DNA of 64,000 nt, taken from a virus. The notes below the pieces were generated by a model. The model was not told the origin of the DNA and ran no database searches. It worked only from the letters and a program-made list of their open reading frames with translations. This document shows, piece after piece, positions 1 to 64,000 of this stretch. How positions within the stretch are numbered: the first letter of the stretch is position 1; each line of letters opens with the position of its first letter. Made by a program: the position numbers and the translations under genes. The stretch is from the UHGV virus genome UHGV-0084588; one strand, 5' to 3'.

Positions 1-32
1 GCGGCTATTCTAATGATTAGGAGAATATAGAG

Positions 33-428
33 ATGACCGCAATATTAGGTATAATGTCAAGAAAAGCTGATGCCATTACGACATTTATTGACCAATATAA
101 CAACTCACCGTATACACGTCTTAGATTGCGTAAACCCCAGAATAGTACAGAATGGGTTCGCTGGTTTAATATTTGGGATAAAACAATAAGTAAAATCAAT
201 CCGTTATTCAGAATTAGGGTTGAGCCTGCTTATTGGATTGTAATGGAAATATCGCTATTACGTATTATCGAAAAACGTCCTATAGACGTAAAGACGATGT
301 TTGGGGTAGATACGTATAAAATGTTGAACAATGGTTTTGTGGGTAATGGGGAACACACGTTGTATCAAGCGATGCTGGAAATGTGTTTGTTCGATTTAGT
401 TACTTACGAATTGGGGATTTCAAAATGA
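33..428 (+). CDS. hypothetical protein
   Basis: 131-aa ORF; AGGAGA Shine-Dalgarno about 7 nt upstream of ATG; stop overlaps next start (ATGA). Confidence 0.6.
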   Translation: MTAILGIMSRKADAITTFIDQYNNSPYTRLRLRKPQNSTEWVRWFNIWDKTISKINPLFRIRVEPAYWIVMEISLLRIIEKRPIDVKTMFGVDTYKMLNNGFVGNGEHTLYQAMLEMCLFDLVTYELGISK

Positions 429-889
429 ATTGCTTCGAATCTAAAGAAATTGTTGAGTTGTTTAAGCAGCGTGAGAAAACCGCTTTCCGTGACCTGTACG
501 ATTCTGATTATCGTCCACTGTTTGCGGTATTAATGCGACTGGATAAAGAACCCGAAGTCGCGTTAGCAGAGGTACAGCACCACCACGTCAGTTTCGTATT
601 AACCGAAAACATGAGCCGGTGGGTAGATGCTATGCTGATCCGTATTGGGCTCTTGGAAACACCACACCGTTGGGAAGTGGTTATTCAGAAATCATTATTC
701 CCACGGGAAGACATTTTCAACAACTATCGTCCGAAACAGTATTACAACCACGACGGGTCGCCGAAACGTGCTTTTCTGGCACCGCAACACTTCGTAACCT
801 ACGTAACGTTGCGTTACAAAGACACCGTGGTGCCGTTTGACACCTACCTGGAAATGCGTGAGATAATTTTAGGGAAGAATCCGTCATGA
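425..889 (+). CDS. hypothetical protein
   Basis: Start moved from 383 to the in-frame ATG at 425, which overlaps the upstream stop (ATGA); translationally coupled chain of small genes. Confidence 0.55.
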   Translation: MNCFESKEIVELFKQREKTAFRDLYDSDYRPLFAVLMRLDKEPEVALAEVQHHHVSFVLTENMSRWVDAMLIRIGLLETPHRWEVVIQKSLFPREDIFNNYRPKQYYNHDGSPKRAFLAPQHFVTYVTLRYKDTVVPFDTYLEMREIILGKNPS

Positions 890-1368
890 TTCAATTTTCC
901 GTTGATGCAGAAAGATTGGCGTCATTTAAAGAGCGTGCTCAGCTTGCAATCAAAAACGGCTATATTGAAAAAGGAGTTCGTGACACCTGTAAGCTAATCA
1001 ACGACCATCCACATTTGGCGACAATGTGGAGTTGTGAAGGCCACGGTATGTATTCTAAGTCACCTGGAAATCTGCATATCGTTTTTGCAACAGACGCTAT
1101 TGGAAGTCAGATTCCAATGCAGATTATGTCTATACTTGCAAAATCGGATTTACCGAATTTCTGGAATCTTAGTTTGTGTCGTCTTTATATACCAGATGCG
1201 TACACGGATTTGGTATATCTTGAACCTGACTACGGATTAAATACCGACGACACTTCTTACTGGTCTTGGAAAATCGGATACATGTGCTTGATTAATCGCC
1301 CTGCGTTAGTTGAGACACGTCAAGCTCTTTATAAAGCATTTCACACAGTATTAGTTGAGAATAAATAA
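886..1368 (+). CDS. hypothetical protein
   Basis: 160-aa ORF; ATGA overlap with upstream gene; TAATG overlap with downstream gene. Confidence 0.6.
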   Translation: MIQFSVDAERLASFKERAQLAIKNGYIEKGVRDTCKLINDHPHLATMWSCEGHGMYSKSPGNLHIVFATDAIGSQIPMQIMSILAKSDLPNFWNLSLCRLYIPDAYTDLVYLEPDYGLNTDDTSYWSWKIGYMCLINRPALVETRQALYKAFHTVLVENK

Positions 1369-2060
1369 TGGCTACCAAACAAAAGAAACCTCGTAACAAA
1401 AAGTATAACCCGAAAGCAGCTGCTAACCGTACCGCGCACACCATCGCTGAAAATGCGTTAAACCGCATTACTTTCGTCGGTAGCTCTATTCGTCCTATCG
1501 GTCCGTACGCAGGTCGTGGTTTCCAGTTTACAACGTCACCGCGTATGCGCATGGCAGCGACTGATATGTTAATCGGTGGTCTGTTTGACGAACCGCGTAA
1601 CTGGAAACTTTGGGTTGCGCATCTCTACGAAACAGATAATGGTGTACAGGCAGAAACCATCGTTGCAACGCTTGACGACTACACGTTAAGTGATTTCTGT
1701 CAGCACGGTGACAAAATCATTAAATCGCTACGTGAGACAGAAGAAAACTACTTCGGTTACGCTTTCGTTGCTGCACCTAACGAACGTTATGATTTTGACC
1801 AGGGAGAAGAACGCTTACTGGAAAACTTCATGCATTCTGGACTGTTAGACAAATCCCTACACTTACCTGAAGAAGAACTGATGGTTACGCGTAAGGATAT
1901 GGTAACGTTGCTGTTAGCCGATCGTGGTCGTTTTGATGTTACCGAATCCCATGTACGTAAAGTACAGAAGCTCGTGGATAAGGTCGACGAAACTGACCTG
2001 GACACTAGTGAAGTCGCAACGCGTATCCAATCGGTAGTCAATCAGGAAGAGGATTACTAA
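1368..2060 (+). CDS. hypothetical protein with basic N-terminus
   Basis: 230-aa ORF; Lys/Arg-rich N-terminus (MATKQKKPRNKKYNPK); start overlaps upstream stop (TAATG). Confidence 0.6.
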   Translation: MATKQKKPRNKKYNPKAAANRTAHTIAENALNRITFVGSSIRPIGPYAGRGFQFTTSPRMRMAATDMLIGGLFDEPRNWKLWVAHLYETDNGVQAETIVATLDDYTLSDFCQHGDKIIKSLRETEENYFGYAFVAAPNERYDFDQGEERLLENFMHSGLLDKSLHLPEEELMVTRKDMVTLLLADRGRFDVTESHVRKVQKLVDKVDETDLDTSEVATRIQSVVNQEEDY

Positions 2061-2062
2061 AC

Positions 2063-2593
2063 GTGATAGCGCGACTTGCGAGTCGGTTTAAGCAACGTCG
2101 GGCAAAGGCGGTCGAATGGCCGCCTATTACGCATGACGAGAAAGTAGTTTCTTTTTTGGAATATAACAAAGACCTGAAAAGATTAGGTGAGTTAATGCAC
2201 TTAACGGAACGTCAGGTTTTTGCTAAGATTTCAAGTAGTGTTTTACGTAAACAGGTAATTCCACACCTATCCTTTTCAGGGCAGGTTTTTGCAATAGCGA
2301 CAGAGGAATTTTTATCGATAGCGGGGAATGAAACCCCACGTATACGGTACTCAGTTACAGGTTCATCAGATGCGGTTGGTACAGTTGATTTCGGACGGTT
2401 GTATCAGAGCATTAAAAGTACGGGCCATATACATGTTAAACGGGTATCAGAAACTTCTGTAGTGATTTATCACCGTACTGAGAATGATTTGTTCGGGCGT
2501 GTTATAAGGCTAACAAACTTACGCAGTTTTTACGTTGATTTGCTTACAGAGTTTTATCCAGAACCATGGTGCTTTATAGATGAAAATAAATGA
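2063..2593 (+). CDS. hypothetical protein
   Basis: 176-aa ORF with GTG start 2 nt after upstream stop; no strong RBS, so the start is uncertain. Confidence 0.45.
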   Translation: MIARLASRFKQRRAKAVEWPPITHDEKVVSFLEYNKDLKRLGELMHLTERQVFAKISSSVLRKQVIPHLSFSGQVFAIATEEFLSIAGNETPRIRYSVTGSSDAVGTVDFGRLYQSIKSTGHIHVKRVSETSVVIYHRTENDLFGRVIRLTNLRSFYVDLLTEFYPEPWCFIDENK

Positions 2594-2792
2594 CGGATAT
2601 ATCATCACGGCAATTGTTTCAACTGCGCTGATTGTAACAATGTTGATGTTCTACGTTAAGACTTCCGACGAATCACGTAAAGAATCTCTTTATCGTGAAT
2701 GTATGGCAGGTACTACGGTAGATAATCCACGCTACGCTGAATTGGTAATGGCGTGTACGGATTACGCTAAACGAATGGGAGGTGGAGGATGA
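2580..2792 (+). CDS. small membrane protein
   Basis: 70-aa ORF with one hydrophobic helix (YIITAIVSTALIVTMLMFYV); conserved Cys pair shared with the next gene. Confidence 0.5.
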   Translation: MKINDGYIITAIVSTALIVTMLMFYVKTSDESRKESLYRECMAGTTVDNPRYAELVMACTDYAKRMGGGG

Positions 2793-2986
2793 AAATTTGG
2801 TTACCGATTCTAGTTTTTATCCTTATCGCAGGAGCACTAGCAAGTGCTGAGTACGATAATCGTGTTCTAGAAACAAAGCGCGAACTGTATCAGGACTGTA
2901 TAAAGGATTACACACCGGGTACAGAGCTTCATGCACAGGCTGTAAAAAGTTGTGCACTGATGGCCGAATCGCAGACTCGTTCCTAA
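2789..2986 (+). CDS. small membrane/secreted protein
   Basis: 65-aa ORF; N-terminal hydrophobic segment (IWLPILVFILIAGALASA); similar layout to 2580..2792, likely a paralog. Confidence 0.5.
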   Translation: MKIWLPILVFILIAGALASAEYDNRVLETKRELYQDCIKDYTPGTELHAQAVKSCALMAESQTRS

Positions 2987-3360
2987 TGCGAATCTGGACG
3001 CTACAACTCGCTAAGTGGCGATTAGCTAAGCAGAAAGGATTTCGCGCAGTGGATATCACTGTGAAGTCAGGGCGAAAGGAACTCGCCCCAGACTGGGATT
3101 TCCTAATGGCGTATAAAAACTCTGCCCAAGACGCCGCCGCTGAGCGTGAATACACGATAAAGTATTTGTACAAACTCGAACGACTGTTAGATACCGATGC
3201 CGAAACGTTGGTCTCGTTGCTTAGACACGAAGATTTGGTTTTGATGTGCTATTGTCCCGCAGGTAAGTTTTGTCATCGTCACCTACTGGCGAACAAACTT
3301 CAAGAAGTGGGAATGACGTTCGGTATCGATGTTGAGTTATGTGGAGAACTAACGGTCTGA
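2986..3360 (+). CDS. hypothetical protein with Cys/His cluster
   Basis: Start set to the ATG at 2986 overlapping the upstream stop (TAATG); C-terminal CYCPAGKFCHRH motif suggests metal binding; followed by a strong terminator. Confidence 0.5.
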   Translation: MRIWTLQLAKWRLAKQKGFRAVDITVKSGRKELAPDWDFLMAYKNSAQDAAAEREYTIKYLYKLERLLDTDAETLVSLLRHEDLVLMCYCPAGKFCHRHLLANKLQEVGMTFGIDVELCGELTV

Positions 3361-3383
3361 TTTGATATTTAGCTGCAAAATGA

Positions 3384-3431
3384 CCGCCTACCGCCCGATT
3401 CTATGGGCGGTAGGTGTTTTTATTTTTTTTT
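3384..3431 (+). terminator. rho-independent terminator
   Basis: GC-rich inverted repeat CCGCCTACCGCCC...GGGCGGTAGGTG followed by a T-tract of about 14 nt. Confidence 0.75.
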
Positions 3432-3447
3432 GATCTGGGAGGTTTTA

Positions 3448-4008
3448 GTGACTGCTTACGTACCTGATTTAAGTTTGTCCTCAGCCGAACTAGTGGTCGC
3501 TTTAATCAACCACGATAACGGTTCACGGTTGTCTCTAAGCGAAATCCGTATTAGCAACACTACGGCAAACCCATCCCCGACCACTTCGCGTCGTAACACA
3601 CTGACAGAGATTACAAAAATCAGGAAACCTGATGGTGCTTCTGTAGTTGTTTATTACGACCGTTTGGATGCGGACGAAGTGTTAGCGTCTGAACCTATTT
3701 TGATTTCGTTAGATGGTACTGAAGACAACCTTCGTGACATTTTAGGTGTTGTAAATGAATTCTGCGGAACGAACTTACAACCCGAGGATTTACGTGCTTC
3801 AGATATCACCTTAGGTAAAGAACCCATTGCTGTCAACGTTGCTGACGATTCCCCTGCGTGGATGAATGCGTTTATGGTGACGTTATTTGATACAACCGAA
3901 CGGGCATTGGCAAACGAAGAAGATGCAATCTTCTGTATTGATGATGAGGCCGTTCTTACCTTTGAGGTTCCAGATGACGGTACGGCTGAAGAAAATCCGG
4001 CTATATGA
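3448..4008 (+). CDS. fibre-associated paralog-family protein (family A, copy 1)
   Basis: GTG start with GGGAGG RBS 5 nt upstream (the ATG at 3403 lies inside the terminator hairpin); paralogous to 10163..10678 (VPDLSL, LINHDNG, CG.NLQP.DL motifs) and more distantly to 18506, 19368, 22511 and 23107. Confidence 0.6.
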   Translation: MTAYVPDLSLSSAELVVALINHDNGSRLSLSEIRISNTTANPSPTTSRRNTLTEITKIRKPDGASVVVYYDRLDADEVLASEPILISLDGTEDNLRDILGVVNEFCGTNLQPEDLRASDITLGKEPIAVNVADDSPAWMNAFMVTLFDTTERALANEEDAIFCIDDEAVLTFEVPDDGTAEENPAI

Positions 4009-4078
4009 GCTTGACGCTTTTACTGGTAATGGAGGCCAAAGTAAACTTTTATCAAGACTTAGTAAACCCAGATCATGA
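3974..4078 (+). pseudogene. truncated remnant of a tail-fibre N-terminal anchor domain
   Basis: 34-codon ORF MTVRLKKIRLYELDAFTGNGGQSKLL... closely resembles the N-termini of the fibre at 4213 (MAKAVKKIRLHDLRPYTGDIGEGVLLF) and of 10678 (MAELVGKVRIHELETLSEDITGVVVLA); overlaps the end of 3448..4008 in another frame, as the intact pair does at 10678. Confidence 0.4.
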
Positions 4079-4157
4079 GAACGCGGAATTGGACATCACT
4101 TTCACGTTAGAAGTTGATGGATTAAAACCAGTATAATAATCCGCTTATAAAAATGTT

Positions 4158-4190
4158 GGGGAGGTGCTTTACCTCCCCAGATCTTTTAGC
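4158..4190 (+). promoter_or_regulatory. stem-loop upstream of the tail-fibre start
   Basis: Perfect 8-bp inverted repeat GGGGAGGT-gcttt-ACCTCCCC followed by a short T-rich stretch, after a TATAAAAA box; terminator or 5' UTR structure. Confidence 0.4.
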
Positions 4191-4212
4191 TCCAGATAGA
4201 GAATTAAATATC

Positions 4213-7200
4213 ATGGCTAAAGCGGTAAAGAAAATACGTTTACACGATTTGCGTCCATACACCGGGGATATCGGTGAAGGCGTTTTACTTTTTTCGAAAG
4301 ACGAAAAAGATTATAAGTTACCCGTCCGCGAAATCGTTGCGGATATTGACACCGTCAGAAACGCGGTTGCTGATGCACAAACAGCTGCAGCCAAATCGCA
4401 GCAGTCTGCAACAGAAGCTACGCAAGCAAAAAATTTAGCGGAAACCGCGAAGCAACAAACTGACACGTTAGCTTCCACAGTCAGTGAGCAAGCGGGAACC
4501 GTTGCCACTAAAACTGCTGAAGTTAACAAAAAACACGCTGAAGTTTTAGCAGCGAAAACTGCCGTAGATACTGTTTCACAATCAGTAAATGAGAAGGCTC
4601 AAGCTGTCGCCACATCCGAACAATCTGTGACGGCTACGGCGGCTGATGTAACTAAGAAAGCAGAAACGGTTACGCAACAGGCCGGACAAGTTCAACAGAC
4701 GGCTACCAGCGTTGAAAATACCGCAGCTTCAGTCGAGGCCAGTAAAGGTGCAGTGGAGAAAATCGCTGCACAGGTCGCGAAAGATAAAGAAAGCTCAGAA
4801 GGGGCAGCTACGCGTTCGGAGTCAGCTGCCCTACGTGCGGAGAAAATCGCTGCCCAAGGATTAGTTGACGCTACTACAACCGGTAAAGGTATTGTTAAAC
4901 TTAACGATACCCTGACAAGCGATTCCGTGACTGAGGCTGCTACACCGTCCACGGTTAAACAGCTGAACGACGATTTACAGTTAAAAGCCAATAAACATTC
5001 GCCGAATTTTACGGGTAACCCGACATCCCCAAAACCGCCGAAGGACTCGAATGACACGAGTATCTCCACAACGTCCTGGGTGCGTGACGCGATTGCGGAA
5101 TTGGTTGGTTCTTCACCCGAGACGCTAAATACCTTAGCGGAATTAGCTGAGGCGTTAGGTAATGACCCTAACTTCGCAACAACGATCACTGAGGAACTTG
5201 CGCAGAAACAACCTCTCAGCCCGTTACTCACCGCTATTGCCGCAGTCACCACAGCGGCAAACAAACTCATGTATTTCACCGGCAGTAATAAAGTCGGATT
5301 AACAGATTTTACAGAAACGGCCAGATCCTTGTTAGCGAAAGGGTCAACTGCGGATATCATTAACTTCCTGGGTTTGAAACCCACCGTTGATAAAGCAAAC
5401 GGCGCATTACAGAAAAACTCTAACGGTGCTGATATCCCAAATAAAGAAACTTTTGCTCGCAACATCGGCCTATCTCCTGATACCTATCTGCGTTTCCGTG
5501 GCGAAATGCCTGTAGATGCTGATATTAACACATTTGCTCCAGATGCTAATTACACAGGAACATGGTCCAAGTCGACATCAACCAATGCGTCGATGGCAAA
5601 ACACTTCCCAGAAGACGGTGCAGTCGGTTATCTGGAAGTGTATAAAGCGGGCAACTACAGTGGAGCGCAACGTTTTACCTGCCGTAATGGTAACGTGTAC
5701 AACCGTATGTTGTCAGGTGCGTGGAACGGAACTAATGGCCCGTGGTCACCGTGGAGAATGGTAACTACCGGTGTACGTCCGTTATCTACATCGATCGATC
5801 TGAACTCCTTAGGCGGCGCTGAGCACATGGGTAACTGGCGTAACTCGTCCAGTTCGTTAGCGGTGTTCGACAGACATTATCCTGAAGAGGGCGGTAATGC
5901 GCAAGGCGTATTAGAAGTCATGGAAGGCGGTCTTTATGGACGGTTGCAACGATACACCACACGACATGGTACGATGTATGTCCGTGGTTTGACTGCGACT
6001 TGGGATTCTTCTAATCCGCAGTGGGAAGATTGGATTCAGGTTGGGTATCAGGTAGACGGTGCCTACTATAAGGGTAGCTTTAACGACTTAACTAAACCGG
6101 GCCGCTTTAGTGTTACCGGTGAGGCTACAGACAGTCCGTTAACAGACTCTGCTGGCGCAACCTTGCTAGGTGTTTGCGAAGTTACCTTACGCTTAGACGG
6201 TTCAGGCGTTGAACAAAATTATACCACATACGGTACAGGCGCAACTTCGAAAGGTCGCAAGTTCCAACGAATTCGTACAGGAAACGCCTGGAGCGAATGG
6301 CGAGAGATTTTCACATCCTATTCACTCCCGTTGACTTTAGGGATCGGTGGGGTTGCTGCTAAGGTCGATCCGTTAGACTGGCAAACATTCGACTTCGTTC
6401 CTGGCCAGATGATAAGTACACCGTTGAATACCATGAAAAATATTCCTGCGGGAATGGATTGGGGTGTTATCGACGGTAACTTGGTCACTATTCTTGTAGG
6501 GGCGTCGGAGGACACCGGTACTGGCCGGAGTATGTTGGTCTGGCGTGGTACAGTGTCTACTGCTAACTATCGCTTCTTTGCTGTTCGCGTCGCTGGTGAA
6601 AAGGGTAAACGTACTATTACTAGCCGCCAGATGCCCGTATTGAATGCAGCGCATACGTGGGCAGAAAAACAGACCTTTGCAAAAGGGTTATCGGGCGAAT
6701 TGACAGGTAATGCGTCAACGGCAACAAAACTGAAAACAGCCCGTTTAATCGGCGGTGTAAGTTTCGACGGTAGCGGCGACATTAGCCTCCCTGGTGTGAA
6801 CCAACAGGGTAATCAAAACACCTCTGGGAACGCGGGAACCGCAACCAAATTACAAACGGCTCGAAACATCAACGGTGTGAAATTTGATGGGTCTAGAGAC
6901 ATCAATATCAACACGTTGGTAGGACGTGGACGTGTTACTGCACTGTCTGGTTCAAACAAAGGTACACCCGGTATTCAGATGTACGAAGTTTACAATAACG
7001 GTTATCCAACCGCTTATGGTAACTTACTGCATTTGGGTGGCGCTACTGCGCTAGGTGAAGGCGAGCTGTTAATCGGATGGCCGGGGACGAGCGGTGCGCA
7101 CGCGCCTGTTTATATTCGTAGTCGACGTGATACGGCTGATGCACCGTGGTCAGATTGGGCACAAGTTTACACTGCCCGTGACAGCATTCCTGGCGTAAAT

Positions 7201-8655
7201 GCCACCGGTAATCAAGATACTACCGGCAACGCCGCTACCGCGACGAAACTGAAAACCGCTCGCAGGATCGGAGGCGTTACCTTTGACGGTACAGGTGATA
7301 TCAATTTACCGGGCGTTAACCAGCAAGGCAACCAGAATACGACAGGTAATGCAGCGACCGCTACTAAGTTACAAACCGCACGTAAGATCGGCGGTGTGCT
7401 TTTCGATGGGACAAAAGACGTTAATCTTCCTGGCGTAAACCAAACCGGTAACCAATCGACTACGGGGAATGCGGCGACAGCGACTAAGCTCCAGACTGCG
7501 CGAAATATAGGTGGTGTAGCTTTTGATGGTACTAAAGACATCAGTTTACCTGGAGTAAACCAAACAGGTAATCAGGCGACTACCGGAAACGCAGCCACGG
7601 CAACAAAGTTGCAAACCGCAAGAACCATTAACGGTATCGCATTTGACGGCACTAGAAATATATCGTTAGGACCTGCCGATATAGGTTGTCCGGCATCGCC
7701 TAGTGGTTGGTTAGAAACTGGCAAAGATGGCGGCGCAATAACTACAGCACAGCTAGTGACGTTATTGAAAAATAACGGCGCATTTACCACAAGATCGTGG
7801 GTTGCTCGCTGTGCATGGGCTTATGCCGCTAGTGCGTCCATACCACACAGCGAGACGGGTTGTGGTGTTATTCCGTTAGCTGGGGCCGTTATAGAAGTGA
7901 TTAGTAACGGTAATAGCACAAACAACTACACGATCCGTATAACGACTGCCACAACGGCGAGCGTCGGTGGCGCACTCACTAATGCGGAGTTTATCTACGT
8001 ATTTAACGGCGATACATACTCACCAGGCTGGCGTCGTGCTTACAATACGAGAAACAAGCCAACTGCTGCAGAAGTGGGTGCACTACCTTCGGGGGGCGGT
8101 ACTATAGGCGGCGATTTAACCGTTAACGGTAAATTGGCCACTAAATACCCTGATTTTCGAATCGCTTACGGTACCTACGGTTTTATTTTACGTAACGACG
8201 GTGCCAATACCTATTTCTTAGTAACCGACGCCGGACAAGCCGCAACGGGTTCCTGGAACGGATTACGCCCGTTGTCTTTTAATAATTCTAACGGCCAAGT
8301 AAACTTTGGACATAACGTTACTGGCAACGGTAACGGTTCGTTTAACGACGTACAGATTCGTTCTGACCGTCGTAACAAACGTAATCTGGTGAAGCTGGAT
8401 AAAGCTTTGGATCGGTTAGAGTTACTAACCGGTTATTTGTACGAAATTCAGCATCCGGATGACGGCTGGCAGACTTCTGTAGGTCTAATTGCTCAGGACG
8501 CATTAGAAGCGTTACCTGAACTTGTGTCTGAGGATGATGATGCCATTTCAGGCGAAAAACGTTTACGTCTAAACTACAATGGCGTTATTGCGCTGTTAGT
8601 AGAGGGTATGAAAGCGTTGCGTCAAGAGGTTAACGAAATTAAAGGAAGATCCTAA
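4213..8655 (+). CDS. long tail fibre protein with C-terminal intramolecular chaperone (S74-like)
   Basis: 1480 aa from the ATG at 4213. N-terminal Ala/Gln/Thr-rich segment; four copies of a W-containing ~70-aa knob-like domain; six 40-aa repeats (GNQNTTGNAATATKLQTAR.IGGV.FDGT.D..LPGVNQ) of the phage tail-fibre repeat type; C-terminal ~97 aa (SDRRNKRNLVKLDKALDRLELLTGYLYE...) resembles the self-cleaving chaperone of T5 pb1 / K1F endosialidase. Confidence 0.85.
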   Translation: MAKAVKKIRLHDLRPYTGDIGEGVLLFSKDEKDYKLPVREIVADIDTVRNAVADAQTAAAKSQQSATEATQAKNLAETAKQQTDTLASTVSEQAGTVATKTAEVNKKHAEVLAAKTAVDTVSQSVNEKAQAVATSEQSVTATAADVTKKAETVTQQAGQVQQTATSVENTAASVEASKGAVEKIAAQVAKDKESSEGAATRSESAALRAEKIAAQGLVDATTTGKGIVKLNDTLTSDSVTEAATPSTVKQLNDDLQLKANKHSPNFTGNPTSPKPPKDSNDTSISTTSWVRDAIAELVGSSPETLNTLAELAEALGNDPNFATTITEELAQKQPLSPLLTAIAAVTTAANKLMYFTGSNKVGLTDFTETARSLLAKGSTADIINFLGLKPTVDKANGALQKNSNGADIPNKETFARNIGLSPDTYLRFRGEMPVDADINTFAPDANYTGTWSKSTSTNASMAKHFPEDGAVGYLEVYKAGNYSGAQRFTCRNGNVYNRMLSGAWNGTNGPWSPWRMVTTGVRPLSTSIDLNSLGGAEHMGNWRNSSSSLAVFDRHYPEEGGNAQGVLEVMEGGLYGRLQRYTTRHGTMYVRGLTATWDSSNPQWEDWIQVGYQVDGAYYKGSFNDLTKPGRFSVTGEATDSPLTDSAGATLLGVCEVTLRLDGSGVEQNYTTYGTGATSKGRKFQRIRTGNAWSEWREIFTSYSLPLTLGIGGVAAKVDPLDWQTFDFVPGQMISTPLNTMKNIPAGMDWGVIDGNLVTILVGASEDTGTGRSMLVWRGTVSTANYRFFAVRVAGEKGKRTITSRQMPVLNAAHTWAEKQTFAKGLSGELTGNASTATKLKTARLIGGVSFDGSGDISLPGVNQQGNQNTSGNAGTATKLQTARNINGVKFDGSRDININTLVGRGRVTALSGSNKGTPGIQMYEVYNNGYPTAYGNLLHLGGATALGEGELLIGWPGTSGAHAPVYIRSRRDTADAPWSDWAQVYTARDSIPGVNATGNQDTTGNAATATKLKTARRIGGVTFDGTGDINLPGVNQQGNQNTTGNAATATKLQTARKIGGVLFDGTKDVNLPGVNQTGNQSTTGNAATATKLQTARNIGGVAFDGTKDISLPGVNQTGNQATTGNAATATKLQTARTINGIAFDGTRNISLGPADIGCPASPSGWLETGKDGGAITTAQLVTLLKNNGAFTTRSWVARCAWAYAASASIPHSETGCGVIPLAGAVIEVISNGNSTNNYTIRITTATTASVGGALTNAEFIYVFNGDTYSPGWRRAYNTRNKPTAAEVGALPSGGGTIGGDLTVNGKLATKYPDFRIAYGTYGFILRNDGANTYFLVTDAGQAATGSWNGLRPLSFNNSNGQVNFGHNVTGNGNGSFNDVQIRSDRRNKRNLVKLDKALDRLELLTGYLYEIQHPDDGWQTSVGLIAQDALEALPELVSEDDDAISGEKRLRLNYNGVIALLVEGMKALRQEVNEIKGRS
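6689..6909 (+). repeat. tandem 120-nt coding repeats (block 1, about 2 units)
   Basis: Repeated nucleotide units encoding ...TGNASTATKLKTAR.IGGV.FDGS.DI.LPGVNQ...; the minus-strand ORF 6567..6782 is a shadow of these. Confidence 0.7.
7189..7669 (+). repeat. tandem 120-nt coding repeats (block 2, 4 units)
   Basis: Units begin at about 7189, 7309, 7429 and 7549 (CCTGGCGTAAAC / CCGGGCGTTAAC ... GGTAA.CA...AC.AC.GG.AA.GC.GC.AC.GC.AC.AA); the minus-strand ORF 7212..7541 is a shadow. Confidence 0.8.
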
Positions 8656-9437
8656 TGGCAGTTGTCGGCGTAGGTGGTTGGATTGGTTCTTCAGCAAAAG
8701 CTGAAGCTGGTAACGAATGGATGTCTGGCGCGATGCGCACACTTGGTGTGCCGGTTCCAGGCTGGATGTCGCAATTGGCGGGAAAATCAAAAGAGGTCCA
8801 TTATTCTATTGGTGCTAACCATAGCTATAATAAGGATACTCTTATTAACTATTTACGTTCTTTAGGCTCTACTGCTGTCGTTGTGACTATTACGGGGGAT
8901 TTAGTGTCCCATAGTAGCACGGTTCCTTGTTTAGAATTCCCTAGCAATCTTCCAAATTCGTATATTACCCTCATCATCAATCCTGGGGTTACAGTATACG
9001 GCAGAGGAGGCAACGGCGGTTCTAACTCACCAGGCGGTGCAGGTGGAACCGCAATACAGAACGGAATAGGAAACAGACTGCGTATAACCAACCGTGGCGC
9101 TATTGCCGGAGGCGGTGGCGGCGGTGGCGGCGGTAACAGGGGTAGACTAACATTTGGTGGTGGCGGTGGTCGCCCATTCGGTGCTGGTGGGTCTTCCTCT
9201 CATATGAGTTCCGGTGCGGCTGCTGGTACTATTTCCGCTCCTGGTAGAGGATCTGTTGGTGAGGGGTCTCTTAGTGCATATACAGGCGGTTCGGGTGGTA
9301 ATGTCGGTGCTGCTGGAGGAAGATGTAATACTCATGGTAACGGTACAGAATATAACGGCGGAGCAGCTGGTAAAGCTGTTACTGGTAATGCGCCAAGATG
9401 GGACGCAGTAGGTGCAATATATGGTTCACGTGTTTAA
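8655..9437 (+). CDS. gp38-like tail-fibre adhesin with glycine-rich motifs
   Basis: N-terminus MAVVGVGGWIGSSAKAEAGNEWMS and the YGRGGNGGSNSPGGAGG / GGGGGGGGG / GGGGGRPFGAGGS segments match, from memory, the T2/T6-type gp38 adhesin; start overlaps the fibre stop (TAATG). Confidence 0.75.
   Translation: MAVVGVGGWIGSSAKAEAGNEWMSGAMRTLGVPVPGWMSQLAGKSKEVHYSIGANHSYNKDTLINYLRSLGSTAVVVTITGDLVSHSSTVPCLEFPSNLPNSYITLIINPGVTVYGRGGNGGSNSPGGAGGTAIQNGIGNRLRITNRGAIAGGGGGGGGGNRGRLTFGGGGGRPFGAGGSSSHMSSGAAAGTISAPGRGSVGEGSLSAYTGGSGGNVGAAGGRCNTHGNGTEYNGGAAGKAVTGNAPRWDAVGAIYGSRV
9108..9170 (+). repeat. GGC/GGT codon run encoding poly-glycine
   Basis: ggaggcggtggcggcggtggcggcggt... low-complexity triplet repeat inside the gp38-like gene. 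Confidence 0.6.
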
Positions 9438-9497
9438 TTTGAAAAAGTATGGGGGTACTCACTCCCCTCCTCGCATCTTTCAAAAGGTGGGGGTAAA

Positions 9498-10010
9498 ATG
9501 GCGGTAGCATCAGGATGGGTCGGATCTTCAGCTAAGAATGAAACTGGCGAACAATGGATGAGCGCTGCGGGTAGTAAATTAGGATTGGGTAGACCATTTA
9601 TGATGAGTCAAATGGTGGGCCGATCTACGGGTTGTAAAATTGCGACCGCTTACTACAAAGGGAATCCTCCTGATAAAGTTGAAAACTGGGGGGCCGTAGG
9701 TTCAGATTGGCCATTGGCTGAAAAGAACAAAGGCACAATTACTGGTGCTTCGAGCTGTGGTTTAGGTCGTTTAGTGGGGATCGTACTTACGCAAGCTCAC
9801 TACATTTCTGGTGTTCCACCCACTGCGGCTTTATACATCGCAGGAGGAAGGGCAAGTAATATTACAGTAACAGTTGGTGGGGTCTCACAAGTTTTCACCT
9901 ATAATAGTGTTATTAACGGTTTTCACTATTACTGGCAAGGAACACCTAGTTCGGCCTTTATAGCAGCAATGAAGAGAACGGGTGTTACACAAGATTTGAA
10001 AATTAGTTAA
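9498..10010 (+). CDS. gp38-like adhesin paralog (no glycine-rich region)
   Basis: N-terminus MAVASGWVGSSAKNETGEQWMSAAG parallels 8655..9437, with a different C-terminal domain; GGGGGTAAAATG RBS. Confidence 0.6.
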   Translation: MAVASGWVGSSAKNETGEQWMSAAGSKLGLGRPFMMSQMVGRSTGCKIATAYYKGNPPDKVENWGAVGSDWPLAEKNKGTITGASSCGLGRLVGIVLTQAHYISGVPPTAALYIAGGRASNITVTVGGVSQVFTYNSVINGFHYYWQGTPSSAFIAAMKRTGVTQDLKIS

Positions 10011-10162
10011 CTAATTGGGGTAAAACGACAACTAATGCTAGTAAAATAAGAGTTAGTGAATTCGTAATTCAATAATTTTTTATAGAAAGGCTGATTTATT
10101 AGAATCGGAGGGGGTAAGATGTTGCTAGAAACATTTCACCCCCTACCATAGGGAGTAAGCTT

Positions 10163-10678
10163 ATGGGGCAATTCGTGCCGGATTTGTCGTTAACTTCACT
10201 TAACATGGTTATTTCACTGGTTAACCATGACCTCCAGCTCGACTTGCAAGAGAACGAGGTTGAAGTCAGCGACGTAAAGACCAGTAACGAAATGGATCGT
10301 GACACCACTGCTGTTGTAAAGATAAAACGTCCGGACAACAGAACGTTGCAGATATATTACAACCGTTTAACCGCAGAGCGGTGGTTAAACCAGCAACCTA
10401 TCCTAGTAAAGGTTTCCGGTAATGGCTTTACCGCACACGATCTAATCGACGGAATTAACGCGGCTTGTGGTTGTAATTTACAACCCGACGATCTTACCGA
10501 CGAATCATTTACCGTAGGGAAAGACGCTGTAACGTTACAGGTTTCACCCAACTCGTTAGGTTATAAAGGCCAATTCTCCGTTCTGGTTTTCGGTAACGAT
10601 GAAGAAGCTGCTGTAGTAAAAGACAACGATTTAATCGTTACCGCAGATAACCGTGTCTTAACATTCGGAGGCCGCTAA
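10163..10678 (+). CDS. fibre-associated paralog-family protein (family A, copy 2)
   Basis: Paralog of 3448..4008; AGGGAG RBS; stop overlaps the next start (TAATG). Confidence 0.6.
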   Translation: MGQFVPDLSLTSLNMVISLVNHDLQLDLQENEVEVSDVKTSNEMDRDTTAVVKIKRPDNRTLQIYYNRLTAERWLNQQPILVKVSGNGFTAHDLIDGINAACGCNLQPDDLTDESFTVGKDAVTLQVSPNSLGYKGQFSVLVFGNDEEAAVVKDNDLIVTADNRVLTFGGR

Positions 10679-11298
10679 TGGCTGAACTGGTAGGAAAGGT
10701 GCGCATTCATGAACTGGAGACACTTTCAGAAGACATCACGGGTGTAGTAGTCTTAGCGTCTAAGGAACAAACTGAATACCAACTCCCGATTGAGAAATTA
10801 GGGGGTACCGAGGTTACAGTGAGTCCGTCAGCGAATAACATCCTTAAGTCTAACAACGATGGGTTGTTTGTTGACGGCACTCATCCGATTATACCAAAAA
10901 TGGATGCAAAAACCTTATCGGGAAATATGGTGGTAGAAAAAACGTTGACAGGTGGTGCGGTAATCTGCAAAACAACAGTTGACGTTAATAATAGACTGGG
11001 GGTTTCGCAATTATCTGGAGTGTCAATTTATAGCCAGTGTCTGTTGGAAAATAAATTGGTTTATCTGGGAGAAGACGGCAGTATTATTGATGCGTACTTC
11101 TACATTAGTAATACAAAGACCACAGCCAGTACAATAACCCACACCATTCGTGTTGTTTTAGCGAAGATACCCTCTAAAGTTATCGATATCACCGATTTGT
11201 CTGAAACCGAAGTACAATACGAGAATAGTAATTTACCTGTTAAGATCGTTATTAAACATCTTGCAGGGACAACACTTTCCCAGAACGGAATGAAATAA
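10678..11298 (+). CDS. short fibre-like protein sharing the N-terminal anchor of the long tail fibre
   Basis: N-terminus MAELVGKVRIHELETLSEDITGVVVLASKEQTEYQLP aligns with the first ~40 aa of 4213..8655; followed by a strong terminator. Confidence 0.6.
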   Translation: MAELVGKVRIHELETLSEDITGVVVLASKEQTEYQLPIEKLGGTEVTVSPSANNILKSNNDGLFVDGTHPIIPKMDAKTLSGNMVVEKTLTGGAVICKTTVDVNNRLGVSQLSGVSIYSQCLLENKLVYLGEDGSIIDAYFYISNTKTTASTITHTIRVVLAKIPSKVIDITDLSETEVQYENSNLPVKIVIKHLAGTTLSQNGMK

Positions 11299-11303
11299 AT
11301 TTT

Positions 11304-11350
11304 AGGTAGTAGGGGCTTAAGCCCCTACTACCTTTTCTTTTTTTTATTTT
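11304..11350 (+). terminator. rho-independent terminator
   Basis: AGGTAGTAGGGGC-ttaa-GCCCCTACTACCT hairpin followed by a T-run. Confidence 0.8.
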
Positions 11351-11353
11351 TTC

Positions 11354-11379
11354 TCAGATATATATTACCTAGGGGAGAG
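11354..11379 (+). promoter_or_regulatory. conserved 26-bp promoter-like motif (copy 1) with downstream hairpin
   Basis: TCAGATATATATTACCTAGGGGAGAG, one of four near-identical copies; followed by a hairpin and about 70 nt upstream of the ATG at 11426. Confidence 0.5.
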
Positions 11380-11425
11380 TGAAATTTACATTCACTCCAT
11401 TAGTTATAGCCGAAAGGAGGATTAG

Positions 11426-12277
11426 ATGTATCACCCGTATTATCTCCCGCGTATTCTAGCAAATAGGGACCCTGGTTATTACTACGAACAAACAAAGGGG
11501 TCTTTTAATCGACTTTACATTCGTGAATTTAATACCGACGAAATGACCGATGACCAGTATCTGGAGTATCTAAAAGACCTTTACAGTTTTTCAAAATCGA
11601 ATAAAGATGGCTTTGGACGTTCCGCAGTCATTAGAGATGGTGAATATCGCCATTTGGCTAAGCCTGTTACGTACCCTATTGTTACGCGAGCTTATACGTC
11701 GGATAGGCAATATATTGCTGAACTAAAATTTCCTTTACGGATAGACGGGCCTCAAATTAGCGCTATAGAAGTAGAAATTCAACCAATTGCTGAAAACTAT
11801 ATTGAGGACTACTTCAAGAAAGCTAAAGACGTACTCGACGAGGGTTTAAGTTACTCTGAAGAAGGCACGATTTGTCTTCTCTCGTTACTCACGAAGACTT
11901 ACGTCACGGCAAATTTCCGTGTCTCTGATTCCAGTAACTACAATACACTTACTCCCTCTAAGACAAAATCGGTTTATTGGGACGATCGGTTAGTCGACAG
12001 ACAACGCTGGCTTACTATCTTAGATAGAGTAAAATTCGAACCCCCTAAACACACCGAAGACAATTTTATTTTATTGCACAACTTCGAACCAATTTATATT
12101 CCAACGCATTTTGATCAAGCCTTACGTCATCGGTTGAAGTATGTGTTGGAATTACGGTACGGAAAGATAAACGGACTAACCTGTTCCGGTGAATTGGGTG
12201 AAGAAGAACGCGAGAAGATAAAAATCGTGTTTGATAAGTTGGTTGAAGATTACATTAAGAAGGAAGGGCAATTATGA
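11426..12277 (+). CDS. hypothetical protein
   Basis: 283-aa ORF; AAAGGAGG RBS. Confidence 0.65.
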   Translation: MYHPYYLPRILANRDPGYYYEQTKGSFNRLYIREFNTDEMTDDQYLEYLKDLYSFSKSNKDGFGRSAVIRDGEYRHLAKPVTYPIVTRAYTSDRQYIAELKFPLRIDGPQISAIEVEIQPIAENYIEDYFKKAKDVLDEGLSYSEEGTICLLSLLTKTYVTANFRVSDSSNYNTLTPSKTKSVYWDDRLVDRQRWLTILDRVKFEPPKHTEDNFILLHNFEPIYIPTHFDQALRHRLKYVLELRYGKINGLTCSGELGEEEREKIKIVFDKLVEDYIKKEGQL

Positions 12278-12717
12278 AACCAAATACTACTAACGGCATT
12301 ATGCTACTTTGTGATTCTGAAACGTTAGCAAATCGCATTCGTGGTTTGATGCAAGTACGTTGGCGGCAGAAAGTTCTCGTGGATTACGATGCACCGTTTG
12401 TTCACATTACCTGGCTGCCAGAAGCTAGTGATTTCAAAGAACGTATAACCACGAGAAGAATTAAAGAATGGTTATCGGCAATCATTAATAAACAGATTAC
12501 CGTTATCAATTTCCAACTTTTCGGTACCGCTGAAGAACATGAAATCTTGAAGCAGTGTTTAAGAGACTTGGGTCTTTCCTCTTCTGTTCGTGGTAGCTGC
12601 TACACGGCTTACTTTATCGGTTCACTTGAACTGTTTAAGAATACACTAATGCTTCAACTAAAAGACGACTACAAACTTTTAGATAAAATCGATTTCGAAT
12701 TCCCAGGCATGATTTAA
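12274..12717 (+). CDS. hypothetical protein
   Basis: 147-aa ORF; ATGA overlap with the upstream gene. Confidence 0.6.
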   Translation: MKPNTTNGIMLLCDSETLANRIRGLMQVRWRQKVLVDYDAPFVHITWLPEASDFKERITTRRIKEWLSAIINKQITVINFQLFGTAEEHEILKQCLRDLGLSSSVRGSCYTAYFIGSLELFKNTLMLQLKDDYKLLDKIDFEFPGMI

Positions 12718-12763
12718 GGAATCATAGCTTAATCACCCCACCATTTACCTAAAGGAGCATTAA

Positions 12764-13279
12764 ATGTCAGTAAATATTAACATGAATCTTTATACTAAAC
12801 GTGAACGTCAGATTCTGGCGAATCAACCTGGTGTTACGACTATCGACGGTAAACCTATTGACCGTTTAAAAGTTATCGTTGCGCGAAATTGTCATGAACA
12901 CGATTGGGACATTACCTACTTCCGTTGTTGTTCGGTCGCAAATGCGCTTACTCAACTCTCTAACTACCACTCAGGACCGCTATTAAAAGACTGGGTTTGG
13001 TTAGTGCCAAGAACACCCACAGCAATTGAGTATCCCGCTGGACTAGTTTATATTCGACCTGTCGCTTATCCAGAGCGTCTGAAAGAATATCTTGAAGTTA
13101 TCTGGAACCGTCCTCGTAAAGAGCTGGTGACGATTATTAATTTACTGCAGCAGATCGAAATCCCCGGCGTTTCGAATTTGAAACTCACGTCTCGCGATAT
13201 TAACCAGGCTTACTGGGAACTGGAGTGGACAGAACCGAAATTCGAAAACACTAACCGTATTTTCTTGCACCGGGGGTAA
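12764..13279 (+). CDS. hypothetical protein
   Basis: 171-aa ORF preceded by the conserved TTTACCTAAAGGAGCATTAAATG initiation context. Confidence 0.65.
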   Translation: MSVNINMNLYTKRERQILANQPGVTTIDGKPIDRLKVIVARNCHEHDWDITYFRCCSVANALTQLSNYHSGPLLKDWVWLVPRTPTAIEYPAGLVYIRPVAYPERLKEYLEVIWNRPRKELVTIINLLQQIEIPGVSNLKLTSRDINQAYWELEWTEPKFENTNRIFLHRG

Positions 13280-13281
13280 AA

Positions 13282-13563
13282 ATGTTAGATTGGTTGTTGG
13301 GTTTAATTAACACACGTCAACAGGAGCTTTATAAAGAAAACACGCGATTACGGCAGGAGCTTAGTAACAATCGTCAGACCAAACGACAATTAATTCGGAT
13401 GGTAAAACAACAGGCGCGTTGTATACGTGATATCGATTATCAGTATCACCGTCTGAATACCTTAGACCCAACAACAAAAGCCCTCGGTGGGACAATCGGA
13501 CACGCACGTAAAGTCAGTCACGATGCGTTAGTTCGATTAGATACAATAGAAGAGAAACTGTGA
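13282..13563 (+). CDS. hypothetical coiled-coil protein
   Basis: 93-aa ORF; GGGGGTAAAA RBS; predicted helical (NTRQQELYKENTRLRQELSNNRQTKRQLIRMVKQQ). Confidence 0.55.
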   Translation: MLDWLLGLINTRQQELYKENTRLRQELSNNRQTKRQLIRMVKQQARCIRDIDYQYHRLNTLDPTTKALGGTIGHARKVSHDALVRLDTIEEKL

Positions 13564-13605
13564 TATAACCCCTCTCAGGAAATCCTGAGAGGGGGGAGTA
13601 ACGAT

Positions 13606-13980
13606 ATGTCATTACTGTTATACAAATTCAGATGTTGGCTAGACACTTCGTTTAAAACCTGGGCTTGCGGCAAGAATGTCACAACGGTAGTTAAATCGGG
13701 TGACTGGTATACGGAAATTATTACATTAGCAAATGGAGGATTGCAAAACGTACAAGTTCGTAACGTAGTTGTTAGAATAGGACGTGAAGGAGGTGCAATC
13801 TTCAACTCTGAATACTATCAAGTTTCTGCCCTGGAGTTAAAAAACGGTCCGATTTTATTTATCGGTACAGCACAACACCTTTACGATACAGTTGTTAAGT
13901 TTGCTGAAAGGGTAAAACGTTTAAATGATTCGCTTAGTAAGTTTATTAAAGAAACTGAACGAACTACGGTGGAGATTTAA
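13606..13980 (+). CDS. hypothetical protein (tandem paralog 1)
   Basis: 124 aa; shares WACGKNVTTVVKSGDWYTE...NG.L.NV.VR.V.V..GR.GG..F.SE and LF..TAQ..YD with 13984..14370. Confidence 0.6.
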   Translation: MSLLLYKFRCWLDTSFKTWACGKNVTTVVKSGDWYTEIITLANGGLQNVQVRNVVVRIGREGGAIFNSEYYQVSALELKNGPILFIGTAQHLYDTVVKFAERVKRLNDSLSKFIKETERTTVEI

Positions 13981-13983
13981 AAG

Positions 13984-14370
13984 ATGCGTTTATTTTACTT
14001 AAAAAGGCGTTTGTCATTAAAAGCCCAACTGTTTGTTAACGAGAAAGTTAAAAACTGGCTGTGCGGTAAAAGGGTACAATATGTCGTTAAAGAAGGAGAC
14101 TGGTATACGGAGGTTGTGACTTCCCCTAACGGTGAACTTATAAACGTTACTATTCGTGACGTTATGGTTAAGGTTGGTAGGGGTGGCGGTCGGTTGTTTG
14201 AATCGGAAACTATAAGAGTCGCTGCTAAACAATTGAAAGATGGTCGAGTTTTATTCAATGTTACCGCCCAGAAATACTACGACAATTTATTCGAGTGTCA
14301 ACGAGCAATGGACAGAATGACCCGTGAGATGCGAAGAATGCACATTACGGAGATCACAATAGGAGTTTAA
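13984..14370 (+). CDS. hypothetical protein (tandem paralog 2)
   Basis: 128 aa; paralog of 13606..13980. Confidence 0.6.
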   Translation: MRLFYLKRRLSLKAQLFVNEKVKNWLCGKRVQYVVKEGDWYTEVVTSPNGELINVTIRDVMVKVGRGGGRLFESETIRVAAKQLKDGRVLFNVTAQKYYDNLFECQRAMDRMTREMRRMHITEITIGV

Positions 14371-14681
14371 TGATGGAAAATAAAATCGCGAACACATCGG
14401 CACCTGAGAACATTGTCAATTATATTCTCAGAGGCGGGTTATTAGAAGACAACAAAGAAACGTGCGATAAACTCGTTTCTCAACTACTGCCTATTCGTTC
14501 AGAATACTGCGAAATCGTTATCTTAGGTTCCGAGTATTGTGTACGCTCTTACTGCCGACGTTTCGAAGCCCTACGTGTACCTCGTACGTTAGGTGGTGTG
14601 ATCTTACTGATCTCATCTTTTCAAGACGCCCATGTGCGTGTGGCGACCTGGATTGCCAGAGGAGGTAACAGTGGTTTTTAA
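14370..14681 (+). CDS. hypothetical protein
   Basis: 103-aa ORF; start overlaps the upstream stop (TAATG). Confidence 0.55.
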   Translation: MMENKIANTSAPENIVNYILRGGLLEDNKETCDKLVSQLLPIRSEYCEIVILGSEYCVRSYCRRFEALRVPRTLGGVILLISSFQDAHVRVATWIARGGNSGF

Positions 14682-14979
14682 ATTGCTAGGTTTCGGAAAA
14701 TGCAAAGAGTGCGCAAAGCACGAAGAATTTATCAAGCTATTAGAAGAAACAGTTGAAACACAACAAGAACTCATTTCTGAATACCGTGCGAAAACTGGTT
14801 CAGTAGAATATCTGACCATCCTTGTTTGTGCTATTGCTGAGTTGGGTTGTGAGGGGGAATTGCCTAAAGAGGAGATATTAAAACTATTAAAAGAAAAAAC
14901 GTCGTTTTACCGTAAAGATATTGAAGCGTGTAAACGTGAGGTTAAAAGAGCTAACTGGGAGGTTATCAATGAAGCGTGA
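14671..14979 (+). CDS. hypothetical protein
   Basis: GTG start with GGAGG RBS 5 nt upstream; the ATG at 14632 has no RBS; Lys/Glu-rich with a CKEC motif. Confidence 0.45.
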   Translation: MVFKLLGFGKCKECAKHEEFIKLLEETVETQQELISEYRAKTGSVEYLTILVCAIAELGCEGELPKEEILKLLKEKTSFYRKDIEACKREVKRANWEVINEA

Positions 14980-15250
14980 AACTATTGTATTTTGTCAAAA
15001 CGGTGATGTAAAACAATACCGGGGCAAGAAGTTAATTCGTACGTTAGATTATCGCGAAGCAAAACGTTTCGTTGAAGAGTGTGCGTGGTTAATGCATTAC
15101 GAAGGGAACTATCGCGCCATCTTAGAAGCACCGCGTTTAGAACGTGCAGTTGCGCAGATGGCAATAGGTAATCCTAAGAACTGTTACCTGGCCCGTAAGC
15201 CCAAATACCTACAGCGTGTCTCGCTAGGCAGTTTTATTGCGGGTTTTTAA
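14969..15250 (+). CDS. hypothetical protein
   Basis: Internal ATG at 14969 with GGGAGG RBS, overlapping the upstream stop, preferred over 14921. Confidence 0.5.
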   Translation: MKRETIVFCQNGDVKQYRGKKLIRTLDYREAKRFVEECAWLMHYEGNYRAILEAPRLERAVAQMAIGNPKNCYLARKPKYLQRVSLGSFIAGF

Positions 15251-15261
15251 TAAAAATATTT

Positions 15262-15287
15262 TCAGATATATATTACCTAGGTGAGAG
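15262..15287 (+). promoter_or_regulatory. conserved 26-bp promoter-like motif (copy 2) with downstream hairpin
   Basis: TCAGATATATATTACCTAGGTGAGAG followed by the perfect hairpin GTGAGAGT-tcagtt-ACTCTCAC; 70 nt upstream of the ATG at 15332. Confidence 0.5.
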
Positions 15288-15331
15288 TTCAGTTACTCTC
15301 ACTTAACGAAACCATTTTAGGAGAATATACC

Positions 15332-15826
15332 ATGAACTTCACTAGACTTGATTACACTAACGAATTAGTCGACAAAGAAAAATACAAATTCACGATTGAC
15401 TTGGGTTACGGGCTGTGGGACGTAGAAAAAGATATTCTACACAAAGAATTCCGTGAGCAATTCGGTGCATTATTCTGCGCAGGATTCCGTAGAAATTCTA
15501 TTGATATCGGTTATGGTGCAACACCGTATAGCGACGAAGAAATGTTTACGCTGATAACACAGATTATCGGAACTCGTGTGGCTAAACGTTTTAATTATTC
15601 TAACGAACTTGTTTCGAAAGAACATTACAAGTTCACTGTTAGACTACCTGTTCCTCTCTTTAAAGAAGATAAGAATAGACTCTATAAAGCCCTACAAACC
15701 GAATTCGGTAAAACGCTCAAAATAGGGTTCCGCAGTCGTAGTATCGATATCGGAATTAGCGTAGACGTGTGCAGTGACGATGACCTTTACGAATTAGTTT
15801 CGGAAGTTATCGGAAAACACCTCTAA
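15332..15826 (+). CDS. hypothetical protein with internal tandem duplication
   Basis: Start at the ATG at 15332 (TAGGAGAATATACC RBS). Two ~85-aa halves repeat (YTNELVDKEKYKFTIDLGYGLW vs YSNELVSKEHYKFTVRLPVPLF; GFRRNSIDIGYG vs GFRSRSIDIGIS). Confidence 0.6.
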   Translation: MNFTRLDYTNELVDKEKYKFTIDLGYGLWDVEKDILHKEFREQFGALFCAGFRRNSIDIGYGATPYSDEEMFTLITQIIGTRVAKRFNYSNELVSKEHYKFTVRLPVPLFKEDKNRLYKALQTEFGKTLKIGFRSRSIDIGISVDVCSDDDLYELVSEVIGKHL

Positions 15827-15870
15827 GCGTAAATTAACGCTTCAGCTTGTAAAACCAAAAGGAAAATAAA

Positions 15871-16647
15871 ATGAAAACTATCGAGTTTAAGAATAGTAGT
15901 CTTTGGGCATACACGCACATCATTACGAGTTTCCTGAGAAACGTTACTCCACATCTTGCTTATCAGATTTATGGGAATGAGCTCACTATCGGTGGTTTTA
16001 ACGAGGATGAATTAAAACGAGCAAAAGAGTTCATTGACGATGTTCTTCGTGGTGAAGCAACGTGTTTAGTTGCAAGTTACGTTGCTAAAGACAAAGGAAG
16101 ATTAAACGTCATGGCAATTTTCAGATCGTTCTCCGAAAAAGTATACGAAGTTGAGAAGATTAGTCATACCGTTTATATTGTTTACTTTAAACGTTCGGCG
16201 GAGAAAAACGCTGATAAAATTCTGGAGTATTTCGACTGTAACCCGGGGGAAGGTATGGATGTCTATACGCTCGGTTACGATGGGGTACCTCACCGGAATA
16301 ACCTTATTCGCATTGACGAACCTTTTTCAGTCAATGACGATTCCTCGCCTATAGAGATGGTTCTGGTACACAAAGATCGTTTCGCGCATTACGACTCTGA
16401 TACTATTCAACGTGTCCTGAACAACGTTAATATACAGTTTTCACAAACCGAGCACTTAGTACGTGCATGTCTTAGGTCTAATGGCACAACATCATTTTTC
16501 TTCGAACGTCAAACCGTTTGGCAAACTTATCTGGCTCTGATGGAAGAACTTGATAGGATCGAGCCAGTTCAGGTTGGTGCAAATTGCTTATATTGGATAA
16601 AAACAAAAGGGTTCATGAATGAAAACGCTCAATTCAGATTTGCGTGA
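15871..16647 (+). CDS. hypothetical protein
   Basis: 258-aa ORF; AAAAGGAAAATAAA-ATG context. Confidence 0.6.
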   Translation: MKTIEFKNSSLWAYTHIITSFLRNVTPHLAYQIYGNELTIGGFNEDELKRAKEFIDDVLRGEATCLVASYVAKDKGRLNVMAIFRSFSEKVYEVEKISHTVYIVYFKRSAEKNADKILEYFDCNPGEGMDVYTLGYDGVPHRNNLIRIDEPFSVNDDSSPIEMVLVHKDRFAHYDSDTIQRVLNNVNIQFSQTEHLVRACLRSNGTTSFFFERQTVWQTYLALMEELDRIEPVQVGANCLYWIKTKGFMNENAQFRFA

Positions 16648-17047
16648 TTACATCCGTCAGTACCCAGCCAGTATTCCTGTACTGGCTTCACTTACGCTTT
16701 CAGGTACTGACGTTAACATCTTAACGGTGGAACAGTTCCACGAGATAATAAAAACCGCCTATAACTCCATTACCGCAACGTCAGTACGTAAACGTTGCGA
16801 TTATCCCGACGGGGATTTCGGCACCGAGATGTTTACCGATTACGCAGTTGCGTTTCTGTTAGGACGACACTGCCTCGATAAACTTAACACTGCAGTAGAA
16901 GGGGAAACAGTGACGGAAATAGTCAACGCTTGGCAGCAACGTATTCTGAGCGACCCTTACTGCCGCCAGGCGTTAAAACGAATGTCCACAACGGCGATTA
17001 CAAACGACCAGCGTGCTTTAGAGTTCTTTAAGCACAACTACAGCTAA
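16619..17047 (+). CDS. hypothetical protein (paralog of 17908..18339)
   Basis: 142 aa; N-terminal LNSDLRDYIRQYP.SIPVLA parallels LNDEIRNYIRNNPIALGVLA of 17908. Confidence 0.55.
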   Translation: MKTLNSDLRDYIRQYPASIPVLASLTLSGTDVNILTVEQFHEIIKTAYNSITATSVRKRCDYPDGDFGTEMFTDYAVAFLLGRHCLDKLNTAVEGETVTEIVNAWQQRILSDPYCRQALKRMSTTAITNDQRALEFFKHNYS

Positions 17048-17069
17048 TTTACCAAAAGGAAAAAATGAC

Positions 17070-17831
17070 ATGTTTAATATCGAAATTACCCCGCTCGTTA
17101 AAACTGAAATCCGTCCGGTTCCTGAAGCACAGTTACTCGATCAACTTTATCGCATATTCCTGGATAAAGGTGTACATTTCCGTGTAGAGCAGGTCAACGA
17201 TGAAAGCATCGTATTCTACTGGACTCACTGCAACGATTATCTTTGCGACACTATTGCGAAAGAAATCGGTGAGTTACTCAACTCAGCAGAAGGTACCACG
17301 AACACTCGGGTGGAAACGACCGAGACTGAACAACCGAAAGTAGAAGAACAGCAGAAAGACGAACCACACGTCCTCTGGTACGAAGGTAAGAAGATTAAGG
17401 AAATTAAAGAAGCGTTAGAGACCCTCTATCCCGACGATTTAGGTATTTATTCGGATAACGATAAGATCGTCGTTCGATTGAAGAAAGACGATCGTAATCT
17501 CATGGAAGAAATTAGTTCCATCGCTGAGCTGATCGATAACGATGCCGTTCGACTTATTTCGATTCATGGTATCGGAAAAGATACCGCTGATGAACTCATG
17601 CGTGTGGCTGTGCACGAACACAAGGAGAAAATTCATCAATCCGTTTACAAAGGTGAAACACTCACCGTTTTGATCGACAACGATGTTGAGGTTTTCAAAT
17701 CATTAACGAACTTTTTGCGAATTGTTTCAACGGATTCTTATATCGAAAAAGCACGTGCCTTGGTTCTCGAAAAGCTTTTTAATATTTACAACAAAGATTG
17801 CGATTGTCCTAATTGTCAAAAACGTCGTTAA
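17070..17831 (+). CDS. hypothetical protein with helix-hairpin-helix-like motif and C-terminal Cys cluster
   Basis: 253 aa; LISIHGIGKDTADELM resembles an HhH DNA-binding motif; C-terminal CDCPNCQKRR. Confidence 0.5.
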   Translation: MFNIEITPLVKTEIRPVPEAQLLDQLYRIFLDKGVHFRVEQVNDESIVFYWTHCNDYLCDTIAKEIGELLNSAEGTTNTRVETTETEQPKVEEQQKDEPHVLWYEGKKIKEIKEALETLYPDDLGIYSDNDKIVVRLKKDDRNLMEEISSIAELIDNDAVRLISIHGIGKDTADELMRVAVHEHKEKIHQSVYKGETLTVLIDNDVEVFKSLTNFLRIVSTDSYIEKARALVLEKLFNIYNKDCDCPNCQKRR

Positions 17832-17854
17832 TTAACGACATTCTAAATTCAACC

Positions 17855-17885
17855 AAGGGGTGGTTTACCGCCCCTCTATTATTGT
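17855..17885 (+). terminator. rho-independent terminator
   Basis: AGGGGTGG-ttta-CCGCCCCT hairpin followed by a T-rich tract. Confidence 0.6.
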
Positions 17886-17907
17886 ATTTACCTAAAGGAG
17901 TATTAAA

Positions 17908-18339
17908 ATGTTTTTCGTATTAAATGATGAAATCCGTAACTACATTCGTAACAATCCGATTGCTCTGGGCGTTTTAGCAGGTTTCTGTCGCCCAAATACT
18001 GACTTCGATTTAGTTAAGTTAGAAGAATATCAGGAAATTGTGAATACTAACTACATGCACATCTGTAGCTGGGGTAAACGTCCTCGTGAAGAGTACCCTG
18101 TAGGTGAGTTAGGTGACACTATGCATCGTGACCAGAATCTGATGCACGAATTCGTTGAATACACACTGGAAAATCTTAACTATCCGCTTCTGGTCGACAC
18201 TGTACCAGAAATGGTTGACGAATGGTTAAGTCGTGTTTACAATGACCCTACTACCAACAAGTTACTGAGTCAGATGTCGCAAACTTCTCGTGATATCGAC
18301 ACTCGCACCCTAATGTACTTAGCACACAACGTTCGCTAA
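17908..18339 (+). CDS. hypothetical protein (paralog of 16619..17047)
   Basis: 143 aa; preceded by the conserved TTTACCTAAAGGAGTATTAAAATG context. Confidence 0.6.
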   Translation: MFFVLNDEIRNYIRNNPIALGVLAGFCRPNTDFDLVKLEEYQEIVNTNYMHICSWGKRPREEYPVGELGDTMHRDQNLMHEFVEYTLENLNYPLLVDTVPEMVDEWLSRVYNDPTTNKLLSQMSQTSRDIDTRTLMYLAHNVR

Positions 18340-18346
18340 CCTCACT

Positions 18347-18400
18347 CCGCTATAGACCGAAGTCTATAGCGGAATTAATTTTCTTTCCCTTTTCTTTTTT
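18347..18400 (+). terminator. rho-independent terminator
   Basis: CCGCTATAGAC-cgaa-GTCTATAGCGG hairpin followed by a long T-rich tract. Confidence 0.75.
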
Positions 18401-18505
18401 GTTATTTTGACGCTACGTTACTTACCTTCTACTCGGCTATTCCTATGCTGGCTGAGGGATGTAAAACGACCTCTTAAACCTTTTTACTTATTGTGAGTTA
18501 ACGCG

Positions 18506-19354
18506 ATGTCTCTTACGTCAAAACAGAAACTGCTAAAACTCATCAACACTGAAAACAATATTGTTCCGCCATTGACCTTCAGTGATGTTGATATCGGCGA
18601 ACCTACTGGTACTGGGGTTGATACCCAGGTGGTTCTGACTTCTAAACTCAAAGGCGATGAGTCTACTACTTTAACGGTGACTTACCATCGTCGTAATTTG
18701 CCAGAATACCTAACAGGCGAGTTGGTATTCGGTAACGACGGTGTTGTAACTGCTGCAGATTTGCTTAATGCAATCAACGCAAAATACGATTTAAATATTC
18801 TGCCGTCAGATATCGTTGATGCGAAAGTTGAAGGTAAAACCCACCAACTTGCCGCTAACGAGAAATCCTACGAGTGGTGTGGCGAAGTGACACTTACGCT
18901 ACGCGATCCTATTGATCTGGCTAAACTGCTACCTGTTACTCAATTAGAAAACCTGGTAGAGTATCCGTCCACCAAGAAAGGTAACGCTGCGGTTTATTCT
19001 TATCCGATTGACTTCACCGCAGAAAAAGATTACCTTGATCCGATTACCATTAACGACACCGTAGACTTAGTAGAGTTAGCTACTAAACTGACTAACGTTG
19101 TTGACGAGAAATGGGTAAGCGTACCTAAGAACGCTGCTAATAACTTGTTCGGTGCTAAGGTTATCTACGATGGCCCTACCGCAGGTTTCGAAGGCGCAAA
19201 TGCGAAGTACACGCGTGTGCTGGTACTCGCCCTAAGCGGTATGTGTTCTAACCTGACCGGTAAACTGTTAATTCACTTTAACGGAACCGATCGTCCGAAG
19301 TCGAAGATTGAATTAGCCAAGACTAATTCGGTCTTACCGGGATTCTTAGATTAA
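18506..19354 (+). CDS. paralog-family protein (family A-related)
   Basis: 282 aa; N-terminus LINTENN...FSDVDIGEPTG...TLTVTYHRRNL...DLLNAINAKYDLNILPSDI aligns with 3448, 10163, 19368, 22511 and 23107. Confidence 0.6.
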   Translation: MSLTSKQKLLKLINTENNIVPPLTFSDVDIGEPTGTGVDTQVVLTSKLKGDESTTLTVTYHRRNLPEYLTGELVFGNDGVVTAADLLNAINAKYDLNILPSDIVDAKVEGKTHQLAANEKSYEWCGEVTLTLRDPIDLAKLLPVTQLENLVEYPSTKKGNAAVYSYPIDFTAEKDYLDPITINDTVDLVELATKLTNVVDEKWVSVPKNAANNLFGAKVIYDGPTAGFEGANAKYTRVLVLALSGMCSNLTGKLLIHFNGTDRPKSKIELAKTNSVLPGFLD

Positions 19355-19367
19355 GAGGATTACAGTA

Positions 19368-19844
19368 ATGACCAGTCAAGAAACTATCTTCGACCTTATT
19401 AAAAAGGCTAACCCAGACGCCGAGCTCGACACCGCCAAAGTCACATTGGGTGAGCCCGTCGTAAGTACCGGTACGTACAACACCGAAATTACGGTTGCGC
19501 CGGTGAAGAATCTCGGTTATGTTAATAAGCAAACGTTCCAGTATAACCGCATTGATGCAGGTTTGTATTTCCTCAACGTATTGCCGAAACTGTTAGTTGA
19601 AACAGCCACCACGACTGCGGACTTGCTGCCTGTAATTAACGAGCAGTATGGCTTAACCCTTACCGAAGACGATGTGTGGGTAGAGCAGGTTGGTGCGTTA
19701 CCGCTAGACGGCAGTGCAATCGAGCACGGTATTTTCTTCCGCCCAGAGTGTCTAACCTGGGTCGGTGGTTTTACAGTGCGTGTTGCGCGTAAACCGTCTG
19801 TCGAGACACCGCCAGCTAAGCCATCGCGCGCTAAGAAGAAATAA
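19368..19844 (+). CDS. paralog-family protein (family A-related)
   Basis: 158 aa; same motif series (DLIKKANPD...VTLGEP...QYNRID...ADLLPVINEQYGLTLTEDDV). Confidence 0.6.
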   Translation: MTSQETIFDLIKKANPDAELDTAKVTLGEPVVSTGTYNTEITVAPVKNLGYVNKQTFQYNRIDAGLYFLNVLPKLLVETATTTADLLPVINEQYGLTLTEDDVWVEQVGALPLDGSAIEHGIFFRPECLTWVGGFTVRVARKPSVETPPAKPSRAKKK

Positions 19845-19848
19845 CTAC

Positions 19849-19882
19849 AGGGTGGGGTAATCCCACCCTCTTTTCTTTTTTT
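19849..19882 (+). terminator. rho-independent terminator
   Basis: AGGGTGGGG-taat-CCCACCCT hairpin followed by a T-run. Confidence 0.8.
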
Positions 19883-19906
19883 GTGTAAAAAGAGGAGTTA
19901 AACAAA

Positions 19907-20497
19907 ATGGCCGAACGTTGGACTAAAGAAGGTATTATTGAATCAAAAACAGATTTAGAGGGTGGGTACGTGAACGACCCTGACGATAAAGGTGGGGAAA
20001 CCTGTCACGGGGTAACACTGACAACTGCACGCGAATACGGGTACAAAGGAAGAATGAAAGATCTGACCCGTGCGCAAGCGTTTGATATTTACGATCGTGG
20101 TTGGTGGAAGAAACTTAAACTCGATGAGATTTTCGCTATCTCGCCGATACTCGCAGACCGGATGTTTGATTTTGGTATTAACTCTGGCCGTGTTAACTGT
20201 GTGAAATCATTACAACGTATTCTCAACGTTTTAAATAACGAAGGGAAACTTTACGCAGATATTGACACCGACGGTGGCATGGGCCCTAAAACGCTAGGTG
20301 CCCTGAATGCTTATCTGAATTACCGTAAAGGCGAGGGATTAGGCATCTTAATCTTTGCGTTAATCTCACACCAGGTAACCTACTACACGGAAATCTCCGA
20401 AAAGCGTAAGAAGAATGAAAAATTCGCTTACGGCTGGTACGGACGCGTGTACAGGGAAATGCCGGATTATGTAGTGAAGGCGGGGTTAGTAAAATGA
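19907..20497 (+). CDS. GH108-type lysozyme with peptidoglycan-binding domain (putative endolysin)
   Basis: N-terminal EGGYVNDPDDKGGETCHGVT matches the GH108 signature; C-terminal part resembles PG_binding_3; AGAGGAG RBS. Confidence 0.7.
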   Translation: MAERWTKEGIIESKTDLEGGYVNDPDDKGGETCHGVTLTTAREYGYKGRMKDLTRAQAFDIYDRGWWKKLKLDEIFAISPILADRMFDFGINSGRVNCVKSLQRILNVLNNEGKLYADIDTDGGMGPKTLGALNAYLNYRKGEGLGILIFALISHQVTYYTEISEKRKKNEKFAYGWYGRVYREMPDYVVKAGLVK

Positions 20498-20598
20498 ATT
20501 GGTTTGCTAAACTCTTAGCACTATTGTGGAAAGCGTTAACGTCTGGACGGAAACGTAAAGACGAAAAGCGTGGGTACGAATTTTTCTGGTTTCTATAA
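20494..20598 (+). CDS. small amphipathic peptide (34 aa), possible lysis accessory
   Basis: ATG overlaps the lysozyme stop (ATGA); MNWFAKLLALLWKALTSGRKRKDEKRGYEFFWFL; absent from the ORF track because it is under 60 aa. Confidence 0.3.
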   Translation: MNWFAKLLALLWKALTSGRKRKDEKRGYEFFWFL

Positions 20599-20613
20599 GG
20601 GAAGGTGTGGGTA

Positions 20614-21279
20614 ATGGAGAAGCTTCAATATAAACGTTTAGACAATAAGTGGTTTGTATTAACGGAGGATTACCATTATCCGTTTACGTTACGCGAGATT
20701 TATCACGACCACGTACACTTAGACCGTGCGGTTTATTTAACGGGTGTATTGCCTGACACGCAACTGTGGTTAACAGCACCGAAAGGGTTCGTTACCGATT
20801 TAGCGTCAATTCCTGATCACCTCCAGGGAATTTTCCATCCTGACGGACCGTGGGCACCTGCGGCCTGTATTCACGACTTACTCTATCAAAAATGCAACAC
20901 AGAGCGTAGCTATCCCATGACACCGGGTGGTAACGTTTCGCGTTTTATCGATAAAGAGTTCTCTGACTTAACTTTCCTGCGTATTATGCAGTCGTTGGAA
21001 ATCTCGCCTTATATCTGCCAAACATTTTATAAGGCTGTTGTTGAATTCGGCTGGGATGCCTACGTAGATCCTAATGCAAAGCCATCCTACAACACTAACG
21101 CGTTTCGTACGTTAGATTACAATCGAAACTATTTATTCGTTCGCGAGTTTAAGGAACCTGCAATCCCTGACCACGAACGTATTGATATCACCACAGATTG
21201 TCCCGTTAATGTCAAATACCTGAACATCAAACGGGCATTTCTGTCTGGGAGGGAAGATGTTTCATCCAAATCCGAGTAA
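20614..21279 (+). CDS. DUF1353-like protein
   Basis: Start at the ATG at 20614 (AGGGAAGG RBS); GFVTDLASIPDHLQGIF...AACIHDLLYQ resembles the DUF1353 motif as recalled. Confidence 0.45.
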   Translation: MEKLQYKRLDNKWFVLTEDYHYPFTLREIYHDHVHLDRAVYLTGVLPDTQLWLTAPKGFVTDLASIPDHLQGIFHPDGPWAPAACIHDLLYQKCNTERSYPMTPGGNVSRFIDKEFSDLTFLRIMQSLEISPYICQTFYKAVVEFGWDAYVDPNAKPSYNTNAFRTLDYNRNYLFVREFKEPAIPDHERIDITTDCPVNVKYLNIKRAFLSGREDVSSKSE

Positions 21280-21772
21280 CTTTAAACTCAGAGAGTTAGT
21301 ACCACAGTCCTATATTGCCAAATACGGTGATTCCGCAATTCGGTTTATGAATCCGTTGTTAATGATTTCCCTACAACAGATTCGTAACCGTTTCGGTAGA
21401 ATGGTGATTAACTCAACTGCCGCACAACAGCGCGGACTAAGAACCTTAGATTTCTTTATTAATCAAGAAAAGCCTAAGGGTGGTAGTTATAAACAACGTG
21501 CGTTGCAGCTTTACGCCGATTCAGGAAGTCAACACAAATTCGGTAACGCTATTGATGCAACGTTGTTGGATAGCACCGTAAAACAGGTTCACGACTATAT
21601 CGCTGCTAACCCTGACGAGTTTCCGTTCATTCACTTTATTGAATGTGATATCAGTTGGTTACACATCGACGTTCGTAACCAACCTAACATTACTTTCTGG
21701 TCACCAAACCGTGGCACTGTGAAGGTTGTTAAGCAAAAGCCAATCGATTGGAGCGCCTTAGTCGAGATTTAA
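21257..21772 (+). CDS. peptidase M15 family (LAS superfamily) peptidoglycan hydrolase
   Basis: GSQHKFGNAIDA fits the S-x-H-x-x-G-x-A-x-D zinc-binding signature, with a downstream WLHIDVR histidine. Confidence 0.6.
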   Translation: MFHPNPSNFKLRELVPQSYIAKYGDSAIRFMNPLLMISLQQIRNRFGRMVINSTAAQQRGLRTLDFFINQEKPKGGSYKQRALQLYADSGSQHKFGNAIDATLLDSTVKQVHDYIAANPDEFPFIHFIECDISWLHIDVRNQPNITFWSPNRGTVKVVKQKPIDWSALVEI

Positions 21773-21855
21773 CTATTTCTAAGGTGTTTATACCTTATTT
21801 TGTATAAAGACGCTTAGAATGCGTTTTACGCACGATTTGGCGGTTAAAATGAATA

Positions 21856-21890
21856 TACCCTACTCCCGTTAAGGAGTAGGGTACTTTTTA
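21856..21890. terminator. bidirectional terminator between convergent genes
   Basis: TACCCTACTCC-cgttaa-GGAGTAGGGTA hairpin flanked by A/T-rich runs, between the plus gene ending at 21772 and the minus gene ending at 21888. Confidence 0.7.
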
Positions 21891-22370
21891 TTGTTCCGCA
21901 GGATGGAGCATTGTTCCAGTGTCAGGCGCTACACCTTCTATACAGCGGAAGAAAGTAATGCCTTTACCATCGCCCGTTTTATATTCTAAAGTAGAATACG
22001 CAAATGTTGGTGTTTTTGAAAGCAAACCATTTACACGGTAGTAACGTTGTCCCGTGATAGGATCAATATTCCCATTAACTTTACCTAATAAATCTTTATA
22101 AAGTTGGGGCGACTCAATCTTACCATTTGGCCAAGTGGCTACCCAATTAGCACCAGTATCGACTACGGTTACTGAGCCTAACATTAGATTAGTCGAGCTG
22201 ACGACAGGTTTGTAATTTGCAAAATCTTGCTCTACACCCATGCAGGTGTAAATAACCATGTCGTGTGGCTCCACCGGCACAGTCGAGAATTGGCCGTTAC
22301 CATTTGGTTGTAAGGCACATCCTGCTAATGAAAAAACACCAAGCATAACGATAAGAAAACGCTTTATCAT
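21888..22370 (-). CDS. lipoprotein
   Basis: Start taken at the ATG at 22370 (AAGGTG RBS); MIKRFLIVMLGVFSLAGC carries a lipobox before the Cys; convergent with the lysis-like block. Confidence 0.6.
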   Translation of the reverse strand: MIKRFLIVMLGVFSLAGCALQPNGNGQFSTVPVEPHDMVIYTCMGVEQDFANYKPVVSSTNLMLGSVTVVDTGANWVATWPNGKIESPQLYKDLLGKVNGNIDPITGQRYYRVNGLLSKTPTFAYSTLEYKTGDGKGITFFRCIEGVAPDTGTMLHPAEQ

Positions 22371-22433
22371 ACTTTTCACCTTTTTTATAAAAAGTTAAAA
22401 AAAATATTTTTACAGACAACCCTTACTGCCGAC

Positions 22434-22463
22434 TGTCATAACAATTAACACCACTTCTATAAT
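22434..22463 (+). promoter_or_regulatory. possible sigma70-type promoter (perfect -10)
   Basis: TATAAT at 22458..22463 about 47 nt upstream of the ATG at 22511; the -35 region matches poorly. Confidence 0.3.
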
Positions 22464-22510
22464 CCGAACAATACTATGCAATCCACCCTGCCAACCACGA
22501 GGTAAATACG

Positions 22511-23041
22511 ATGGCTAAAACCTTCCAACAGCAACTTATTGACGCTGTTAATACCAAAAACAGTACCCTGGACCCCGCACTCACCGTAGCTGATGTTGAC
22601 TTTGGTGCTGTTGCTGAGTTCACCGGAGAAGCTGGCCGCAACACTAAAATTACCCTGACCGCCAAGGAAGAAAGCCAGCACTTCAAGGGCGAGAAAGAAT
22701 TCCACTATACTCGTCTTTCATGCGACATCGTTGGTGAAGTTGAAGTAACTGCACCTGCTACCGATTTCGATTCAGCAGCGAAAATCCTGGCGAAAGTTAA
22801 CGCAGCCATGGCTGAGAAAGGGTACACCGATGACGAGTTCGGTGAAAACGACCTGCAAAGTATTTCTCGTGAAGAAGAAGGCAAAACCATTTACGTAGTA
22901 ACTGTTGTGGCCGGACACCTGAAGTTCCTGCCAGGCACTGTTGCAACGTATAAAGTTACTCCTCCGGCTCCTGAGAAAGTAGCACTGGACGGTCTGGAAG
23001 GTGAACTGGATAGCTTCACTGCACCGCTTCCTAAAGAGTAA
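22511..23041 (+). CDS. paralog-family protein (family A-related)
   Basis: 176 aa; paralog of 23107..23637 and of the 18506/19368/3448/10163 family. Confidence 0.6.
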   Translation: MAKTFQQQLIDAVNTKNSTLDPALTVADVDFGAVAEFTGEAGRNTKITLTAKEESQHFKGEKEFHYTRLSCDIVGEVEVTAPATDFDSAAKILAKVNAAMAEKGYTDDEFGENDLQSISREEEGKTIYVVTVVAGHLKFLPGTVATYKVTPPAPEKVALDGLEGELDSFTAPLPKE

Positions 23042-23046
23042 TTGAA

Positions 23047-23080
23047 CCGGGGGGGGGGTAACCTCCCCCGATATTTCTTT
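23047..23080 (+). terminator. hairpin terminator containing a G10 homopolymer
   Basis: CCGGGGGGGGGG-taa-CCTCCCCCG followed by a T-rich stretch. Confidence 0.5.
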
Positions 23081-23106
23081 AACCCGCATTTTAAGGATTT
23101 AAGATA

Positions 23107-23637
23107 ATGGCCGCTACTAACCAGATGATGTTGGTCGCGCTTTATAATGCTGCTAACACTGAGCTACCACATCAGATTACTGATAAAGAAGTGTCCTTTG
23201 GTCTCCCTACTGCGCTGGAAGGCAAAAGTAAGAATACCAAAGTTACCATGACTGCACTACCGGGTTCTGAGAATTTCAAAGGCGCAATCGAGCTGCATTA
23301 CGATCGTCTGGAGCCGGGTGTTGTAGGACGTATTGAACTAACTGACGATTTGTCTCGTTGGGAAGATCAAAACGAATTGCGCGCATGGTTACAATATTAC
23401 ATCAACAAAGTAAAACCTGACGACGCTATCGCACCTGGTGACGTTGTGTACAGCACCGAAGACCAGAAAGACGAACATGATAACGTCACACTGCGTACGG
23501 TAACGTGCACCGTTACTGAAAAGAACCTCCGTTATAAACCGGGTGTAATGGCAACTTTCGTAATTACGCCGAAAGTTGTTGACAATCGTATTGACCTGGC
23601 CACTACCAACGGCGAGCTGGACGGCTTTACGTCCTAA
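23107..23637 (+). CDS. paralog-family protein (family A-related)
   Basis: 176 aa; TAAGGATTTAAGATAATG context. Confidence 0.6.
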   Translation: MAATNQMMLVALYNAANTELPHQITDKEVSFGLPTALEGKSKNTKVTMTALPGSENFKGAIELHYDRLEPGVVGRIELTDDLSRWEDQNELRAWLQYYINKVKPDDAIAPGDVVYSTEDQKDEHDNVTLRTVTCTVTEKNLRYKPGVMATFVITPKVVDNRIDLATTNGELDGFTS

Positions 23638-23639
23638 GA

Positions 23640-23692
23640 AAAATAAAAAAATACCTACCTCCCGTAATAGGAGGTAGGTATATCTTTTTTTC
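23640..23692. terminator. bidirectional terminator
   Basis: A-run, then ATACCTACCTCC-cgtaata-GGAGGTAGGTAT, then T-run, between convergent genes. Confidence 0.8.
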
Positions 23693-23700
23693 ACTGTCGA

Positions 23701-24372
23701 TTACAGCCCTTGCTCTAACGCAAACGCTTTTATCGAATCGTAATCACGCGCCTCAGCCCAAGCCCTGACTTCTTTTTTCTGCTCAGACATTGCGTGGTGT
23801 AGTCTTTGATCACGCGCAACGATTGCTGCCATCAGCGCTTTGCACTGCTCTAACGAAAAAGGTTCGATGCGGGTGTTAGCCGTGTCCAACCAATAACTCG
23901 GTGCTGTTTCAGACTGGATATACTGGCCCAACATTTGACGAGACGTTTCGTCCGCTTGGAAGTAGCGACCATCGACTTCAATATATCCGTGGCGCTGATC
24001 TTCATAACGGTGTTCCATCTCCAACATGATTTTCTGGATATCGAGATAGATGTAACGCGCCGTCGAACGCATATTCGTTCGAATCTCTTCCAGGTTAATC
24101 TCCAGAACGTCAGTAATGAATTCTTTTGCTTTGTTCAGTGTAAACTTCGACTCGATAGGAGACATTTCGTAAGTTTTCATCTGGGCTAAAGCTTCTTCAT
24201 CACTCATCCCTTCAATCAACTTGTAGTGCAGTAATGCACAGAACCCCGTACGTCCACGGTCTTCGTTACCTACACGTTCCATGTAGTTACCATGGCGGTC
24301 AATTGGTAGATCGTGCGCGAAATAACGTGCGCGAATCTCTTCTTTCGTTAAGCTTTTGTTAGAAGCAGACAT
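23701..24372 (-). CDS. hypothetical protein (last gene of the radical SAM block)
   Basis: 223-aa ORF overlapping the upstream gene by about 25 nt. Confidence 0.55.
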   Translation of the reverse strand: MSASNKSLTKEEIRARYFAHDLPIDRHGNYMERVGNEDRGRTGFCALLHYKLIEGMSDEEALAQMKTYEMSPIESKFTLNKAKEFITDVLEINLEEIRTNMRSTARYIYLDIQKIMLEMEHRYEDQRHGYIEVDGRYFQADETSRQMLGQYIQSETAPSYWLDTANTRIEPFSLEQCKALMAAIVARDQRLHHAMSEQKKEVRAWAEARDYDSIKAFALEQGL

Positions 24373-24914
24373 TCTTCTTCTCCAACCATACCTAATTCTT
24401 GCAGCAAGCCAAAATCAATCAACTGGAAGGTTTCAGAGAGATCGTTTGACCACACCACGTTTGCAATGTCGCGTTCTTCATCGGATAATTGCGGTAACAC
24501 ATTTTCGTTGAACGTCTGATGCTCTACGTAATAAGCATCGTAGATAGACGTAGAACGCAAGCAACGGATTGGCAGTCTTGGGAAAGACACCGCTAATGCA
24601 GCAATAGATGCGCTGCTCGGATTCTCCGCAGAATAGCGAAGCAATTCGATTTTGTGGCGCGGATAGTCCAGTACGCGTTGCTCGAAACCCGGATTACGTT
24701 TTTCGATTTCAACAACGGACTCATGACCTGTTTCTGTACAGTAAACGGGAATCATCACGTTTAGCCCGTACTTAATTAACAGAGGTTTAATCTCATCTGT
24801 AAAGTCTTCGCCAGGGATAATGGCGTGAACGTTATAGAGTTTATGTTTGCGCAGAAAACGCTCAACCAGATGGAGTTTACGCTTCGTAAAATTGTGGATC
24901 AGAATTGATTTCAT
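24348..24914 (-). CDS. hypothetical protein
   Basis: Start taken at the internal ATG at 24914 (GAGG about 9 nt upstream); overlaps the 3' end of the radical SAM gene. Confidence 0.45.
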   Translation of the reverse strand: MKSILIHNFTKRKLHLVERFLRKHKLYNVHAIIPGEDFTDEIKPLLIKYGLNVMIPVYCTETGHESVVEIEKRNPGFEQRVLDYPRHKIELLRYSAENPSSASIAALAVSFPRLPIRCLRSTSIYDAYYVEHQTFNENVLPQLSDEERDIANVVWSNDLSETFQLIDFGLLQELGMVGEEECLLLTKA

Positions 24915-26211
24915 TATTTGCCTCAGTAGGTTGTGCATTTAAAGCACGTTTAGCTTGCTCACGCTCACGCGTACATTTCGGACAGTAACAAACAGACGAA
25001 TCGTGCAGTGACGATGCGTGGACGGTACCCGTACGTTGACGCCAGTATTCTGCTGCCATCAGTTTTGCGGTCGTCCAGCCACATTGACGACGTTCAGCGT
25101 GGTACGCCTTACGGTCTTCCAGTGTCCCTTCACCGTTTTCGTAGGAAGCAGCTGCACAGCTGCCACAACCGTGTTTCATCGGACAGCCTAAGCACGTTTC
25201 AGGGTAGTTAGTATATTGCGTCTGAATCTCTTCCAGCAGCTTCCCGTCATCTAAACTAACGAACTCGCGACCAACTAATTCAAACACCGCAGAACGTGAC
25301 GTTACCGTTGACATAAAACGGTTACAACCGTATACCTTGCGGTCAAAACCTAAACAGGTCATGAACGTTAACGTACCACAGAACGGACGTAGGCGATCTG
25401 GGTTATAACGATGCGTGTCGTCATACAGCAGCTTATCGCGCCAATCTGGGTCCCAAATCTGACGGAAATCCAGACCTTCGGGAATGATATGTGACAACAC
25501 GTTACGTGGATTGGTGTGCAACCCTTTCTCAATCCAATAATCCATCACGTCGATCATCTGCAACGCAATATCCGTTGCCATGCTCCGTGGAAGAATATCT
25601 TCGTACGTAACGTTACCTGAAATCGTACCGCCACCGGCAACATCGATTAGCGATTTCATACTCGCTGCATAATGCGGTAACGTTTCGGTCGTAAAGGTTG
25701 CCTTGATACCCAGTTCAGCAATACCGACTTCTTTTAAGTAGTTATAGCCACGAACAGCGGCTTCGTAAGAACCTTGACGCGTCGTGGTAAAGATACGATA
25801 GCGGTCATGGACTTCTGGTAAACCGTCGATAGAAACACCGATGGAGAGTTTGTCTTTCCAACGCTCAACAATCTCACGGTTTAACGGGCGATCTAACAAC
25901 GTACCGTTAGTTGAGATACTGAACATATACGGGCGATTGTGCTCCTTACACAACTGTTCTGCGGTTTCGAACGCCGCTAACAGCAGTTTCGGTTGCATAA
26001 AAGGCTCACCGCCGATGATATCAATAATGACGTCGATGTTCGGAATATCTTTATCGCGCTCAAAACACGCGTGTAAGAAATCCACGATATCCGCCGCTTT
26101 GTTATTACGCGGATACTTACGTTCGTAACAATACTCACAGTCTAAGTTACAAGACAGATTCGTTACCACCTGGTAAGTACGTTGAGAACGTGGTGCTTCA
26201 TTATTGCTCAT
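24877..26211 (-). CDS. radical SAM enzyme with C-terminal SPASM-like Cys cluster
   Basis: CNLDCEYC (CxxxCxxC) at residues 21-28, GGEPF SAM-binding motif, and C-terminal CLGCPMKHGCGSC plus additional Cys, as in SPASM maturases. Confidence 0.75.
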   Translation of the reverse strand: MSNNEAPRSQRTYQVVTNLSCNLDCEYCYERKYPRNNKAADIVDFLHACFERDKDIPNIDVIIDIIGGEPFMQPKLLLAAFETAEQLCKEHNRPYMFSISTNGTLLDRPLNREIVERWKDKLSIGVSIDGLPEVHDRYRIFTTTRQGSYEAAVRGYNYLKEVGIAELGIKATFTTETLPHYAASMKSLIDVAGGGTISGNVTYEDILPRSMATDIALQMIDVMDYWIEKGLHTNPRNVLSHIIPEGLDFRQIWDPDWRDKLLYDDTHRYNPDRLRPFCGTLTFMTCLGFDRKVYGCNRFMSTVTSRSAVFELVGREFVSLDDGKLLEEIQTQYTNYPETCLGCPMKHGCGSCAAASYENGEGTLEDRKAYHAERRQCGWTTAKLMAAEYWRQRTGTVHASSLHDSSVCYCPKCTREREQAKRALNAQPTEANNEINSDPQFYEA

Positions 26212-27118
26212 CTTTGCTTATCCTTTTACGCTCTGCATAAATCACGCGTTTAATGTACTCGTAAGCACCTACTCCAATAGAGCAAGCGAGCTGATTGCAG
26301 CCACCGTTTAAGATAGCTGGGGCATTCTGAAGCTGATGTTCTGTTCCATCTGCGTTCAAATACAACTCTTCGCTACAAACATTACACTCGTTTTCGAAAA
26401 TCTTGCTGACAGACACGCCGCACGATTCTCCAGTTTGGACGTTCAACCGTTCCATATTCTCCTGAATTTTTAAATAGCCATAAACGAAGTTCATGACGTG
26501 ATCAGGAGACAATGGTTTTGGCATCTGCGCATCAAACATTAGAGAAAACGCACGGGGACGATAGTGGTACATCGCACGATGCAAATCCACAATATCTTCA
26601 TACCAGCGCTTATCCGCTAACTGGTCACGCGTAATCACAGCCCAGGTTTGGAAATTATCGAGTTCGTATAACGCTTCCAATGCTTCGTGGCTATCCTCTT
26701 CAATAAAGCGCATAAAAGGGCGCTCAGAACGCTTGTAGCCATCAATTGATACAAACACATGCTCAAAGTCTTTTAGCAGCGTAAGATGCGATTTACGCAG
26801 TTTTAAGCCGTTGGTATACAAGTGATGCTCAAGGTGCGGATGAGACACTTTCAATTCGTTAACGAAATCCTCAATCTTACGTTGGACGAGTAGCGGCTCG
26901 CCACCGGTCCAATGTATTTCCTTAATAGCCGGATTCTCTTGTAGTAATTCCAGGATACGTTCGCGTTGAAAAGCACGAGACGAATCTTCACGATTCATGT
27001 AGTAGGCTCCACCGCAGAAACTACAATCTAGGTTACACTTAGACGTCGTAACTACGGACAATATAGTGGGTTTATCGTACAACTTCGTCGAGATCCTGGA
27101 TTCCACATTGTCTATCAT
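26201..27118 (-). CDS. radical SAM enzyme (second, shorter)
   Basis: CNLDCSFC (CxxxCxxC) near the N-terminus, GGEPLL motif, and a C-terminal Cys cluster (CNVCSEE...GGCNQLACS); overlaps the downstream gene by 11 nt. Confidence 0.7.
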   Translation of the reverse strand: MIDNVESRISTKLYDKPTILSVVTTSKCNLDCSFCGGAYYMNREDSSRAFQRERILELLQENPAIKEIHWTGGEPLLVQRKIEDFVNELKVSHPHLEHHLYTNGLKLRKSHLTLLKDFEHVFVSIDGYKRSERPFMRFIEEDSHEALEALYELDNFQTWAVITRDQLADKRWYEDIVDLHRAMYHYRPRAFSLMFDAQMPKPLSPDHVMNFVYGYLKIQENMERLNVQTGESCGVSVSKIFENECNVCSEELYLNADGTEHQLQNAPAILNGGCNQLACSIGVGAYEYIKRVIYAERKRISKDEQ

Positions 27119-27138
27119 TGCAGGTTGCTCCAGTATTT

Positions 27139-28026
27139 TTAAATATAATCGATGGCGAATAAAGGATCTTCGTCGAAGTTAACACCTGGTTTTAAAATCA
27201 GTGGTGAATTATACGCTTCCAGTAAACGGTTAAGTTCGTTGTAGCGGCTATTCATCCGTTTGAGGTCTTCTAAGGTTACAACACGGTCCAGCATCGGTTT
27301 AACCGCTGCGGCTTCCTCGTCAGTCAATTTAACTTTCGACAACAGGAAACTGACGAGTTTAGAAATGTCCGCTTCGGTGGCTGGACTCTGACCGAAACGT
27401 ACCTGAACCATGTGCTGCATCCACGGTTTACGAATGCGTTTCGTAATCACGTGTTCGTCAGTAATGGCTTTCCAAACCGAACGCTCACGAATCCATTCAA
27501 ACTTATAGCTGTACGCCATTAAGTCAGCCAGATGCGTAATTCCGAGTTCTTGATAACCTTCAATATCGATATACGGTTCCGTATCAAAATACTCTTTGGT
27601 ATCCTTTTCAACCAAAGCGTAGTAGTTAGGGAACGCACCCAGGTAGTCTGGGCTCCACCAACGACGGGCCATCGGTTTAGCATCGAGTTCTTCAAACGGC
27701 GTGAACATAAGTTCTAAGTCAACTGTATTATTTAACACACCGTCGCTAAAGAAATATTTGCCGTCGATAAGTTTACCGCGTTGTGAGTTATCACCGGTAA
27801 AGACAACAATGCTTTCGCCAACCATATCACGAATTTTAAACGTGTTCTCAACCGTAAAGTTGTCACGATTAGCGATATGACGGCCGCGCACTTTCGGCCA
27901 TTCCCCAGGAATCATGGCAATTAAACGTACGTCGTCGGCAAGATGGTGACGTACCGAATCAGGGGAAGAGATGTGAAGTGGATGATTGAACGTTGTCGTA
28001 TATGCAAGATGTAGATCGTTCTTCAT
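27139..28026 (-). CDS. hypothetical protein
   Basis: 295-aa ORF between the Cys-rich genes and the radical SAM genes. Confidence 0.55.
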   Translation of the reverse strand: MKNDLHLAYTTTFNHPLHISSPDSVRHHLADDVRLIAMIPGEWPKVRGRHIANRDNFTVENTFKIRDMVGESIVVFTGDNSQRGKLIDGKYFFSDGVLNNTVDLELMFTPFEELDAKPMARRWWSPDYLGAFPNYYALVEKDTKEYFDTEPYIDIEGYQELGITHLADLMAYSYKFEWIRERSVWKAITDEHVITKRIRKPWMQHMVQVRFGQSPATEADISKLVSFLLSKVKLTDEEAAAVKPMLDRVVTLEDLKRMNSRYNELNRLLEAYNSPLILKPGVNFDEDPLFAIDYI

Positions 28027-28094
28027 TGATTACTCCAATTATTTCACGGTCAAACGGTCATTCAGGCTATAGAGTCTACCACTGGAGGGTTTAC

Positions 28095-28301
28095 TTACCT
28101 TCCCCCCGCACCTTTACTACAGCTACCACTGCACGCCCAGCTACAACTGCCGTTACAGTTATAGTGGGTTAATGGTAATCCTGCCAAGTTATTCGTCGTG
28201 GACACCGTACCTTGGTTAGCGATGTAGTTATTCGCGTCTGAGGTTTTGATGTAGCCTTCAACCTGACCGATTCTGTCTCGAATATTTTTGAGGGAAATCA
28301 C
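28095..28301 (-). CDS. Cys-rich leader/core small protein 3 (short core)
   Basis: GTG start with AGGAGGTGA RBS; leader MISLKNIRDRIGQVEGYIK..., then HYNCNGSCSWACSGSCSKGAGGR. Confidence 0.6.
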   Translation of the reverse strand: MISLKNIRDRIGQVEGYIKTSDANNYIANQGTVSTTNNLAGLPLTHYNCNGSCSWACSGSCSKGAGGR

Positions 28302-28311
28302 TTCTCACCTC

Positions 28312-28707
28312 CTATCGTCCTGTACACGCTGAGCAACCGCCAGTACAGCTACTGGAACACGATGCTGTGCACCCGCCAGAACAAGTGCCTGAGCACAGGT
28401 TAGCACACCCACCTGAACAACTCCCCGAGCACCCTGAACACGAAGTGGAACACCCTGACGTACAGTTTGCAGAACATGAGGAACCACAACCGCCGGACGC
28501 GTTCCCAGTACACCCACCAGAACAACTCGAACAGGTAAACGAACACGTACCCGCACAGTCGTAATGCGCACGATTCTGACCGCCGAACAGGTCTGCGTTA
28601 TTCGTACCTTTATTGCGGATATAGTTCTGTACACCCGTGGTATTTTTCAGTGCGATACTATCGACGTTATTAAGACGTCTTACTAATTCAGATAAACCGA
28701 CTGCCAT
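28312..28707 (-). CDS. Cys-rich leader/core small protein 2
   Basis: Leader MAVGLSELVRRLNNVDS... then an ~80-aa core of C-[ST]-x-x-C repeats (HYDCAGTCSFTCSSCSGGCTGN...); GGGGGAAG RBS. Confidence 0.65.
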   Translation of the reverse strand: MAVGLSELVRRLNNVDSIALKNTTGVQNYIRNKGTNNADLFGGQNRAHYDCAGTCSFTCSSCSGGCTGNASGGCGSSCSANCTSGCSTSCSGCSGSCSGGCANLCSGTCSGGCTASCSSSCTGGCSACTGR

Positions 28708-28716
28708 TTCTTCCCC

Positions 28717-29109
28717 CTATCGTCCAGAGCATCCGCCGGAGCAAGCACCCGAACAGTTATGCGAACAACGTCCAGTACAACTTCCGGTACAGGTACTTGT
28801 ACAACTGCTAGAACAACCGCCAGAACAGCCAGAGCATCCTGAACAGTTACCCCCACAGGACGAAGAACAGCTACCCACACAAGCGGCTGAACAGTTACCT
28901 GAACAGCTAGAGCAACCGTGACTACATCCGTTAGAACATGTCCACGAACACGTTCCTCCGCAGTCTAAACGTGAAGGTGTCCAACCAGAAAACGAATCTG
29001 CCGCGTTATGCGCTTTCGATGCGACCTGCGCATCGACACGAGGGCCGGTAGCGACTGTATTTTCTACTACGGTTAACCGATCGCGCATTTGTTTAACACT
29101 AATCGCCAT
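28717..29109 (-). CDS. Cys-rich leader/core small protein 1
   Basis: Leader MAISVKQMRDRLTVVEN... then SRLDCGGTCSWTCSNGCSHGCSSCSGNCS... ending GCSGR; AAGGAAG RBS. Confidence 0.65.
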   Translation of the reverse strand: MAISVKQMRDRLTVVENTVATGPRVDAQVASKAHNAADSFSGWTPSRLDCGGTCSWTCSNGCSHGCSSCSGNCSAACVGSCSSSCGGNCSGCSGCSGGCSSSCTSTCTGSCTGRCSHNCSGACSGGCSGR

Positions 29110-29113
29110 TACG

Positions 29114-29164
29114 CTTCCTTAAAATTAAAATAGAGGAGGAACCAGCCATAAGCATAGTTCCTCC
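29114..29164 (-). terminator. hairpin/terminator between the fibre genes and the Cys-rich cluster
   Basis: 8-bp stem GGAGGAAC/GTTCCTCC with a 14-nt loop; on the minus strand it is followed by TCTATTTTAATTTT. Confidence 0.5.
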
Positions 29165-29174
29165 TGTAATAAAA

Positions 29175-30374
29175 TTATCTCGTACCTGCTTCTGCCTGAA
29201 CGTCATCACGGGACGTCAAGTTAGCGTTAACGTGCACTGAAGCCTGAACCACACCGCCGTATTTCTTGTGCAGGTAACCTGTGTGTGGGTTATCCGCCGC
29301 AATATGGTTTTGTAGGTTCTGATTCGCCTGACTGATTGCGTTCGTGTTATTCGCAACCTGTTGTTTAAGCGCATCCAAGTTTTGTTGCAGATTATCAATT
29401 TTCTGATCGGTCTCATTACCCCGCTGTTCTAACGCAGCAATGCGCTGAATCGCTTGGTTGAGCTTGGTGTTCAGATCGTTGATATTTTTCTGTAACTGTA
29501 ACACTAACGAGTTTAGGTTCGCCAGTGCCAGTGCCATTTTCTGGTAGTTTTGTGCAACGACGTTAAGTTGGTCGTTCCACGCTTCCAGAGATTTGACAAC
29601 AGCATCAATACGTTTTCCTAACGCTTCGTCCGCTTTCTTCAATGCGTTGATTTCAGTAATCGTTGCATCAATGGCAGACTGCACGTCGCGGATAAGCGCA
29701 CGGATTTCCGTTTCCGTTAACCCGTTAACCTGATGAATATCCAGATGGTGGACATTACCAGTGGAGTTAATGTGCGCGTTCAGCGCGTCCAGGAAATCGT
29801 TTTTCAGGCTATCGAGAATCGCTTTGATGTTCTCAAGCTGTACAGCATCGCCCGCAGTTATCGCATCTTTAATACCGGCGAGCACTGTAATGATGTATTC
29901 GAAGCCGTAGATATCGCCGACGTCTTTATACGTTGGTGCCGAAGGAAACGTGTCCGGCACATTTCGCAAGTCTTTAAAGCCAACAGTTCGATTATCGAGA
30001 TTCAACTCGGCAATCGCTTGCTCAATCGCGGTCACAACTGCAGACTGTGGACCACCAACTACTTGCGCCGATACCGTGATATCGGTCGGAATCGCGGTGT
30101 TCGTTACAACAACCGCCATTACTACTTCCCGGTTCTTCGTCAATTTCTCGTAAGCCGGGTGTGCAAAAATCAGCTCATAGTCCGTTCCACGCTCATACGT
30201 CGCTCCAGGTCGATTGGCAACCCGCAAGCGGAACGTATCGGCATAAAACGGGCCATCAGGGAAAGCAAACGCACGGTTAACTTTACCTGTACCTAACGTA
30301 ATCTGACGCTCCACGGCGTTAGAGGTTAGGGTTCCCGTTAAATCTAAAGGGTATTGGTATACAATGGAGGCCAT
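29175..30374 (-). CDS. fibre-like protein with N-terminal anchor motif and coiled-coil shaft
   Basis: Start at the ATG at 30374 (AAGGAGAG RBS); N-terminal FAFPDGPFYADTFRLRV...GTDYELIF shared with the three giant tailspikes; long heptad-like region. Confidence 0.6.
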   Translation of the reverse strand: MASIVYQYPLDLTGTLTSNAVERQITLGTGKVNRAFAFPDGPFYADTFRLRVANRPGATYERGTDYELIFAHPAYEKLTKNREVVMAVVVTNTAIPTDITVSAQVVGGPQSAVVTAIEQAIAELNLDNRTVGFKDLRNVPDTFPSAPTYKDVGDIYGFEYIITVLAGIKDAITAGDAVQLENIKAILDSLKNDFLDALNAHINSTGNVHHLDIHQVNGLTETEIRALIRDVQSAIDATITEINALKKADEALGKRIDAVVKSLEAWNDQLNVVAQNYQKMALALANLNSLVLQLQKNINDLNTKLNQAIQRIAALEQRGNETDQKIDNLQQNLDALKQQVANNTNAISQANQNLQNHIAADNPHTGYLHKKYGGVVQASVHVNANLTSRDDVQAEAGTR

Positions 30375-30414
30375 GGCCACTCTCCTTAATCCGAGACGTC
30401 CTTGTCTCGTGGCG

Positions 30415-33400
30415 TTAAGATGTAAACATAAGATTGAACTGGAGCTTATCGATATCGCGAGTTTGTGCTGGGTTAACCGCATCGTACGTGGTTGCCACGT
30501 AGACCGTTAACGTGCCGTCAGAAAACGCGGTTTTCACCGGTGGTGTAGTCCCTGTCTGTCCATCAGTTACAATGACGACAGGTTGAGCCGGGAGTTGACG
30601 AAACTGACTCTTAACCGCTTTATACACCAAACCAGATTGTGCCGCTTGCTCTGTGGCGGTGTACACGATAAACGGTGTGTCGATATCTGTCTGTTTAATG
30701 ACAGTGTTCGTCTCAACGTCAATCAGCTGAACAGCACCAAATTTGGTCCGGTAACTATCGTATTCATTTTTTGGAATGACAAACGTAGCATGAAGGCGGA
30801 CTTCGGCGGCTGGCTTAAATCCCGCGTGTTCTTTTTCCAGGTAACTGTTAGCAGTTAGCGTTACTGTCTGTTCAGTCATCGTACCGCCAGACTGATTTAG
30901 CCCGTAACGAACTTGAGTTATACCTGTCGGGGCCGCAAGCCTGATTTTCAGTCGACGATTAGTAGTACCAGGATCGCCAGGTACTTTAACACGCAGACTC
31001 AATGCCAGATATGCATACTCGCCGGTAGTCGGTTTCGTATACGCACCCAACCACTTCATGTTCGCGGTTGCTGCTTGTTTGTTCTCAGAAGCAGTAGCCG
31101 CTGCAACGTTCGCAGCAACCGCTTTCTGCCAGAACTGGTCAGCGCAGTTCTCATACGCCACCCTGCTGATACTTTTATAACCTGAATAGGTTTCCTGTAC
31201 CGGCAACCTGGGCCGCGTTGCAATCCCGGACAACGTATTCCATTTCTGGCCATCGACATACCCAGCACCCTTGCTCGCAGATGCTGTAATGGCTTTAACG
31301 GGTTTATTAACCACTGTTAATAGTGGACCAGTTTTCCTGTCGAACGCCTGCGCCACATCGTGCTGATCAACAACCGAGGCATGATTTTCCAGCTCTTTTA
31401 CACGACCTAACCGTTTTACTTTATCGATACTGATATCCGTAATACGGTTCGAATCAGTGGTTACTGTCCCAACAAACAGTCTCGACGAGGTATCAGCTAA
31501 CTGCTCTAAACCGATGCGGTATTGGGCAGTAGAACCGACCACTTCAGCATAAACGTAGAATGTCTGGTTAGCGTGATTAGTCGGGAATTCATCGCTTAAA
31601 TCAACGGACCATCTTGGAACGGTATATCTTTTATTTCCAAAACTTAACTCGGTTTCCTCCGTCAGATAGAAATTCCAACCGCTCTGTGTTTGTACGCCGC
31701 CAATAATAATCTTATCGATAACAGTATATTTTTTGTTAAACAAATCAGAGATTCTATACTGTTCGCCACCGAGATACAACTCGTTTAAATCTTCCGAGTT
31801 ACAAGTCAATAGCGCGATGCCCGAGAGATCGGGTATATAGACTTCAGATGTATTATTCAGCGTATACGTATAGCCCCACGCCCGATGAATTTCGCCGGTA
31901 AACCATTCTCCTTTTTTAGTCAAGTTTATCCCAAAAGCAAAAGAAATCTCTGATCCTACAAGATTCCCGCCAACCAGGTTATGTATTGAGAATCTGAACT
32001 TTTGTCCGTCTTGCGAATAAAGGAAAACTTGACCGGAGCGTTGTTTAAGTTCACCATTAAAAGCTGTGGGTGAGAGATTAATGGCGTTACTGGCCACTTT
32101 TTCCCTGAACGTCATCATTCTCGCTTCCGAACTAACGAACCTTATGACCCCGTTGGTTATAGTCGGTTTTACCTGAAAGAAGTAAAAAGCAAACTTATTT
32201 ACCCCGTCAGTGTCTTTATAGATAAGACTCACTATCGCGATACAAAGCGGACCACCAGACATCGTTTGACCAAGCACCCAAAAGGACAAACTGTAGTTGT
32301 TCTTTTTGGTCTTAGCTACGCTAATCCGCTCATAGGCGTTGCCGTTAGAAGCCCCAGAGAACTGGCTGGACTGAACAATATTAGTCAACTTCGCCCATTC
32401 TGCCGCATCGATAGACAACCGATCACTAGCCACCGTAGTGGTACCGTAAACAACTTTACATGGTTTACTTTCAGCACCGATAAAGTAAGCCCCATCTAGT
32501 AGACCTTTCGGTATGTCTGGCGTAACAACCAGCGGTATATTTGTCAATACGCCGTATTCGTTCGCTTTTTTTTCAACACGGCGGGATGTTGGTCCAAACC
32601 CGCCGTATCCAGGATAACCATAAGTCGTATCTTTATCATATTCGGCTTCAATGAAATAAGCCGTTTTTTGATGTTTAAGCCATACTTTGTTTGTTCCTGG
32701 GAAGAACAATGGGAAGGTCATAGACGGTTTCCACACCGAACCCACCACAGGGTTTATCCGATTTTCAAACGTAGATTGCCCCTCATACCCCGCACTCAAC
32801 TTAACATAGTCCAGATAACTAACTCCTTCTGGGAGTTTCTGGTAATGGAGAGATGGTGCAAGTTGTTTTTCTGTCGAACAGCAGCAAGAATAAACCATAT
32901 CACCGACACAGATTCTATTGTCGGCCATATAGCCAGAACTTCGAGTAGCCCATTTCCATTTCAGCTCTATTTTTGTTCCGTCTTTTAAGTAGCAACCTGT
33001 AGTATCGATTTTGATTGGGAAGATGTTAGTTGTCTCTAACCCAACCTCCCCGGTTAATAGGTCGAGACGATAAGCACCATTCCATGGCCCGAATGTGGTA
33101 CCTTTCGTTGAAGAAAAACCAAGACAAACGCCAGACACGCCGACGGTTAACAAGTGACCGTCCTTAACAACGGGCGTTATCCATCTTGACACCCCTCTAG
33201 TTAATTGTAAATTCACTGTCCACAACGCTTTGCCTTCCGCAGTGAAGTAGGCAAGACGCTTCGTATTCGGATTATCTACATCGAACGCGCCAGGTTCAAC
33301 CAAATCGGCACACTTACCGATTTTTCGTGTAGAGCTTAAATCAACCTGTTCAAACCGATCGGTTTTATTAAGCCGCAATAACCCAACACGGAACATAGGT

Positions 33401-35601
33401 TGCGGAGTATCCTTAATGTAGTCCACCAGACTATTGTTTTTCAGATCGGCCATTAGCATCGTACGCAAAACATAAACGCCATTATCGGCTATGACCACAC
33501 GATCCATGAACATATTCGGCACAAATTCCCATGTTGTTTCTGAAACAAATTCTGAGAAAGTTACCAACCTGACATCGGTATGTTTGGTGTAATCCATTGA
33601 ACCGTTCAGTTTAACTAAATAATAATTATCGTCGCTGCCCTTCGCTATAAATGCTTCGGTACCAGTAACGGTAATTTCTTTTAGTTCCACCCCCGGATAA
33701 TTCGTCTCTAACCCTTTCGGCTTATAACGGAAAGTTGTTTTGTAAATTTCACCGAGACTTTTGTCGTTTTTTAACCCAGCAACAGCGTAATAAATACCCT
33801 CAGTTCCCGGAAGGGCAGATTTAGAACTAATTAAAGCATAAAGCTTACCTTGTTGTACCCCTATAACCATCTGGAGCGCATCCATGTTTTTACCATAACC
33901 TTCGTAATTACCCATCGACAAGATCGGCAATATCGAATTGTTGGTATATTTGCTCCCGGCCGTTGTCCATGCGGGCAAGAGGGTATTCAGTTTATCAGAG
34001 ACCTTCTTAATCTCTTTTGCGAACAACCACCCTTGGCGTGATGTGACGGCTTTATCATTCGTGGTATCAATCGCATCCCACAGCTGTAAGATACCGTCCA
34101 CTGTTGCGCTACCGATCGGGACATTATCCAAATCAGCGGTAGTGTGCGTGTGTACCTTCAAACTTTTATTTTTCAGCACGTTCGCTAATGCTTTTGTTAC
34201 CGGTTTAGCGATGGGTGTGGTGTTATTCATCTTATCGATACCGAAATCGGCCTTCGTTAAGGTTAACACCATGTTGTCGCCTGTCTTAACAAACCCTTTA
34301 CCGTTAACCGTGTAGTCGTCGTCAACGTACAAGTCCAACCGGTCTTTTAATTCGGTCACAGCCTTTTGGGAAATAGCAGTGCCTAGCGCTACAGAGGTTG
34401 CGATATTCGTAATCGAAAACACCCCATAAACCGACTCGGTTGCTGTGGGAATATTCGCATTCAACGTTAGTGGGTTAGACTGCTTCGCTGTACCGTACGG
34501 TTTTACGGTGTCAGACGATTTGAAATAGGCGTTCGCTTCAAGTAACGTTACAGACGTCAGGTACATGTTCACCATTTCTGGTGTAACCAAATACACAGAG
34601 TTATAGACCGGTGCTAATACATCCTGTTCTGACCCAGAATGTACCCAAAGCGTATTCAGCCCCGCACTAAACTCAACCGCCAAACCGGATTCGTTGTTGT
34701 CTTGGTCTGCTTTAATCACTAACGGTTGTGGTGAAGTAATTAACCACTTATCACCACGGATGCTGATGATGTGTCCACCCGGTGTTTTAAACGTTAGTTC
34801 ATTACCGTTCGTGGTACCCCAACGACCGTAAACGGTACCGAGGGCTTCGCCCATTAACTGTTCAACGTCTGATTGCTCAATGCCCGCCGAACCCATCAGC
34901 GTAGCCAGTTGGTCAATTGTCAACCCAAACGCTTTTGTAGCGTCAACAGCACGTCCTAAAACCGGAAGGGCCCCAACGTCATTGGTCGTATACTGGTGAG
35001 CGTTAGGATTAAGGTGGTGTTGGTATAGTTCTTCATCGAAAATCTTTTTACCGTTCTCGTAAATCAGGTTAGTGACTTCGGTGAAGGCCGCATCTAACTC
35101 TGTTGAACGCTGAATGATTTTCTTGCGGATATCGTTCAACGCTTTAACGACCTCGTCCCTCAGAATCGCTTCTTCTAAGTTAGCAGGGGGGTCGATTGGT
35201 TGAATAACCGGCGCGTACGCCATTAACTCCGACCAGTCCACGTTACGTGGGTCTTTCAGGTCAGTACGAACTAAGAACTTCCCGATTTCAGATTGCGGTA
35301 CACGGTATTGACGTGCTACCCCTAAAATCTCATATTCGATTTCTGTTGCAGTAAGCAACATAAACCCGCCATAAATCTGATCTTGTTCAGCTTCTGCGAG
35401 TTCTTTAAAGTAATAGCCTAAATAGTAGTCCAACCCCTCAATCAGAGTACGACGTCCGTTAGGCGCGGTATCGTCGGCTACTGTGAGTTTTAATCCGATA
35501 CGATAAAAAGGTCCTTCAGGCGGAATGACCACGTTAAATCGGTTAGGGTACGTCGTTGTGCTTAGCGTACCGTTAAACTGCGCCGCGTCTTCTCTCGGCA
35601 T
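30415..35601 (-). CDS. giant tailspike/tail-fibre protein (1728 aa)
   Basis: N-terminal VIPPEGPFYRIGLKLTV...LIEGLDYYL anchor motif (T7 gp17 / T4 gp10-like as recalled); a tail-fibre-type segment with KVHTHTTADL; AGGAG RBS. Confidence 0.75.
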   Translation of the reverse strand: MPREDAAQFNGTLSTTTYPNRFNVVIPPEGPFYRIGLKLTVADDTAPNGRRTLIEGLDYYLGYYFKELAEAEQDQIYGGFMLLTATEIEYEILGVARQYRVPQSEIGKFLVRTDLKDPRNVDWSELMAYAPVIQPIDPPANLEEAILRDEVVKALNDIRKKIIQRSTELDAAFTEVTNLIYENGKKIFDEELYQHHLNPNAHQYTTNDVGALPVLGRAVDATKAFGLTIDQLATLMGSAGIEQSDVEQLMGEALGTVYGRWGTTNGNELTFKTPGGHIISIRGDKWLITSPQPLVIKADQDNNESGLAVEFSAGLNTLWVHSGSEQDVLAPVYNSVYLVTPEMVNMYLTSVTLLEANAYFKSSDTVKPYGTAKQSNPLTLNANIPTATESVYGVFSITNIATSVALGTAISQKAVTELKDRLDLYVDDDYTVNGKGFVKTGDNMVLTLTKADFGIDKMNNTTPIAKPVTKALANVLKNKSLKVHTHTTADLDNVPIGSATVDGILQLWDAIDTTNDKAVTSRQGWLFAKEIKKVSDKLNTLLPAWTTAGSKYTNNSILPILSMGNYEGYGKNMDALQMVIGVQQGKLYALISSKSALPGTEGIYYAVAGLKNDKSLGEIYKTTFRYKPKGLETNYPGVELKEITVTGTEAFIAKGSDDNYYLVKLNGSMDYTKHTDVRLVTFSEFVSETTWEFVPNMFMDRVVIADNGVYVLRTMLMADLKNNSLVDYIKDTPQPMFRVGLLRLNKTDRFEQVDLSSTRKIGKCADLVEPGAFDVDNPNTKRLAYFTAEGKALWTVNLQLTRGVSRWITPVVKDGHLLTVGVSGVCLGFSSTKGTTFGPWNGAYRLDLLTGEVGLETTNIFPIKIDTTGCYLKDGTKIELKWKWATRSSGYMADNRICVGDMVYSCCCSTEKQLAPSLHYQKLPEGVSYLDYVKLSAGYEGQSTFENRINPVVGSVWKPSMTFPLFFPGTNKVWLKHQKTAYFIEAEYDKDTTYGYPGYGGFGPTSRRVEKKANEYGVLTNIPLVVTPDIPKGLLDGAYFIGAESKPCKVVYGTTTVASDRLSIDAAEWAKLTNIVQSSQFSGASNGNAYERISVAKTKKNNYSLSFWVLGQTMSGGPLCIAIVSLIYKDTDGVNKFAFYFFQVKPTITNGVIRFVSSEARMMTFREKVASNAINLSPTAFNGELKQRSGQVFLYSQDGQKFRFSIHNLVGGNLVGSEISFAFGINLTKKGEWFTGEIHRAWGYTYTLNNTSEVYIPDLSGIALLTCNSEDLNELYLGGEQYRISDLFNKKYTVIDKIIIGGVQTQSGWNFYLTEETELSFGNKRYTVPRWSVDLSDEFPTNHANQTFYVYAEVVGSTAQYRIGLEQLADTSSRLFVGTVTTDSNRITDISIDKVKRLGRVKELENHASVVDQHDVAQAFDRKTGPLLTVVNKPVKAITASASKGAGYVDGQKWNTLSGIATRPRLPVQETYSGYKSISRVAYENCADQFWQKAVAANVAAATASENKQAATANMKWLGAYTKPTTGEYAYLALSLRVKVPGDPGTTNRRLKIRLAAPTGITQVRYGLNQSGGTMTEQTVTLTANSYLEKEHAGFKPAAEVRLHATFVIPKNEYDSYRTKFGAVQLIDVETNTVIKQTDIDTPFIVYTATEQAAQSGLVYKAVKSQFRQLPAQPVVIVTDGQTGTTPPVKTAFSDGTLTVYVATTYDAVNPAQTRDIDKLQFNLMFTS

Positions 35602-35619
35602 CGTAAAGACTCCTACTTT

Positions 35620-35658
35620 TAAATAAAATGGATACCCCTCCCCATTACAGGGAGGGGT
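35620..35658 (-). terminator. hairpin between tailspike genes
   Basis: ACCCCTCC-ccattacag-GGAGGGGT, followed on the minus strand by a U-rich stretch and the RBS of the next gene. Confidence 0.5.
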
Positions 35659-35695
35659 TACCTACGGACACACAACTGCCCGCAGGCAGTCTGTC

Positions 35696-38600
35696 CTAAG
35701 TACGATCCCCTAACTGCTTCCCGTTAAGTTCTCGTTTCAGTACAGCCAGAATCCACTTCCACGCTTTACTCGTGATGTGGTACGGGTTGCGTTTCTCCAT
35801 TAAGAACTGACTTTCGCCGCTACGGAGTTCGAAACTCTGTGCATTGAGTTGATCTTGACGGACGCTTTTCTCGTCAGTGACATCTAACGAACAAGCGAAG
35901 TTAAGTTCATAACCTTCTGGATTATTGCCGGGTGGTTCTAAGACAATATAAATGTCCTGACCTACACGTAAGTCCTTTGGCGTAAGAGTAATCGCTTTAC
36001 CTGTATCAGAGGCGGTCGAAAGCGCAAAAGATACGCTATCAATAGCCGATACATACGGGTCCTTCCCGGCATCACCGATAATCACTTTACCCGGCCAGTT
36101 AGACTTCACCGTCCCGGCCACTTTTGCAACGCGATACTGCTGTTTATCAGCACCTTGTGCAAAGCGTAAAATGAGTTTATGGCGATAACGACTCGCAGCA
36201 GCTTTAGTCGTGCTCCACTCATTATTCCAGGAAGCGTTGAGTTCACCTTTCTTGGCCATCAAGGCACCACGAGACAGCTTACGGTCAAAGAACTGCGCAG
36301 GCAACTGACCGTCATGGGAAACAGCAACACTTCCCTGTCCGGTTGGCAGCGCGATGCTTTCTGTAACGCGGTATTTTTGACTAACCTCATAAGTCGCAGG
36401 GTCAATCACAGACTGACTAAAATCAACGTCTTTGGTATCAGCCAAATACCCAACGGACGAATCCAGATACGATTCGAACAACGAACGTAAGTAATGGTAC
36501 TTATCAATGTCGACGTTACTCGTAGCCGGATCAATCAGCGCGTGACTAATCGTTACACGGCATTTCGCAGACAGTTCTTTAAACGACAATCCCACACCGT
36601 CGCCAGTGAAATAATCCACTAAATCGAACGGGAATTGAATCTCCAGCTGTCGATGTTTAACTGTTGTCGTTCCGAACTGTGAGAACGTCAGTGCTAAACG
36701 TAATACCCGACTGTTTACGTTGTAACGATAGCGAATCATGCCACGAGGTGCATGGTTTGCAGAAATTTTATCTCGACCGGCACCCCAACCTATCAAGTCG
36801 AGCGTCGCCGCGTTGGTTTCCTCACCGTTGAACAACACATCCTTAAACGTTGCGGCCACTGCCGTTTCCCCAGACTCCTCCATCACTAACGGAATATCCG
36901 TAACAGCAGAATCTGAACGGGAACCAATCCCCAACTTACAGGTTTTGGTAGTTAGGTCAATGCGCAGATAGCGACGTTTAACGCTGCTACCTTGCGTTGA
37001 CGTGCATAGAACCAAATCCGGCGCAGCAGCAAGGGCTTGCGTTCCACCAACATCGTCAACATCGAACGCAAACGAGCCTTCGAATGTCGGTGCGTTGTTT
37101 TCTTTCGGGTTAAATGGTGTAAACCAACAATACGGCGTAGCACCTTCAGGTATCACAACGTATTGAAGACTCGACTTCACGTTTTGGTTGTGTGCGTAGG
37201 TATAAAGGCCGCGACTGACAAGATGGAAAACATCCCCTGTAGCGGTTGCTAACGGTTTCCTAAAGATACACGCTCTTGGTTCAGCAATAGCACGGTTTAA
37301 TAACGGCAGCCGTGGGTTATCCGTTAACGCCCAGTCAACAGCGCTGAGTCCGTGTGCCTTACGAGTGCTGATGTGCTCGCTAACTTCCGCACTTTTCCCG
37401 AAATCAAACGTGGTTTCAAACCCCACAGTTTTATTCGCGTAAGACTGACCAGGAACGATATCAACATATCCGATATAACCGCGCTCTGGGTCAACGGCAA
37501 TACTCTGAATCGGTTCAGCACGCGAATACAGAGAGCCTGTGAGCATGTTAACGTATAAATAGTGACGAACCCCTACGTGCGTTGTAACAAACTCCTGGAG
37601 AAGCTCTACGCGCGTTTCAGGACCACTGAAATAAACGGGGTAATCACCATCGTAAACTTCGAACTGTACCGCTGCGGATTTAGTCGTGTCGCTACACTCG
37701 GCTTTAACCGCCACTGTGTAATTTTCAACGTCTGCTGACGTTTCATACACCGCGACGAGTGGAGACTCGCCTGAAGCGGCCTGGATACCGTTAATGTAAA
37801 CCGTAACCTGACCACCCCCAGCAGCATAAACCCAGAGCTTCGGTTGGTATGCTTTTACACGCGTTTTTGCCAATACAGTAATAACTGACTGGTCACCCAT
37901 CTGTGTAGCAGTCTTACCTACCGGGACAGACTGGAACCCCATCAATGGCGGTTCTTCAATACCCGTCCAGTTGATCCCCGTACCGTTACTCACCTTACCC
38001 GTAGCCCAAGTCAGCTCAAGTTGGTTATTCGGTGAGAACCAGTTAAACATCGGGGTGGTTTGCAGGTCAATCGCACCGGTAACGGTACTGTCACCTTTCG
38101 TGCCGTCCAGCAAATAGAAATATTTCAAATCCTGAACGGAGATTGCCGTACCCTGGCTATTAAATCGCCAGTCTGCGCCTTTTACAGCAGCGAAATCCGT
38201 GACTGTTCCTTCTTTCGCATTTGCAATTGCCGCAGCGACCACACTTAAACGTGCCGAAAGCTCTTTTAAGATGTTCGGTACCACTGCACGGTTTTCAACC
38301 AAACCGTTCTGGTTAGTTGCATAACGACCAATACCGTAAACAGATTGAGAAGCTTTATAAATGCCTAACTCCGACCAATCGTGATGATGGCCTACATCTG
38401 CTAGACCGCTAACCGCCTTAGTTAACTCGGTTGACAACGGTTTGTCAAGGTCTGCGGTGTTATCCGCTTGCCCTAACCCCAGGTCAGCTTTCGTGATTGT
38501 CCTGGAGCCGTCATTCATTGGCTTACCGTTAATCATGGTCGTTTTAGCCACATACCCTGATAGGTCGGTCGAATAAGGTGTTAATGACGCTGGCGTTGCT

Positions 38601-39880
38601 GCAACCCCAACCGTTTCTGTACCTTTACCAGTTTTAAGCTTAACAACACCTTTTTCAGCGGTTGTCGCTTTCGTCGGGTCGATAGTACCCACGATAGGAT
38701 CGGTCCGAGAGCCTTTACCGGTGAAGCTAATCCCATTACGGCCTTCGATGTACACCTTCGAGTCATCAGGGTCACCGCCGCCGCTCCCGCCAGCATCAGG
38801 ATCTTGTTGGTATTCCATCAACGCCGTGGTAGTCAGTAACGGGTTACCATTCAGGGTGAGTTTGTTCATCCCTAAAGCATCGCCGGTTGACTCGATACGT
38901 AAGGTGTTTTTACCAGCACGCCAGTTAATGTAACGTCCTGCACCCGTTCCCTCCAGATGCCCTACCGCCAACACCACAGAACCGTTGGATTTTAACGTAA
39001 AGCCATCATTCGCAAAAATGATTTCTGACTCACCGTTTTTTGAGCGGAATTGTGCACGGTTTCCTGACACCGTACAGTTAAACACACCCCGTACTTCTGA
39101 AGAAATCCAGTGGGAGATATACGTGTCAATAACTGACTGTGGTAAACGAAACGCTTTCAGTTCATCCGTCAGTGCTTTCAACTTTAACCCGTACGCCATA
39201 AAGGTGTCGGGTGTTTTCAAGTTAACAGGATGTGCGCTAATCTGTGCAGAAGTAGTTTGGTGCGGGTTGGTTTCCGCGATGTGTGCCGGGTAGTTAAATG
39301 CTTCGATTTCTTTACCCAGAGCGGTGACTAACGCTTTAACTTCGGCTAATTTATCTTTAATTAGTTGGTTAGCGTCGTCGGTTTTCAATTCAACATCGTG
39401 GACCGCTGACGCTAAATATTTTTTGTTCAGCAAATCCGCCCAGGACGTTGCCGCAGGCGTAGCCGGGTATAACGACGGTCTGCCTTCTAATAACAGCCAA
39501 TCAGCGCTGACTGGGTTATTCAAATATTTCACCAGCTCATCGAGAATGTCAACAAACGGGTCGTAGAACGTACCACCGAGCATTTGTCCTTCAAAGGTTA
39601 CGATGCCCTTGATGGATGGGTTGATAAGGTGTACCCCACAATACACGTTGGCTGCTACCGAGTCATCCAGTTCTGTCAGTTGGTATTGCAGTTCGTAGTC
39701 CACCCCACGACTCAGTGGGGTGGTTGAACCTGGTTGTCTGACGACTAAATCTTCAAAGAACGGGCGATGGTCTAAAATCACCACCCGATCGTTGTTGTTT
39801 TCTGACCCGATGATACGCTCCTCTAAGAAGTGATTCTCGGTTTTCGTCCCCCGAGGATCGTAAGGATACGCTTTCATCAA
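35696..39880 (-). CDS. giant tailspike/tail-fibre protein (1394 aa)
   Basis: N-terminal RVVILDHRPFFEDLVVRQPG...GVDYELQY anchor motif; internal tail-fibre-repeat-like segment (ATTAEKGVVKLKT...TKADLGLGQADNTADLDKPLS) with VGHHHDW. Confidence 0.75.
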   Translation of the reverse strand: MMKAYPYDPRGTKTENHFLEERIIGSENNNDRVVILDHRPFFEDLVVRQPGSTTPLSRGVDYELQYQLTELDDSVAANVYCGVHLINPSIKGIVTFEGQMLGGTFYDPFVDILDELVKYLNNPVSADWLLLEGRPSLYPATPAATSWADLLNKKYLASAVHDVELKTDDANQLIKDKLAEVKALVTALGKEIEAFNYPAHIAETNPHQTTSAQISAHPVNLKTPDTFMAYGLKLKALTDELKAFRLPQSVIDTYISHWISSEVRGVFNCTVSGNRAQFRSKNGESEIIFANDGFTLKSNGSVVLAVGHLEGTGAGRYINWRAGKNTLRIESTGDALGMNKLTLNGNPLLTTTALMEYQQDPDAGGSGGGDPDDSKVYIEGRNGISFTGKGSRTDPIVGTIDPTKATTAEKGVVKLKTGKGTETVGVAATPASLTPYSTDLSGYVAKTTMINGKPMNDGSRTITKADLGLGQADNTADLDKPLSTELTKAVSGLADVGHHHDWSELGIYKASQSVYGIGRYATNQNGLVENRAVVPNILKELSARLSVVAAAIANAKEGTVTDFAAVKGADWRFNSQGTAISVQDLKYFYLLDGTKGDSTVTGAIDLQTTPMFNWFSPNNQLELTWATGKVSNGTGINWTGIEEPPLMGFQSVPVGKTATQMGDQSVITVLAKTRVKAYQPKLWVYAAGGGQVTVYINGIQAASGESPLVAVYETSADVENYTVAVKAECSDTTKSAAVQFEVYDGDYPVYFSGPETRVELLQEFVTTHVGVRHYLYVNMLTGSLYSRAEPIQSIAVDPERGYIGYVDIVPGQSYANKTVGFETTFDFGKSAEVSEHISTRKAHGLSAVDWALTDNPRLPLLNRAIAEPRACIFRKPLATATGDVFHLVSRGLYTYAHNQNVKSSLQYVVIPEGATPYCWFTPFNPKENNAPTFEGSFAFDVDDVGGTQALAAAPDLVLCTSTQGSSVKRRYLRIDLTTKTCKLGIGSRSDSAVTDIPLVMEESGETAVAATFKDVLFNGEETNAATLDLIGWGAGRDKISANHAPRGMIRYRYNVNSRVLRLALTFSQFGTTTVKHRQLEIQFPFDLVDYFTGDGVGLSFKELSAKCRVTISHALIDPATSNVDIDKYHYLRSLFESYLDSSVGYLADTKDVDFSQSVIDPATYEVSQKYRVTESIALPTGQGSVAVSHDGQLPAQFFDRKLSRGALMAKKGELNASWNNEWSTTKAAASRYRHKLILRFAQGADKQQYRVAKVAGTVKSNWPGKVIIGDAGKDPYVSAIDSVSFALSTASDTGKAITLTPKDLRVGQDIYIVLEPPGNNPEGYELNFACSLDVTDEKSVRQDQLNAQSFELRSGESQFLMEKRNPYHITSKAWKWILAVLKRELNGKQLGDRT

Positions 39881-39890
39881 AAAATTCTCC

Positions 39891-42800
39891 TTAATCGCGA
39901 ATGATTACCGCCTGCACTTTATTGTTGGTGTCGATAAACGACATTACGCGCTCCTTGTTAAGATAAGGAGGTATCGGTAACGCAGCGTAATCCGCCAGGC
40001 TGTTATTAAATTCAGTTGCCACTAACGCATTAAGCGTTTCGGGGTCTGAGCTGACACCGGCCAATTCCATGACGCGTACTCGATTTAATGAGGAATAGTT
40101 GCTAATATAGTCCAACAACGTACCGTAGACTTTATTCGCAGTTGCGCTGTCTGCTGTAGAGCGGATGTTGGCACGAACCTCATCCTCATAAAGTCCCCCT
40201 AAACCGTAGTAAATAGGGGTATACGGATCATTAACAATAGGTTCGATATTGAACCCGGTTAAACGGTCGACTAATGGGATTTTCTGCGTAGTTCCCCCTG
40301 CTGCCGTACAGCTTACGTATTTATCTGTCGTGGATAAAAACACCACGATAGTATACACAGTGCCAGCTAAAGTCAGCGATGCATTAAACGTTATTGCGTT
40401 GTTTGCACCACGGGTGTGGGTAAACGTTACGTCAGGTTGTAATGAACTCCACGGTGCAGCTGTAACACGCTTCGTTGGTGTGAAACCTACCACTACCGAT
40501 TTCCCGCTACCGAAGTTCAAACCGAACCCTGCGTAACAATATTCACCGTTACTGTCAGTTAAACGATAACCGCGAGTGATGAGTAATGACAACCGCATAA
40601 ACTCGCCGTCGGTGTTCTTCCAACAACCTAAAACAGTTTCTAACACTGTTCCGGTTTTTGCGTTGCTTTCTGTTTCCCAACTTACCCGCATTCCTGCGTT
40701 TTTGAAAGTCGGGAATAAGTTGTGAATAAAACCATGAAGGTTATCACTTACCCCTTTCGCATCGAAAACCCACTTTGATGCGAGCTGGTCGTATTTCACC
40801 CCGTCTAAGGCTCTATACTGTCCACCGACGACATAACGCCAATCTGCTTCACCACGTACTACTGCCTGGAGTCCCGAAGCCCAGCAGGGCGCACCTACCG
40901 TTAAGTTAGCTAACCCAAGCACTGCACGTGTCGTGGAGCGGTGAATATGCGCGTTATCGTCAGCAGCGTGATCTTTCAGTTCACGGAAATCGTCCAGCCG
41001 TGTGACGTTACGCATCTCTGTAACGAACACTTCAGAAAGGTCATTGACGCCGATTAATCCCACACGCGTCATGGTATCCGTTTCAGCCTGACTGTAGCTG
41101 TCGTGAATAATGTACTTCGCTTTGTTGTCAACAATATCAACAAAAATCCCCGCGTAGATTTCTGTATTCAACTTCGGAAAACGTTCACTGACGTTAATCG
41201 TCGTCAACGGCACGGTGTATGTTTCGCCACCGATAAAATACGTTGATGCTGGAAGTGTAACCAGTATTTTGTCTTTGACCGTAACATCAATTAAGTCGTT
41301 ACCAGACTTACCAAAACGTATAATGTCGAGACGTGCCTCCGAGTCAACACCCCCGACAGCACTTTCCAATTTTTCAATCTGGGTAGTCTGCGCCATTACC
41401 ACACTGCCATCGAGTGCTAAAGTCGCGTCGTCCACATCCAGACCAAATTTAATCAAGCCACGTTTCGCGGTGGTTGCGTTCCCGGTACCAAATGCGGTAA
41501 ATGGGTGGTGGTGTACTTTAGGCGAATATTTATCTAACTCCGCCTGCTGTGCTGTGGAGATCGGCAAATCGACATCGGGTGTATTCGCAACGTTACCCAA
41601 ACCAAAGGTAATTTTGTCGATAGTAACTGAGCTGGTAAGTTGCATGTCGTTAATGTACGATTTAGCTGCAACTAGTTTACCGGTAAACTCAGCGTCCAGT
41701 TTTTCAATCAATGCGGGGGTTGCTGCGAGATTTTCAGCCGTACCGAATTCGTCCGTTAACTGCCAACACGCTAACGTAGTAACGTCTTCGGCAACCGGAA
41801 GAATAAACGTTGCTACGAATGGCGATGCTTTAATCCCACTACCGGTAAGTTCCACCGTAGCTGTAGATGCACCGTAGAATAATCCCGTACCACCTGCAGT
41901 ATTGCCCGGCAAATACGGCGCTACCGTGGTGGGGTCTAAGAGCTTCTTACCACGCCACAGTAATCCTCGGTCATCGGGATATAGCACAAGCTGGTTGTCG
42001 CCCGCTTGCAACGTTACCGGGTTGTTACCCACGTTAACATCAGTAGAACCTTGGCCGATGAACTTAATGGATTTCGGGTCAACGACAAACTGGGCACCTA
42101 AACGGGTCCCGTCAACGACATCGGGCGCTTTCTTAATGGTAACCGTGTTACCTTTATTCCCCGAGCTAATAGTGACGTTGTCAGCAACATTACCGATCAA
42201 TGATTTAAAGTGGTGGCTATTCTCCAATGCTTCTAGTGCAGCGTCCATGTTAGTGAAGTTAACACGTGCACTATATGTCTTGCCGTTTATGGTAATAACG
42301 ACATCAAACACGTTCCCTGTGCGTTTCAGTTGAAAACGCAGCGTAAAATCCCCATCCGGTATTGCTGGATTAGGAGCTTGGGAAAGATACTGAACTTCCG
42401 GTGTGGGATTCGAAAAACCGTTCAGTTCCAACTTAACGCCGACTTTACCCGCAGAAATTTCACCTGTAAGCTGGATAAATTTTCCAGAGTTAGTACCAGG
42501 TTTCTGATAGAAACGTAGGCTAACCGTACCGACGGCTTCATTACCAGACGCTGTTTTACGTCCGGTAACAATAAAGTCAATATCTTGCAGGTTAGCAGGT
42601 ACCGCATTAAAAGAAGTGGTGAATCCACTCTTCGTTCCTGTGTAACGAAGCGCACCGTGATACCTGTGACCATTACTAACGTAGCTTTCGCTAAAACGAG
42701 GACTCACGTATTTCGACATTGACACCGGGTCAACTTCCGTCGTGAACGAAGTAAAACCGGGCAGCGTTCCAATAGTTCCGTTAGCCGTTTTCGTAGCTGA

Positions 42801-44213
42801 CGTGCGTAATAGTTTCTTTTGTGCTGTCAACGTCGCTTGTGTTGGATACTTAGCATTAACATAGTCCGTTAACTGCGGCTTCGTTTTTCCGTAAGCTAAT
42901 GCTGCATCCGACGCAATGCCGTTCAACTCTAACGCACGGATCGGACCCCACGTATCTGTGTGTGGGTTGTCCTTACGTGTAACGTGTTCGTGCGCAGGCG
43001 CATTACGATACAGCTGCTCAACTAACTGATGATACTTAACTATTAACTGGTAAACATCGTTATCGACGTCGGGCTCCGGCGCACCGGGTAAAGAACGAAT
43101 TTGAACATAATCGTTTTCAGCCGCATACCAGTTCAGGTTAATGTTCGTTTTAGACTTCAACCATTTGGCTACATTCGTTTTCGAATACCCTGCCGAGAAC
43201 TCATCAGGCGGCGTATCGACGTTGAATGTATAATCCATGGTCTGTTTATTTGTTTTTACTACGATTACGTAAACGCCGTTTCCGGGCTGACGGGTTACAC
43301 TAAAATCGATATCGTTTTTTAACTCATCGTCAGTTAAACCGTTGATTAAAGTATAATCGTAGTTTGTTGAACCACTGCCAATAGCGACAGTTAAGACCAG
43401 TGAGATTTTGCGCTGTTTTAGCTGTAACCGTAGAATGCTTGCACCGCCGTTGGCATAACAGAGCATCCAATCGATCTGCTCGTTCGGATTCAACTTTGTC
43501 ATGTCTGGCAGAATAGCAGGAATTCTGTGTTTCACCGACAGGGAATAGTCGTTAAAGGTTGTCGCGTTATAACTCAGGCTATAACGGTGGCGAGCTGTGT
43601 TGTAGGTGAAACCGCCTTTATTATCGTACGCGGCATACTGCTCGGAAGTGATAACCTTGCTATTAGCACGATATTCCAAATCCAGTGTGTTGCGTGCGAT
43701 TGGGTTAAGCCGACTCACGACTTCCCCTAACGAATCGCCTACCCCAGCAATGGCCTGCATTAGCTCCAGTTCACCTTTCCAATTCTCCCAATCGAACTGG
43801 ATATCGACCGGTGGAAAGTAAACGTCTCCGATAACGGTGTCCCACTGACACGCGGAAGGGTATTTACCTTTATTAAGCTCGCGCTCTGCGGTAATCTGCT
43901 CTTGGGTTGCTTCACCGCAACCAACGGCATGGTAATCTACAGTAAAGTTCGATTTGTATTTGTCATTAACAATCCAAATCATCCCGTGAATGAGATAGGC
44001 TGTGCGCAACATACCAGTCTCGTACGGGTGTGTAATAACGTAATCGTCGCCTAAGGTCAGTATTTTGCCGCCGCTCTTGACCACCAGGGATGTGGTGAAA
44101 AAAGGGGCGTGGGCAGGTACCAACATTCGGTATTTCGTACCAATGACGGCGACCGCTTCACCGGTTATTTTATTCCCCGGTTTTTTGAAGTGTGGGTCTA
44201 AGACGACAGCCAT
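39891..44213 (-). CDS. giant tailspike/tail-fibre protein (1440 aa)
   Basis: N-terminal YRMLVPAHAPFFTTSLVVKSGGKILTLGDDYVITHPY anchor motif; FGLGNVANTPDVDLPIS and KVHHHPF segments. Confidence 0.75.
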   Translation of the reverse strand: MAVVLDPHFKKPGNKITGEAVAVIGTKYRMLVPAHAPFFTTSLVVKSGGKILTLGDDYVITHPYETGMLRTAYLIHGMIWIVNDKYKSNFTVDYHAVGCGEATQEQITAERELNKGKYPSACQWDTVIGDVYFPPVDIQFDWENWKGELELMQAIAGVGDSLGEVVSRLNPIARNTLDLEYRANSKVITSEQYAAYDNKGGFTYNTARHRYSLSYNATTFNDYSLSVKHRIPAILPDMTKLNPNEQIDWMLCYANGGASILRLQLKQRKISLVLTVAIGSGSTNYDYTLINGLTDDELKNDIDFSVTRQPGNGVYVIVVKTNKQTMDYTFNVDTPPDEFSAGYSKTNVAKWLKSKTNINLNWYAAENDYVQIRSLPGAPEPDVDNDVYQLIVKYHQLVEQLYRNAPAHEHVTRKDNPHTDTWGPIRALELNGIASDAALAYGKTKPQLTDYVNAKYPTQATLTAQKKLLRTSATKTANGTIGTLPGFTSFTTEVDPVSMSKYVSPRFSESYVSNGHRYHGALRYTGTKSGFTTSFNAVPANLQDIDFIVTGRKTASGNEAVGTVSLRFYQKPGTNSGKFIQLTGEISAGKVGVKLELNGFSNPTPEVQYLSQAPNPAIPDGDFTLRFQLKRTGNVFDVVITINGKTYSARVNFTNMDAALEALENSHHFKSLIGNVADNVTISSGNKGNTVTIKKAPDVVDGTRLGAQFVVDPKSIKFIGQGSTDVNVGNNPVTLQAGDNQLVLYPDDRGLLWRGKKLLDPTTVAPYLPGNTAGGTGLFYGASTATVELTGSGIKASPFVATFILPVAEDVTTLACWQLTDEFGTAENLAATPALIEKLDAEFTGKLVAAKSYINDMQLTSSVTIDKITFGLGNVANTPDVDLPISTAQQAELDKYSPKVHHHPFTAFGTGNATTAKRGLIKFGLDVDDATLALDGSVVMAQTTQIEKLESAVGGVDSEARLDIIRFGKSGNDLIDVTVKDKILVTLPASTYFIGGETYTVPLTTINVSERFPKLNTEIYAGIFVDIVDNKAKYIIHDSYSQAETDTMTRVGLIGVNDLSEVFVTEMRNVTRLDDFRELKDHAADDNAHIHRSTTRAVLGLANLTVGAPCWASGLQAVVRGEADWRYVVGGQYRALDGVKYDQLASKWVFDAKGVSDNLHGFIHNLFPTFKNAGMRVSWETESNAKTGTVLETVLGCWKNTDGEFMRLSLLITRGYRLTDSNGEYCYAGFGLNFGSGKSVVVGFTPTKRVTAAPWSSLQPDVTFTHTRGANNAITFNASLTLAGTVYTIVVFLSTTDKYVSCTAAGGTTQKIPLVDRLTGFNIEPIVNDPYTPIYYGLGGLYEDEVRANIRSTADSATANKVYGTLLDYISNYSSLNRVRVMELAGVSSDPETLNALVATEFNNSLADYAALPIPPYLNKERVMSFIDTNNKVQAVIIRD

Positions 44214-44282
44214 TATCTACTCCTATAGTCCGTGGGCGTCGAAGTTCATACTATGACTTGAATCTATAGAGGAAAAAGAGCT

Positions 44283-45545
44283 GTGACTACTGCTTATCAA
44301 GTGCGGCCCGACAGCGCTTTTGGCTTCTCTCGAGAGTCCCGTACCTGGGGAGCCATCGATGTCACGCAACCCTTAACTACGTTGTGTTCAGACTACCACA
44401 CCTTTGAGATCGGTTTAAGTGCACTTGGTAAAGACTATACGTTAATCAGTCAATACCATCTTGCTGAACTACAAAACCGAACAGACACTTTACAAGATTG
44501 GTTAAATGAAAAGGCCGGAAACGTCATTCCCACTCTAAAAGCCGGATTGCCGAAACTGGAATTCAGTTGGGCACATTACCAATCAATTAATGCCGATGTA
44601 CCTGTCGAAACATATCTGTGTCCACCAGGGTACCACCACAGTCAAGATTTCAGCCTAGACGATGCTGATGACGTTGTCGTCGTTTGTGAGGACAAGTGGA
44701 AAGACAAATACCGTAATAGTGTGCTGTACAACATTAACGGTCAATGGGTACCGCACCAGACGGATACCGTAGGTGTGCGATTGCCTGGGGCCGGTAAAAT
44801 CGTACGGAGAGCATGTACGCCAGATATTGGCTGTATGGTTTTTGGTCAGCTAGGGAATGTTAAAACCTATCCAATCGCCAACCTTACGCTAAACAAGCTC
44901 GACACTACACGCGACTATTACTCCACGTTAATGATATCGCTGCCTGAGTCTATTACGGGGAAAACCGTGGGTTTCGTCATAGGCGGATTGTTACGTTGGT
45001 TGCCCCCGGACGGTTATTTCTCTGACCGTGCGATCATGATTTCTTTACCGAATTTTGATCTTGCACGGACCGTTCTGGAAACCCGCCGTTATTACGACTG
45101 GGATAGCATCGGTGTAGGGGATTTATCATCGCCTACCAACGTTCAACGTATTCGTAACCCTGAAACACTGAAGGCGCTTTTACTCCACGAATCCTCTTTT
45201 ATCTTTACGGTAGATAATCCGTATTTAGAAGAAGAAGTTGTGGGTGTTTCGCATAACGCCGTTTGGGGACGCTGTTACCTCAAGGACCCCAACGATCCTG
45301 ATTCTGAAAAACCATTAGGGTACTTAAATAATCGATTTGGTAAGACGGTAGGTTATTGGCCTACGTGGGAGGAAGGTGAGTGGGTATTTAACACTACCGA
45401 ATTCGACAGTCAAAACTACGTCTTTCGTGAAGCCCGGTGGTATAATCAGAAGAAGATTAACGATGCTCAAGCAATCGTTGGTCCATTCGGTCCCTGGGAA
45501 AAAGTGTATTTAGAAATGCATCGCTTTAAAGCACGAAAAAAATAA
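44283..45545 (+). CDS. hypothetical protein
   Basis: 420-aa ORF with GTG start (GAGGAAAAAGAG upstream); divergent from the tailspike block; followed by a strong terminator. Confidence 0.5.
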   Translation: MTTAYQVRPDSAFGFSRESRTWGAIDVTQPLTTLCSDYHTFEIGLSALGKDYTLISQYHLAELQNRTDTLQDWLNEKAGNVIPTLKAGLPKLEFSWAHYQSINADVPVETYLCPPGYHHSQDFSLDDADDVVVVCEDKWKDKYRNSVLYNINGQWVPHQTDTVGVRLPGAGKIVRRACTPDIGCMVFGQLGNVKTYPIANLTLNKLDTTRDYYSTLMISLPESITGKTVGFVIGGLLRWLPPDGYFSDRAIMISLPNFDLARTVLETRRYYDWDSIGVGDLSSPTNVQRIRNPETLKALLLHESSFIFTVDNPYLEEEVVGVSHNAVWGRCYLKDPNDPDSEKPLGYLNNRFGKTVGYWPTWEEGEWVFNTTEFDSQNYVFREARWYNQKKINDAQAIVGPFGPWEKVYLEMHRFKARKK

Positions 45546-45550
45546 AGTAA

Positions 45551-45593
45551 CCTCCTACCCTCTAAGAGGGTAGGAGTAGCACGTTTTTTTTTT
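45551..45593 (+). terminator. rho-independent terminator
   Basis: CTCCTACCCTC-taag-AGGGTAGGAG hairpin followed by a T-run of about 11 nt. Confidence 0.8.
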
Positions 45594-45597
45594 TCGC

Positions 45598-45807
45598 TTA
45601 GTCTTTTTTGTAGACAATCGCGTTACCGTGCAGTTTGTTGTTGCCGGAAATACCGATAACTTTGAATGCGTCGCCGCCAATTTTTTCGGCTTCAGCAGCC
45701 AGTTTACCAGTTACATGATCAACGGTATCGCCGAAAGCGCTGACGTTACCGATTTTCTTAAACTCTTCTGGAATATGCTCAGCAGAAGAGAACTCTTTAA
45801 TAGACAT
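45598..45807 (-). CDS. DUF1471 (BhsA/McbA/YdgH-like) domain protein lacking a signal peptide
   Basis: Start at the ATG at 45807 (GGAGAG RBS); C-terminal ...GDAFKVIGISGNNKLHGNAIVYKKD parallels the BhsA C-terminus (...SFRITSVTGPNTLHGTAVIYK) as recalled. Confidence 0.55.
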   Translation of the reverse strand: MSIKEFSSAEHIPEEFKKIGNVSAFGDTVDHVTGKLAAEAEKIGGDAFKVIGISGNNKLHGNAIVYKKD

Positions 45808-46013
45808 AACAGCTCTCCATTTCAAAAGGTTAGTGGTCTAAGACCGACGTGTGTTACAACCGAAGCATAAGATAGCTCCTCCCCGTAGGGAGGAGTAGAG
45901 TGCGCGAAAAAAGTGGCCTGCTTAACTAAACGATGGGTTTAAGAAAAGTGTTGATAAAAAGTTTTACCAACGTCAGGTCACAATATATAAAAACAACGTA
46001 AGAAAAAGGGGAA

Positions 46014-46979
46014 TTATTGCGGAGGTGATGTCGGGCCATGTTTACCTTGGTGAATGTGAACGCTAAAGGTAATACCAGAAATAACGGCATCTTTAACCGT
46101 AAAGACACCGACGCCTTTGCCAGTACCGCCGTATTTGAAGTTCTTAGCGATTTCCAGATTACCGGTGAACATCGCTTCATTCCCTTCTTGTTTAAAGTTC
46201 GGCGTTTTAAATGTTGTCGAACTCCCTGCTTCCGTTAACCAGGTTTGTGTTTTAAACGTAACGGATTTCGCTGCTTCCGTATTGCGAACTTCGCATTTTT
46301 CATTAATTGTTTTCGTTTCCAGGTTAATAGAACGCTTTGAATAAATGAACGCATCTTCTTTGTTGATGTTCACTTTTGAAAGCATCGCATTCTCAAAACC
46401 TAAATCGTCTTCCACCGAGTTAATGTAATACTTATTCCCTTTGTGGTCAACACACTGCCACGTGCCATTTGCATTATCAAACTGAAATAACCACGCCGCT
46501 TTCTCGCCGTTCACCATACTTGTTCTTAGCGTGATATGTTTGTCAATCGTCGAGATATTCAACACATACGCATTGGACAGGTCATCCGCCATCTGGTTTT
46601 CAGGGTCAGCAGACCACGCGTAAACCGCATCCTCTAATCGCTTAACGTTAGCGAAGTTCAGATCAATCCAAAAATAAATATCGGTTTTCCCCAAACGTAA
46701 CAAGATAACGTAATCTTCTCGTTTAACGTCAGGGGAATTAATTCGGTTGGAGTTAAACTTCCACCACTTTGCTGTTATCGTGTTACCCGTCTTAATGGTT
46801 AGGTTATCTGTTGCACCAGACGTTTCATGCGTCTTTTCAGTTGCTGAAGAAACAGATTGCACCACGGTAGGGTTAGCAAAGTTGGTTTCAATTGGTATCA
46901 CTTTTACCCGATCTGTACCACGGGGTTTGTCTTCCGCGACGATACCAATTGAGAAAAAATCAACACTGGATTTCTCCAT
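46014..46979 (-). CDS. possible baseplate central spike protein (gpV/gp138-like)
   Basis: 321 aa; N-terminal GIVAEDKPRGTDRVKVIPIE resembles the OB-fold start of spike proteins; C-terminal SVHIHQGKHG His cluster as at spike tips. Confidence 0.4.
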   Translation of the reverse strand: MEKSSVDFFSIGIVAEDKPRGTDRVKVIPIETNFANPTVVQSVSSATEKTHETSGATDNLTIKTGNTITAKWWKFNSNRINSPDVKREDYVILLRLGKTDIYFWIDLNFANVKRLEDAVYAWSADPENQMADDLSNAYVLNISTIDKHITLRTSMVNGEKAAWLFQFDNANGTWQCVDHKGNKYYINSVEDDLGFENAMLSKVNINKEDAFIYSKRSINLETKTINEKCEVRNTEAAKSVTFKTQTWLTEAGSSTTFKTPNFKQEGNEAMFTGNLEIAKNFKYGGTGKGVGVFTVKDAVISGITFSVHIHQGKHGPTSPPQ

Positions 46980-47007
46980 CGGGACGTTCCTTAGATCGGA
47001 ATTGAAT

Positions 47008-47033
47008 TCAGATATATATTACTTAAGTGAATA
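47008..47033 (+). promoter_or_regulatory. conserved 26-bp promoter-like motif (copy 3) with downstream hairpin
   Basis: TCAGATATATATTACTTAAGTGAATA followed by an 11-bp stem (TAGGGACTGAA/TTCAGTCCCTA); unlike the other copies it lies about 390 nt upstream of the next ATG. Confidence 0.45.
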
Positions 47034-47398
47034 GGGACTGAAGTACCAGTTCAGTCCCTACGGACACGTTTCATTCGAAACGGATTGATTAAACCATTTG
47101 GGGAGACAGATCATGTCTACTAAAAAAAGAAAGTCTCAATGAGCTGCTCAAACGTCTTAAAGACTACACTCCATTTAGTACCTTCCGATAACAGGTACTA
47201 AAATTTTACAGTCTGCCCCTTTATTCTGCTACTCGGGATACCGGTAGGGGGTAGGGGGCATTATGTATACGGATATAAATAGCGGAGGTATACGTAGTAT
47301 ACCGACATACTCTTCCCAGAGGAACGTAGTGACTTCCTTATTCCTCTTCTGCAATCCATAATAATAGACTCCCCTTTATTGAGATTAGCGAGTAAATC

Positions 47399-48136
47399 AT
47401 GAGAGAATTATTAGACGATATCTTTACTAACACCAGTTTAGAACTTTCTTCTACCGTTGTTAACGAACTATTAAAACAATCGCAACCTGCTAAGTTAATC
47501 GATGCTGGAACAATTAAACCTGAAGATTATCCAGACAGTGACGTTATCGACTGTATGATTGACGAATACGTGATAGGCAGTTACGCCAACCGCGTCTTCT
47601 TCGTTATTAATACCGAAACCAGTGTCATGTTAATCTATAAGTTGATCAGTGATGCCGAACTTGAAGTTGTGGCTGACCACATTCGTCTTCTTGCGAACAC
47701 GCCTACTAGTATCGATGATGTGCTTATTGGGAACGGTTGGGCTTTACCACCACTATTCTCTTACTTCCCTCTGTTTAGAAATGGGATAGGGTTACTCCGA
47801 AATGCAGAAAAGCTTCCCGATAACGTCGAGTTATCACTGCTTGGACCCGGCATCGATCTTTGTCCATTAGAAGACGAGGGCACGCTATATGGTTTGCGCA
47901 TCTATGTTTCTGTGTTAAAGGGTTACCGCGTTATTGAACTGATTGCATCCGACTTAGCAAAACAGATCCCAGATGTGGAAACGATTTCTAAAGCCACCCA
48001 CCTGGTTGAGATTAACTCAGACGATCCCTTATTGAAATATCACGAGAAAATTGATCTTCGTAAAATCGCCACGATGAGAGGGTGGAGTTGTGCTGAGATT
48101 ACGAAGGACTATCTGCTGTTAATTAAAACCGCGTAA
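47399..48136 (+). CDS. hypothetical protein (paralog array member 1)
   Basis: 245 aa; C-terminal ...RGWSCAEITKDYLLLIKTA is related to the GW...QLLF.AD ends of the next three genes. Confidence 0.55.
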   Translation: MRELLDDIFTNTSLELSSTVVNELLKQSQPAKLIDAGTIKPEDYPDSDVIDCMIDEYVIGSYANRVFFVINTETSVMLIYKLISDAELEVVADHIRLLANTPTSIDDVLIGNGWALPPLFSYFPLFRNGIGLLRNAEKLPDNVELSLLGPGIDLCPLEDEGTLYGLRIYVSVLKGYRVIELIASDLAKQIPDVETISKATHLVEINSDDPLLKYHEKIDLRKIATMRGWSCAEITKDYLLLIKTA

Positions 48137-48166
48137 TTAAGAAAACCGAAAAAAGGAGAATATACC

Positions 48167-48721
48167 ATGTTTCAAACTGAACTGAAAAATGAAATTATCC
48201 AAACCCTTGAAAAAGGCGTAGGCGAACATTTCTTTGTCCGTCCTTATACCGTACTGACCAATACCATTATCCAGCCAGGTGCGATGATAGTAGGGGTAAG
48301 TGTACAAGCTGTAGAGGAAGCCCCGCTGCGTCGTAACATCACACGTAAAAACCATATTCCATTTAGAACGGGTTTTACAAATTACTTTCAGAGCTTACTG
48401 AAAGATAGCGTTTGGAAAACAGGCAGCTTCTTCCACGAAGGGAAGACTTCCACGCTGGTTTATAAAGAGAACACCAAGTATCTGGTTGATTTTCTCTTAG
48501 CGCGTCAATACGATTTCTTTCCTTCACCCACCGGTCTCACCCCAGACAATCCGAGTAAGCTGTTAAACCAAGACGAAGCTGAAGCACTGCGTGCACAACT
48601 GAGAAAAGAAGGTTGTGATGTCGATGACCATGAAACCTTAATCGGGGTTGCTAAAGCACACGGTTGGTATACCGTGCGTGTATTTGGGCGTCAGATGTTG
48701 TTCTTAGCTTATAACGTTTAA
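48167..48721 (+). CDS. hypothetical protein (paralog array member 2)
   Basis: 184 aa; AAAAGGAGAATATACC-ATG; C-terminal AHGWYTVRVFGRQMLFLAYNV. Confidence 0.6.
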   Translation: MFQTELKNEIIQTLEKGVGEHFFVRPYTVLTNTIIQPGAMIVGVSVQAVEEAPLRRNITRKNHIPFRTGFTNYFQSLLKDSVWKTGSFFHEGKTSTLVYKENTKYLVDFLLARQYDFFPSPTGLTPDNPSKLLNQDEAEALRAQLRKEGCDVDDHETLIGVAKAHGWYTVRVFGRQMLFLAYNV

Positions 48722-48732
48722 AGGATGGTATC

Positions 48733-49860
48733 ATGCATATCTGTCATAACGCACCGTCGCACAAACTTTATCTTGAATTGCTTTTCGAGGACTACAAGAA
48801 AGGGGTGCCGAAAATATTACTTAGCATCCCGCCTGATACGCAAACTGAATTGTTCGGTCGCGTTTTTGGTTGTACCGTTAACGCTTTGCCAGAACCAATC
48901 TGTGCGCCTGTGGATAATTGTGTTTTCGACGAACGAATTGAGGATTTTCAATTCACCTTTTACGTAAACGATTCTTTACTGTACGATAAACTCTATGTTC
49001 GTGAGTTGAAATCAAATCAGCGGTTAATGTACCGCGTCTATCCGCCCCACAGAGGGTCGATACTAGAGTATAAAATCAGACGGCTACCTTACGAGGGTGT
49101 GAATTTACTCGACCAGCAGGATATGGCTTTTCTGGAAGAACTCTGTGGATTTGAAATTGAGAAGATTCACGTAACCCAGGAAATATCCCGAAACGTACCT
49201 AGTCGTCATACCCCTTACGGTGGGTTTCCGTACGAGTTCACCGACACAGGACTAAGGCTCGTAACCGAATTTAACGACGTAATGTATTACGCAGTGTGTA
49301 TTGAACGTAAAGTAGTGGAGAAAGAAATGACAAGTACATTGAAAGAAGAATTAGCCCAATTCATTCGTGATGTTGAAGAGAAAAGCAAGAGCGATCACAT
49401 TTTCTCACAACGTTATCCTGAACTTATTGACGAAACCACCGATAGTGTCGTCGATGGTATACGCATTTTCCCAAGTGGTCTTGCAATTTACCGACTGCCT
49501 AGTGTTAATCAGCTTAAAGTCATGGAAATGCTAAAAGACGTTTTAGCAGAAGCAGGTTGGGAATATCGTTTCGATTGCAATTTCGAAGGGATGGCGTTAT
49601 TCGTTACAAAGAAAAATTATACGTTGTCAATCGATCTGCCCAAAAGTCAATATTACAGTTTCTTCCCGAAAGCGGATGACCGCACTGAAAAAGAACCTGC
49701 GATGTTACTTGATGCGGCAGAGTCCAATACGCTAATGATACATCTGCGGACGATTGATAAAGAGTTAACTACCAGTCATTTAACGACGATCGGTAAAGAT
49801 TACGGTTGGAAATCTGTCGAACCGTATGGCAGTCAGCTACTGTTTGTTGCTGACCTCTAA
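48733..49860 (+). CDS. hypothetical protein (paralog array member 3)
   Basis: 375 aa; C-terminal DYGWKSVEPYGSQLLFVADL. Confidence 0.6.
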   Translation: MHICHNAPSHKLYLELLFEDYKKGVPKILLSIPPDTQTELFGRVFGCTVNALPEPICAPVDNCVFDERIEDFQFTFYVNDSLLYDKLYVRELKSNQRLMYRVYPPHRGSILEYKIRRLPYEGVNLLDQQDMAFLEELCGFEIEKIHVTQEISRNVPSRHTPYGGFPYEFTDTGLRLVTEFNDVMYYAVCIERKVVEKEMTSTLKEELAQFIRDVEEKSKSDHIFSQRYPELIDETTDSVVDGIRIFPSGLAIYRLPSVNQLKVMEMLKDVLAEAGWEYRFDCNFEGMALFVTKKNYTLSIDLPKSQYYSFFPKADDRTEKEPAMLLDAAESNTLMIHLRTIDKELTTSHLTTIGKDYGWKSVEPYGSQLLFVADL

Positions 49861-49886
49861 TAAGTGAAACTACACTTTCTCTAACT

Positions 49887-49910
49887 GCCGCGCTTTAGTC
49901 GCGGCTTTTG
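49887..49910 (+). terminator. weak hairpin terminator
   Basis: GCCGCG-cttta-gtCGCGGC followed by TTTTGTT. Confidence 0.4.
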
Positions 49911-49928
49911 TTAAGAAGGAAAAAAGAA

Positions 49929-50708
49929 ATGAAAATCCATTTAGACGACCTCTTTAAAACTGAACCGTACATGGTTAAAGGTTCGCTGGCTTCATTGTTG
50001 CTAGACGATAGATACCATCGAACGCTACAATTACAATCGGTAGAAACCGCGCCAACGGGAATTGAAGACGTGGGTCTTTACCAACGTATCACTCACACAC
50101 GTGGAGAATATCGTCGATATAAACCCGATACACTGACCGTTAAGCTTTGGCAAGTGGGCACAGGCAAGGTATTAAGTTATCGCGCCGTTGGTCTGTACCA
50201 CGTTGAACGTGCTTACACATGGTTAGAAGAAGTTAAAGAAATGGATTACGACCAGCTAAGCAAAAGACTTCGTGACCATAACGCCAGTTTACCGTTACGT
50301 AATTATTTCTCCACAGTTGAAAATAGTCGTTGTTTCGTTTCTCGCGAATCCATGATATTACCTGGAACTGACGTTCAGACGACGCTAAAAGACGTGGTTG
50401 TAAAGAAAGTCTTTCATGAGTCTGAACACGTTGGGTTTCGTATCTATTTAACCCACAAGAGACCATTTACCGTGATTCATGTTGTTACCGTACCCGAAGG
50501 ATCAGCAGTCTCTCGGGAACTTCCTGATGCTCGCGACCGTTGCCCTAATGAGCCGCTCTACTTAATGTCAGGAACAAAATCAACCGCGTTGATGTCTCGT
50601 TACAGCATGATAGATGTTGTTGACGCTGCTATGAAGCTAGGTTGGAAAGAAGTGCAGCAACACGGTAAACAGTTGCTGTTTATTGCCGATGTAAAACTTA
50701 ATTATTAG
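49929..50708 (+). CDS. hypothetical protein (paralog array member 4)
   Basis: Start at the ATG at 49929 (AAGGA RBS); C-terminal KLGWKEVQQHGKQLLFIADV. Confidence 0.55.
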   Translation: MKIHLDDLFKTEPYMVKGSLASLLLDDRYHRTLQLQSVETAPTGIEDVGLYQRITHTRGEYRRYKPDTLTVKLWQVGTGKVLSYRAVGLYHVERAYTWLEEVKEMDYDQLSKRLRDHNASLPLRNYFSTVENSRCFVSRESMILPGTDVQTTLKDVVVKKVFHESEHVGFRIYLTHKRPFTVIHVVTVPEGSAVSRELPDARDRCPNEPLYLMSGTKSTALMSRYSMIDVVDAAMKLGWKEVQQHGKQLLFIADVKLNY

Positions 50709-50720
50709 TGAGGTGGAACC

Positions 50721-51299
50721 GTGTACCGATTAATAGAAATGCGAAAAGACGTTTGGTTGGAAAATCTCGTCGATGGGGAGCTTGAGGGAGTTGGGCTTTC
50801 CTTACCAGAAAGGGCGGACACGGTATTAGCCTTTCTGATAAAGCGGGCAGCGAATGAACCTGTGGGGATTTTCGACGTGGATTACAAAGAACCGCGCGGA
50901 ATTCGTTTACGTAACATCTGTTGTGGTTTAGAGAACTTGACGGCAAGTCCTTTCGTAAACTACGCAAAACGTAAACTCCAGCCAGGGCAACATCTCTGGG
51001 TAGTTCTAGCGCCAGATATTCGCATTATGCGAGACGACCTGACTGCGTTTGTGCAAGCAACGAAAGTCAGTTTGTACAATCCTAATGCGGAACGTACCGA
51101 TATGCCGTTTACAATCACCTTAGAAGACGATGGAACGCAAGAGGGCATTGAGGCGATTACGGAATTAGTAAACTCTTATCCGGTTGCATCTATCGAGTTA
51201 GAAAACCCAAACCGATTACCGTTGGGGGATTTACTCGAATGGATTGAGCTGAATACTGAGTTCCTCATTAACTCCCGACAATATCGGTTCGATGTATAA
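50721..51299 (+). CDS. hypothetical protein
   Basis: 192-aa ORF with GTG start (GAGGTGG RBS). Confidence 0.5.
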   Translation: MYRLIEMRKDVWLENLVDGELEGVGLSLPERADTVLAFLIKRAANEPVGIFDVDYKEPRGIRLRNICCGLENLTASPFVNYAKRKLQPGQHLWVVLAPDIRIMRDDLTAFVQATKVSLYNPNAERTDMPFTITLEDDGTQEGIEAITELVNSYPVASIELENPNRLPLGDLLEWIELNTEFLINSRQYRFDV

Positions 51300-51303
51300 C
51301 GTC

Positions 51304-51336
51304 GGTGGGGGTAAACCCCCACCTTTTATTTTTTGT
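51304..51336 (+). terminator. rho-independent terminator
   Basis: GGTGGGGG-taaa-CCCCCACC followed by TTTTATTTTTTG. Confidence 0.8.
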
Positions 51337-51357
51337 TCGTCAACATTAAAAATAATT

Positions 51358-51383
51358 TCAGATATATATTACTTAGGTGAGAG
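51358..51383 (+). promoter_or_regulatory. conserved 26-bp promoter-like motif (copy 4) with downstream hairpin
   Basis: TCAGATATATATTACTTAGGTGAGAG followed by GAGTTA-tgat-TAACTC; 72 nt upstream of the ATG at 51430. Confidence 0.5.
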
Positions 51384-51429
51384 TTATGATTAACTCATTT
51401 ATACATTAACGCCTTAAAGGAGCAAAACA

Positions 51430-51891
51430 ATGAAATTTTTTACTTCCTTTTTAACCATCCTCTTAACGCTGGGTCTCAATACTGCACACGCAGCAATCAA
51501 TAGCTGGGAACAAATCCAGTCTCCAGACCAAGCCATCTACGAAATCGAAGACACTGAAGGCAACAGCCTCTCTATCAATTGCAGTACAGAAACCGCCAAT
51601 CGTAAATTTTACGGGCACAATGTTTGGTATTACGGAGAACCTGCAGGGGCAACAAACGCTGAGGATAACGCGCTCGATATTGTCGTAAATGGTAAAAAAT
51701 ACCGTATCCCTACCATCGACGGTAGCGACCGTTCAGAACAAGCCTGGGCGGATTTCATTAAAGCGGTCGGTGGGGCAAACCATTTTAGCTTGCTTATTAA
51801 CGATAACGTGGCAGCAGGGTTTACCGTAGAAGGCGAACGCCTTAACGAAACGTTTTTCCAGAACTGTGGACACAGCCGTCCTAACAAATAA
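51430..51891 (+). CDS. secreted protein (signal peptide)
   Basis: MKFFTSFLTILLTLGLNTAHA-AINSW is a typical Sec signal peptide with an AHA cleavage site; AAAGGAG RBS. Confidence 0.65.
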   Translation: MKFFTSFLTILLTLGLNTAHAAINSWEQIQSPDQAIYEIEDTEGNSLSINCSTETANRKFYGHNVWYYGEPAGATNAEDNALDIVVNGKKYRIPTIDGSDRSEQAWADFIKAVGGANHFSLLINDNVAAGFTVEGERLNETFFQNCGHSRPNK

Positions 51892-51919
51892 ATATTAATC
51901 TTTTTTAGAGTGCGTGAAA

Positions 51920-52306
51920 ATGAATATCAGAACTATACTTTATACTATCATTATTTTCTGTGCGGTCGGAATTACTGGCACTTATGCTTTCGGTGATTCG
52001 GATGTCCGCTATTACGAACCGGCTCCTGACTCACCCATTATCAACCCGGATGAGTCCCCTACGTTAATGCGCAGTTTCGGTAAACTGCAAGTTTATCGTT
52101 TAGTGCGTGGTGAAACGTGTACGGGATTACTCATTGCTGACACCCGTGCACAAGTCTACCAACGTCTAACCGATATTGCTTGCGAACAACCGAAAGTAAT
52201 GTCAGTTAGTATCCATCCGCTATCAGTTGGTAACTATACCGCTGTGGACTTCTTTCATAACGCCGAATTAATTGGCCGTGTTACTTTAAATCGTCCTGCT
52301 GAATAA
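51920..52306 (+). CDS. secreted/membrane-anchored small protein
   Basis: MNIRTILYTIIIFCAVGITGTYAFG N-terminal hydrophobic segment; an alternative GTG start exists at 51914. Confidence 0.5.
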   Translation: MNIRTILYTIIIFCAVGITGTYAFGDSDVRYYEPAPDSPIINPDESPTLMRSFGKLQVYRLVRGETCTGLLIADTRAQVYQRLTDIACEQPKVMSVSIHPLSVGNYTAVDFFHNAELIGRVTLNRPAE

Positions 52307-52324
52307 TCTAAAGGAGTAGTTGCA

Positions 52325-52810
52325 ATGAAACGTTTACATACGCTGATGTTCTTTCTGGTTTTCTTGTTTATCGGTGCCACACCAACTGTAGATGCGGCCT
52401 CCGTAGACGAATTACTTACCTGTGATGGAAACGCTTGGGAAGGTCAGCCAAATGCGTGCCCGAACATCAACGACTTGTACGATACCGATAAGTCATTTAA
52501 AGCTGTTGTTGATAAAACACTAGACCCGGTGGGACTGGATGGTATGTTCGGCTCTAAAGGTTACATGGATGGTCCTGGCGGTAACATGTATCCGGTAAAC
52601 ATCAACAACAAAATCTGGATTGAAAGTGGTGGTTGTAAAGCTAATGCTTGTGGCTGGGAATACATCGTAACGCTATACAACCCACACACCAAGAAACTCG
52701 TCGGTTATTACTACAACATCGACCCCGGTTATCTGATTTGGTTCGGTGATATCGGTGTTGCTGAATTCGCTTACCTGGTTAAGAAATACGCGGAACAATC
52801 TAAATACTAA
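52325..52810 (+). CDS. secreted protein (signal peptide)
   Basis: MKRLHTLMFFLVFLFIGATPTVDA-ASV; AAGGAG RBS; several Cys in the mature part. Confidence 0.65.
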   Translation: MKRLHTLMFFLVFLFIGATPTVDAASVDELLTCDGNAWEGQPNACPNINDLYDTDKSFKAVVDKTLDPVGLDGMFGSKGYMDGPGGNMYPVNINNKIWIESGGCKANACGWEYIVTLYNPHTKKLVGYYYNIDPGYLIWFGDIGVAEFAYLVKKYAEQSKY

Positions 52811-52821
52811 GGACTTTTATC

Positions 52822-53232
52822 ATGAAAACTATCATCAACACTCTTCTCATTGCAATTGCTATTCTGTTCTCTGTTAACGTATCAGCAAAAACAATACAGT
52901 TGCCAGACGGTATTAAGTACGTCAATAGCACCGACGATTTCTACTGTACGGAAATTGACGGTCTGTACTGCCAGGCGAAGAACCTGTTTAAATACAAAGG
53001 TAGCAGATACGTGTTCATCGTTGAGCAAGGTGGTGCCTGGTGCTACGACAGCCCAATGTCTGTACTCAACCTCGAAACGTGGAAGGCACAACGTCTTGAA
53101 TACAACGACAAACATTTGTGCTCAGGCAACAACAAACCATTCTTCAAAGTCGTAGATGGTGTACCGATGGTAGGGATATTAGACACTTCGGAAAAACCTA
53201 TCGTTGTAGCTATGGATAAACTTAAAATTTAA
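52822..53232 (+). CDS. secreted protein (signal peptide)
   Basis: MKTIINTLLIAIAILFSVNVSA-KTIQ; Cys-containing mature part. Confidence 0.65.
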   Translation: MKTIINTLLIAIAILFSVNVSAKTIQLPDGIKYVNSTDDFYCTEIDGLYCQAKNLFKYKGSRYVFIVEQGGAWCYDSPMSVLNLETWKAQRLEYNDKHLCSGNNKPFFKVVDGVPMVGILDTSEKPIVVAMDKLKI

Positions 53233-53242
53233 GGAGTAACTC

Positions 53243-53632
53243 ATGCGTCTCATCTGCGCTTTAGCATTCTTCTTCTCCCTGGGTGTAGCGGCATCTACTC
53301 AAGTTAACGATTTACTGCTAACCCCAAACAACAATACCGATTACCAGTACAATCCTCCGGGGTTTGAAGTTTGTGAAGTCGGTGAAACAATCTGCCAAGA
53401 AGTCGGCGCAGACGGGCGCTATATTCTGGTAAAAGCTGATGGTGGCACAATGTGTCCCGCAGGTTATTACTTTCTTCTCGATTCCGTTGCAAGAGAGGTT
53501 CTTCCTATCACCACGAAAACGTGCGACCCTACTGTTGTCTTAACTCTCGCTAAAAGCAAATCTCGCGACCGTTATCTGATCGTTATCGAAGAACGGGGCA
53601 AGATGGCTGGCGCTATCGAATTAGATCATTGA
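53243..53632 (+). CDS. secreted protein (signal peptide)
   Basis: MRLICALAFFFSLGVAAS-TQV; AAGGAG RBS; followed by a terminator. Confidence 0.65.
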   Translation: MRLICALAFFFSLGVAASTQVNDLLLTPNNNTDYQYNPPGFEVCEVGETICQEVGADGRYILVKADGGTMCPAGYYFLLDSVAREVLPITTKTCDPTVVLTLAKSKSRDRYLIVIEERGKMAGAIELDH

Positions 53633-53642
53633 GTGTAGTCTT

Positions 53643-53670
53643 GGCCCCGGAATGTCCGGGGTCCTTTTTT
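53643..53670 (+). terminator. rho-independent terminator
   Basis: GCCCCGG-aatgt-CCGGGGT followed by CCTTTTTT. Confidence 0.75.
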
Positions 53671-53700
53671 ACGACATGTTTTACCTAAAGGAGTATTAAA

Positions 53701-54177
53701 ATGCAATTATCTAACGTCTATCAAGCTGCGCAATTTCATCATGACCTGTCGGCTAAACCTGAACAAATTCGCCACAACTTAACGGTGGCCTGGAAACTGC
53801 TGCGCATCGCAGAAGCCGCACGCCTTAACGATCAGTCAACGATTATCGACACTGTGCGCACATTACATCCAGTTGACCTGGAAACAATCTGGACATTTGA
53901 TTTAACCCGAATTTATCATCGCCGTTTTAATGCGGCGGTTGACGCAATCCGGCCTTACTTTCACCACCTGCGGACAACACGCGAAAATGACACCGCGCTC
54001 GAATGGGTATTGGTACAAAGCGTATGGAGCGACTACATTTATCTCCTTTCTTTAGAGACGGGTGAATGTATCGTTGCTAACGAAGTTTTTTCAAGTAACG
54101 CAGAAATGTATCGTTCCTTCGCGACGATTAAAGGTGAAACACAGCCTATTTTATCACTCACGCACTTAGGGCTATAA
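53701..54177 (+). CDS. hypothetical protein
   Basis: 158-aa ORF preceded by the conserved TTTTACCTAAAGGAGTATTAAAATG context. Confidence 0.6.
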   Translation: MQLSNVYQAAQFHHDLSAKPEQIRHNLTVAWKLLRIAEAARLNDQSTIIDTVRTLHPVDLETIWTFDLTRIYHRRFNAAVDAIRPYFHHLRTTRENDTALEWVLVQSVWSDYIYLLSLETGECIVANEVFSSNAEMYRSFATIKGETQPILSLTHLGL

Positions 54178-54180
54178 TTA

Positions 54181-54213
54181 GCCCGGCCCCGTTTATTCGG
54201 GGCTTCTTTTTTT
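54181..54213 (+). terminator. rho-independent terminator
   Basis: GCCCCG-tttattc-GGGGC followed by a T-run. Confidence 0.75.
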
Positions 54214-54233
54214 GATCTAAAAGGAAAGACCAG

Positions 54234-54842
54234 ATGAACGAAATTACCTTAGTTCGTTTTCTTGAAGCGATGCAAAATGCAGAGCGTTTTTCGCATACGC
54301 CTTTATTCATCGACTTAATGGAAGAGGAAGTAGAGGGCTTCCTGGCGTATCCACGCTTACGGGAGTATTTTAAACGTAAAACGCCGAATGCTTACGAAAA
54401 ATTGGTTTACGCACTTGAGAACAGTTCAACATTGTTAACGACGCCTTTCAAGGCGTTGGAGGCTTTAGACCCGGCTGGTACCACAAGTATCCCACAACGT
54501 GTTGTGTTCTACTATATCGACCACGATCGAATTAAAGCCGATGTTGTTAACTGGATCTCTGAAAACGCAGTTCCAGAAACACGCACTTTTAATCTCTGTC
54601 CTGTAGAAGAAGGGTGGAAGGTCGGCAATCACTATTCTTATCCATACCAATCCATTAAATCACCGTTTTTATACCCGGTTTATCTGGACGACGTTACGCC
54701 AGGAAATTGCATTCCGGTAACAAACCTGATCTGTGCACTGACAATGGAAGTCTTAGCCACAAAGGCGGGACAGGTTTGGGTAGAAAACGCGAAGAACATC
54801 GATTATTGGACTTCAATGGGTTATCACCCATATACCAAATAA
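54234..54842 (+). CDS. hypothetical protein
   Basis: 202-aa ORF; AAAGGAAAGACCAG-ATG. Confidence 0.6.
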   Translation: MNEITLVRFLEAMQNAERFSHTPLFIDLMEEEVEGFLAYPRLREYFKRKTPNAYEKLVYALENSSTLLTTPFKALEALDPAGTTSIPQRVVFYYIDHDRIKADVVNWISENAVPETRTFNLCPVEEGWKVGNHYSYPYQSIKSPFLYPVYLDDVTPGNCIPVTNLICALTMEVLATKAGQVWVENAKNIDYWTSMGYHPYTK

Positions 54843-54847
54843 CGTTT

Positions 54848-54890
54848 GGGAGAACCTTCGGGTTCTCCCTTCTCTGTTTTTTTTTCTTTT
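54848..54890 (+). terminator. rho-independent terminator
   Basis: GGGAGAACC-ttcg-GGTTCTCCC followed by a long T-tract. Confidence 0.8.
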
Positions 54891-54921
54891 TACACCACAC
54901 TCCGTCTTTATGGAGGTGGGT

Positions 54922-57426
54922 ATGCTAAAAGTTGAACGCATTATACTCAAAGGTTTTACGGGGATGGGATTACATGAAATTGAAACTTTCGATTTCACTA
55001 TCCAGTCTCCAACAACAATTATCCTGGGTGGGAACGGTTGCGGGAAAACCAGTCTACTGTCTGTATTCTTACCCTTAGCACCGGCTAAAACTGAATTCAG
55101 AGACGGCGGTTCTTACACGAACTACTGTTTAGTTGGTGATCAACGGTATCGATTCAAAGTTGCCCGTAAAGGTAACTCTTTGGTTTGCGATATTGAAAAT
55201 CTGACCACGGGAGCAAAGATCGTCGAGCAAGGTAATGCGAAGGTCTACAACTCCCGTGTTGAAGAAATCACGGGTATTACGAAAGAAATTAAAGAACTAT
55301 TAAATGGTGATGTTTTGTTAACCGATGCGGGAACCGAATTACGCCGTAAATGGTTTTACCGTTTAAGTACCTCTGATCTCACATACGCGTTAGGGTTTTA
55401 TCAACGTTTGCGTAAAAACCTTACCGCCTTAAATGGGGGTATTGAAATCACCAGTCGCAAGATTGCCGAATTACGGACGCGTGTTATTGAGAACGAGGAA
55501 GAACGACAACAATTAGCAACGAGATTAAAAGGTCTGGAATCGGATTTACGTGAACTGAACCGAGAAATCGAACAGTTGCCAGGATTAAATCGTGCTGTCA
55601 CGATCGAAACAATCCAAGCGTTATTAAACGGTTTGGGTCCAACCATCGACGCAATATTACAACATCGTGGTGGGTTGCCTACTGATGAACAGATACTGGT
55701 CGCCCGACAAAATGAAGCGACAGCCCGCGAAGCCGTCGTTTCTACCGAAACAGAGGTATCGATGTTGAATAAAGATTTATCGCTATTGATGGATGAGTCA
55801 ACACGACAAGACTACCTGATGCGGAATCACGAAGGTCTCAAGAATACACTGGCACGTTTACGTGAGTTACTTACCAAGTGGGACACCGAACATCTCTTTC
55901 CAGGTTTATTTAACGATAACGTTAATTTAGACCAACTTCGTGCGGCTACCGATGCGCGTGTTTGGGGACAACGGTTGGGGACAACACTGGACGCTATTCA
56001 TTCAACCGAGAAACTCAATGTTTTGGAAGAACGTCTTCTGGTGATGGATCAAAAAACCGCAGGATTACGGGATAGACTCCAGCGAGTGGAGAACGTTTTA
56101 CAGAATTTAAATCACGAGCGTAACCACTACTTAGAAACGGCAGAAGTGGATTGTCCGCAGTGTCGGTTTAAGTTTCGGCCAGGTGTTACGCGTTCTTTAC
56201 CTGAACTCGAGTCATCGATTCGTGGACAACAACAGCAGCGGACGGAACTGCAAACGCAGTTAGAGACTTTATTACGCGATCGTGTTGAATTAGAATCTGA
56301 TGTAACTTATATGCGGCAGGTTCGTGAGATTGTACTGACGTATTCAAAAGACCCTGTATTGAGCATGTTCTTTAAGCGTTTGCAAGAACGTAACGTTTTC
56401 ACAGAGTCTCGCGAGCAGTTCGGGAGTCTATGCGCAGCGTTTGACGGTGAGTTGTACTCTGCTATTGAGTACCATGAAACCCGACAACGGTTAGTGAAAG
56501 CGGAAAAAGAATGGCAGGATGCCGTGGCGGCCGTTGGTAACGTCGATGGTGCTTTACAACAAAAGATCGCCTTCCAACAGTCACGGTTAGGTAAAGCCAC
56601 AGAGATGCTCTCAATGCGTCGTAGAGAGCACGAACTGGCTAACACGACACTTACCTATCTAGTGAATGTTAAACGTGCTGTAGATGATTTCAGTGCGTTA
56701 TTCGAACGGTTAGAGAGTGATGTTAAGGTTACTTTGACAAATACGGTCGTCGAGGAGCTCTTACGAGTGCGGGAAGGGAAGCTGGATGCTTTTACAACTG
56801 CACGCGAACGTTATCGTCAGATGGAAAACGAATTGAATCAGCTCAACAGTTTGGAGCGCGAACTTACAGACTTACAAGCCCAACAGTTCAATAACAAACT
56901 GATGATTCAAGCCTTCTCGCCAGAAAAGGGTGTACTTAGAAAGTATTTTTACAACGCTATCGTTAGAATCACAGAGTTAATGACGCGTTATATCGAACAG
57001 GTCTGGACGTACCCCATGCGCGTTATGCCCTGTGATCTCACTGACGGTGATTTGGATTATACTTTTCCTGTCCAGCTAAAAACGCACCCTGAGCCTGTTC
57101 CTGACGTGCGTAAAGGGTCTAAGGCACAGCGTGCTATATTTAATCTGATGTTCAGACTGACTGCGTACAAAGCGTTGAAGTTGCATCAGTTTCCGTTGCT
57201 TTTGGATGAGCCTTCGGAAGGCATGGACGAGGAGCACCGTAATAACCTGGTCGGCTTTATTAAAACGTTAGCAAACTCGGGAGAATTTTCACAGCTGTTG
57301 GTAGTCTCCCACGAAGCCGAGGTTCATTCTAAACTTAATGAAGCATCGTACTGTGTCATCGAACCGGAAGGAGTGACATTGCCTGCGGTGTATAACGAAG
57401 GAGTAAAAATTGTTTATGCAAACTGA
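54922..57426 (+). CDS. SMC/Rad50/RecN-like ABC-type ATPase with long coiled-coil
   Basis: Start at the ATG at 54922 (GGAGGTGGG RBS). N-terminal Walker A ILGGNGCGKTSLLSVF; about 550 aa of Glu/Leu/Arg/Gln-rich coiled-coil with a central CPQC hook-like motif; C-terminal Walker B LLLDEPSEGMD and VVSHEAEV. Confidence 0.65.
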   Translation: MLKVERIILKGFTGMGLHEIETFDFTIQSPTTIILGGNGCGKTSLLSVFLPLAPAKTEFRDGGSYTNYCLVGDQRYRFKVARKGNSLVCDIENLTTGAKIVEQGNAKVYNSRVEEITGITKEIKELLNGDVLLTDAGTELRRKWFYRLSTSDLTYALGFYQRLRKNLTALNGGIEITSRKIAELRTRVIENEEERQQLATRLKGLESDLRELNREIEQLPGLNRAVTIETIQALLNGLGPTIDAILQHRGGLPTDEQILVARQNEATAREAVVSTETEVSMLNKDLSLLMDESTRQDYLMRNHEGLKNTLARLRELLTKWDTEHLFPGLFNDNVNLDQLRAATDARVWGQRLGTTLDAIHSTEKLNVLEERLLVMDQKTAGLRDRLQRVENVLQNLNHERNHYLETAEVDCPQCRFKFRPGVTRSLPELESSIRGQQQQRTELQTQLETLLRDRVELESDVTYMRQVREIVLTYSKDPVLSMFFKRLQERNVFTESREQFGSLCAAFDGELYSAIEYHETRQRLVKAEKEWQDAVAAVGNVDGALQQKIAFQQSRLGKATEMLSMRRREHELANTTLTYLVNVKRAVDDFSALFERLESDVKVTLTNTVVEELLRVREGKLDAFTTARERYRQMENELNQLNSLERELTDLQAQQFNNKLMIQAFSPEKGVLRKYFYNAIVRITELMTRYIEQVWTYPMRVMPCDLTDGDLDYTFPVQLKTHPEPVPDVRKGSKAQRAIFNLMFRLTAYKALKLHQFPLLLDEPSEGMDEEHRNNLVGFIKTLANSGEFSQLLVVSHEAEVHSKLNEASYCVIEPEGVTLPAVYNEGVKIVYAN

Positions 57427-57595
57427 TTGGTTCCGTCGTTTTATGGACGCGGCGGGGTTTGGTTTCATGTCCATTCTAGCGGTTCTTTATGTCATGTTTT
57501 GCGTGGTGATGATTTTATGGGTAGTTTCATCTTATCTGATTAAACTATCGTGGGGTTCAATTTGGCGTCAACGTGAATGCGAATGGCGGAATTAG
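57410..57595 (+). CDS. small membrane protein
   Basis: 61 aa with a hydrophobic core (FGFMSILAVLYVMFCVVMILWVVSSYLI); TTG at 57410 or ATG at 57416 as start; overlaps the end of the ATPase gene. Confidence 0.45.
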   Translation: MFMQTDWFRRFMDAAGFGFMSILAVLYVMFCVVMILWVVSSYLIKLSWGSIWRQRECEWRN

Positions 57596-57606
57596 GAGAA
57601 GGGAAT

Positions 57607-57705
57607 ATGGTTGAAGGGGTTCTGTTAACACTTGGTGCGATGTGGTTAATCGGTAAAGGTTTAAACTTGCTGGTTAAACAACACAGATGGGCGTTTGAAG
57701 ATTAA
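57607..57705 (+). CDS. small membrane peptide (32 aa)
   Basis: AGGAGAAGGG RBS then ATG; MVEGVLLTLGAMWLIGKGLNLLVKQHRWAFED; under 60 aa, so not in the ORF track. Confidence 0.35.
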   Translation: MVEGVLLTLGAMWLIGKGLNLLVKQHRWAFED

Positions 57706-57762
57706 ACGCCCAAATAATCCGGAAAATACCCTCCGGCGTGAGGGTATTACTAGGAGCAGAAA

Positions 57763-57891
57763 ATGACCTCGATAAACACTACGAATGTAGCGATATCCGC
57801 ATTATACGATGCGGAACTTTCATGGGGTGGATTAATAATCACCACGGCCATATTAGCCGCAGCGGCATTCGTCATCGCGCGTTGGTTTTAA
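57763..57891 (+). CDS. small membrane peptide (42 aa)
   Basis: TAGGAGCAG RBS then ATG; MTSINTTNVAISALYDAELSWGGLIITTAILAAAAFVIARWF; preferred over the overlapping 57738..57941 track ORF, which has no RBS. Confidence 0.35.
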   Translation: MTSINTTNVAISALYDAELSWGGLIITTAILAAAAFVIARWF

Positions 57892-57922
57892 TTTTACTTT
57901 TTTGCGTCTCTAAGGTTTGCAA

Positions 57923-58366
57923 ATGGAAATTTATTTGTTGAACGCATCTTCTAAAGTCGGCGAACGACAAGCTGCCGATTTACTCAAACTACACTACCGT
58001 TACTTGGACCACCAGGCTACATTACTAAAAATCAAAACGTCGGTACCGAAATTAAAAGCTCGACAACTGATCGAAGGTAACTGCATAGTTCTGGTGTATC
58101 AGGATGATGTCGCGGTAGGATACTGTAGTTATCGGAATCGTAACGGTTCACTTAAGATACGTTCGGTATACGTGCTCCCAGACTATCGTCAGCGGGGTGT
58201 AATGAAAGAGATTTTCAAAGCAATTGCCGCCGATGAAGTTTTCGGTGAAATTGTTACTGGCATGTATGCGAAATGTAAAGAAGCAAAAGAGTATTTCATC
58301 CGACGCGGTTATCAGGCGGTTTACTCACACGATCGTGAGTGGGTCGATTTTAGCAAAACATTCTAA
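57923..58366 (+). CDS. GNAT-family acetyltransferase-like protein
   Basis: SVYVLPDYRQRGVMKEIFKAI resembles GNAT motif A (acetyl-CoA binding, Q/R-x-x-G-x-G/A); 148 aa from the ATG at 57923. Confidence 0.45.
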   Translation: MEIYLLNASSKVGERQAADLLKLHYRYLDHQATLLKIKTSVPKLKARQLIEGNCIVLVYQDDVAVGYCSYRNRNGSLKIRSVYVLPDYRQRGVMKEIFKAIAADEVFGEIVTGMYAKCKEAKEYFIRRGYQAVYSHDREWVDFSKTF

Positions 58367-58432
58367 AACAATAAAAGCTCTCTTGGCGTACCTCACTATG
58401 AGTGTGAGAAATTTACGTCAGGAGAGCTAATT

Positions 58433-58678
58433 ATGTTAAAATCGTACGGAGTGGGTGGTTTGGATACGAGTATTTGTTGGAAAGAATACGAACGTGCAAA
58501 AGCGTTCTTACAACATCCCAATGTAGGGACAATAGGTAAGGTCTGTTTCGGCAAACCTACGTTGACAGCTTGTATCCAAGGGGCTTTAGGAACGTTGCCA
58601 CCCGAAACACATTTCGAGCCTGAGGAGAATACGAATGTTCACAGAGAACCCATCAATTTACGGCATACCGTTGAATGA
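58433..58678 (+). CDS. hypothetical protein
   Basis: 81-aa ORF; GGAGAG RBS. Confidence 0.5.
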   Translation: MLKSYGVGGLDTSICWKEYERAKAFLQHPNVGTIGKVCFGKPTLTACIQGALGTLPPETHFEPEENTNVHREPINLRHTVE

Positions 58679-59003
58679 AATTGACATTCTACAAATTTGT
58701 TATCAGTGCGACGACTTTGGTAACACGCAGGTAACAGAGCTAGTTAAGCTTTTAGGTTACTTACCTGAAATCGAGCTACCTTTTGTTAAACCCAGCTTGG
58801 TTCGTCGTGCATCGTGTCGCGAAGCTTATTTGTTGTGGAAACACAATATTTCAGTAGAGAAGGTCTGGGACCGCATGAACGATCATCAGTTCCGTGAACA
58901 GGTTGTGCACACGCTCAATTTGGCACTGACTATGCAACGGCTGGGCTTACAACACGAAGGTTTAGAAGCGGCGGTCAAACAATGGATTACAAAAAATCGC
59001 TAA
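58635..59003 (+). CDS. hypothetical protein
   Basis: 122-aa ORF; GAGGAG RBS; overlaps the upstream gene. Confidence 0.55.
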   Translation: MFTENPSIYGIPLNEIDILQICYQCDDFGNTQVTELVKLLGYLPEIELPFVKPSLVRRASCREAYLLWKHNISVEKVWDRMNDHQFREQVVHTLNLALTMQRLGLQHEGLEAAVKQWITKNR

Positions 59004-59090
59004 TGGGTAAAACATATATCGCTATACTTGTCGAGCTATCAATCGGCGGTACACGTTTTAATACTACACATCAACTACGGCCGATTCGTT

Positions 59091-59588
59091 ATGTTAACGG
59101 TACGTAAAGAATCTGAAATTGGTAACGATCTTTTTAATGCGCCCGAAGACTATAAAGTCGTTACCATTAACTGTGTAGGAGCAATGGGTCGCGGTATTGC
59201 GCTGGCGTGCCGTGAACGCTACCCCAACCTTTATCAAGATTACCGTAAGCGGTGTCGCGAAGACGAAATTAAGATTGGAAGTGTTTACGTTTACCCTGAT
59301 GAAAAGTGCATCTTGCTCCCCACGAAAACACATTGGCGTTTAAAGTCCCAGGTTTCTTATGTTACTGCGGGCATTACCGCATTAGCAGATTGTATTGAAG
59401 AACTGGATACCAGCGTTGCTATCCCTCCACTGGGAATGGCAAATGGGTGGTTAGATTCCTGGGAAAGACAAGAAATCTTCTTGTGGCTTTACAAAAAACT
59501 TGAACCGAGGAGGCAACGCTACACGTTATACTTACCCGATAAGCTGTACCGAGAAGCAGAGTCATTAATTCCAAACTCTTTTAAATAG
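59091..59588 (+). CDS. macrodomain protein (TARG1/OARD1-like ADP-ribose hydrolase)
   Basis: From the ATG at 59091: GNDLFNAPEDYKVVTINCVGAMGRGIALACRERY...AIPPLGMANGWLDSWERQ parallels human TARG1 ([34 protein letters not shown]...SMPRIGCGLDRLQWENV) as recalled; no clear RBS, so the start is uncertain. Confidence 0.55.
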   Translation: MLTVRKESEIGNDLFNAPEDYKVVTINCVGAMGRGIALACRERYPNLYQDYRKRCREDEIKIGSVYVYPDEKCILLPTKTHWRLKSQVSYVTAGITALADCIEELDTSVAIPPLGMANGWLDSWERQEIFLWLYKKLEPRRQRYTLYLPDKLYREAESLIPNSFK

Positions 59589-59688
59589 ATATTATCATTA
59601 GGGCACACAACAAAGGAGTATTAGCTGTCCGCGCCGTCATTTCGTCTTACGGAATACGGAAATGTATAAATCCAACTGGAGAAACAAA

Positions 59689-60387
59689 ATGTTTCGTATC
59701 TTCTTTCTTTTACTGGTAACACTTTTCGCGTTTAACGCACAGGCGTCAACGTCAACGCCGCAAACTAAACATCAGCGTGAATTTACACAAATCCAACATC
59801 GGTTCGAAAAGGTCAGTCCGTTAATTGTGGAAATCTCACGAAAGCAAGGCGTTGATCCTAAGCTGATGATTACGCTGATTTATCGCGAATCGCGTTTTGA
59901 TCCCAAGGCTTACAACAAAAGCACACGAGCGCACAGCCTAGTACAGATGCTTCCAAGTACCAAGCGCAATCTGCTAAAGCTTTATGGAAAAGAATTAGGT
60001 CTTAGTCAGAACGCTGATTTGTATAATCCGCGTAACGCTGTTTTGCTGGCTACCGCGTATGTTAAACATCTTGAGAAGGGGTTAACCAAACGACTCAAAC
60101 GCAAGCCCACCATGGCTGAAGTTGCGTTAGCTTACCACTGGGGTGAAAGTGGCGCTCACACGCGAATCAAAAGCAAATCTCGAGCAGCACAACGAGAAAT
60201 GGCAGGCTTTATGAAAGACGCCGCGTTCTATAGCGCGAAAATCGATGTGCCTGTTGTTGTGGGCTCGGCCCCACGTCAGCTTGCGTTTGCGAAGAAAACA
60301 CCACGTCAGATTCAATTGGCGGAAGTTAGTAAAATTTGGGATACGATAAACACGAGTTTTCCAATCAATAGAGGAGTTACCCTTTGA
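59689..60387 (+). CDS. secreted lytic transglycosylase (SLT domain)
   Basis: Start at the ATG at 59689: signal peptide MFRIFFLLLVTLFAFNAQA, then ESRFDPKAYNKSTRAHSLVQMLPST matching the SLT catalytic motif (E-S...GLMQ-x-MP-x-T). Confidence 0.65.
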   Translation: MFRIFFLLLVTLFAFNAQASTSTPQTKHQREFTQIQHRFEKVSPLIVEISRKQGVDPKLMITLIYRESRFDPKAYNKSTRAHSLVQMLPSTKRNLLKLYGKELGLSQNADLYNPRNAVLLATAYVKHLEKGLTKRLKRKPTMAEVALAYHWGESGAHTRIKSKSRAAQREMAGFMKDAAFYSAKIDVPVVVGSAPRQLAFAKKTPRQIQLAEVSKIWDTINTSFPINRGVTL

Positions 60388-60893
60388 GCATCGTTGTAAC
60401 CGATTGGTATAAAGGCATTACAAAAGCCGCACAACTAACCGCGAAAGATATTTACGGTATCGTCCGAAGCAGCATCGAAGACGAGATTAAATCGGATGAA
60501 GAATTCGCAGAGAAACACGAATTTTACGATGCTTTACCTACAGCATTCGGTGATGACGAAGAAGAAGGTTTAGAGTTTGACTGGAATGTCAACCTTGCCT
60601 TGCTGTGGATTTGTGGTTTACGTCCAACGGTAAAAGAAACCGAAGAAGGGAAAGTCTTGCTTTGGAATTTTACCGGACAGTATAACCGTAGCCTAGTCTT
60701 TAAACAGGCGTATATGGACGCTACTGTAGAACTTCAGAAACTGCTACTTGGCGAAAACACATACTGCCAGCGTAGTTTTCTAACGATTCTGGAAAAACTT
60801 GTGTTAACACACAAAGTCTGGCGTAAAGAAGACGCCCCAGAGCACATGTTCATTTTAGAGTACGCTGTCATTCCAAATCAGCCGTTCTTCTAA
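60384..60893 (+). CDS. hypothetical acidic protein
   Basis: 169-aa ORF with TTG start (AGAGGAG upstream); overlaps the upstream stop. Confidence 0.45.
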   Translation: MSIVVTDWYKGITKAAQLTAKDIYGIVRSSIEDEIKSDEEFAEKHEFYDALPTAFGDDEEEGLEFDWNVNLALLWICGLRPTVKETEEGKVLLWNFTGQYNRSLVFKQAYMDATVELQKLLLGENTYCQRSFLTILEKLVLTHKVWRKEDAPEHMFILEYAVIPNQPFF

Positions 60894-60898
60894 TCTCT

Positions 60899-60937
60899 AC
60901 CCCTTACCCTTTACGGAGTAAGGGGTAATTTTATTTT
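60899..60937 (+). terminator. rho-independent terminator
   Basis: CCCCTTAC-cctttacgga-GTAAGGGG followed by TAATTTTATTTT. Confidence 0.7.
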
Positions 60938-60959
60938 CATTCCCTAAAGGAACAGAGAT

Positions 60960-61439
60960 ATGATAAAATTCATTTGGCGTTACCCAACACGTTTTTGGTT
61001 TGTGGTGCTTGAACTGTGTATGGTTCTTGTAGCGGTTACTTTTATCGATGCACCTGCCTCACAGTTGACCATTTTCTGTCTTTTCGTGGCAGTTCCTGTA
61101 TGGGTTATTGCGAAGGCTATTAAGTTCGCCATGGTGAGTTGGGCGAATTATACGTGTCCGTATAAACCTAGACAAATCATGAACTGGTTAATGTTTATTG
61201 AAGAACGTTTACCGGCGCAACGTAAATTACTGGGCTGGTCGTCAATGTTAGATATTGCGCTAGAAACCAATGCAAAGTTCCCCGGCGCGAAAAACCCGTA
61301 TTTGCTGTTGGCGGTAATTGTTGCGCAACAAAAACTGGTAGGCGATCGTTGGTTGCCAGAAGAAGCGAAAGCGTATATCCGTAAACATCCAAAAGCTTTT
61401 TACTCGGTAGGTCAATGGCGTAACTTACCACTATTTTAA
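60960..61439 (+). CDS. membrane protein
   Basis: 159 aa; two N-terminal hydrophobic helices (FWFVVLELCMVLVAVTFI; IFCLFVAVPVWVIAKAI). Confidence 0.6.
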   Translation: MIKFIWRYPTRFWFVVLELCMVLVAVTFIDAPASQLTIFCLFVAVPVWVIAKAIKFAMVSWANYTCPYKPRQIMNWLMFIEERLPAQRKLLGWSSMLDIALETNAKFPGAKNPYLLLAVIVAQQKLVGDRWLPEEAKAYIRKHPKAFYSVGQWRNLPLF

Positions 61440-61492
61440 CTTTTTACATAACCCTTAGTTGATTTGAACAAACCTAAAAGAGGACTATTAAA

Positions 61493-62425
61493 ATGACTTT
61501 TCCATCTGAAGTAATTTACGAACTGGCTAACACTCTACGTCGTCGTTATAGCTACCATATGCTGCAAACCAGCGTAGGTCCAACCGCTGCTTTTCTGCGT
61601 AACCATTTCCTAGGCAGCAATCAGTCTTCAATTACGCAGGAAACGATTTTCTCTATCGATCGTACCACCGATATTCTTCCGATTGACTGTGCAATTGCGG
61701 TTCAAAATGGGGATACGTTCAACTTCGCCATGGGAATGCGCCATACAACCGTTACTGTTGACCCAAGCGTGGGGATCGAACATTCTTTCATGCGTAATCC
61801 GTATCCACTGTCGGATAACTGGTTCGTTGTTGTAGAACAAGGCGTGAATAAGTACGAAGTTGTTGCGGCGCACGACGAATCTTTCTTTGGTTTGGGGGAG
61901 ATTTCACGTCCCCTGGAAATTGCTCTCGAACTTCGACAGGGTAATATCGGATTAAATGGGGGTGTTGTCTACTTCATCCTGAGCAACTGGGCGCATGTGA
62001 GCCACGTCCTGAGAAAAGCTGACGCAACGTTCCATGCAACAAAAGTAAGTTACTTCTCCGCTGAGAATAAAGTTCAAGACGAAGAAGAAACAGTACCTGG
62101 CACAGAAGTCGCCGTTTGTGAAAACTACGACGATCTGAAATCTGTACTCGTTAAGCGTGATGTTTTCGAATCGTTAAACCTGGATTTCCCTGGTGACGAA
62201 AATGAAATATCCGTAGCTGATCTGGTAGAAGCATTGTGTCAGAAAGACCAAGCTAACGAAATTAGCGACGAAGAAGCGGAACTCTTCCAAGTTCAACAAC
62301 TCGTCAGCAAGGTTATCGGTGGCCAGGAAATCGTTGACACCCTTATGGCTTTACCGCCGAAGAAACGTACTCAAAAGTACATTCGTGAACTGGTTCTTGA
62401 CAAGCTGGGCCAAACCAAAAAATAA
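61493..62425 (+). CDS. hypothetical protein (paralog of 62487..63035)
   Basis: 310 aa; N-terminal FPSEVIYELANTLRRR...FLRNHFLG parallels the next gene; acidic C-terminal tail. Confidence 0.6.
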   Translation: MTFPSEVIYELANTLRRRYSYHMLQTSVGPTAAFLRNHFLGSNQSSITQETIFSIDRTTDILPIDCAIAVQNGDTFNFAMGMRHTTVTVDPSVGIEHSFMRNPYPLSDNWFVVVEQGVNKYEVVAAHDESFFGLGEISRPLEIALELRQGNIGLNGGVVYFILSNWAHVSHVLRKADATFHATKVSYFSAENKVQDEEETVPGTEVAVCENYDDLKSVLVKRDVFESLNLDFPGDENEISVADLVEALCQKDQANEISDEEAELFQVQQLVSKVIGGQEIVDTLMALPPKKRTQKYIRELVLDKLGQTKK

Positions 62426-62431
62426 TCTAAG

Positions 62432-62468
62432 ACCCCTACTCCTCCGGGAGTAGGGTTAATTCTTTTTC
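62432..62468 (+). terminator. rho-independent terminator
   Basis: CCCTACTC-ctccgg-GAGTAGGG followed by TTAATTCTTTTT. Confidence 0.8.
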
Positions 62469-62486
62469 CATCTTAGGAGTATTAAA

Positions 62487-63035
62487 ATGTTTCCATCGTC
62501 TGAATATTTAACTCATCTGGCTTACGGTATTCGCCGTGGTTCTGTTTTCCGCACACGTTTAAAGGATATAAATTTCCTGGCTAATTTCTTATATAACCAT
62601 TTTGGTGATGGAACTAACGTTTACAAAAAGATCACCTCAACACAACTTTATTCCCTTATAGCGGCGTCTGAAATCGTACCTACAGATATTTGGCGATTCA
62701 AACGTTATAACGGAGATATTACAATCAGTTTTCTTGATCATTCCCCTATTACCGTTGAAATCGCCGATCGTATTGACATTAATAGTGAAATGTCTGGTTG
62801 GAAGATTCTGTTTGATTGTGGCAATCGTTATGCGGTACTTGGCTCCTCTGATGAACGTGACTTCCCATTCGACAGGCCCTACTATTACCTTAGCGAAGAT
62901 GATTTCCCGGATAAAGAATCCAATATCTATTTAAACGGGGATACCGTTTACTTCATTTTTCGTACTTGGAACGACGTTGCTGCTATGATTGCTCAAGGCG
63001 TCATCGATTACCGTAAGCTAGAAGTCGACATTTAA
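62487..63035 (+). CDS. hypothetical protein (paralog of 61493..62425)
   Basis: 182 aa; TAGGAGTATTAAAATG context. Confidence 0.6.
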   Translation: MFPSSEYLTHLAYGIRRGSVFRTRLKDINFLANFLYNHFGDGTNVYKKITSTQLYSLIAASEIVPTDIWRFKRYNGDITISFLDHSPITVEIADRIDINSEMSGWKILFDCGNRYAVLGSSDERDFPFDRPYYYLSEDDFPDKESNIYLNGDTVYFIFRTWNDVAAMIAQGVIDYRKLEVDI

Positions 63036-63078
63036 AATAAAAGCTACCCTACTCCTTCTGGAGTAGGGTAATCTTTTT
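63036..63078. terminator. bidirectional terminator between convergent genes
   Basis: A-run, then TACCCTACTCC-ttct-GGAGTAGGGTA, then T-run; same stem sequence as the hairpin at 21856. Confidence 0.8.
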
Positions 63079-63700
63079 AGTTAACTAACCCGTTAGCTTT
63101 AAGAATCTCTAACATTTGGTTGTTTAACTCTTTTAATTTTTTGTTTTCTTCTGTCAACGCAGCAACTTTCTCGCCTAACGGAATAGACTCACGAATTTTA
63201 TTTTTTCGTGCCGCTTCCATCTGCAAGTGTTGTTCCTCCGTTACCTTCCCCTCATACTCGAGAGTTGTAATTTCAACTTTCGGTTCAATCCCCAGAGTAT
63301 GCGTGAGAATATCTGAAACGTCTTTTGTTATAGACGACACTTTCACGTAATCCGGTACTAGTGCCAAATCTACCACTAACACATTTCGTTGATACGTGAT
63401 CCCGGATAAACCTGGGTACGATTCCAGGTAGGTGTCAGGTATGTATACAACTTGACCATCACGAGATTTAAATGTCAAAATCGACGCACTAACATTCGCA
63501 TCTGCTAAATATTCTTCACGCCCTAGCCCTGCTGGCTGGTAATACGAATTATAAACGTCGATATTCTGACGTACTAAATCTGGGAAGGTACGCGATGCCT
63601 CTACCGTATAAATGACTGTCTCGGCTAAAGTAAATGGTGTTTTTACTTTAAACAGACCCGTGGTGTTGACTGGTACCTGTAGTGGTAAACGCGTAGCCAT
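63077..63700 (-). CDS. hypothetical protein
   Basis: 207-aa ORF with a C-terminal coiled-coil-like tail (EKVAALTEENKKLKELNNQMLEILK). Confidence 0.6.
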   Translation of the reverse strand: MATRLPLQVPVNTTGLFKVKTPFTLAETVIYTVEASRTFPDLVRQNIDVYNSYYQPAGLGREEYLADANVSASILTFKSRDGQVVYIPDTYLESYPGLSGITYQRNVLVVDLALVPDYVKVSSITKDVSDILTHTLGIEPKVEITTLEYEGKVTEEQHLQMEAARKNKIRESIPLGEKVAALTEENKKLKELNNQMLEILKANGLVN

Positions 63701-63703
63701 TCA

Positions 63704-63916
63704 TTACTCCTCGTCTAACTCGCTGTACCATTTCGCTTTCCGAGACAGGATTCGATATTCCACATTATCGTACTCAAATACCCAGAAATAGTTATCGGGG
63801 TCTGCCTCATCGACCAGTTTTACAATGTCTAAGCTGGTTTGATACGGGTGGTATTCTTCCGCAGCAATAAGTGCCTGGAAGAATAACGCCAACCATTCGG
63901 TCGTTGTTTTCGACAT
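63704..63916 (-). CDS. hypothetical small acidic protein
   Basis: 70-aa ORF immediately upstream of 63077..63700 on the minus strand. Confidence 0.5.
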   Translation of the reverse strand: MSKTTTEWLALFFQALIAAEEYHPYQTSLDIVKLVDEADPDNYFWVFEYDNVEYRILSRKAKWYSELDEE

Positions 63917-64000
63917 ACGTGCAATATCAGGGTTAGTCGTCGCAATTAACGCATAATCCGGGATAGTTTCGTGTAAGGTCGCTTTCCGCGTATCATTTTC

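Follow-up and report, generated by a model that had tools for sequence, protein, structure and literature searches.

A candidate AdfM-type orphan macrodomain gene in an uncultured jumbo phage related to Asesino and SPN3US

The macrodomain gene and its start

The window analyzed here, a 64,000-nt stretch of DNA from an uncultured metagenomic phage, carries an open reading frame on the + strand that runs from an ATG at position 59091 to a TAA at 59586-59588 and encodes a macrodomain protein of 165 aa (Table 1). The identical 498-nt gene was called independently on a 220,786-bp metagenome scaffold (ERZ28659250, ZHAN15-1_SAMEA2737849_METAG-scaffold_21) carrying the same protein, and the GC content of the gene (0.438) matches that of the window (0.447). 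The macrodomain gene is real, and its identity lies far beyond chance. The start codon was placed at 59091 because aligned homologues begin at the position of this ATG; 25 of them start within about one residue of it, with one exception that has a 9-aa extension. An in-frame TTG at 59028 was ruled out as the start, since the extra 21 aa that it would add are missing from the homologues.

A scan for sigma-70 promoters and terminators between positions 57400 and 60500 returned promoter-like sites at or below the level found in shuffled sequence, with none upstream of the macrodomain gene. Such an uninformative scan is to be expected, given that relatives in this phage lineage are annotated with RNA-polymerase subunit genes of their own. 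A small ORF on the + strand shares 17 nt with the macrodomain gene, including its start codon, and gene calling on the source scaffold reports it too. No homologue of this ORF was found among the SPN3US and Asesino neighbours examined, and it is probably not a gene. Translational coupling of the small ORF with the macrodomain gene, for which there is no obvious Shine-Dalgarno sequence, is conceivable but unsupported.

Table 1. Features at and around the macrodomain gene, in window coordinates.
Feature	Position	Strand	Basis or remark
SMC/SbcC-like ATPase	54910..57426	+	Synteny anchor; Asesino gp207, SPN3US gp080
GNAT acetyltransferase	57917..58366	+	Orthologue of Asesino gp212 and SPN3US gp075
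Two overlapping hypothetical genes	58433..59003	+	Without DarT/DUF4433 signal
ORF of 34-41 aa over the macrodomain start codon	58982/59003-59107	+	Without detected homologue
Upstream spacer, 87 nt	59004..59090	+	Without clear Shine-Dalgarno or sigma-70-like promoter
adfM-like gene (165-aa stand-alone DarG2-type macrodomain)	59091..59588	+	ORF and translation, profile matches, AF2/Foldseek, orthology; stop included
N27 codon (AAC); TaqDarG N22, PhiKZ AdfM N23	59169..59171	+	Invariant in 26 homologues
T78-K79-T80-H81-W82 codons	59322..59336	+	Alignments to 5m31, 5m3i, and 4j5r
G115-M-A-N-G-W120 codons, ADP-ribose-grasping loop (TaqDarG G117-A-G-N-G-G122)	59433..59450	+	
C-terminal extension of about 17 aa (P149...K165), past the end of DarG and PhiKZ macrodomains	59535..59585	+	Alignments
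SLT lytic transglycosylase, directly downstream	59662..60387	+	Asesino gp218, SPN3US gp068

Genome setting and synteny

Comparisons at the protein level place the window in a jumbo phage of the Asesino/phiEaH2/SPN3US group (Erwinia phage Asesino, Salmonella phage SPN3US). Its SMC-like ATPase is 70-71% identical to those of Asesino, a nucleus-forming phage, and phiEaH2, and 58% identical to that of SPN3US; the large minus-strand genes of the window match SPN3US-type virion-protein PHROGs, and the scaffold is 221 kb in size. When the 3 kb around the macrodomain gene were compared by megablast to 50,697 GenBank phage records, no match was retrieved, so that protein-level searches were needed and the phage is an undescribed one at the species level. 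Chimallin and PicA genes were not located in the regions examined, and the window phage may form a nucleus, judging from its relationship to Asesino. Contigs of up to 226 kb carry homologues of the macrodomain protein at 89-90% identity, and two of these contigs (226 kb and 79 kb) come from Salmonella enterica assemblies, which suggests an enterobacterial host.

The window, SPN3US, and Asesino have in common the gene order SMC, small ORFs, GNAT, an 81-aa hypothetical gene (similar to SPN3US gp074 and Asesino gp213), a 122-aa hypothetical gene (similar to SPN3US gp072 and Asesino gp214), macrodomain, and SLT. Sequence and position both identify the macrodomain gene as the syntenic orthologue of Asesino gp217 (YP_009290835.1; 61% identity over the full length) and of SPN3US gp070 (66% identity by tblastn, 64% in a global alignment). 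One or two additional small genes sit in this block in each of SPN3US and Asesino, so we regard it as a variable accessory region on a conserved backbone. No DarT-like domain was detected by Pfam in the 10 flanking proteins, and no ADP-ribosyltransferase (ART) was seen among the neighbours of the macrodomain gene.

The window, SPN3US (gp075), and Asesino (gp212, 37% identity) all have a GNAT gene upstream of their macrodomain gene, and in the Serratia phage Moabite an acyl-CoA N-acyltransferase gene overlaps the start of the macrodomain gene. The idea of a functional GNAT-macrodomain module was dropped, as the Moabite GNAT is not BLASTP-homologous to that of the window, whereas the GNAT of Asesino is. 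We treat the proximity of the two genes as local synteny and not as a conserved module; its recurrence, Moabite included, may be a coincidence or a convergent pairing. Between the SMC-like and GNAT genes, tiny hydrophobic ORFs of 61, 42, and 42 aa (57410-57891, + strand) may encode membrane peptides, and small hypothetical genes occupy the matching place in SPN3US and Asesino.

Family assignment and predicted fold

The protein was matched by the Pfam Macro profile above its gathering cut-off (E = 5e-6), by PHROG 335 (E = 2.6e-35), by the PADLOC DarG profile (E = 1.8e-37), and by the NCBIfam profile antitoxin_DarG, NF048014 (E = 2.7e-36). The NF048014 match covers only positions 7-154 of the 338 in the profile and scores 125.5 bits against a curated cut-off of 250 bits, so the window protein comprises only that half of DarG which holds the macrodomain. 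In the PDB, the best sequence matches were 5m3i (E = 2.8e-26) and 5m31 (E = 3e-21), which are the DarG macrodomains of M. tuberculosis and T. aquaticus, respectively, per Jankevicius et al. 2016, and to which the window protein is 35-39% identical over the aligned segments. A profile built from 26 sequences retrieved these DarG macrodomains at E-values of 5e-46 and 2e-41 and a Thermosipho DarTG fusion at 2e-28, and TARG1 only at 1e-7, followed by Poa1p-like and alphavirus macrodomains.

An AF2 model generated from the same 26-sequence alignment predicts a macrodomain fold with confidence (pLDDT 92.6, pTM 0.89). In Foldseek searches with this model, the top matches were TaqDarG and MtbDarG, with E-values of about 1e-13, TM scores of 0.77-0.86 (0.78-0.86 for TaqDarG alone), and an rmsd of about 2 Å, followed by 7omu, SCO6735, and then TARG1 (structure 4j5q, E = 1e-7, TM 0.69/0.77). 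On the basis of sequence, profile, and fold comparisons, the window protein belongs to the DarG branch of the TARG1-like macrodomain class. The original prediction, which was made from the sequence alone, had already assigned the product to the TARG1/OARD1 class and grouped it with the antitoxin domain of DarG, and both assignments agree with the predicted fold, with the Pfam, PHROG, and DarG profile matches, and with DarG macrodomains being the best matches in sequence as well as in fold. Its name for the protein, TARG1-like, gives the right class, but DarG is much closer than TARG1, to which the window protein is only 18% identical, and the Asp corresponding to TARG1 D125 is missing.

The same searches bear on a housekeeping reading, in which the protein would clear NAD-derived metabolites as an ADP-ribose-1''-phosphate phosphatase or O-acetyl-ADP-ribose deacetylase. 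Homologues of the window protein are labelled "phosphatase" or "Appr-1-p processing" in GenBank and PHROG, and the Poa1p-like phosphatase 6lft is a weak and partial match (E = 0.019 with the single sequence and 6e-7 with the profile, residues 8-66 only). These labels, however, were passed on by generic macro-domain annotation and have no experimental origin, DarG gives the best matches over the full length (1e-26 to 1e-46), with E-values 20-40 orders of magnitude better than those of 6lft, and the PhiKZ homologue gp104 has a demonstrated DNA glycohydrolase and anti-DarT2 function (PMC13309987). We therefore consider a metabolite-clearing enzyme very improbable, and the DarG-type assignment corrects labels that are misleading in dozens of phage genomes.

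Active site and subtype features

Residues were mapped onto the TaqDarG residues of Jankevicius et al. using HMMER alignments and a MAFFT alignment; in the MAFFT alignment and in the distance tree described below, the DarG and TARG1 sequences are the aligned segments of HMMER matches only. K79 falls in the catalytic Lys column (TaqDarG K80, TARG1 K84, PhiKZ K78), and the equivalent of TARG1 K84, to which the original prediction had drawn attention, is thus present. Along with N27, T78, G115, and G119, it is invariant across the 26 homologues. In TaqDarG, the K80A mutation inactivates the enzyme and N22A lowers its activity, both residues being required (Jankevicius et al. 2016). Around the lysine, T79, H82, and W83 of TaqDarG correspond to T78, H81, and W82 of the window protein, W83 being the residue proposed to stack on the modified thymine, and TaqDarG K29 corresponds to R34.

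The ADP-ribose-grasping loop shows both conservation and substitution. The TaqDarG residues G117, N120, and G121 are retained as G115, N118, and G119 of the window protein, and TaqDarG G119 is replaced by A117, with Ala also found in PhiKZ AdfM, an active enzyme. The position of TaqDarG G122 is taken by W120, a Trp specific to the Asesino/SPN3US type. The column of TARG1 D125, the residue that resolves the lysyl-ADPr intermediate in TARG1, holds G119 in the window protein, as DarG and PhiKZ AdfM have Gly there too. Beyond the macrodomain, the C-terminal extension contains a helix at residues 150-157 in the secondary structure of the AF2 model. Taken from the alignments, the predicted active site of the window protein is intact.

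Compared to DarG2 of the DarTG2 toxin-antitoxin and defence systems of T. aquaticus and M. tuberculosis (5M31, 5M3E, 5M3I; NF048014), the window protein thus preserves the counterparts of K80 and N22, the TK(x)HW motif, and the GxxNG loop at the identities and TM scores given above. Unlike DarG2, it is 165 aa long instead of about 340 and is without the C-terminal DarT-binding domain, and it is phage-encoded with no adjacent darT, which points to an orphan counter-defence enzyme and not to a member of a toxin-antitoxin pair. Human TARG1/OARD1 (C6orf130; 4J5Q/R/S) shares with the window protein the macrodomain subclass, the catalytic Lys (K84, here K79), and a TM score of about 0.7-0.8. The two differ in that the window protein has Gly, like DarG, where TARG1 has D125, and Trp where TARG1 has A90. 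The substrates of TARG1 are protein Glu-ADP-ribose and O-acetyl-ADP-ribose, and that of the DarG clade is thymidine-ADP-ribose in ssDNA.

Relation to AdfM of PhiKZ and other phages

A macrodomain of chimalliviruses was recently named AdfM, which stands for anti-DarT factor macro (Morgan et al., Cell Rep, April 2026, PMC13309987). The gene was reported in about half of chimalliviruses, and the published alignment includes PhiPA3 gp108, PhiKZ gp104, Goslar gp83, and Asesino gp217 (PMC13309987). In that work, PhiKZ AdfM stripped ADP-ribose from a DarT2-modified oligonucleotide, with lower activity for N23A, and fully rescued E. coli from DarT2 toxicity. Deletion of AdfM in PhiKZ and PhiPA3 lowered titres by 3-6 logs on DarTG2-expressing hosts, and phage DNA became ADP-ribosylated without it (PMC13309987). 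When fused to GFP, the proteins of PhiKZ, PhiPA3, and Asesino accumulated in the phage nucleus; activity and genetics were measured on the PhiKZ and PhiPA3 proteins, and for Asesino gp217 localisation only (PMC13309987). A resemblance of viral macrodomains to DarG has also been predicted in generic terms.

The window protein agrees with AdfM in being a free-standing DarG2-like macrodomain of about 160 aa; its jumbo phage, here an uncultured one, is probably of the chimallivirus type. Both the conserved Asn and the conserved Lys that are a trait of AdfM are present, the Ala in the GxANG loop is common to the window protein and PhiKZ AdfM, and the gene is the syntenic orthologue of a named member of the family, Asesino gp217. 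A comparable case is AdfN, a NADAR orphan antitoxin of T-even phages directed against DarTG1 (Johannesman et al. 2025, PMC11825919), in which a phage likewise keeps the enzymatic half of a host antitoxin as an orphan that erases ADP-ribosylation from DNA. AdfN differs, however, in its NADAR fold and in its target, the guanine-ADP-ribose made by DarT1, and it does not act against DarTG2 (PMC11825919).

Nevertheless, the window protein is not particularly close to the PhiKZ protein. The two are 34% identical, and PhiKZ gp104 is thus no closer than the bacterial DarG macrodomains. When 1.84 billion cluster representatives were searched exhaustively, only two clusters, which represent the window protein's own clade, reached E-values below 1e-30, and 1,936 clusters were retrieved at E < 1e-10, many of them containing DarG-type macrodomain proteins of 300-390 aa with no more than 48% identity. 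When ranked by BLOSUM62 distance from the window protein, PhiKZ gp104 came 138th of 166, and many full-length DarG-like proteins ranked ahead of it. Chimallivirus macrodomains did not cluster in a neighbour-joining distance tree of 167 DarG-like domains, a tree which is without support values and in which distances are near saturation, and the separation of PhiKZ AdfM from the window protein is only suggestive. The AdfM loci of PhiKZ and Goslar share no neighbours with the window, the macrodomain gene being the sole match. Further differences from PhiKZ AdfM are W120 in place of Gly, the C-terminal extension of about 17 aa, and a pI of 7.6 compared to 5.05 for PhiKZ gp104.

The low identity, the lack of clustering and synteny, W120, the C-terminal extension, and the pI leave room for an independent capture or an altered specificity. 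Instead of being a vertical relative of PhiKZ AdfM, the Asesino/SPN3US-type macrodomain could have been captured separately from a bacterial DarG, and could have gained W120 and the C-terminal helix later; these could tune it to another DarT variant or to another ADP-ribosyl-nucleic-acid linkage, or could determine its nuclear import. We regard this scenario as possible but doubtful. If it were true, AdfM would be a convergent function that was captured repeatedly, with specificities particular to each subtype. These caveats do not contradict an assignment of the window gene to the AdfM type.

Escherichia and Shigella phages of 53-78 kb that carry a podovirus annotation, as well as a 58-kb Sashavirus, also encode DarG-like macrodomains (32-37% identity), and nucleus-forming jumbo phages are therefore not the only carriers of orphan DarG-type macrodomains.

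Proposed function

We propose, with a probability of about 0.8, that the window gene encodes an AdfM-type orphan antitoxin that reverses DarT2's ADP-ribosylation of phage DNA. We call it an orphan antitoxin because it has neither the DarT-binding C-terminal half of DarG nor a DarT gene next to it. By analogy with published work on its homologues, from which DNA de-ADP-ribosylation, DarT2 neutralisation, and nuclear localisation are all drawn, infection of a DarTG2-carrying host would free DarT2, and the freed toxin would ADP-ribosylate single-stranded phage DNA at thymidines within TNTC motifs, thereby impairing phage replication and packaging. The phage macrodomain would bind the ADP-ribosyl-thymidine through the G115-W120 loop, T25/N27, and the aromatic W82, and would use K79 to cleave the bond between ribose and base, which would restore unmodified DNA. 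Its action would be purely enzymatic and would not involve sequestration of the toxin, since the DarT-binding domain of DarG is missing. As Asesino gp217 localises to the phage nucleus, the window protein is probably imported there as well, which is the site of the DNA.

The original prediction had suggested that a phage copy of such a macrodomain might counter DarT-type ADP-ribosylation imposed by host defence, and this suggestion is supported, by analogy, by the orthology to gp217, the presence of K79, and the data on PhiKZ AdfM (PMC13309987). The anti-DarT idea itself is no longer new, because Morgan et al. have published the function and have named the closest cultured orthologue, and for the same reason the locus opens no new question. 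What the window adds is an uncultured jumbo phage of the Asesino/SPN3US lineage, from a gut metagenome, that carries AdfM, which widens the known range of the family. It also fits the idea that DNA-targeting immunity has to be repaired enzymatically even by phages that form a nucleus.

We also weighed targets other than DarT2-modified DNA, with the macrodomain acting on protein or RNA modified by other host ART defences, or, as a regulator, on the targets of phage-encoded ARTs. Among solved structures the next-closest relative is TARG1, a protein glycohydrolase working with the same Lys; jumbo phages commonly carry macro domains as well as ARTs (PMC9503650), and the clade-specific W120 and C-terminal helix could shift specificity. 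DarG is nevertheless far closer to the window protein than TARG1 is (5e-46 compared to 1e-7), and the aromatic W82 specific to DarG is kept where TARG1 has Ala. The lack of the TARG1 Asp and the absence of an ART among the neighbours speak in the same direction, as do the presence of the orthologue gp217 in the nucleus, where the DNA is, and the statement of Morgan et al. that DarG2 macrodomains act exclusively on DNA (PMC13309987). A protein or RNA target thus seems unlikely to us.

The other function raised in the original prediction, degradation of ADP-ribose-derived signals, found no support. Apart from the general notion that Macro domains could process ADPr derivatives, nothing connects the window protein with the breakdown of immune signals such as Thoeris gcADPR: it is not homologous to any known sponge or signal-degrading protein, its DarG-type active site is built for nucleotide-linked ADP-ribose, and the phage nucleus keeps its orthologue apart from signalling in the cytoplasm (PMC13309987). 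We find such a role scarcely credible, and DarT2-modified phage DNA remains our preferred target.

Other genes in the window

Several other genes in the window are worth recording. Downstream of the SLT gene, two adjacent genes (61493-62425 and 62487-63035, + strand) are paralogues sharing 30% identity across some 180 aa (E = 1e-12), and neither has a Pfam match; the product of the first has an additional acidic C-terminal region of about 130 aa. They are followed by a gene for a 207-aa protein (63077-63700, - strand) that belongs to Pfam DUF7194, matching over its full length (E = 1.6e-71); its counterparts by position, Asesino gp221 and SPN3US gp064, are both annotated as hypothetical. Four consecutive genes on the - strand (29175-44213), encoding proteins of 434, 1727, 1393, and 1439 aa, cross-match the same virion-structural PHROGs (2163, 7449, 8078, and 7557) and look like tandem giant paralogous virion proteins of the kind typical of SPN3US-like phages. 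A radical SAM domain protein of 444 aa (24877-26211, - strand; PHROG 1802, E = 4e-114) is encoded in a jumbo-phage structural/accessory region. Lastly, a 1500-aa tail-fibre protein (4153-8655, + strand) has mosaic matches to 55 tail-fibre PHROGs, which suggests a modular, recombinant receptor-binding protein.
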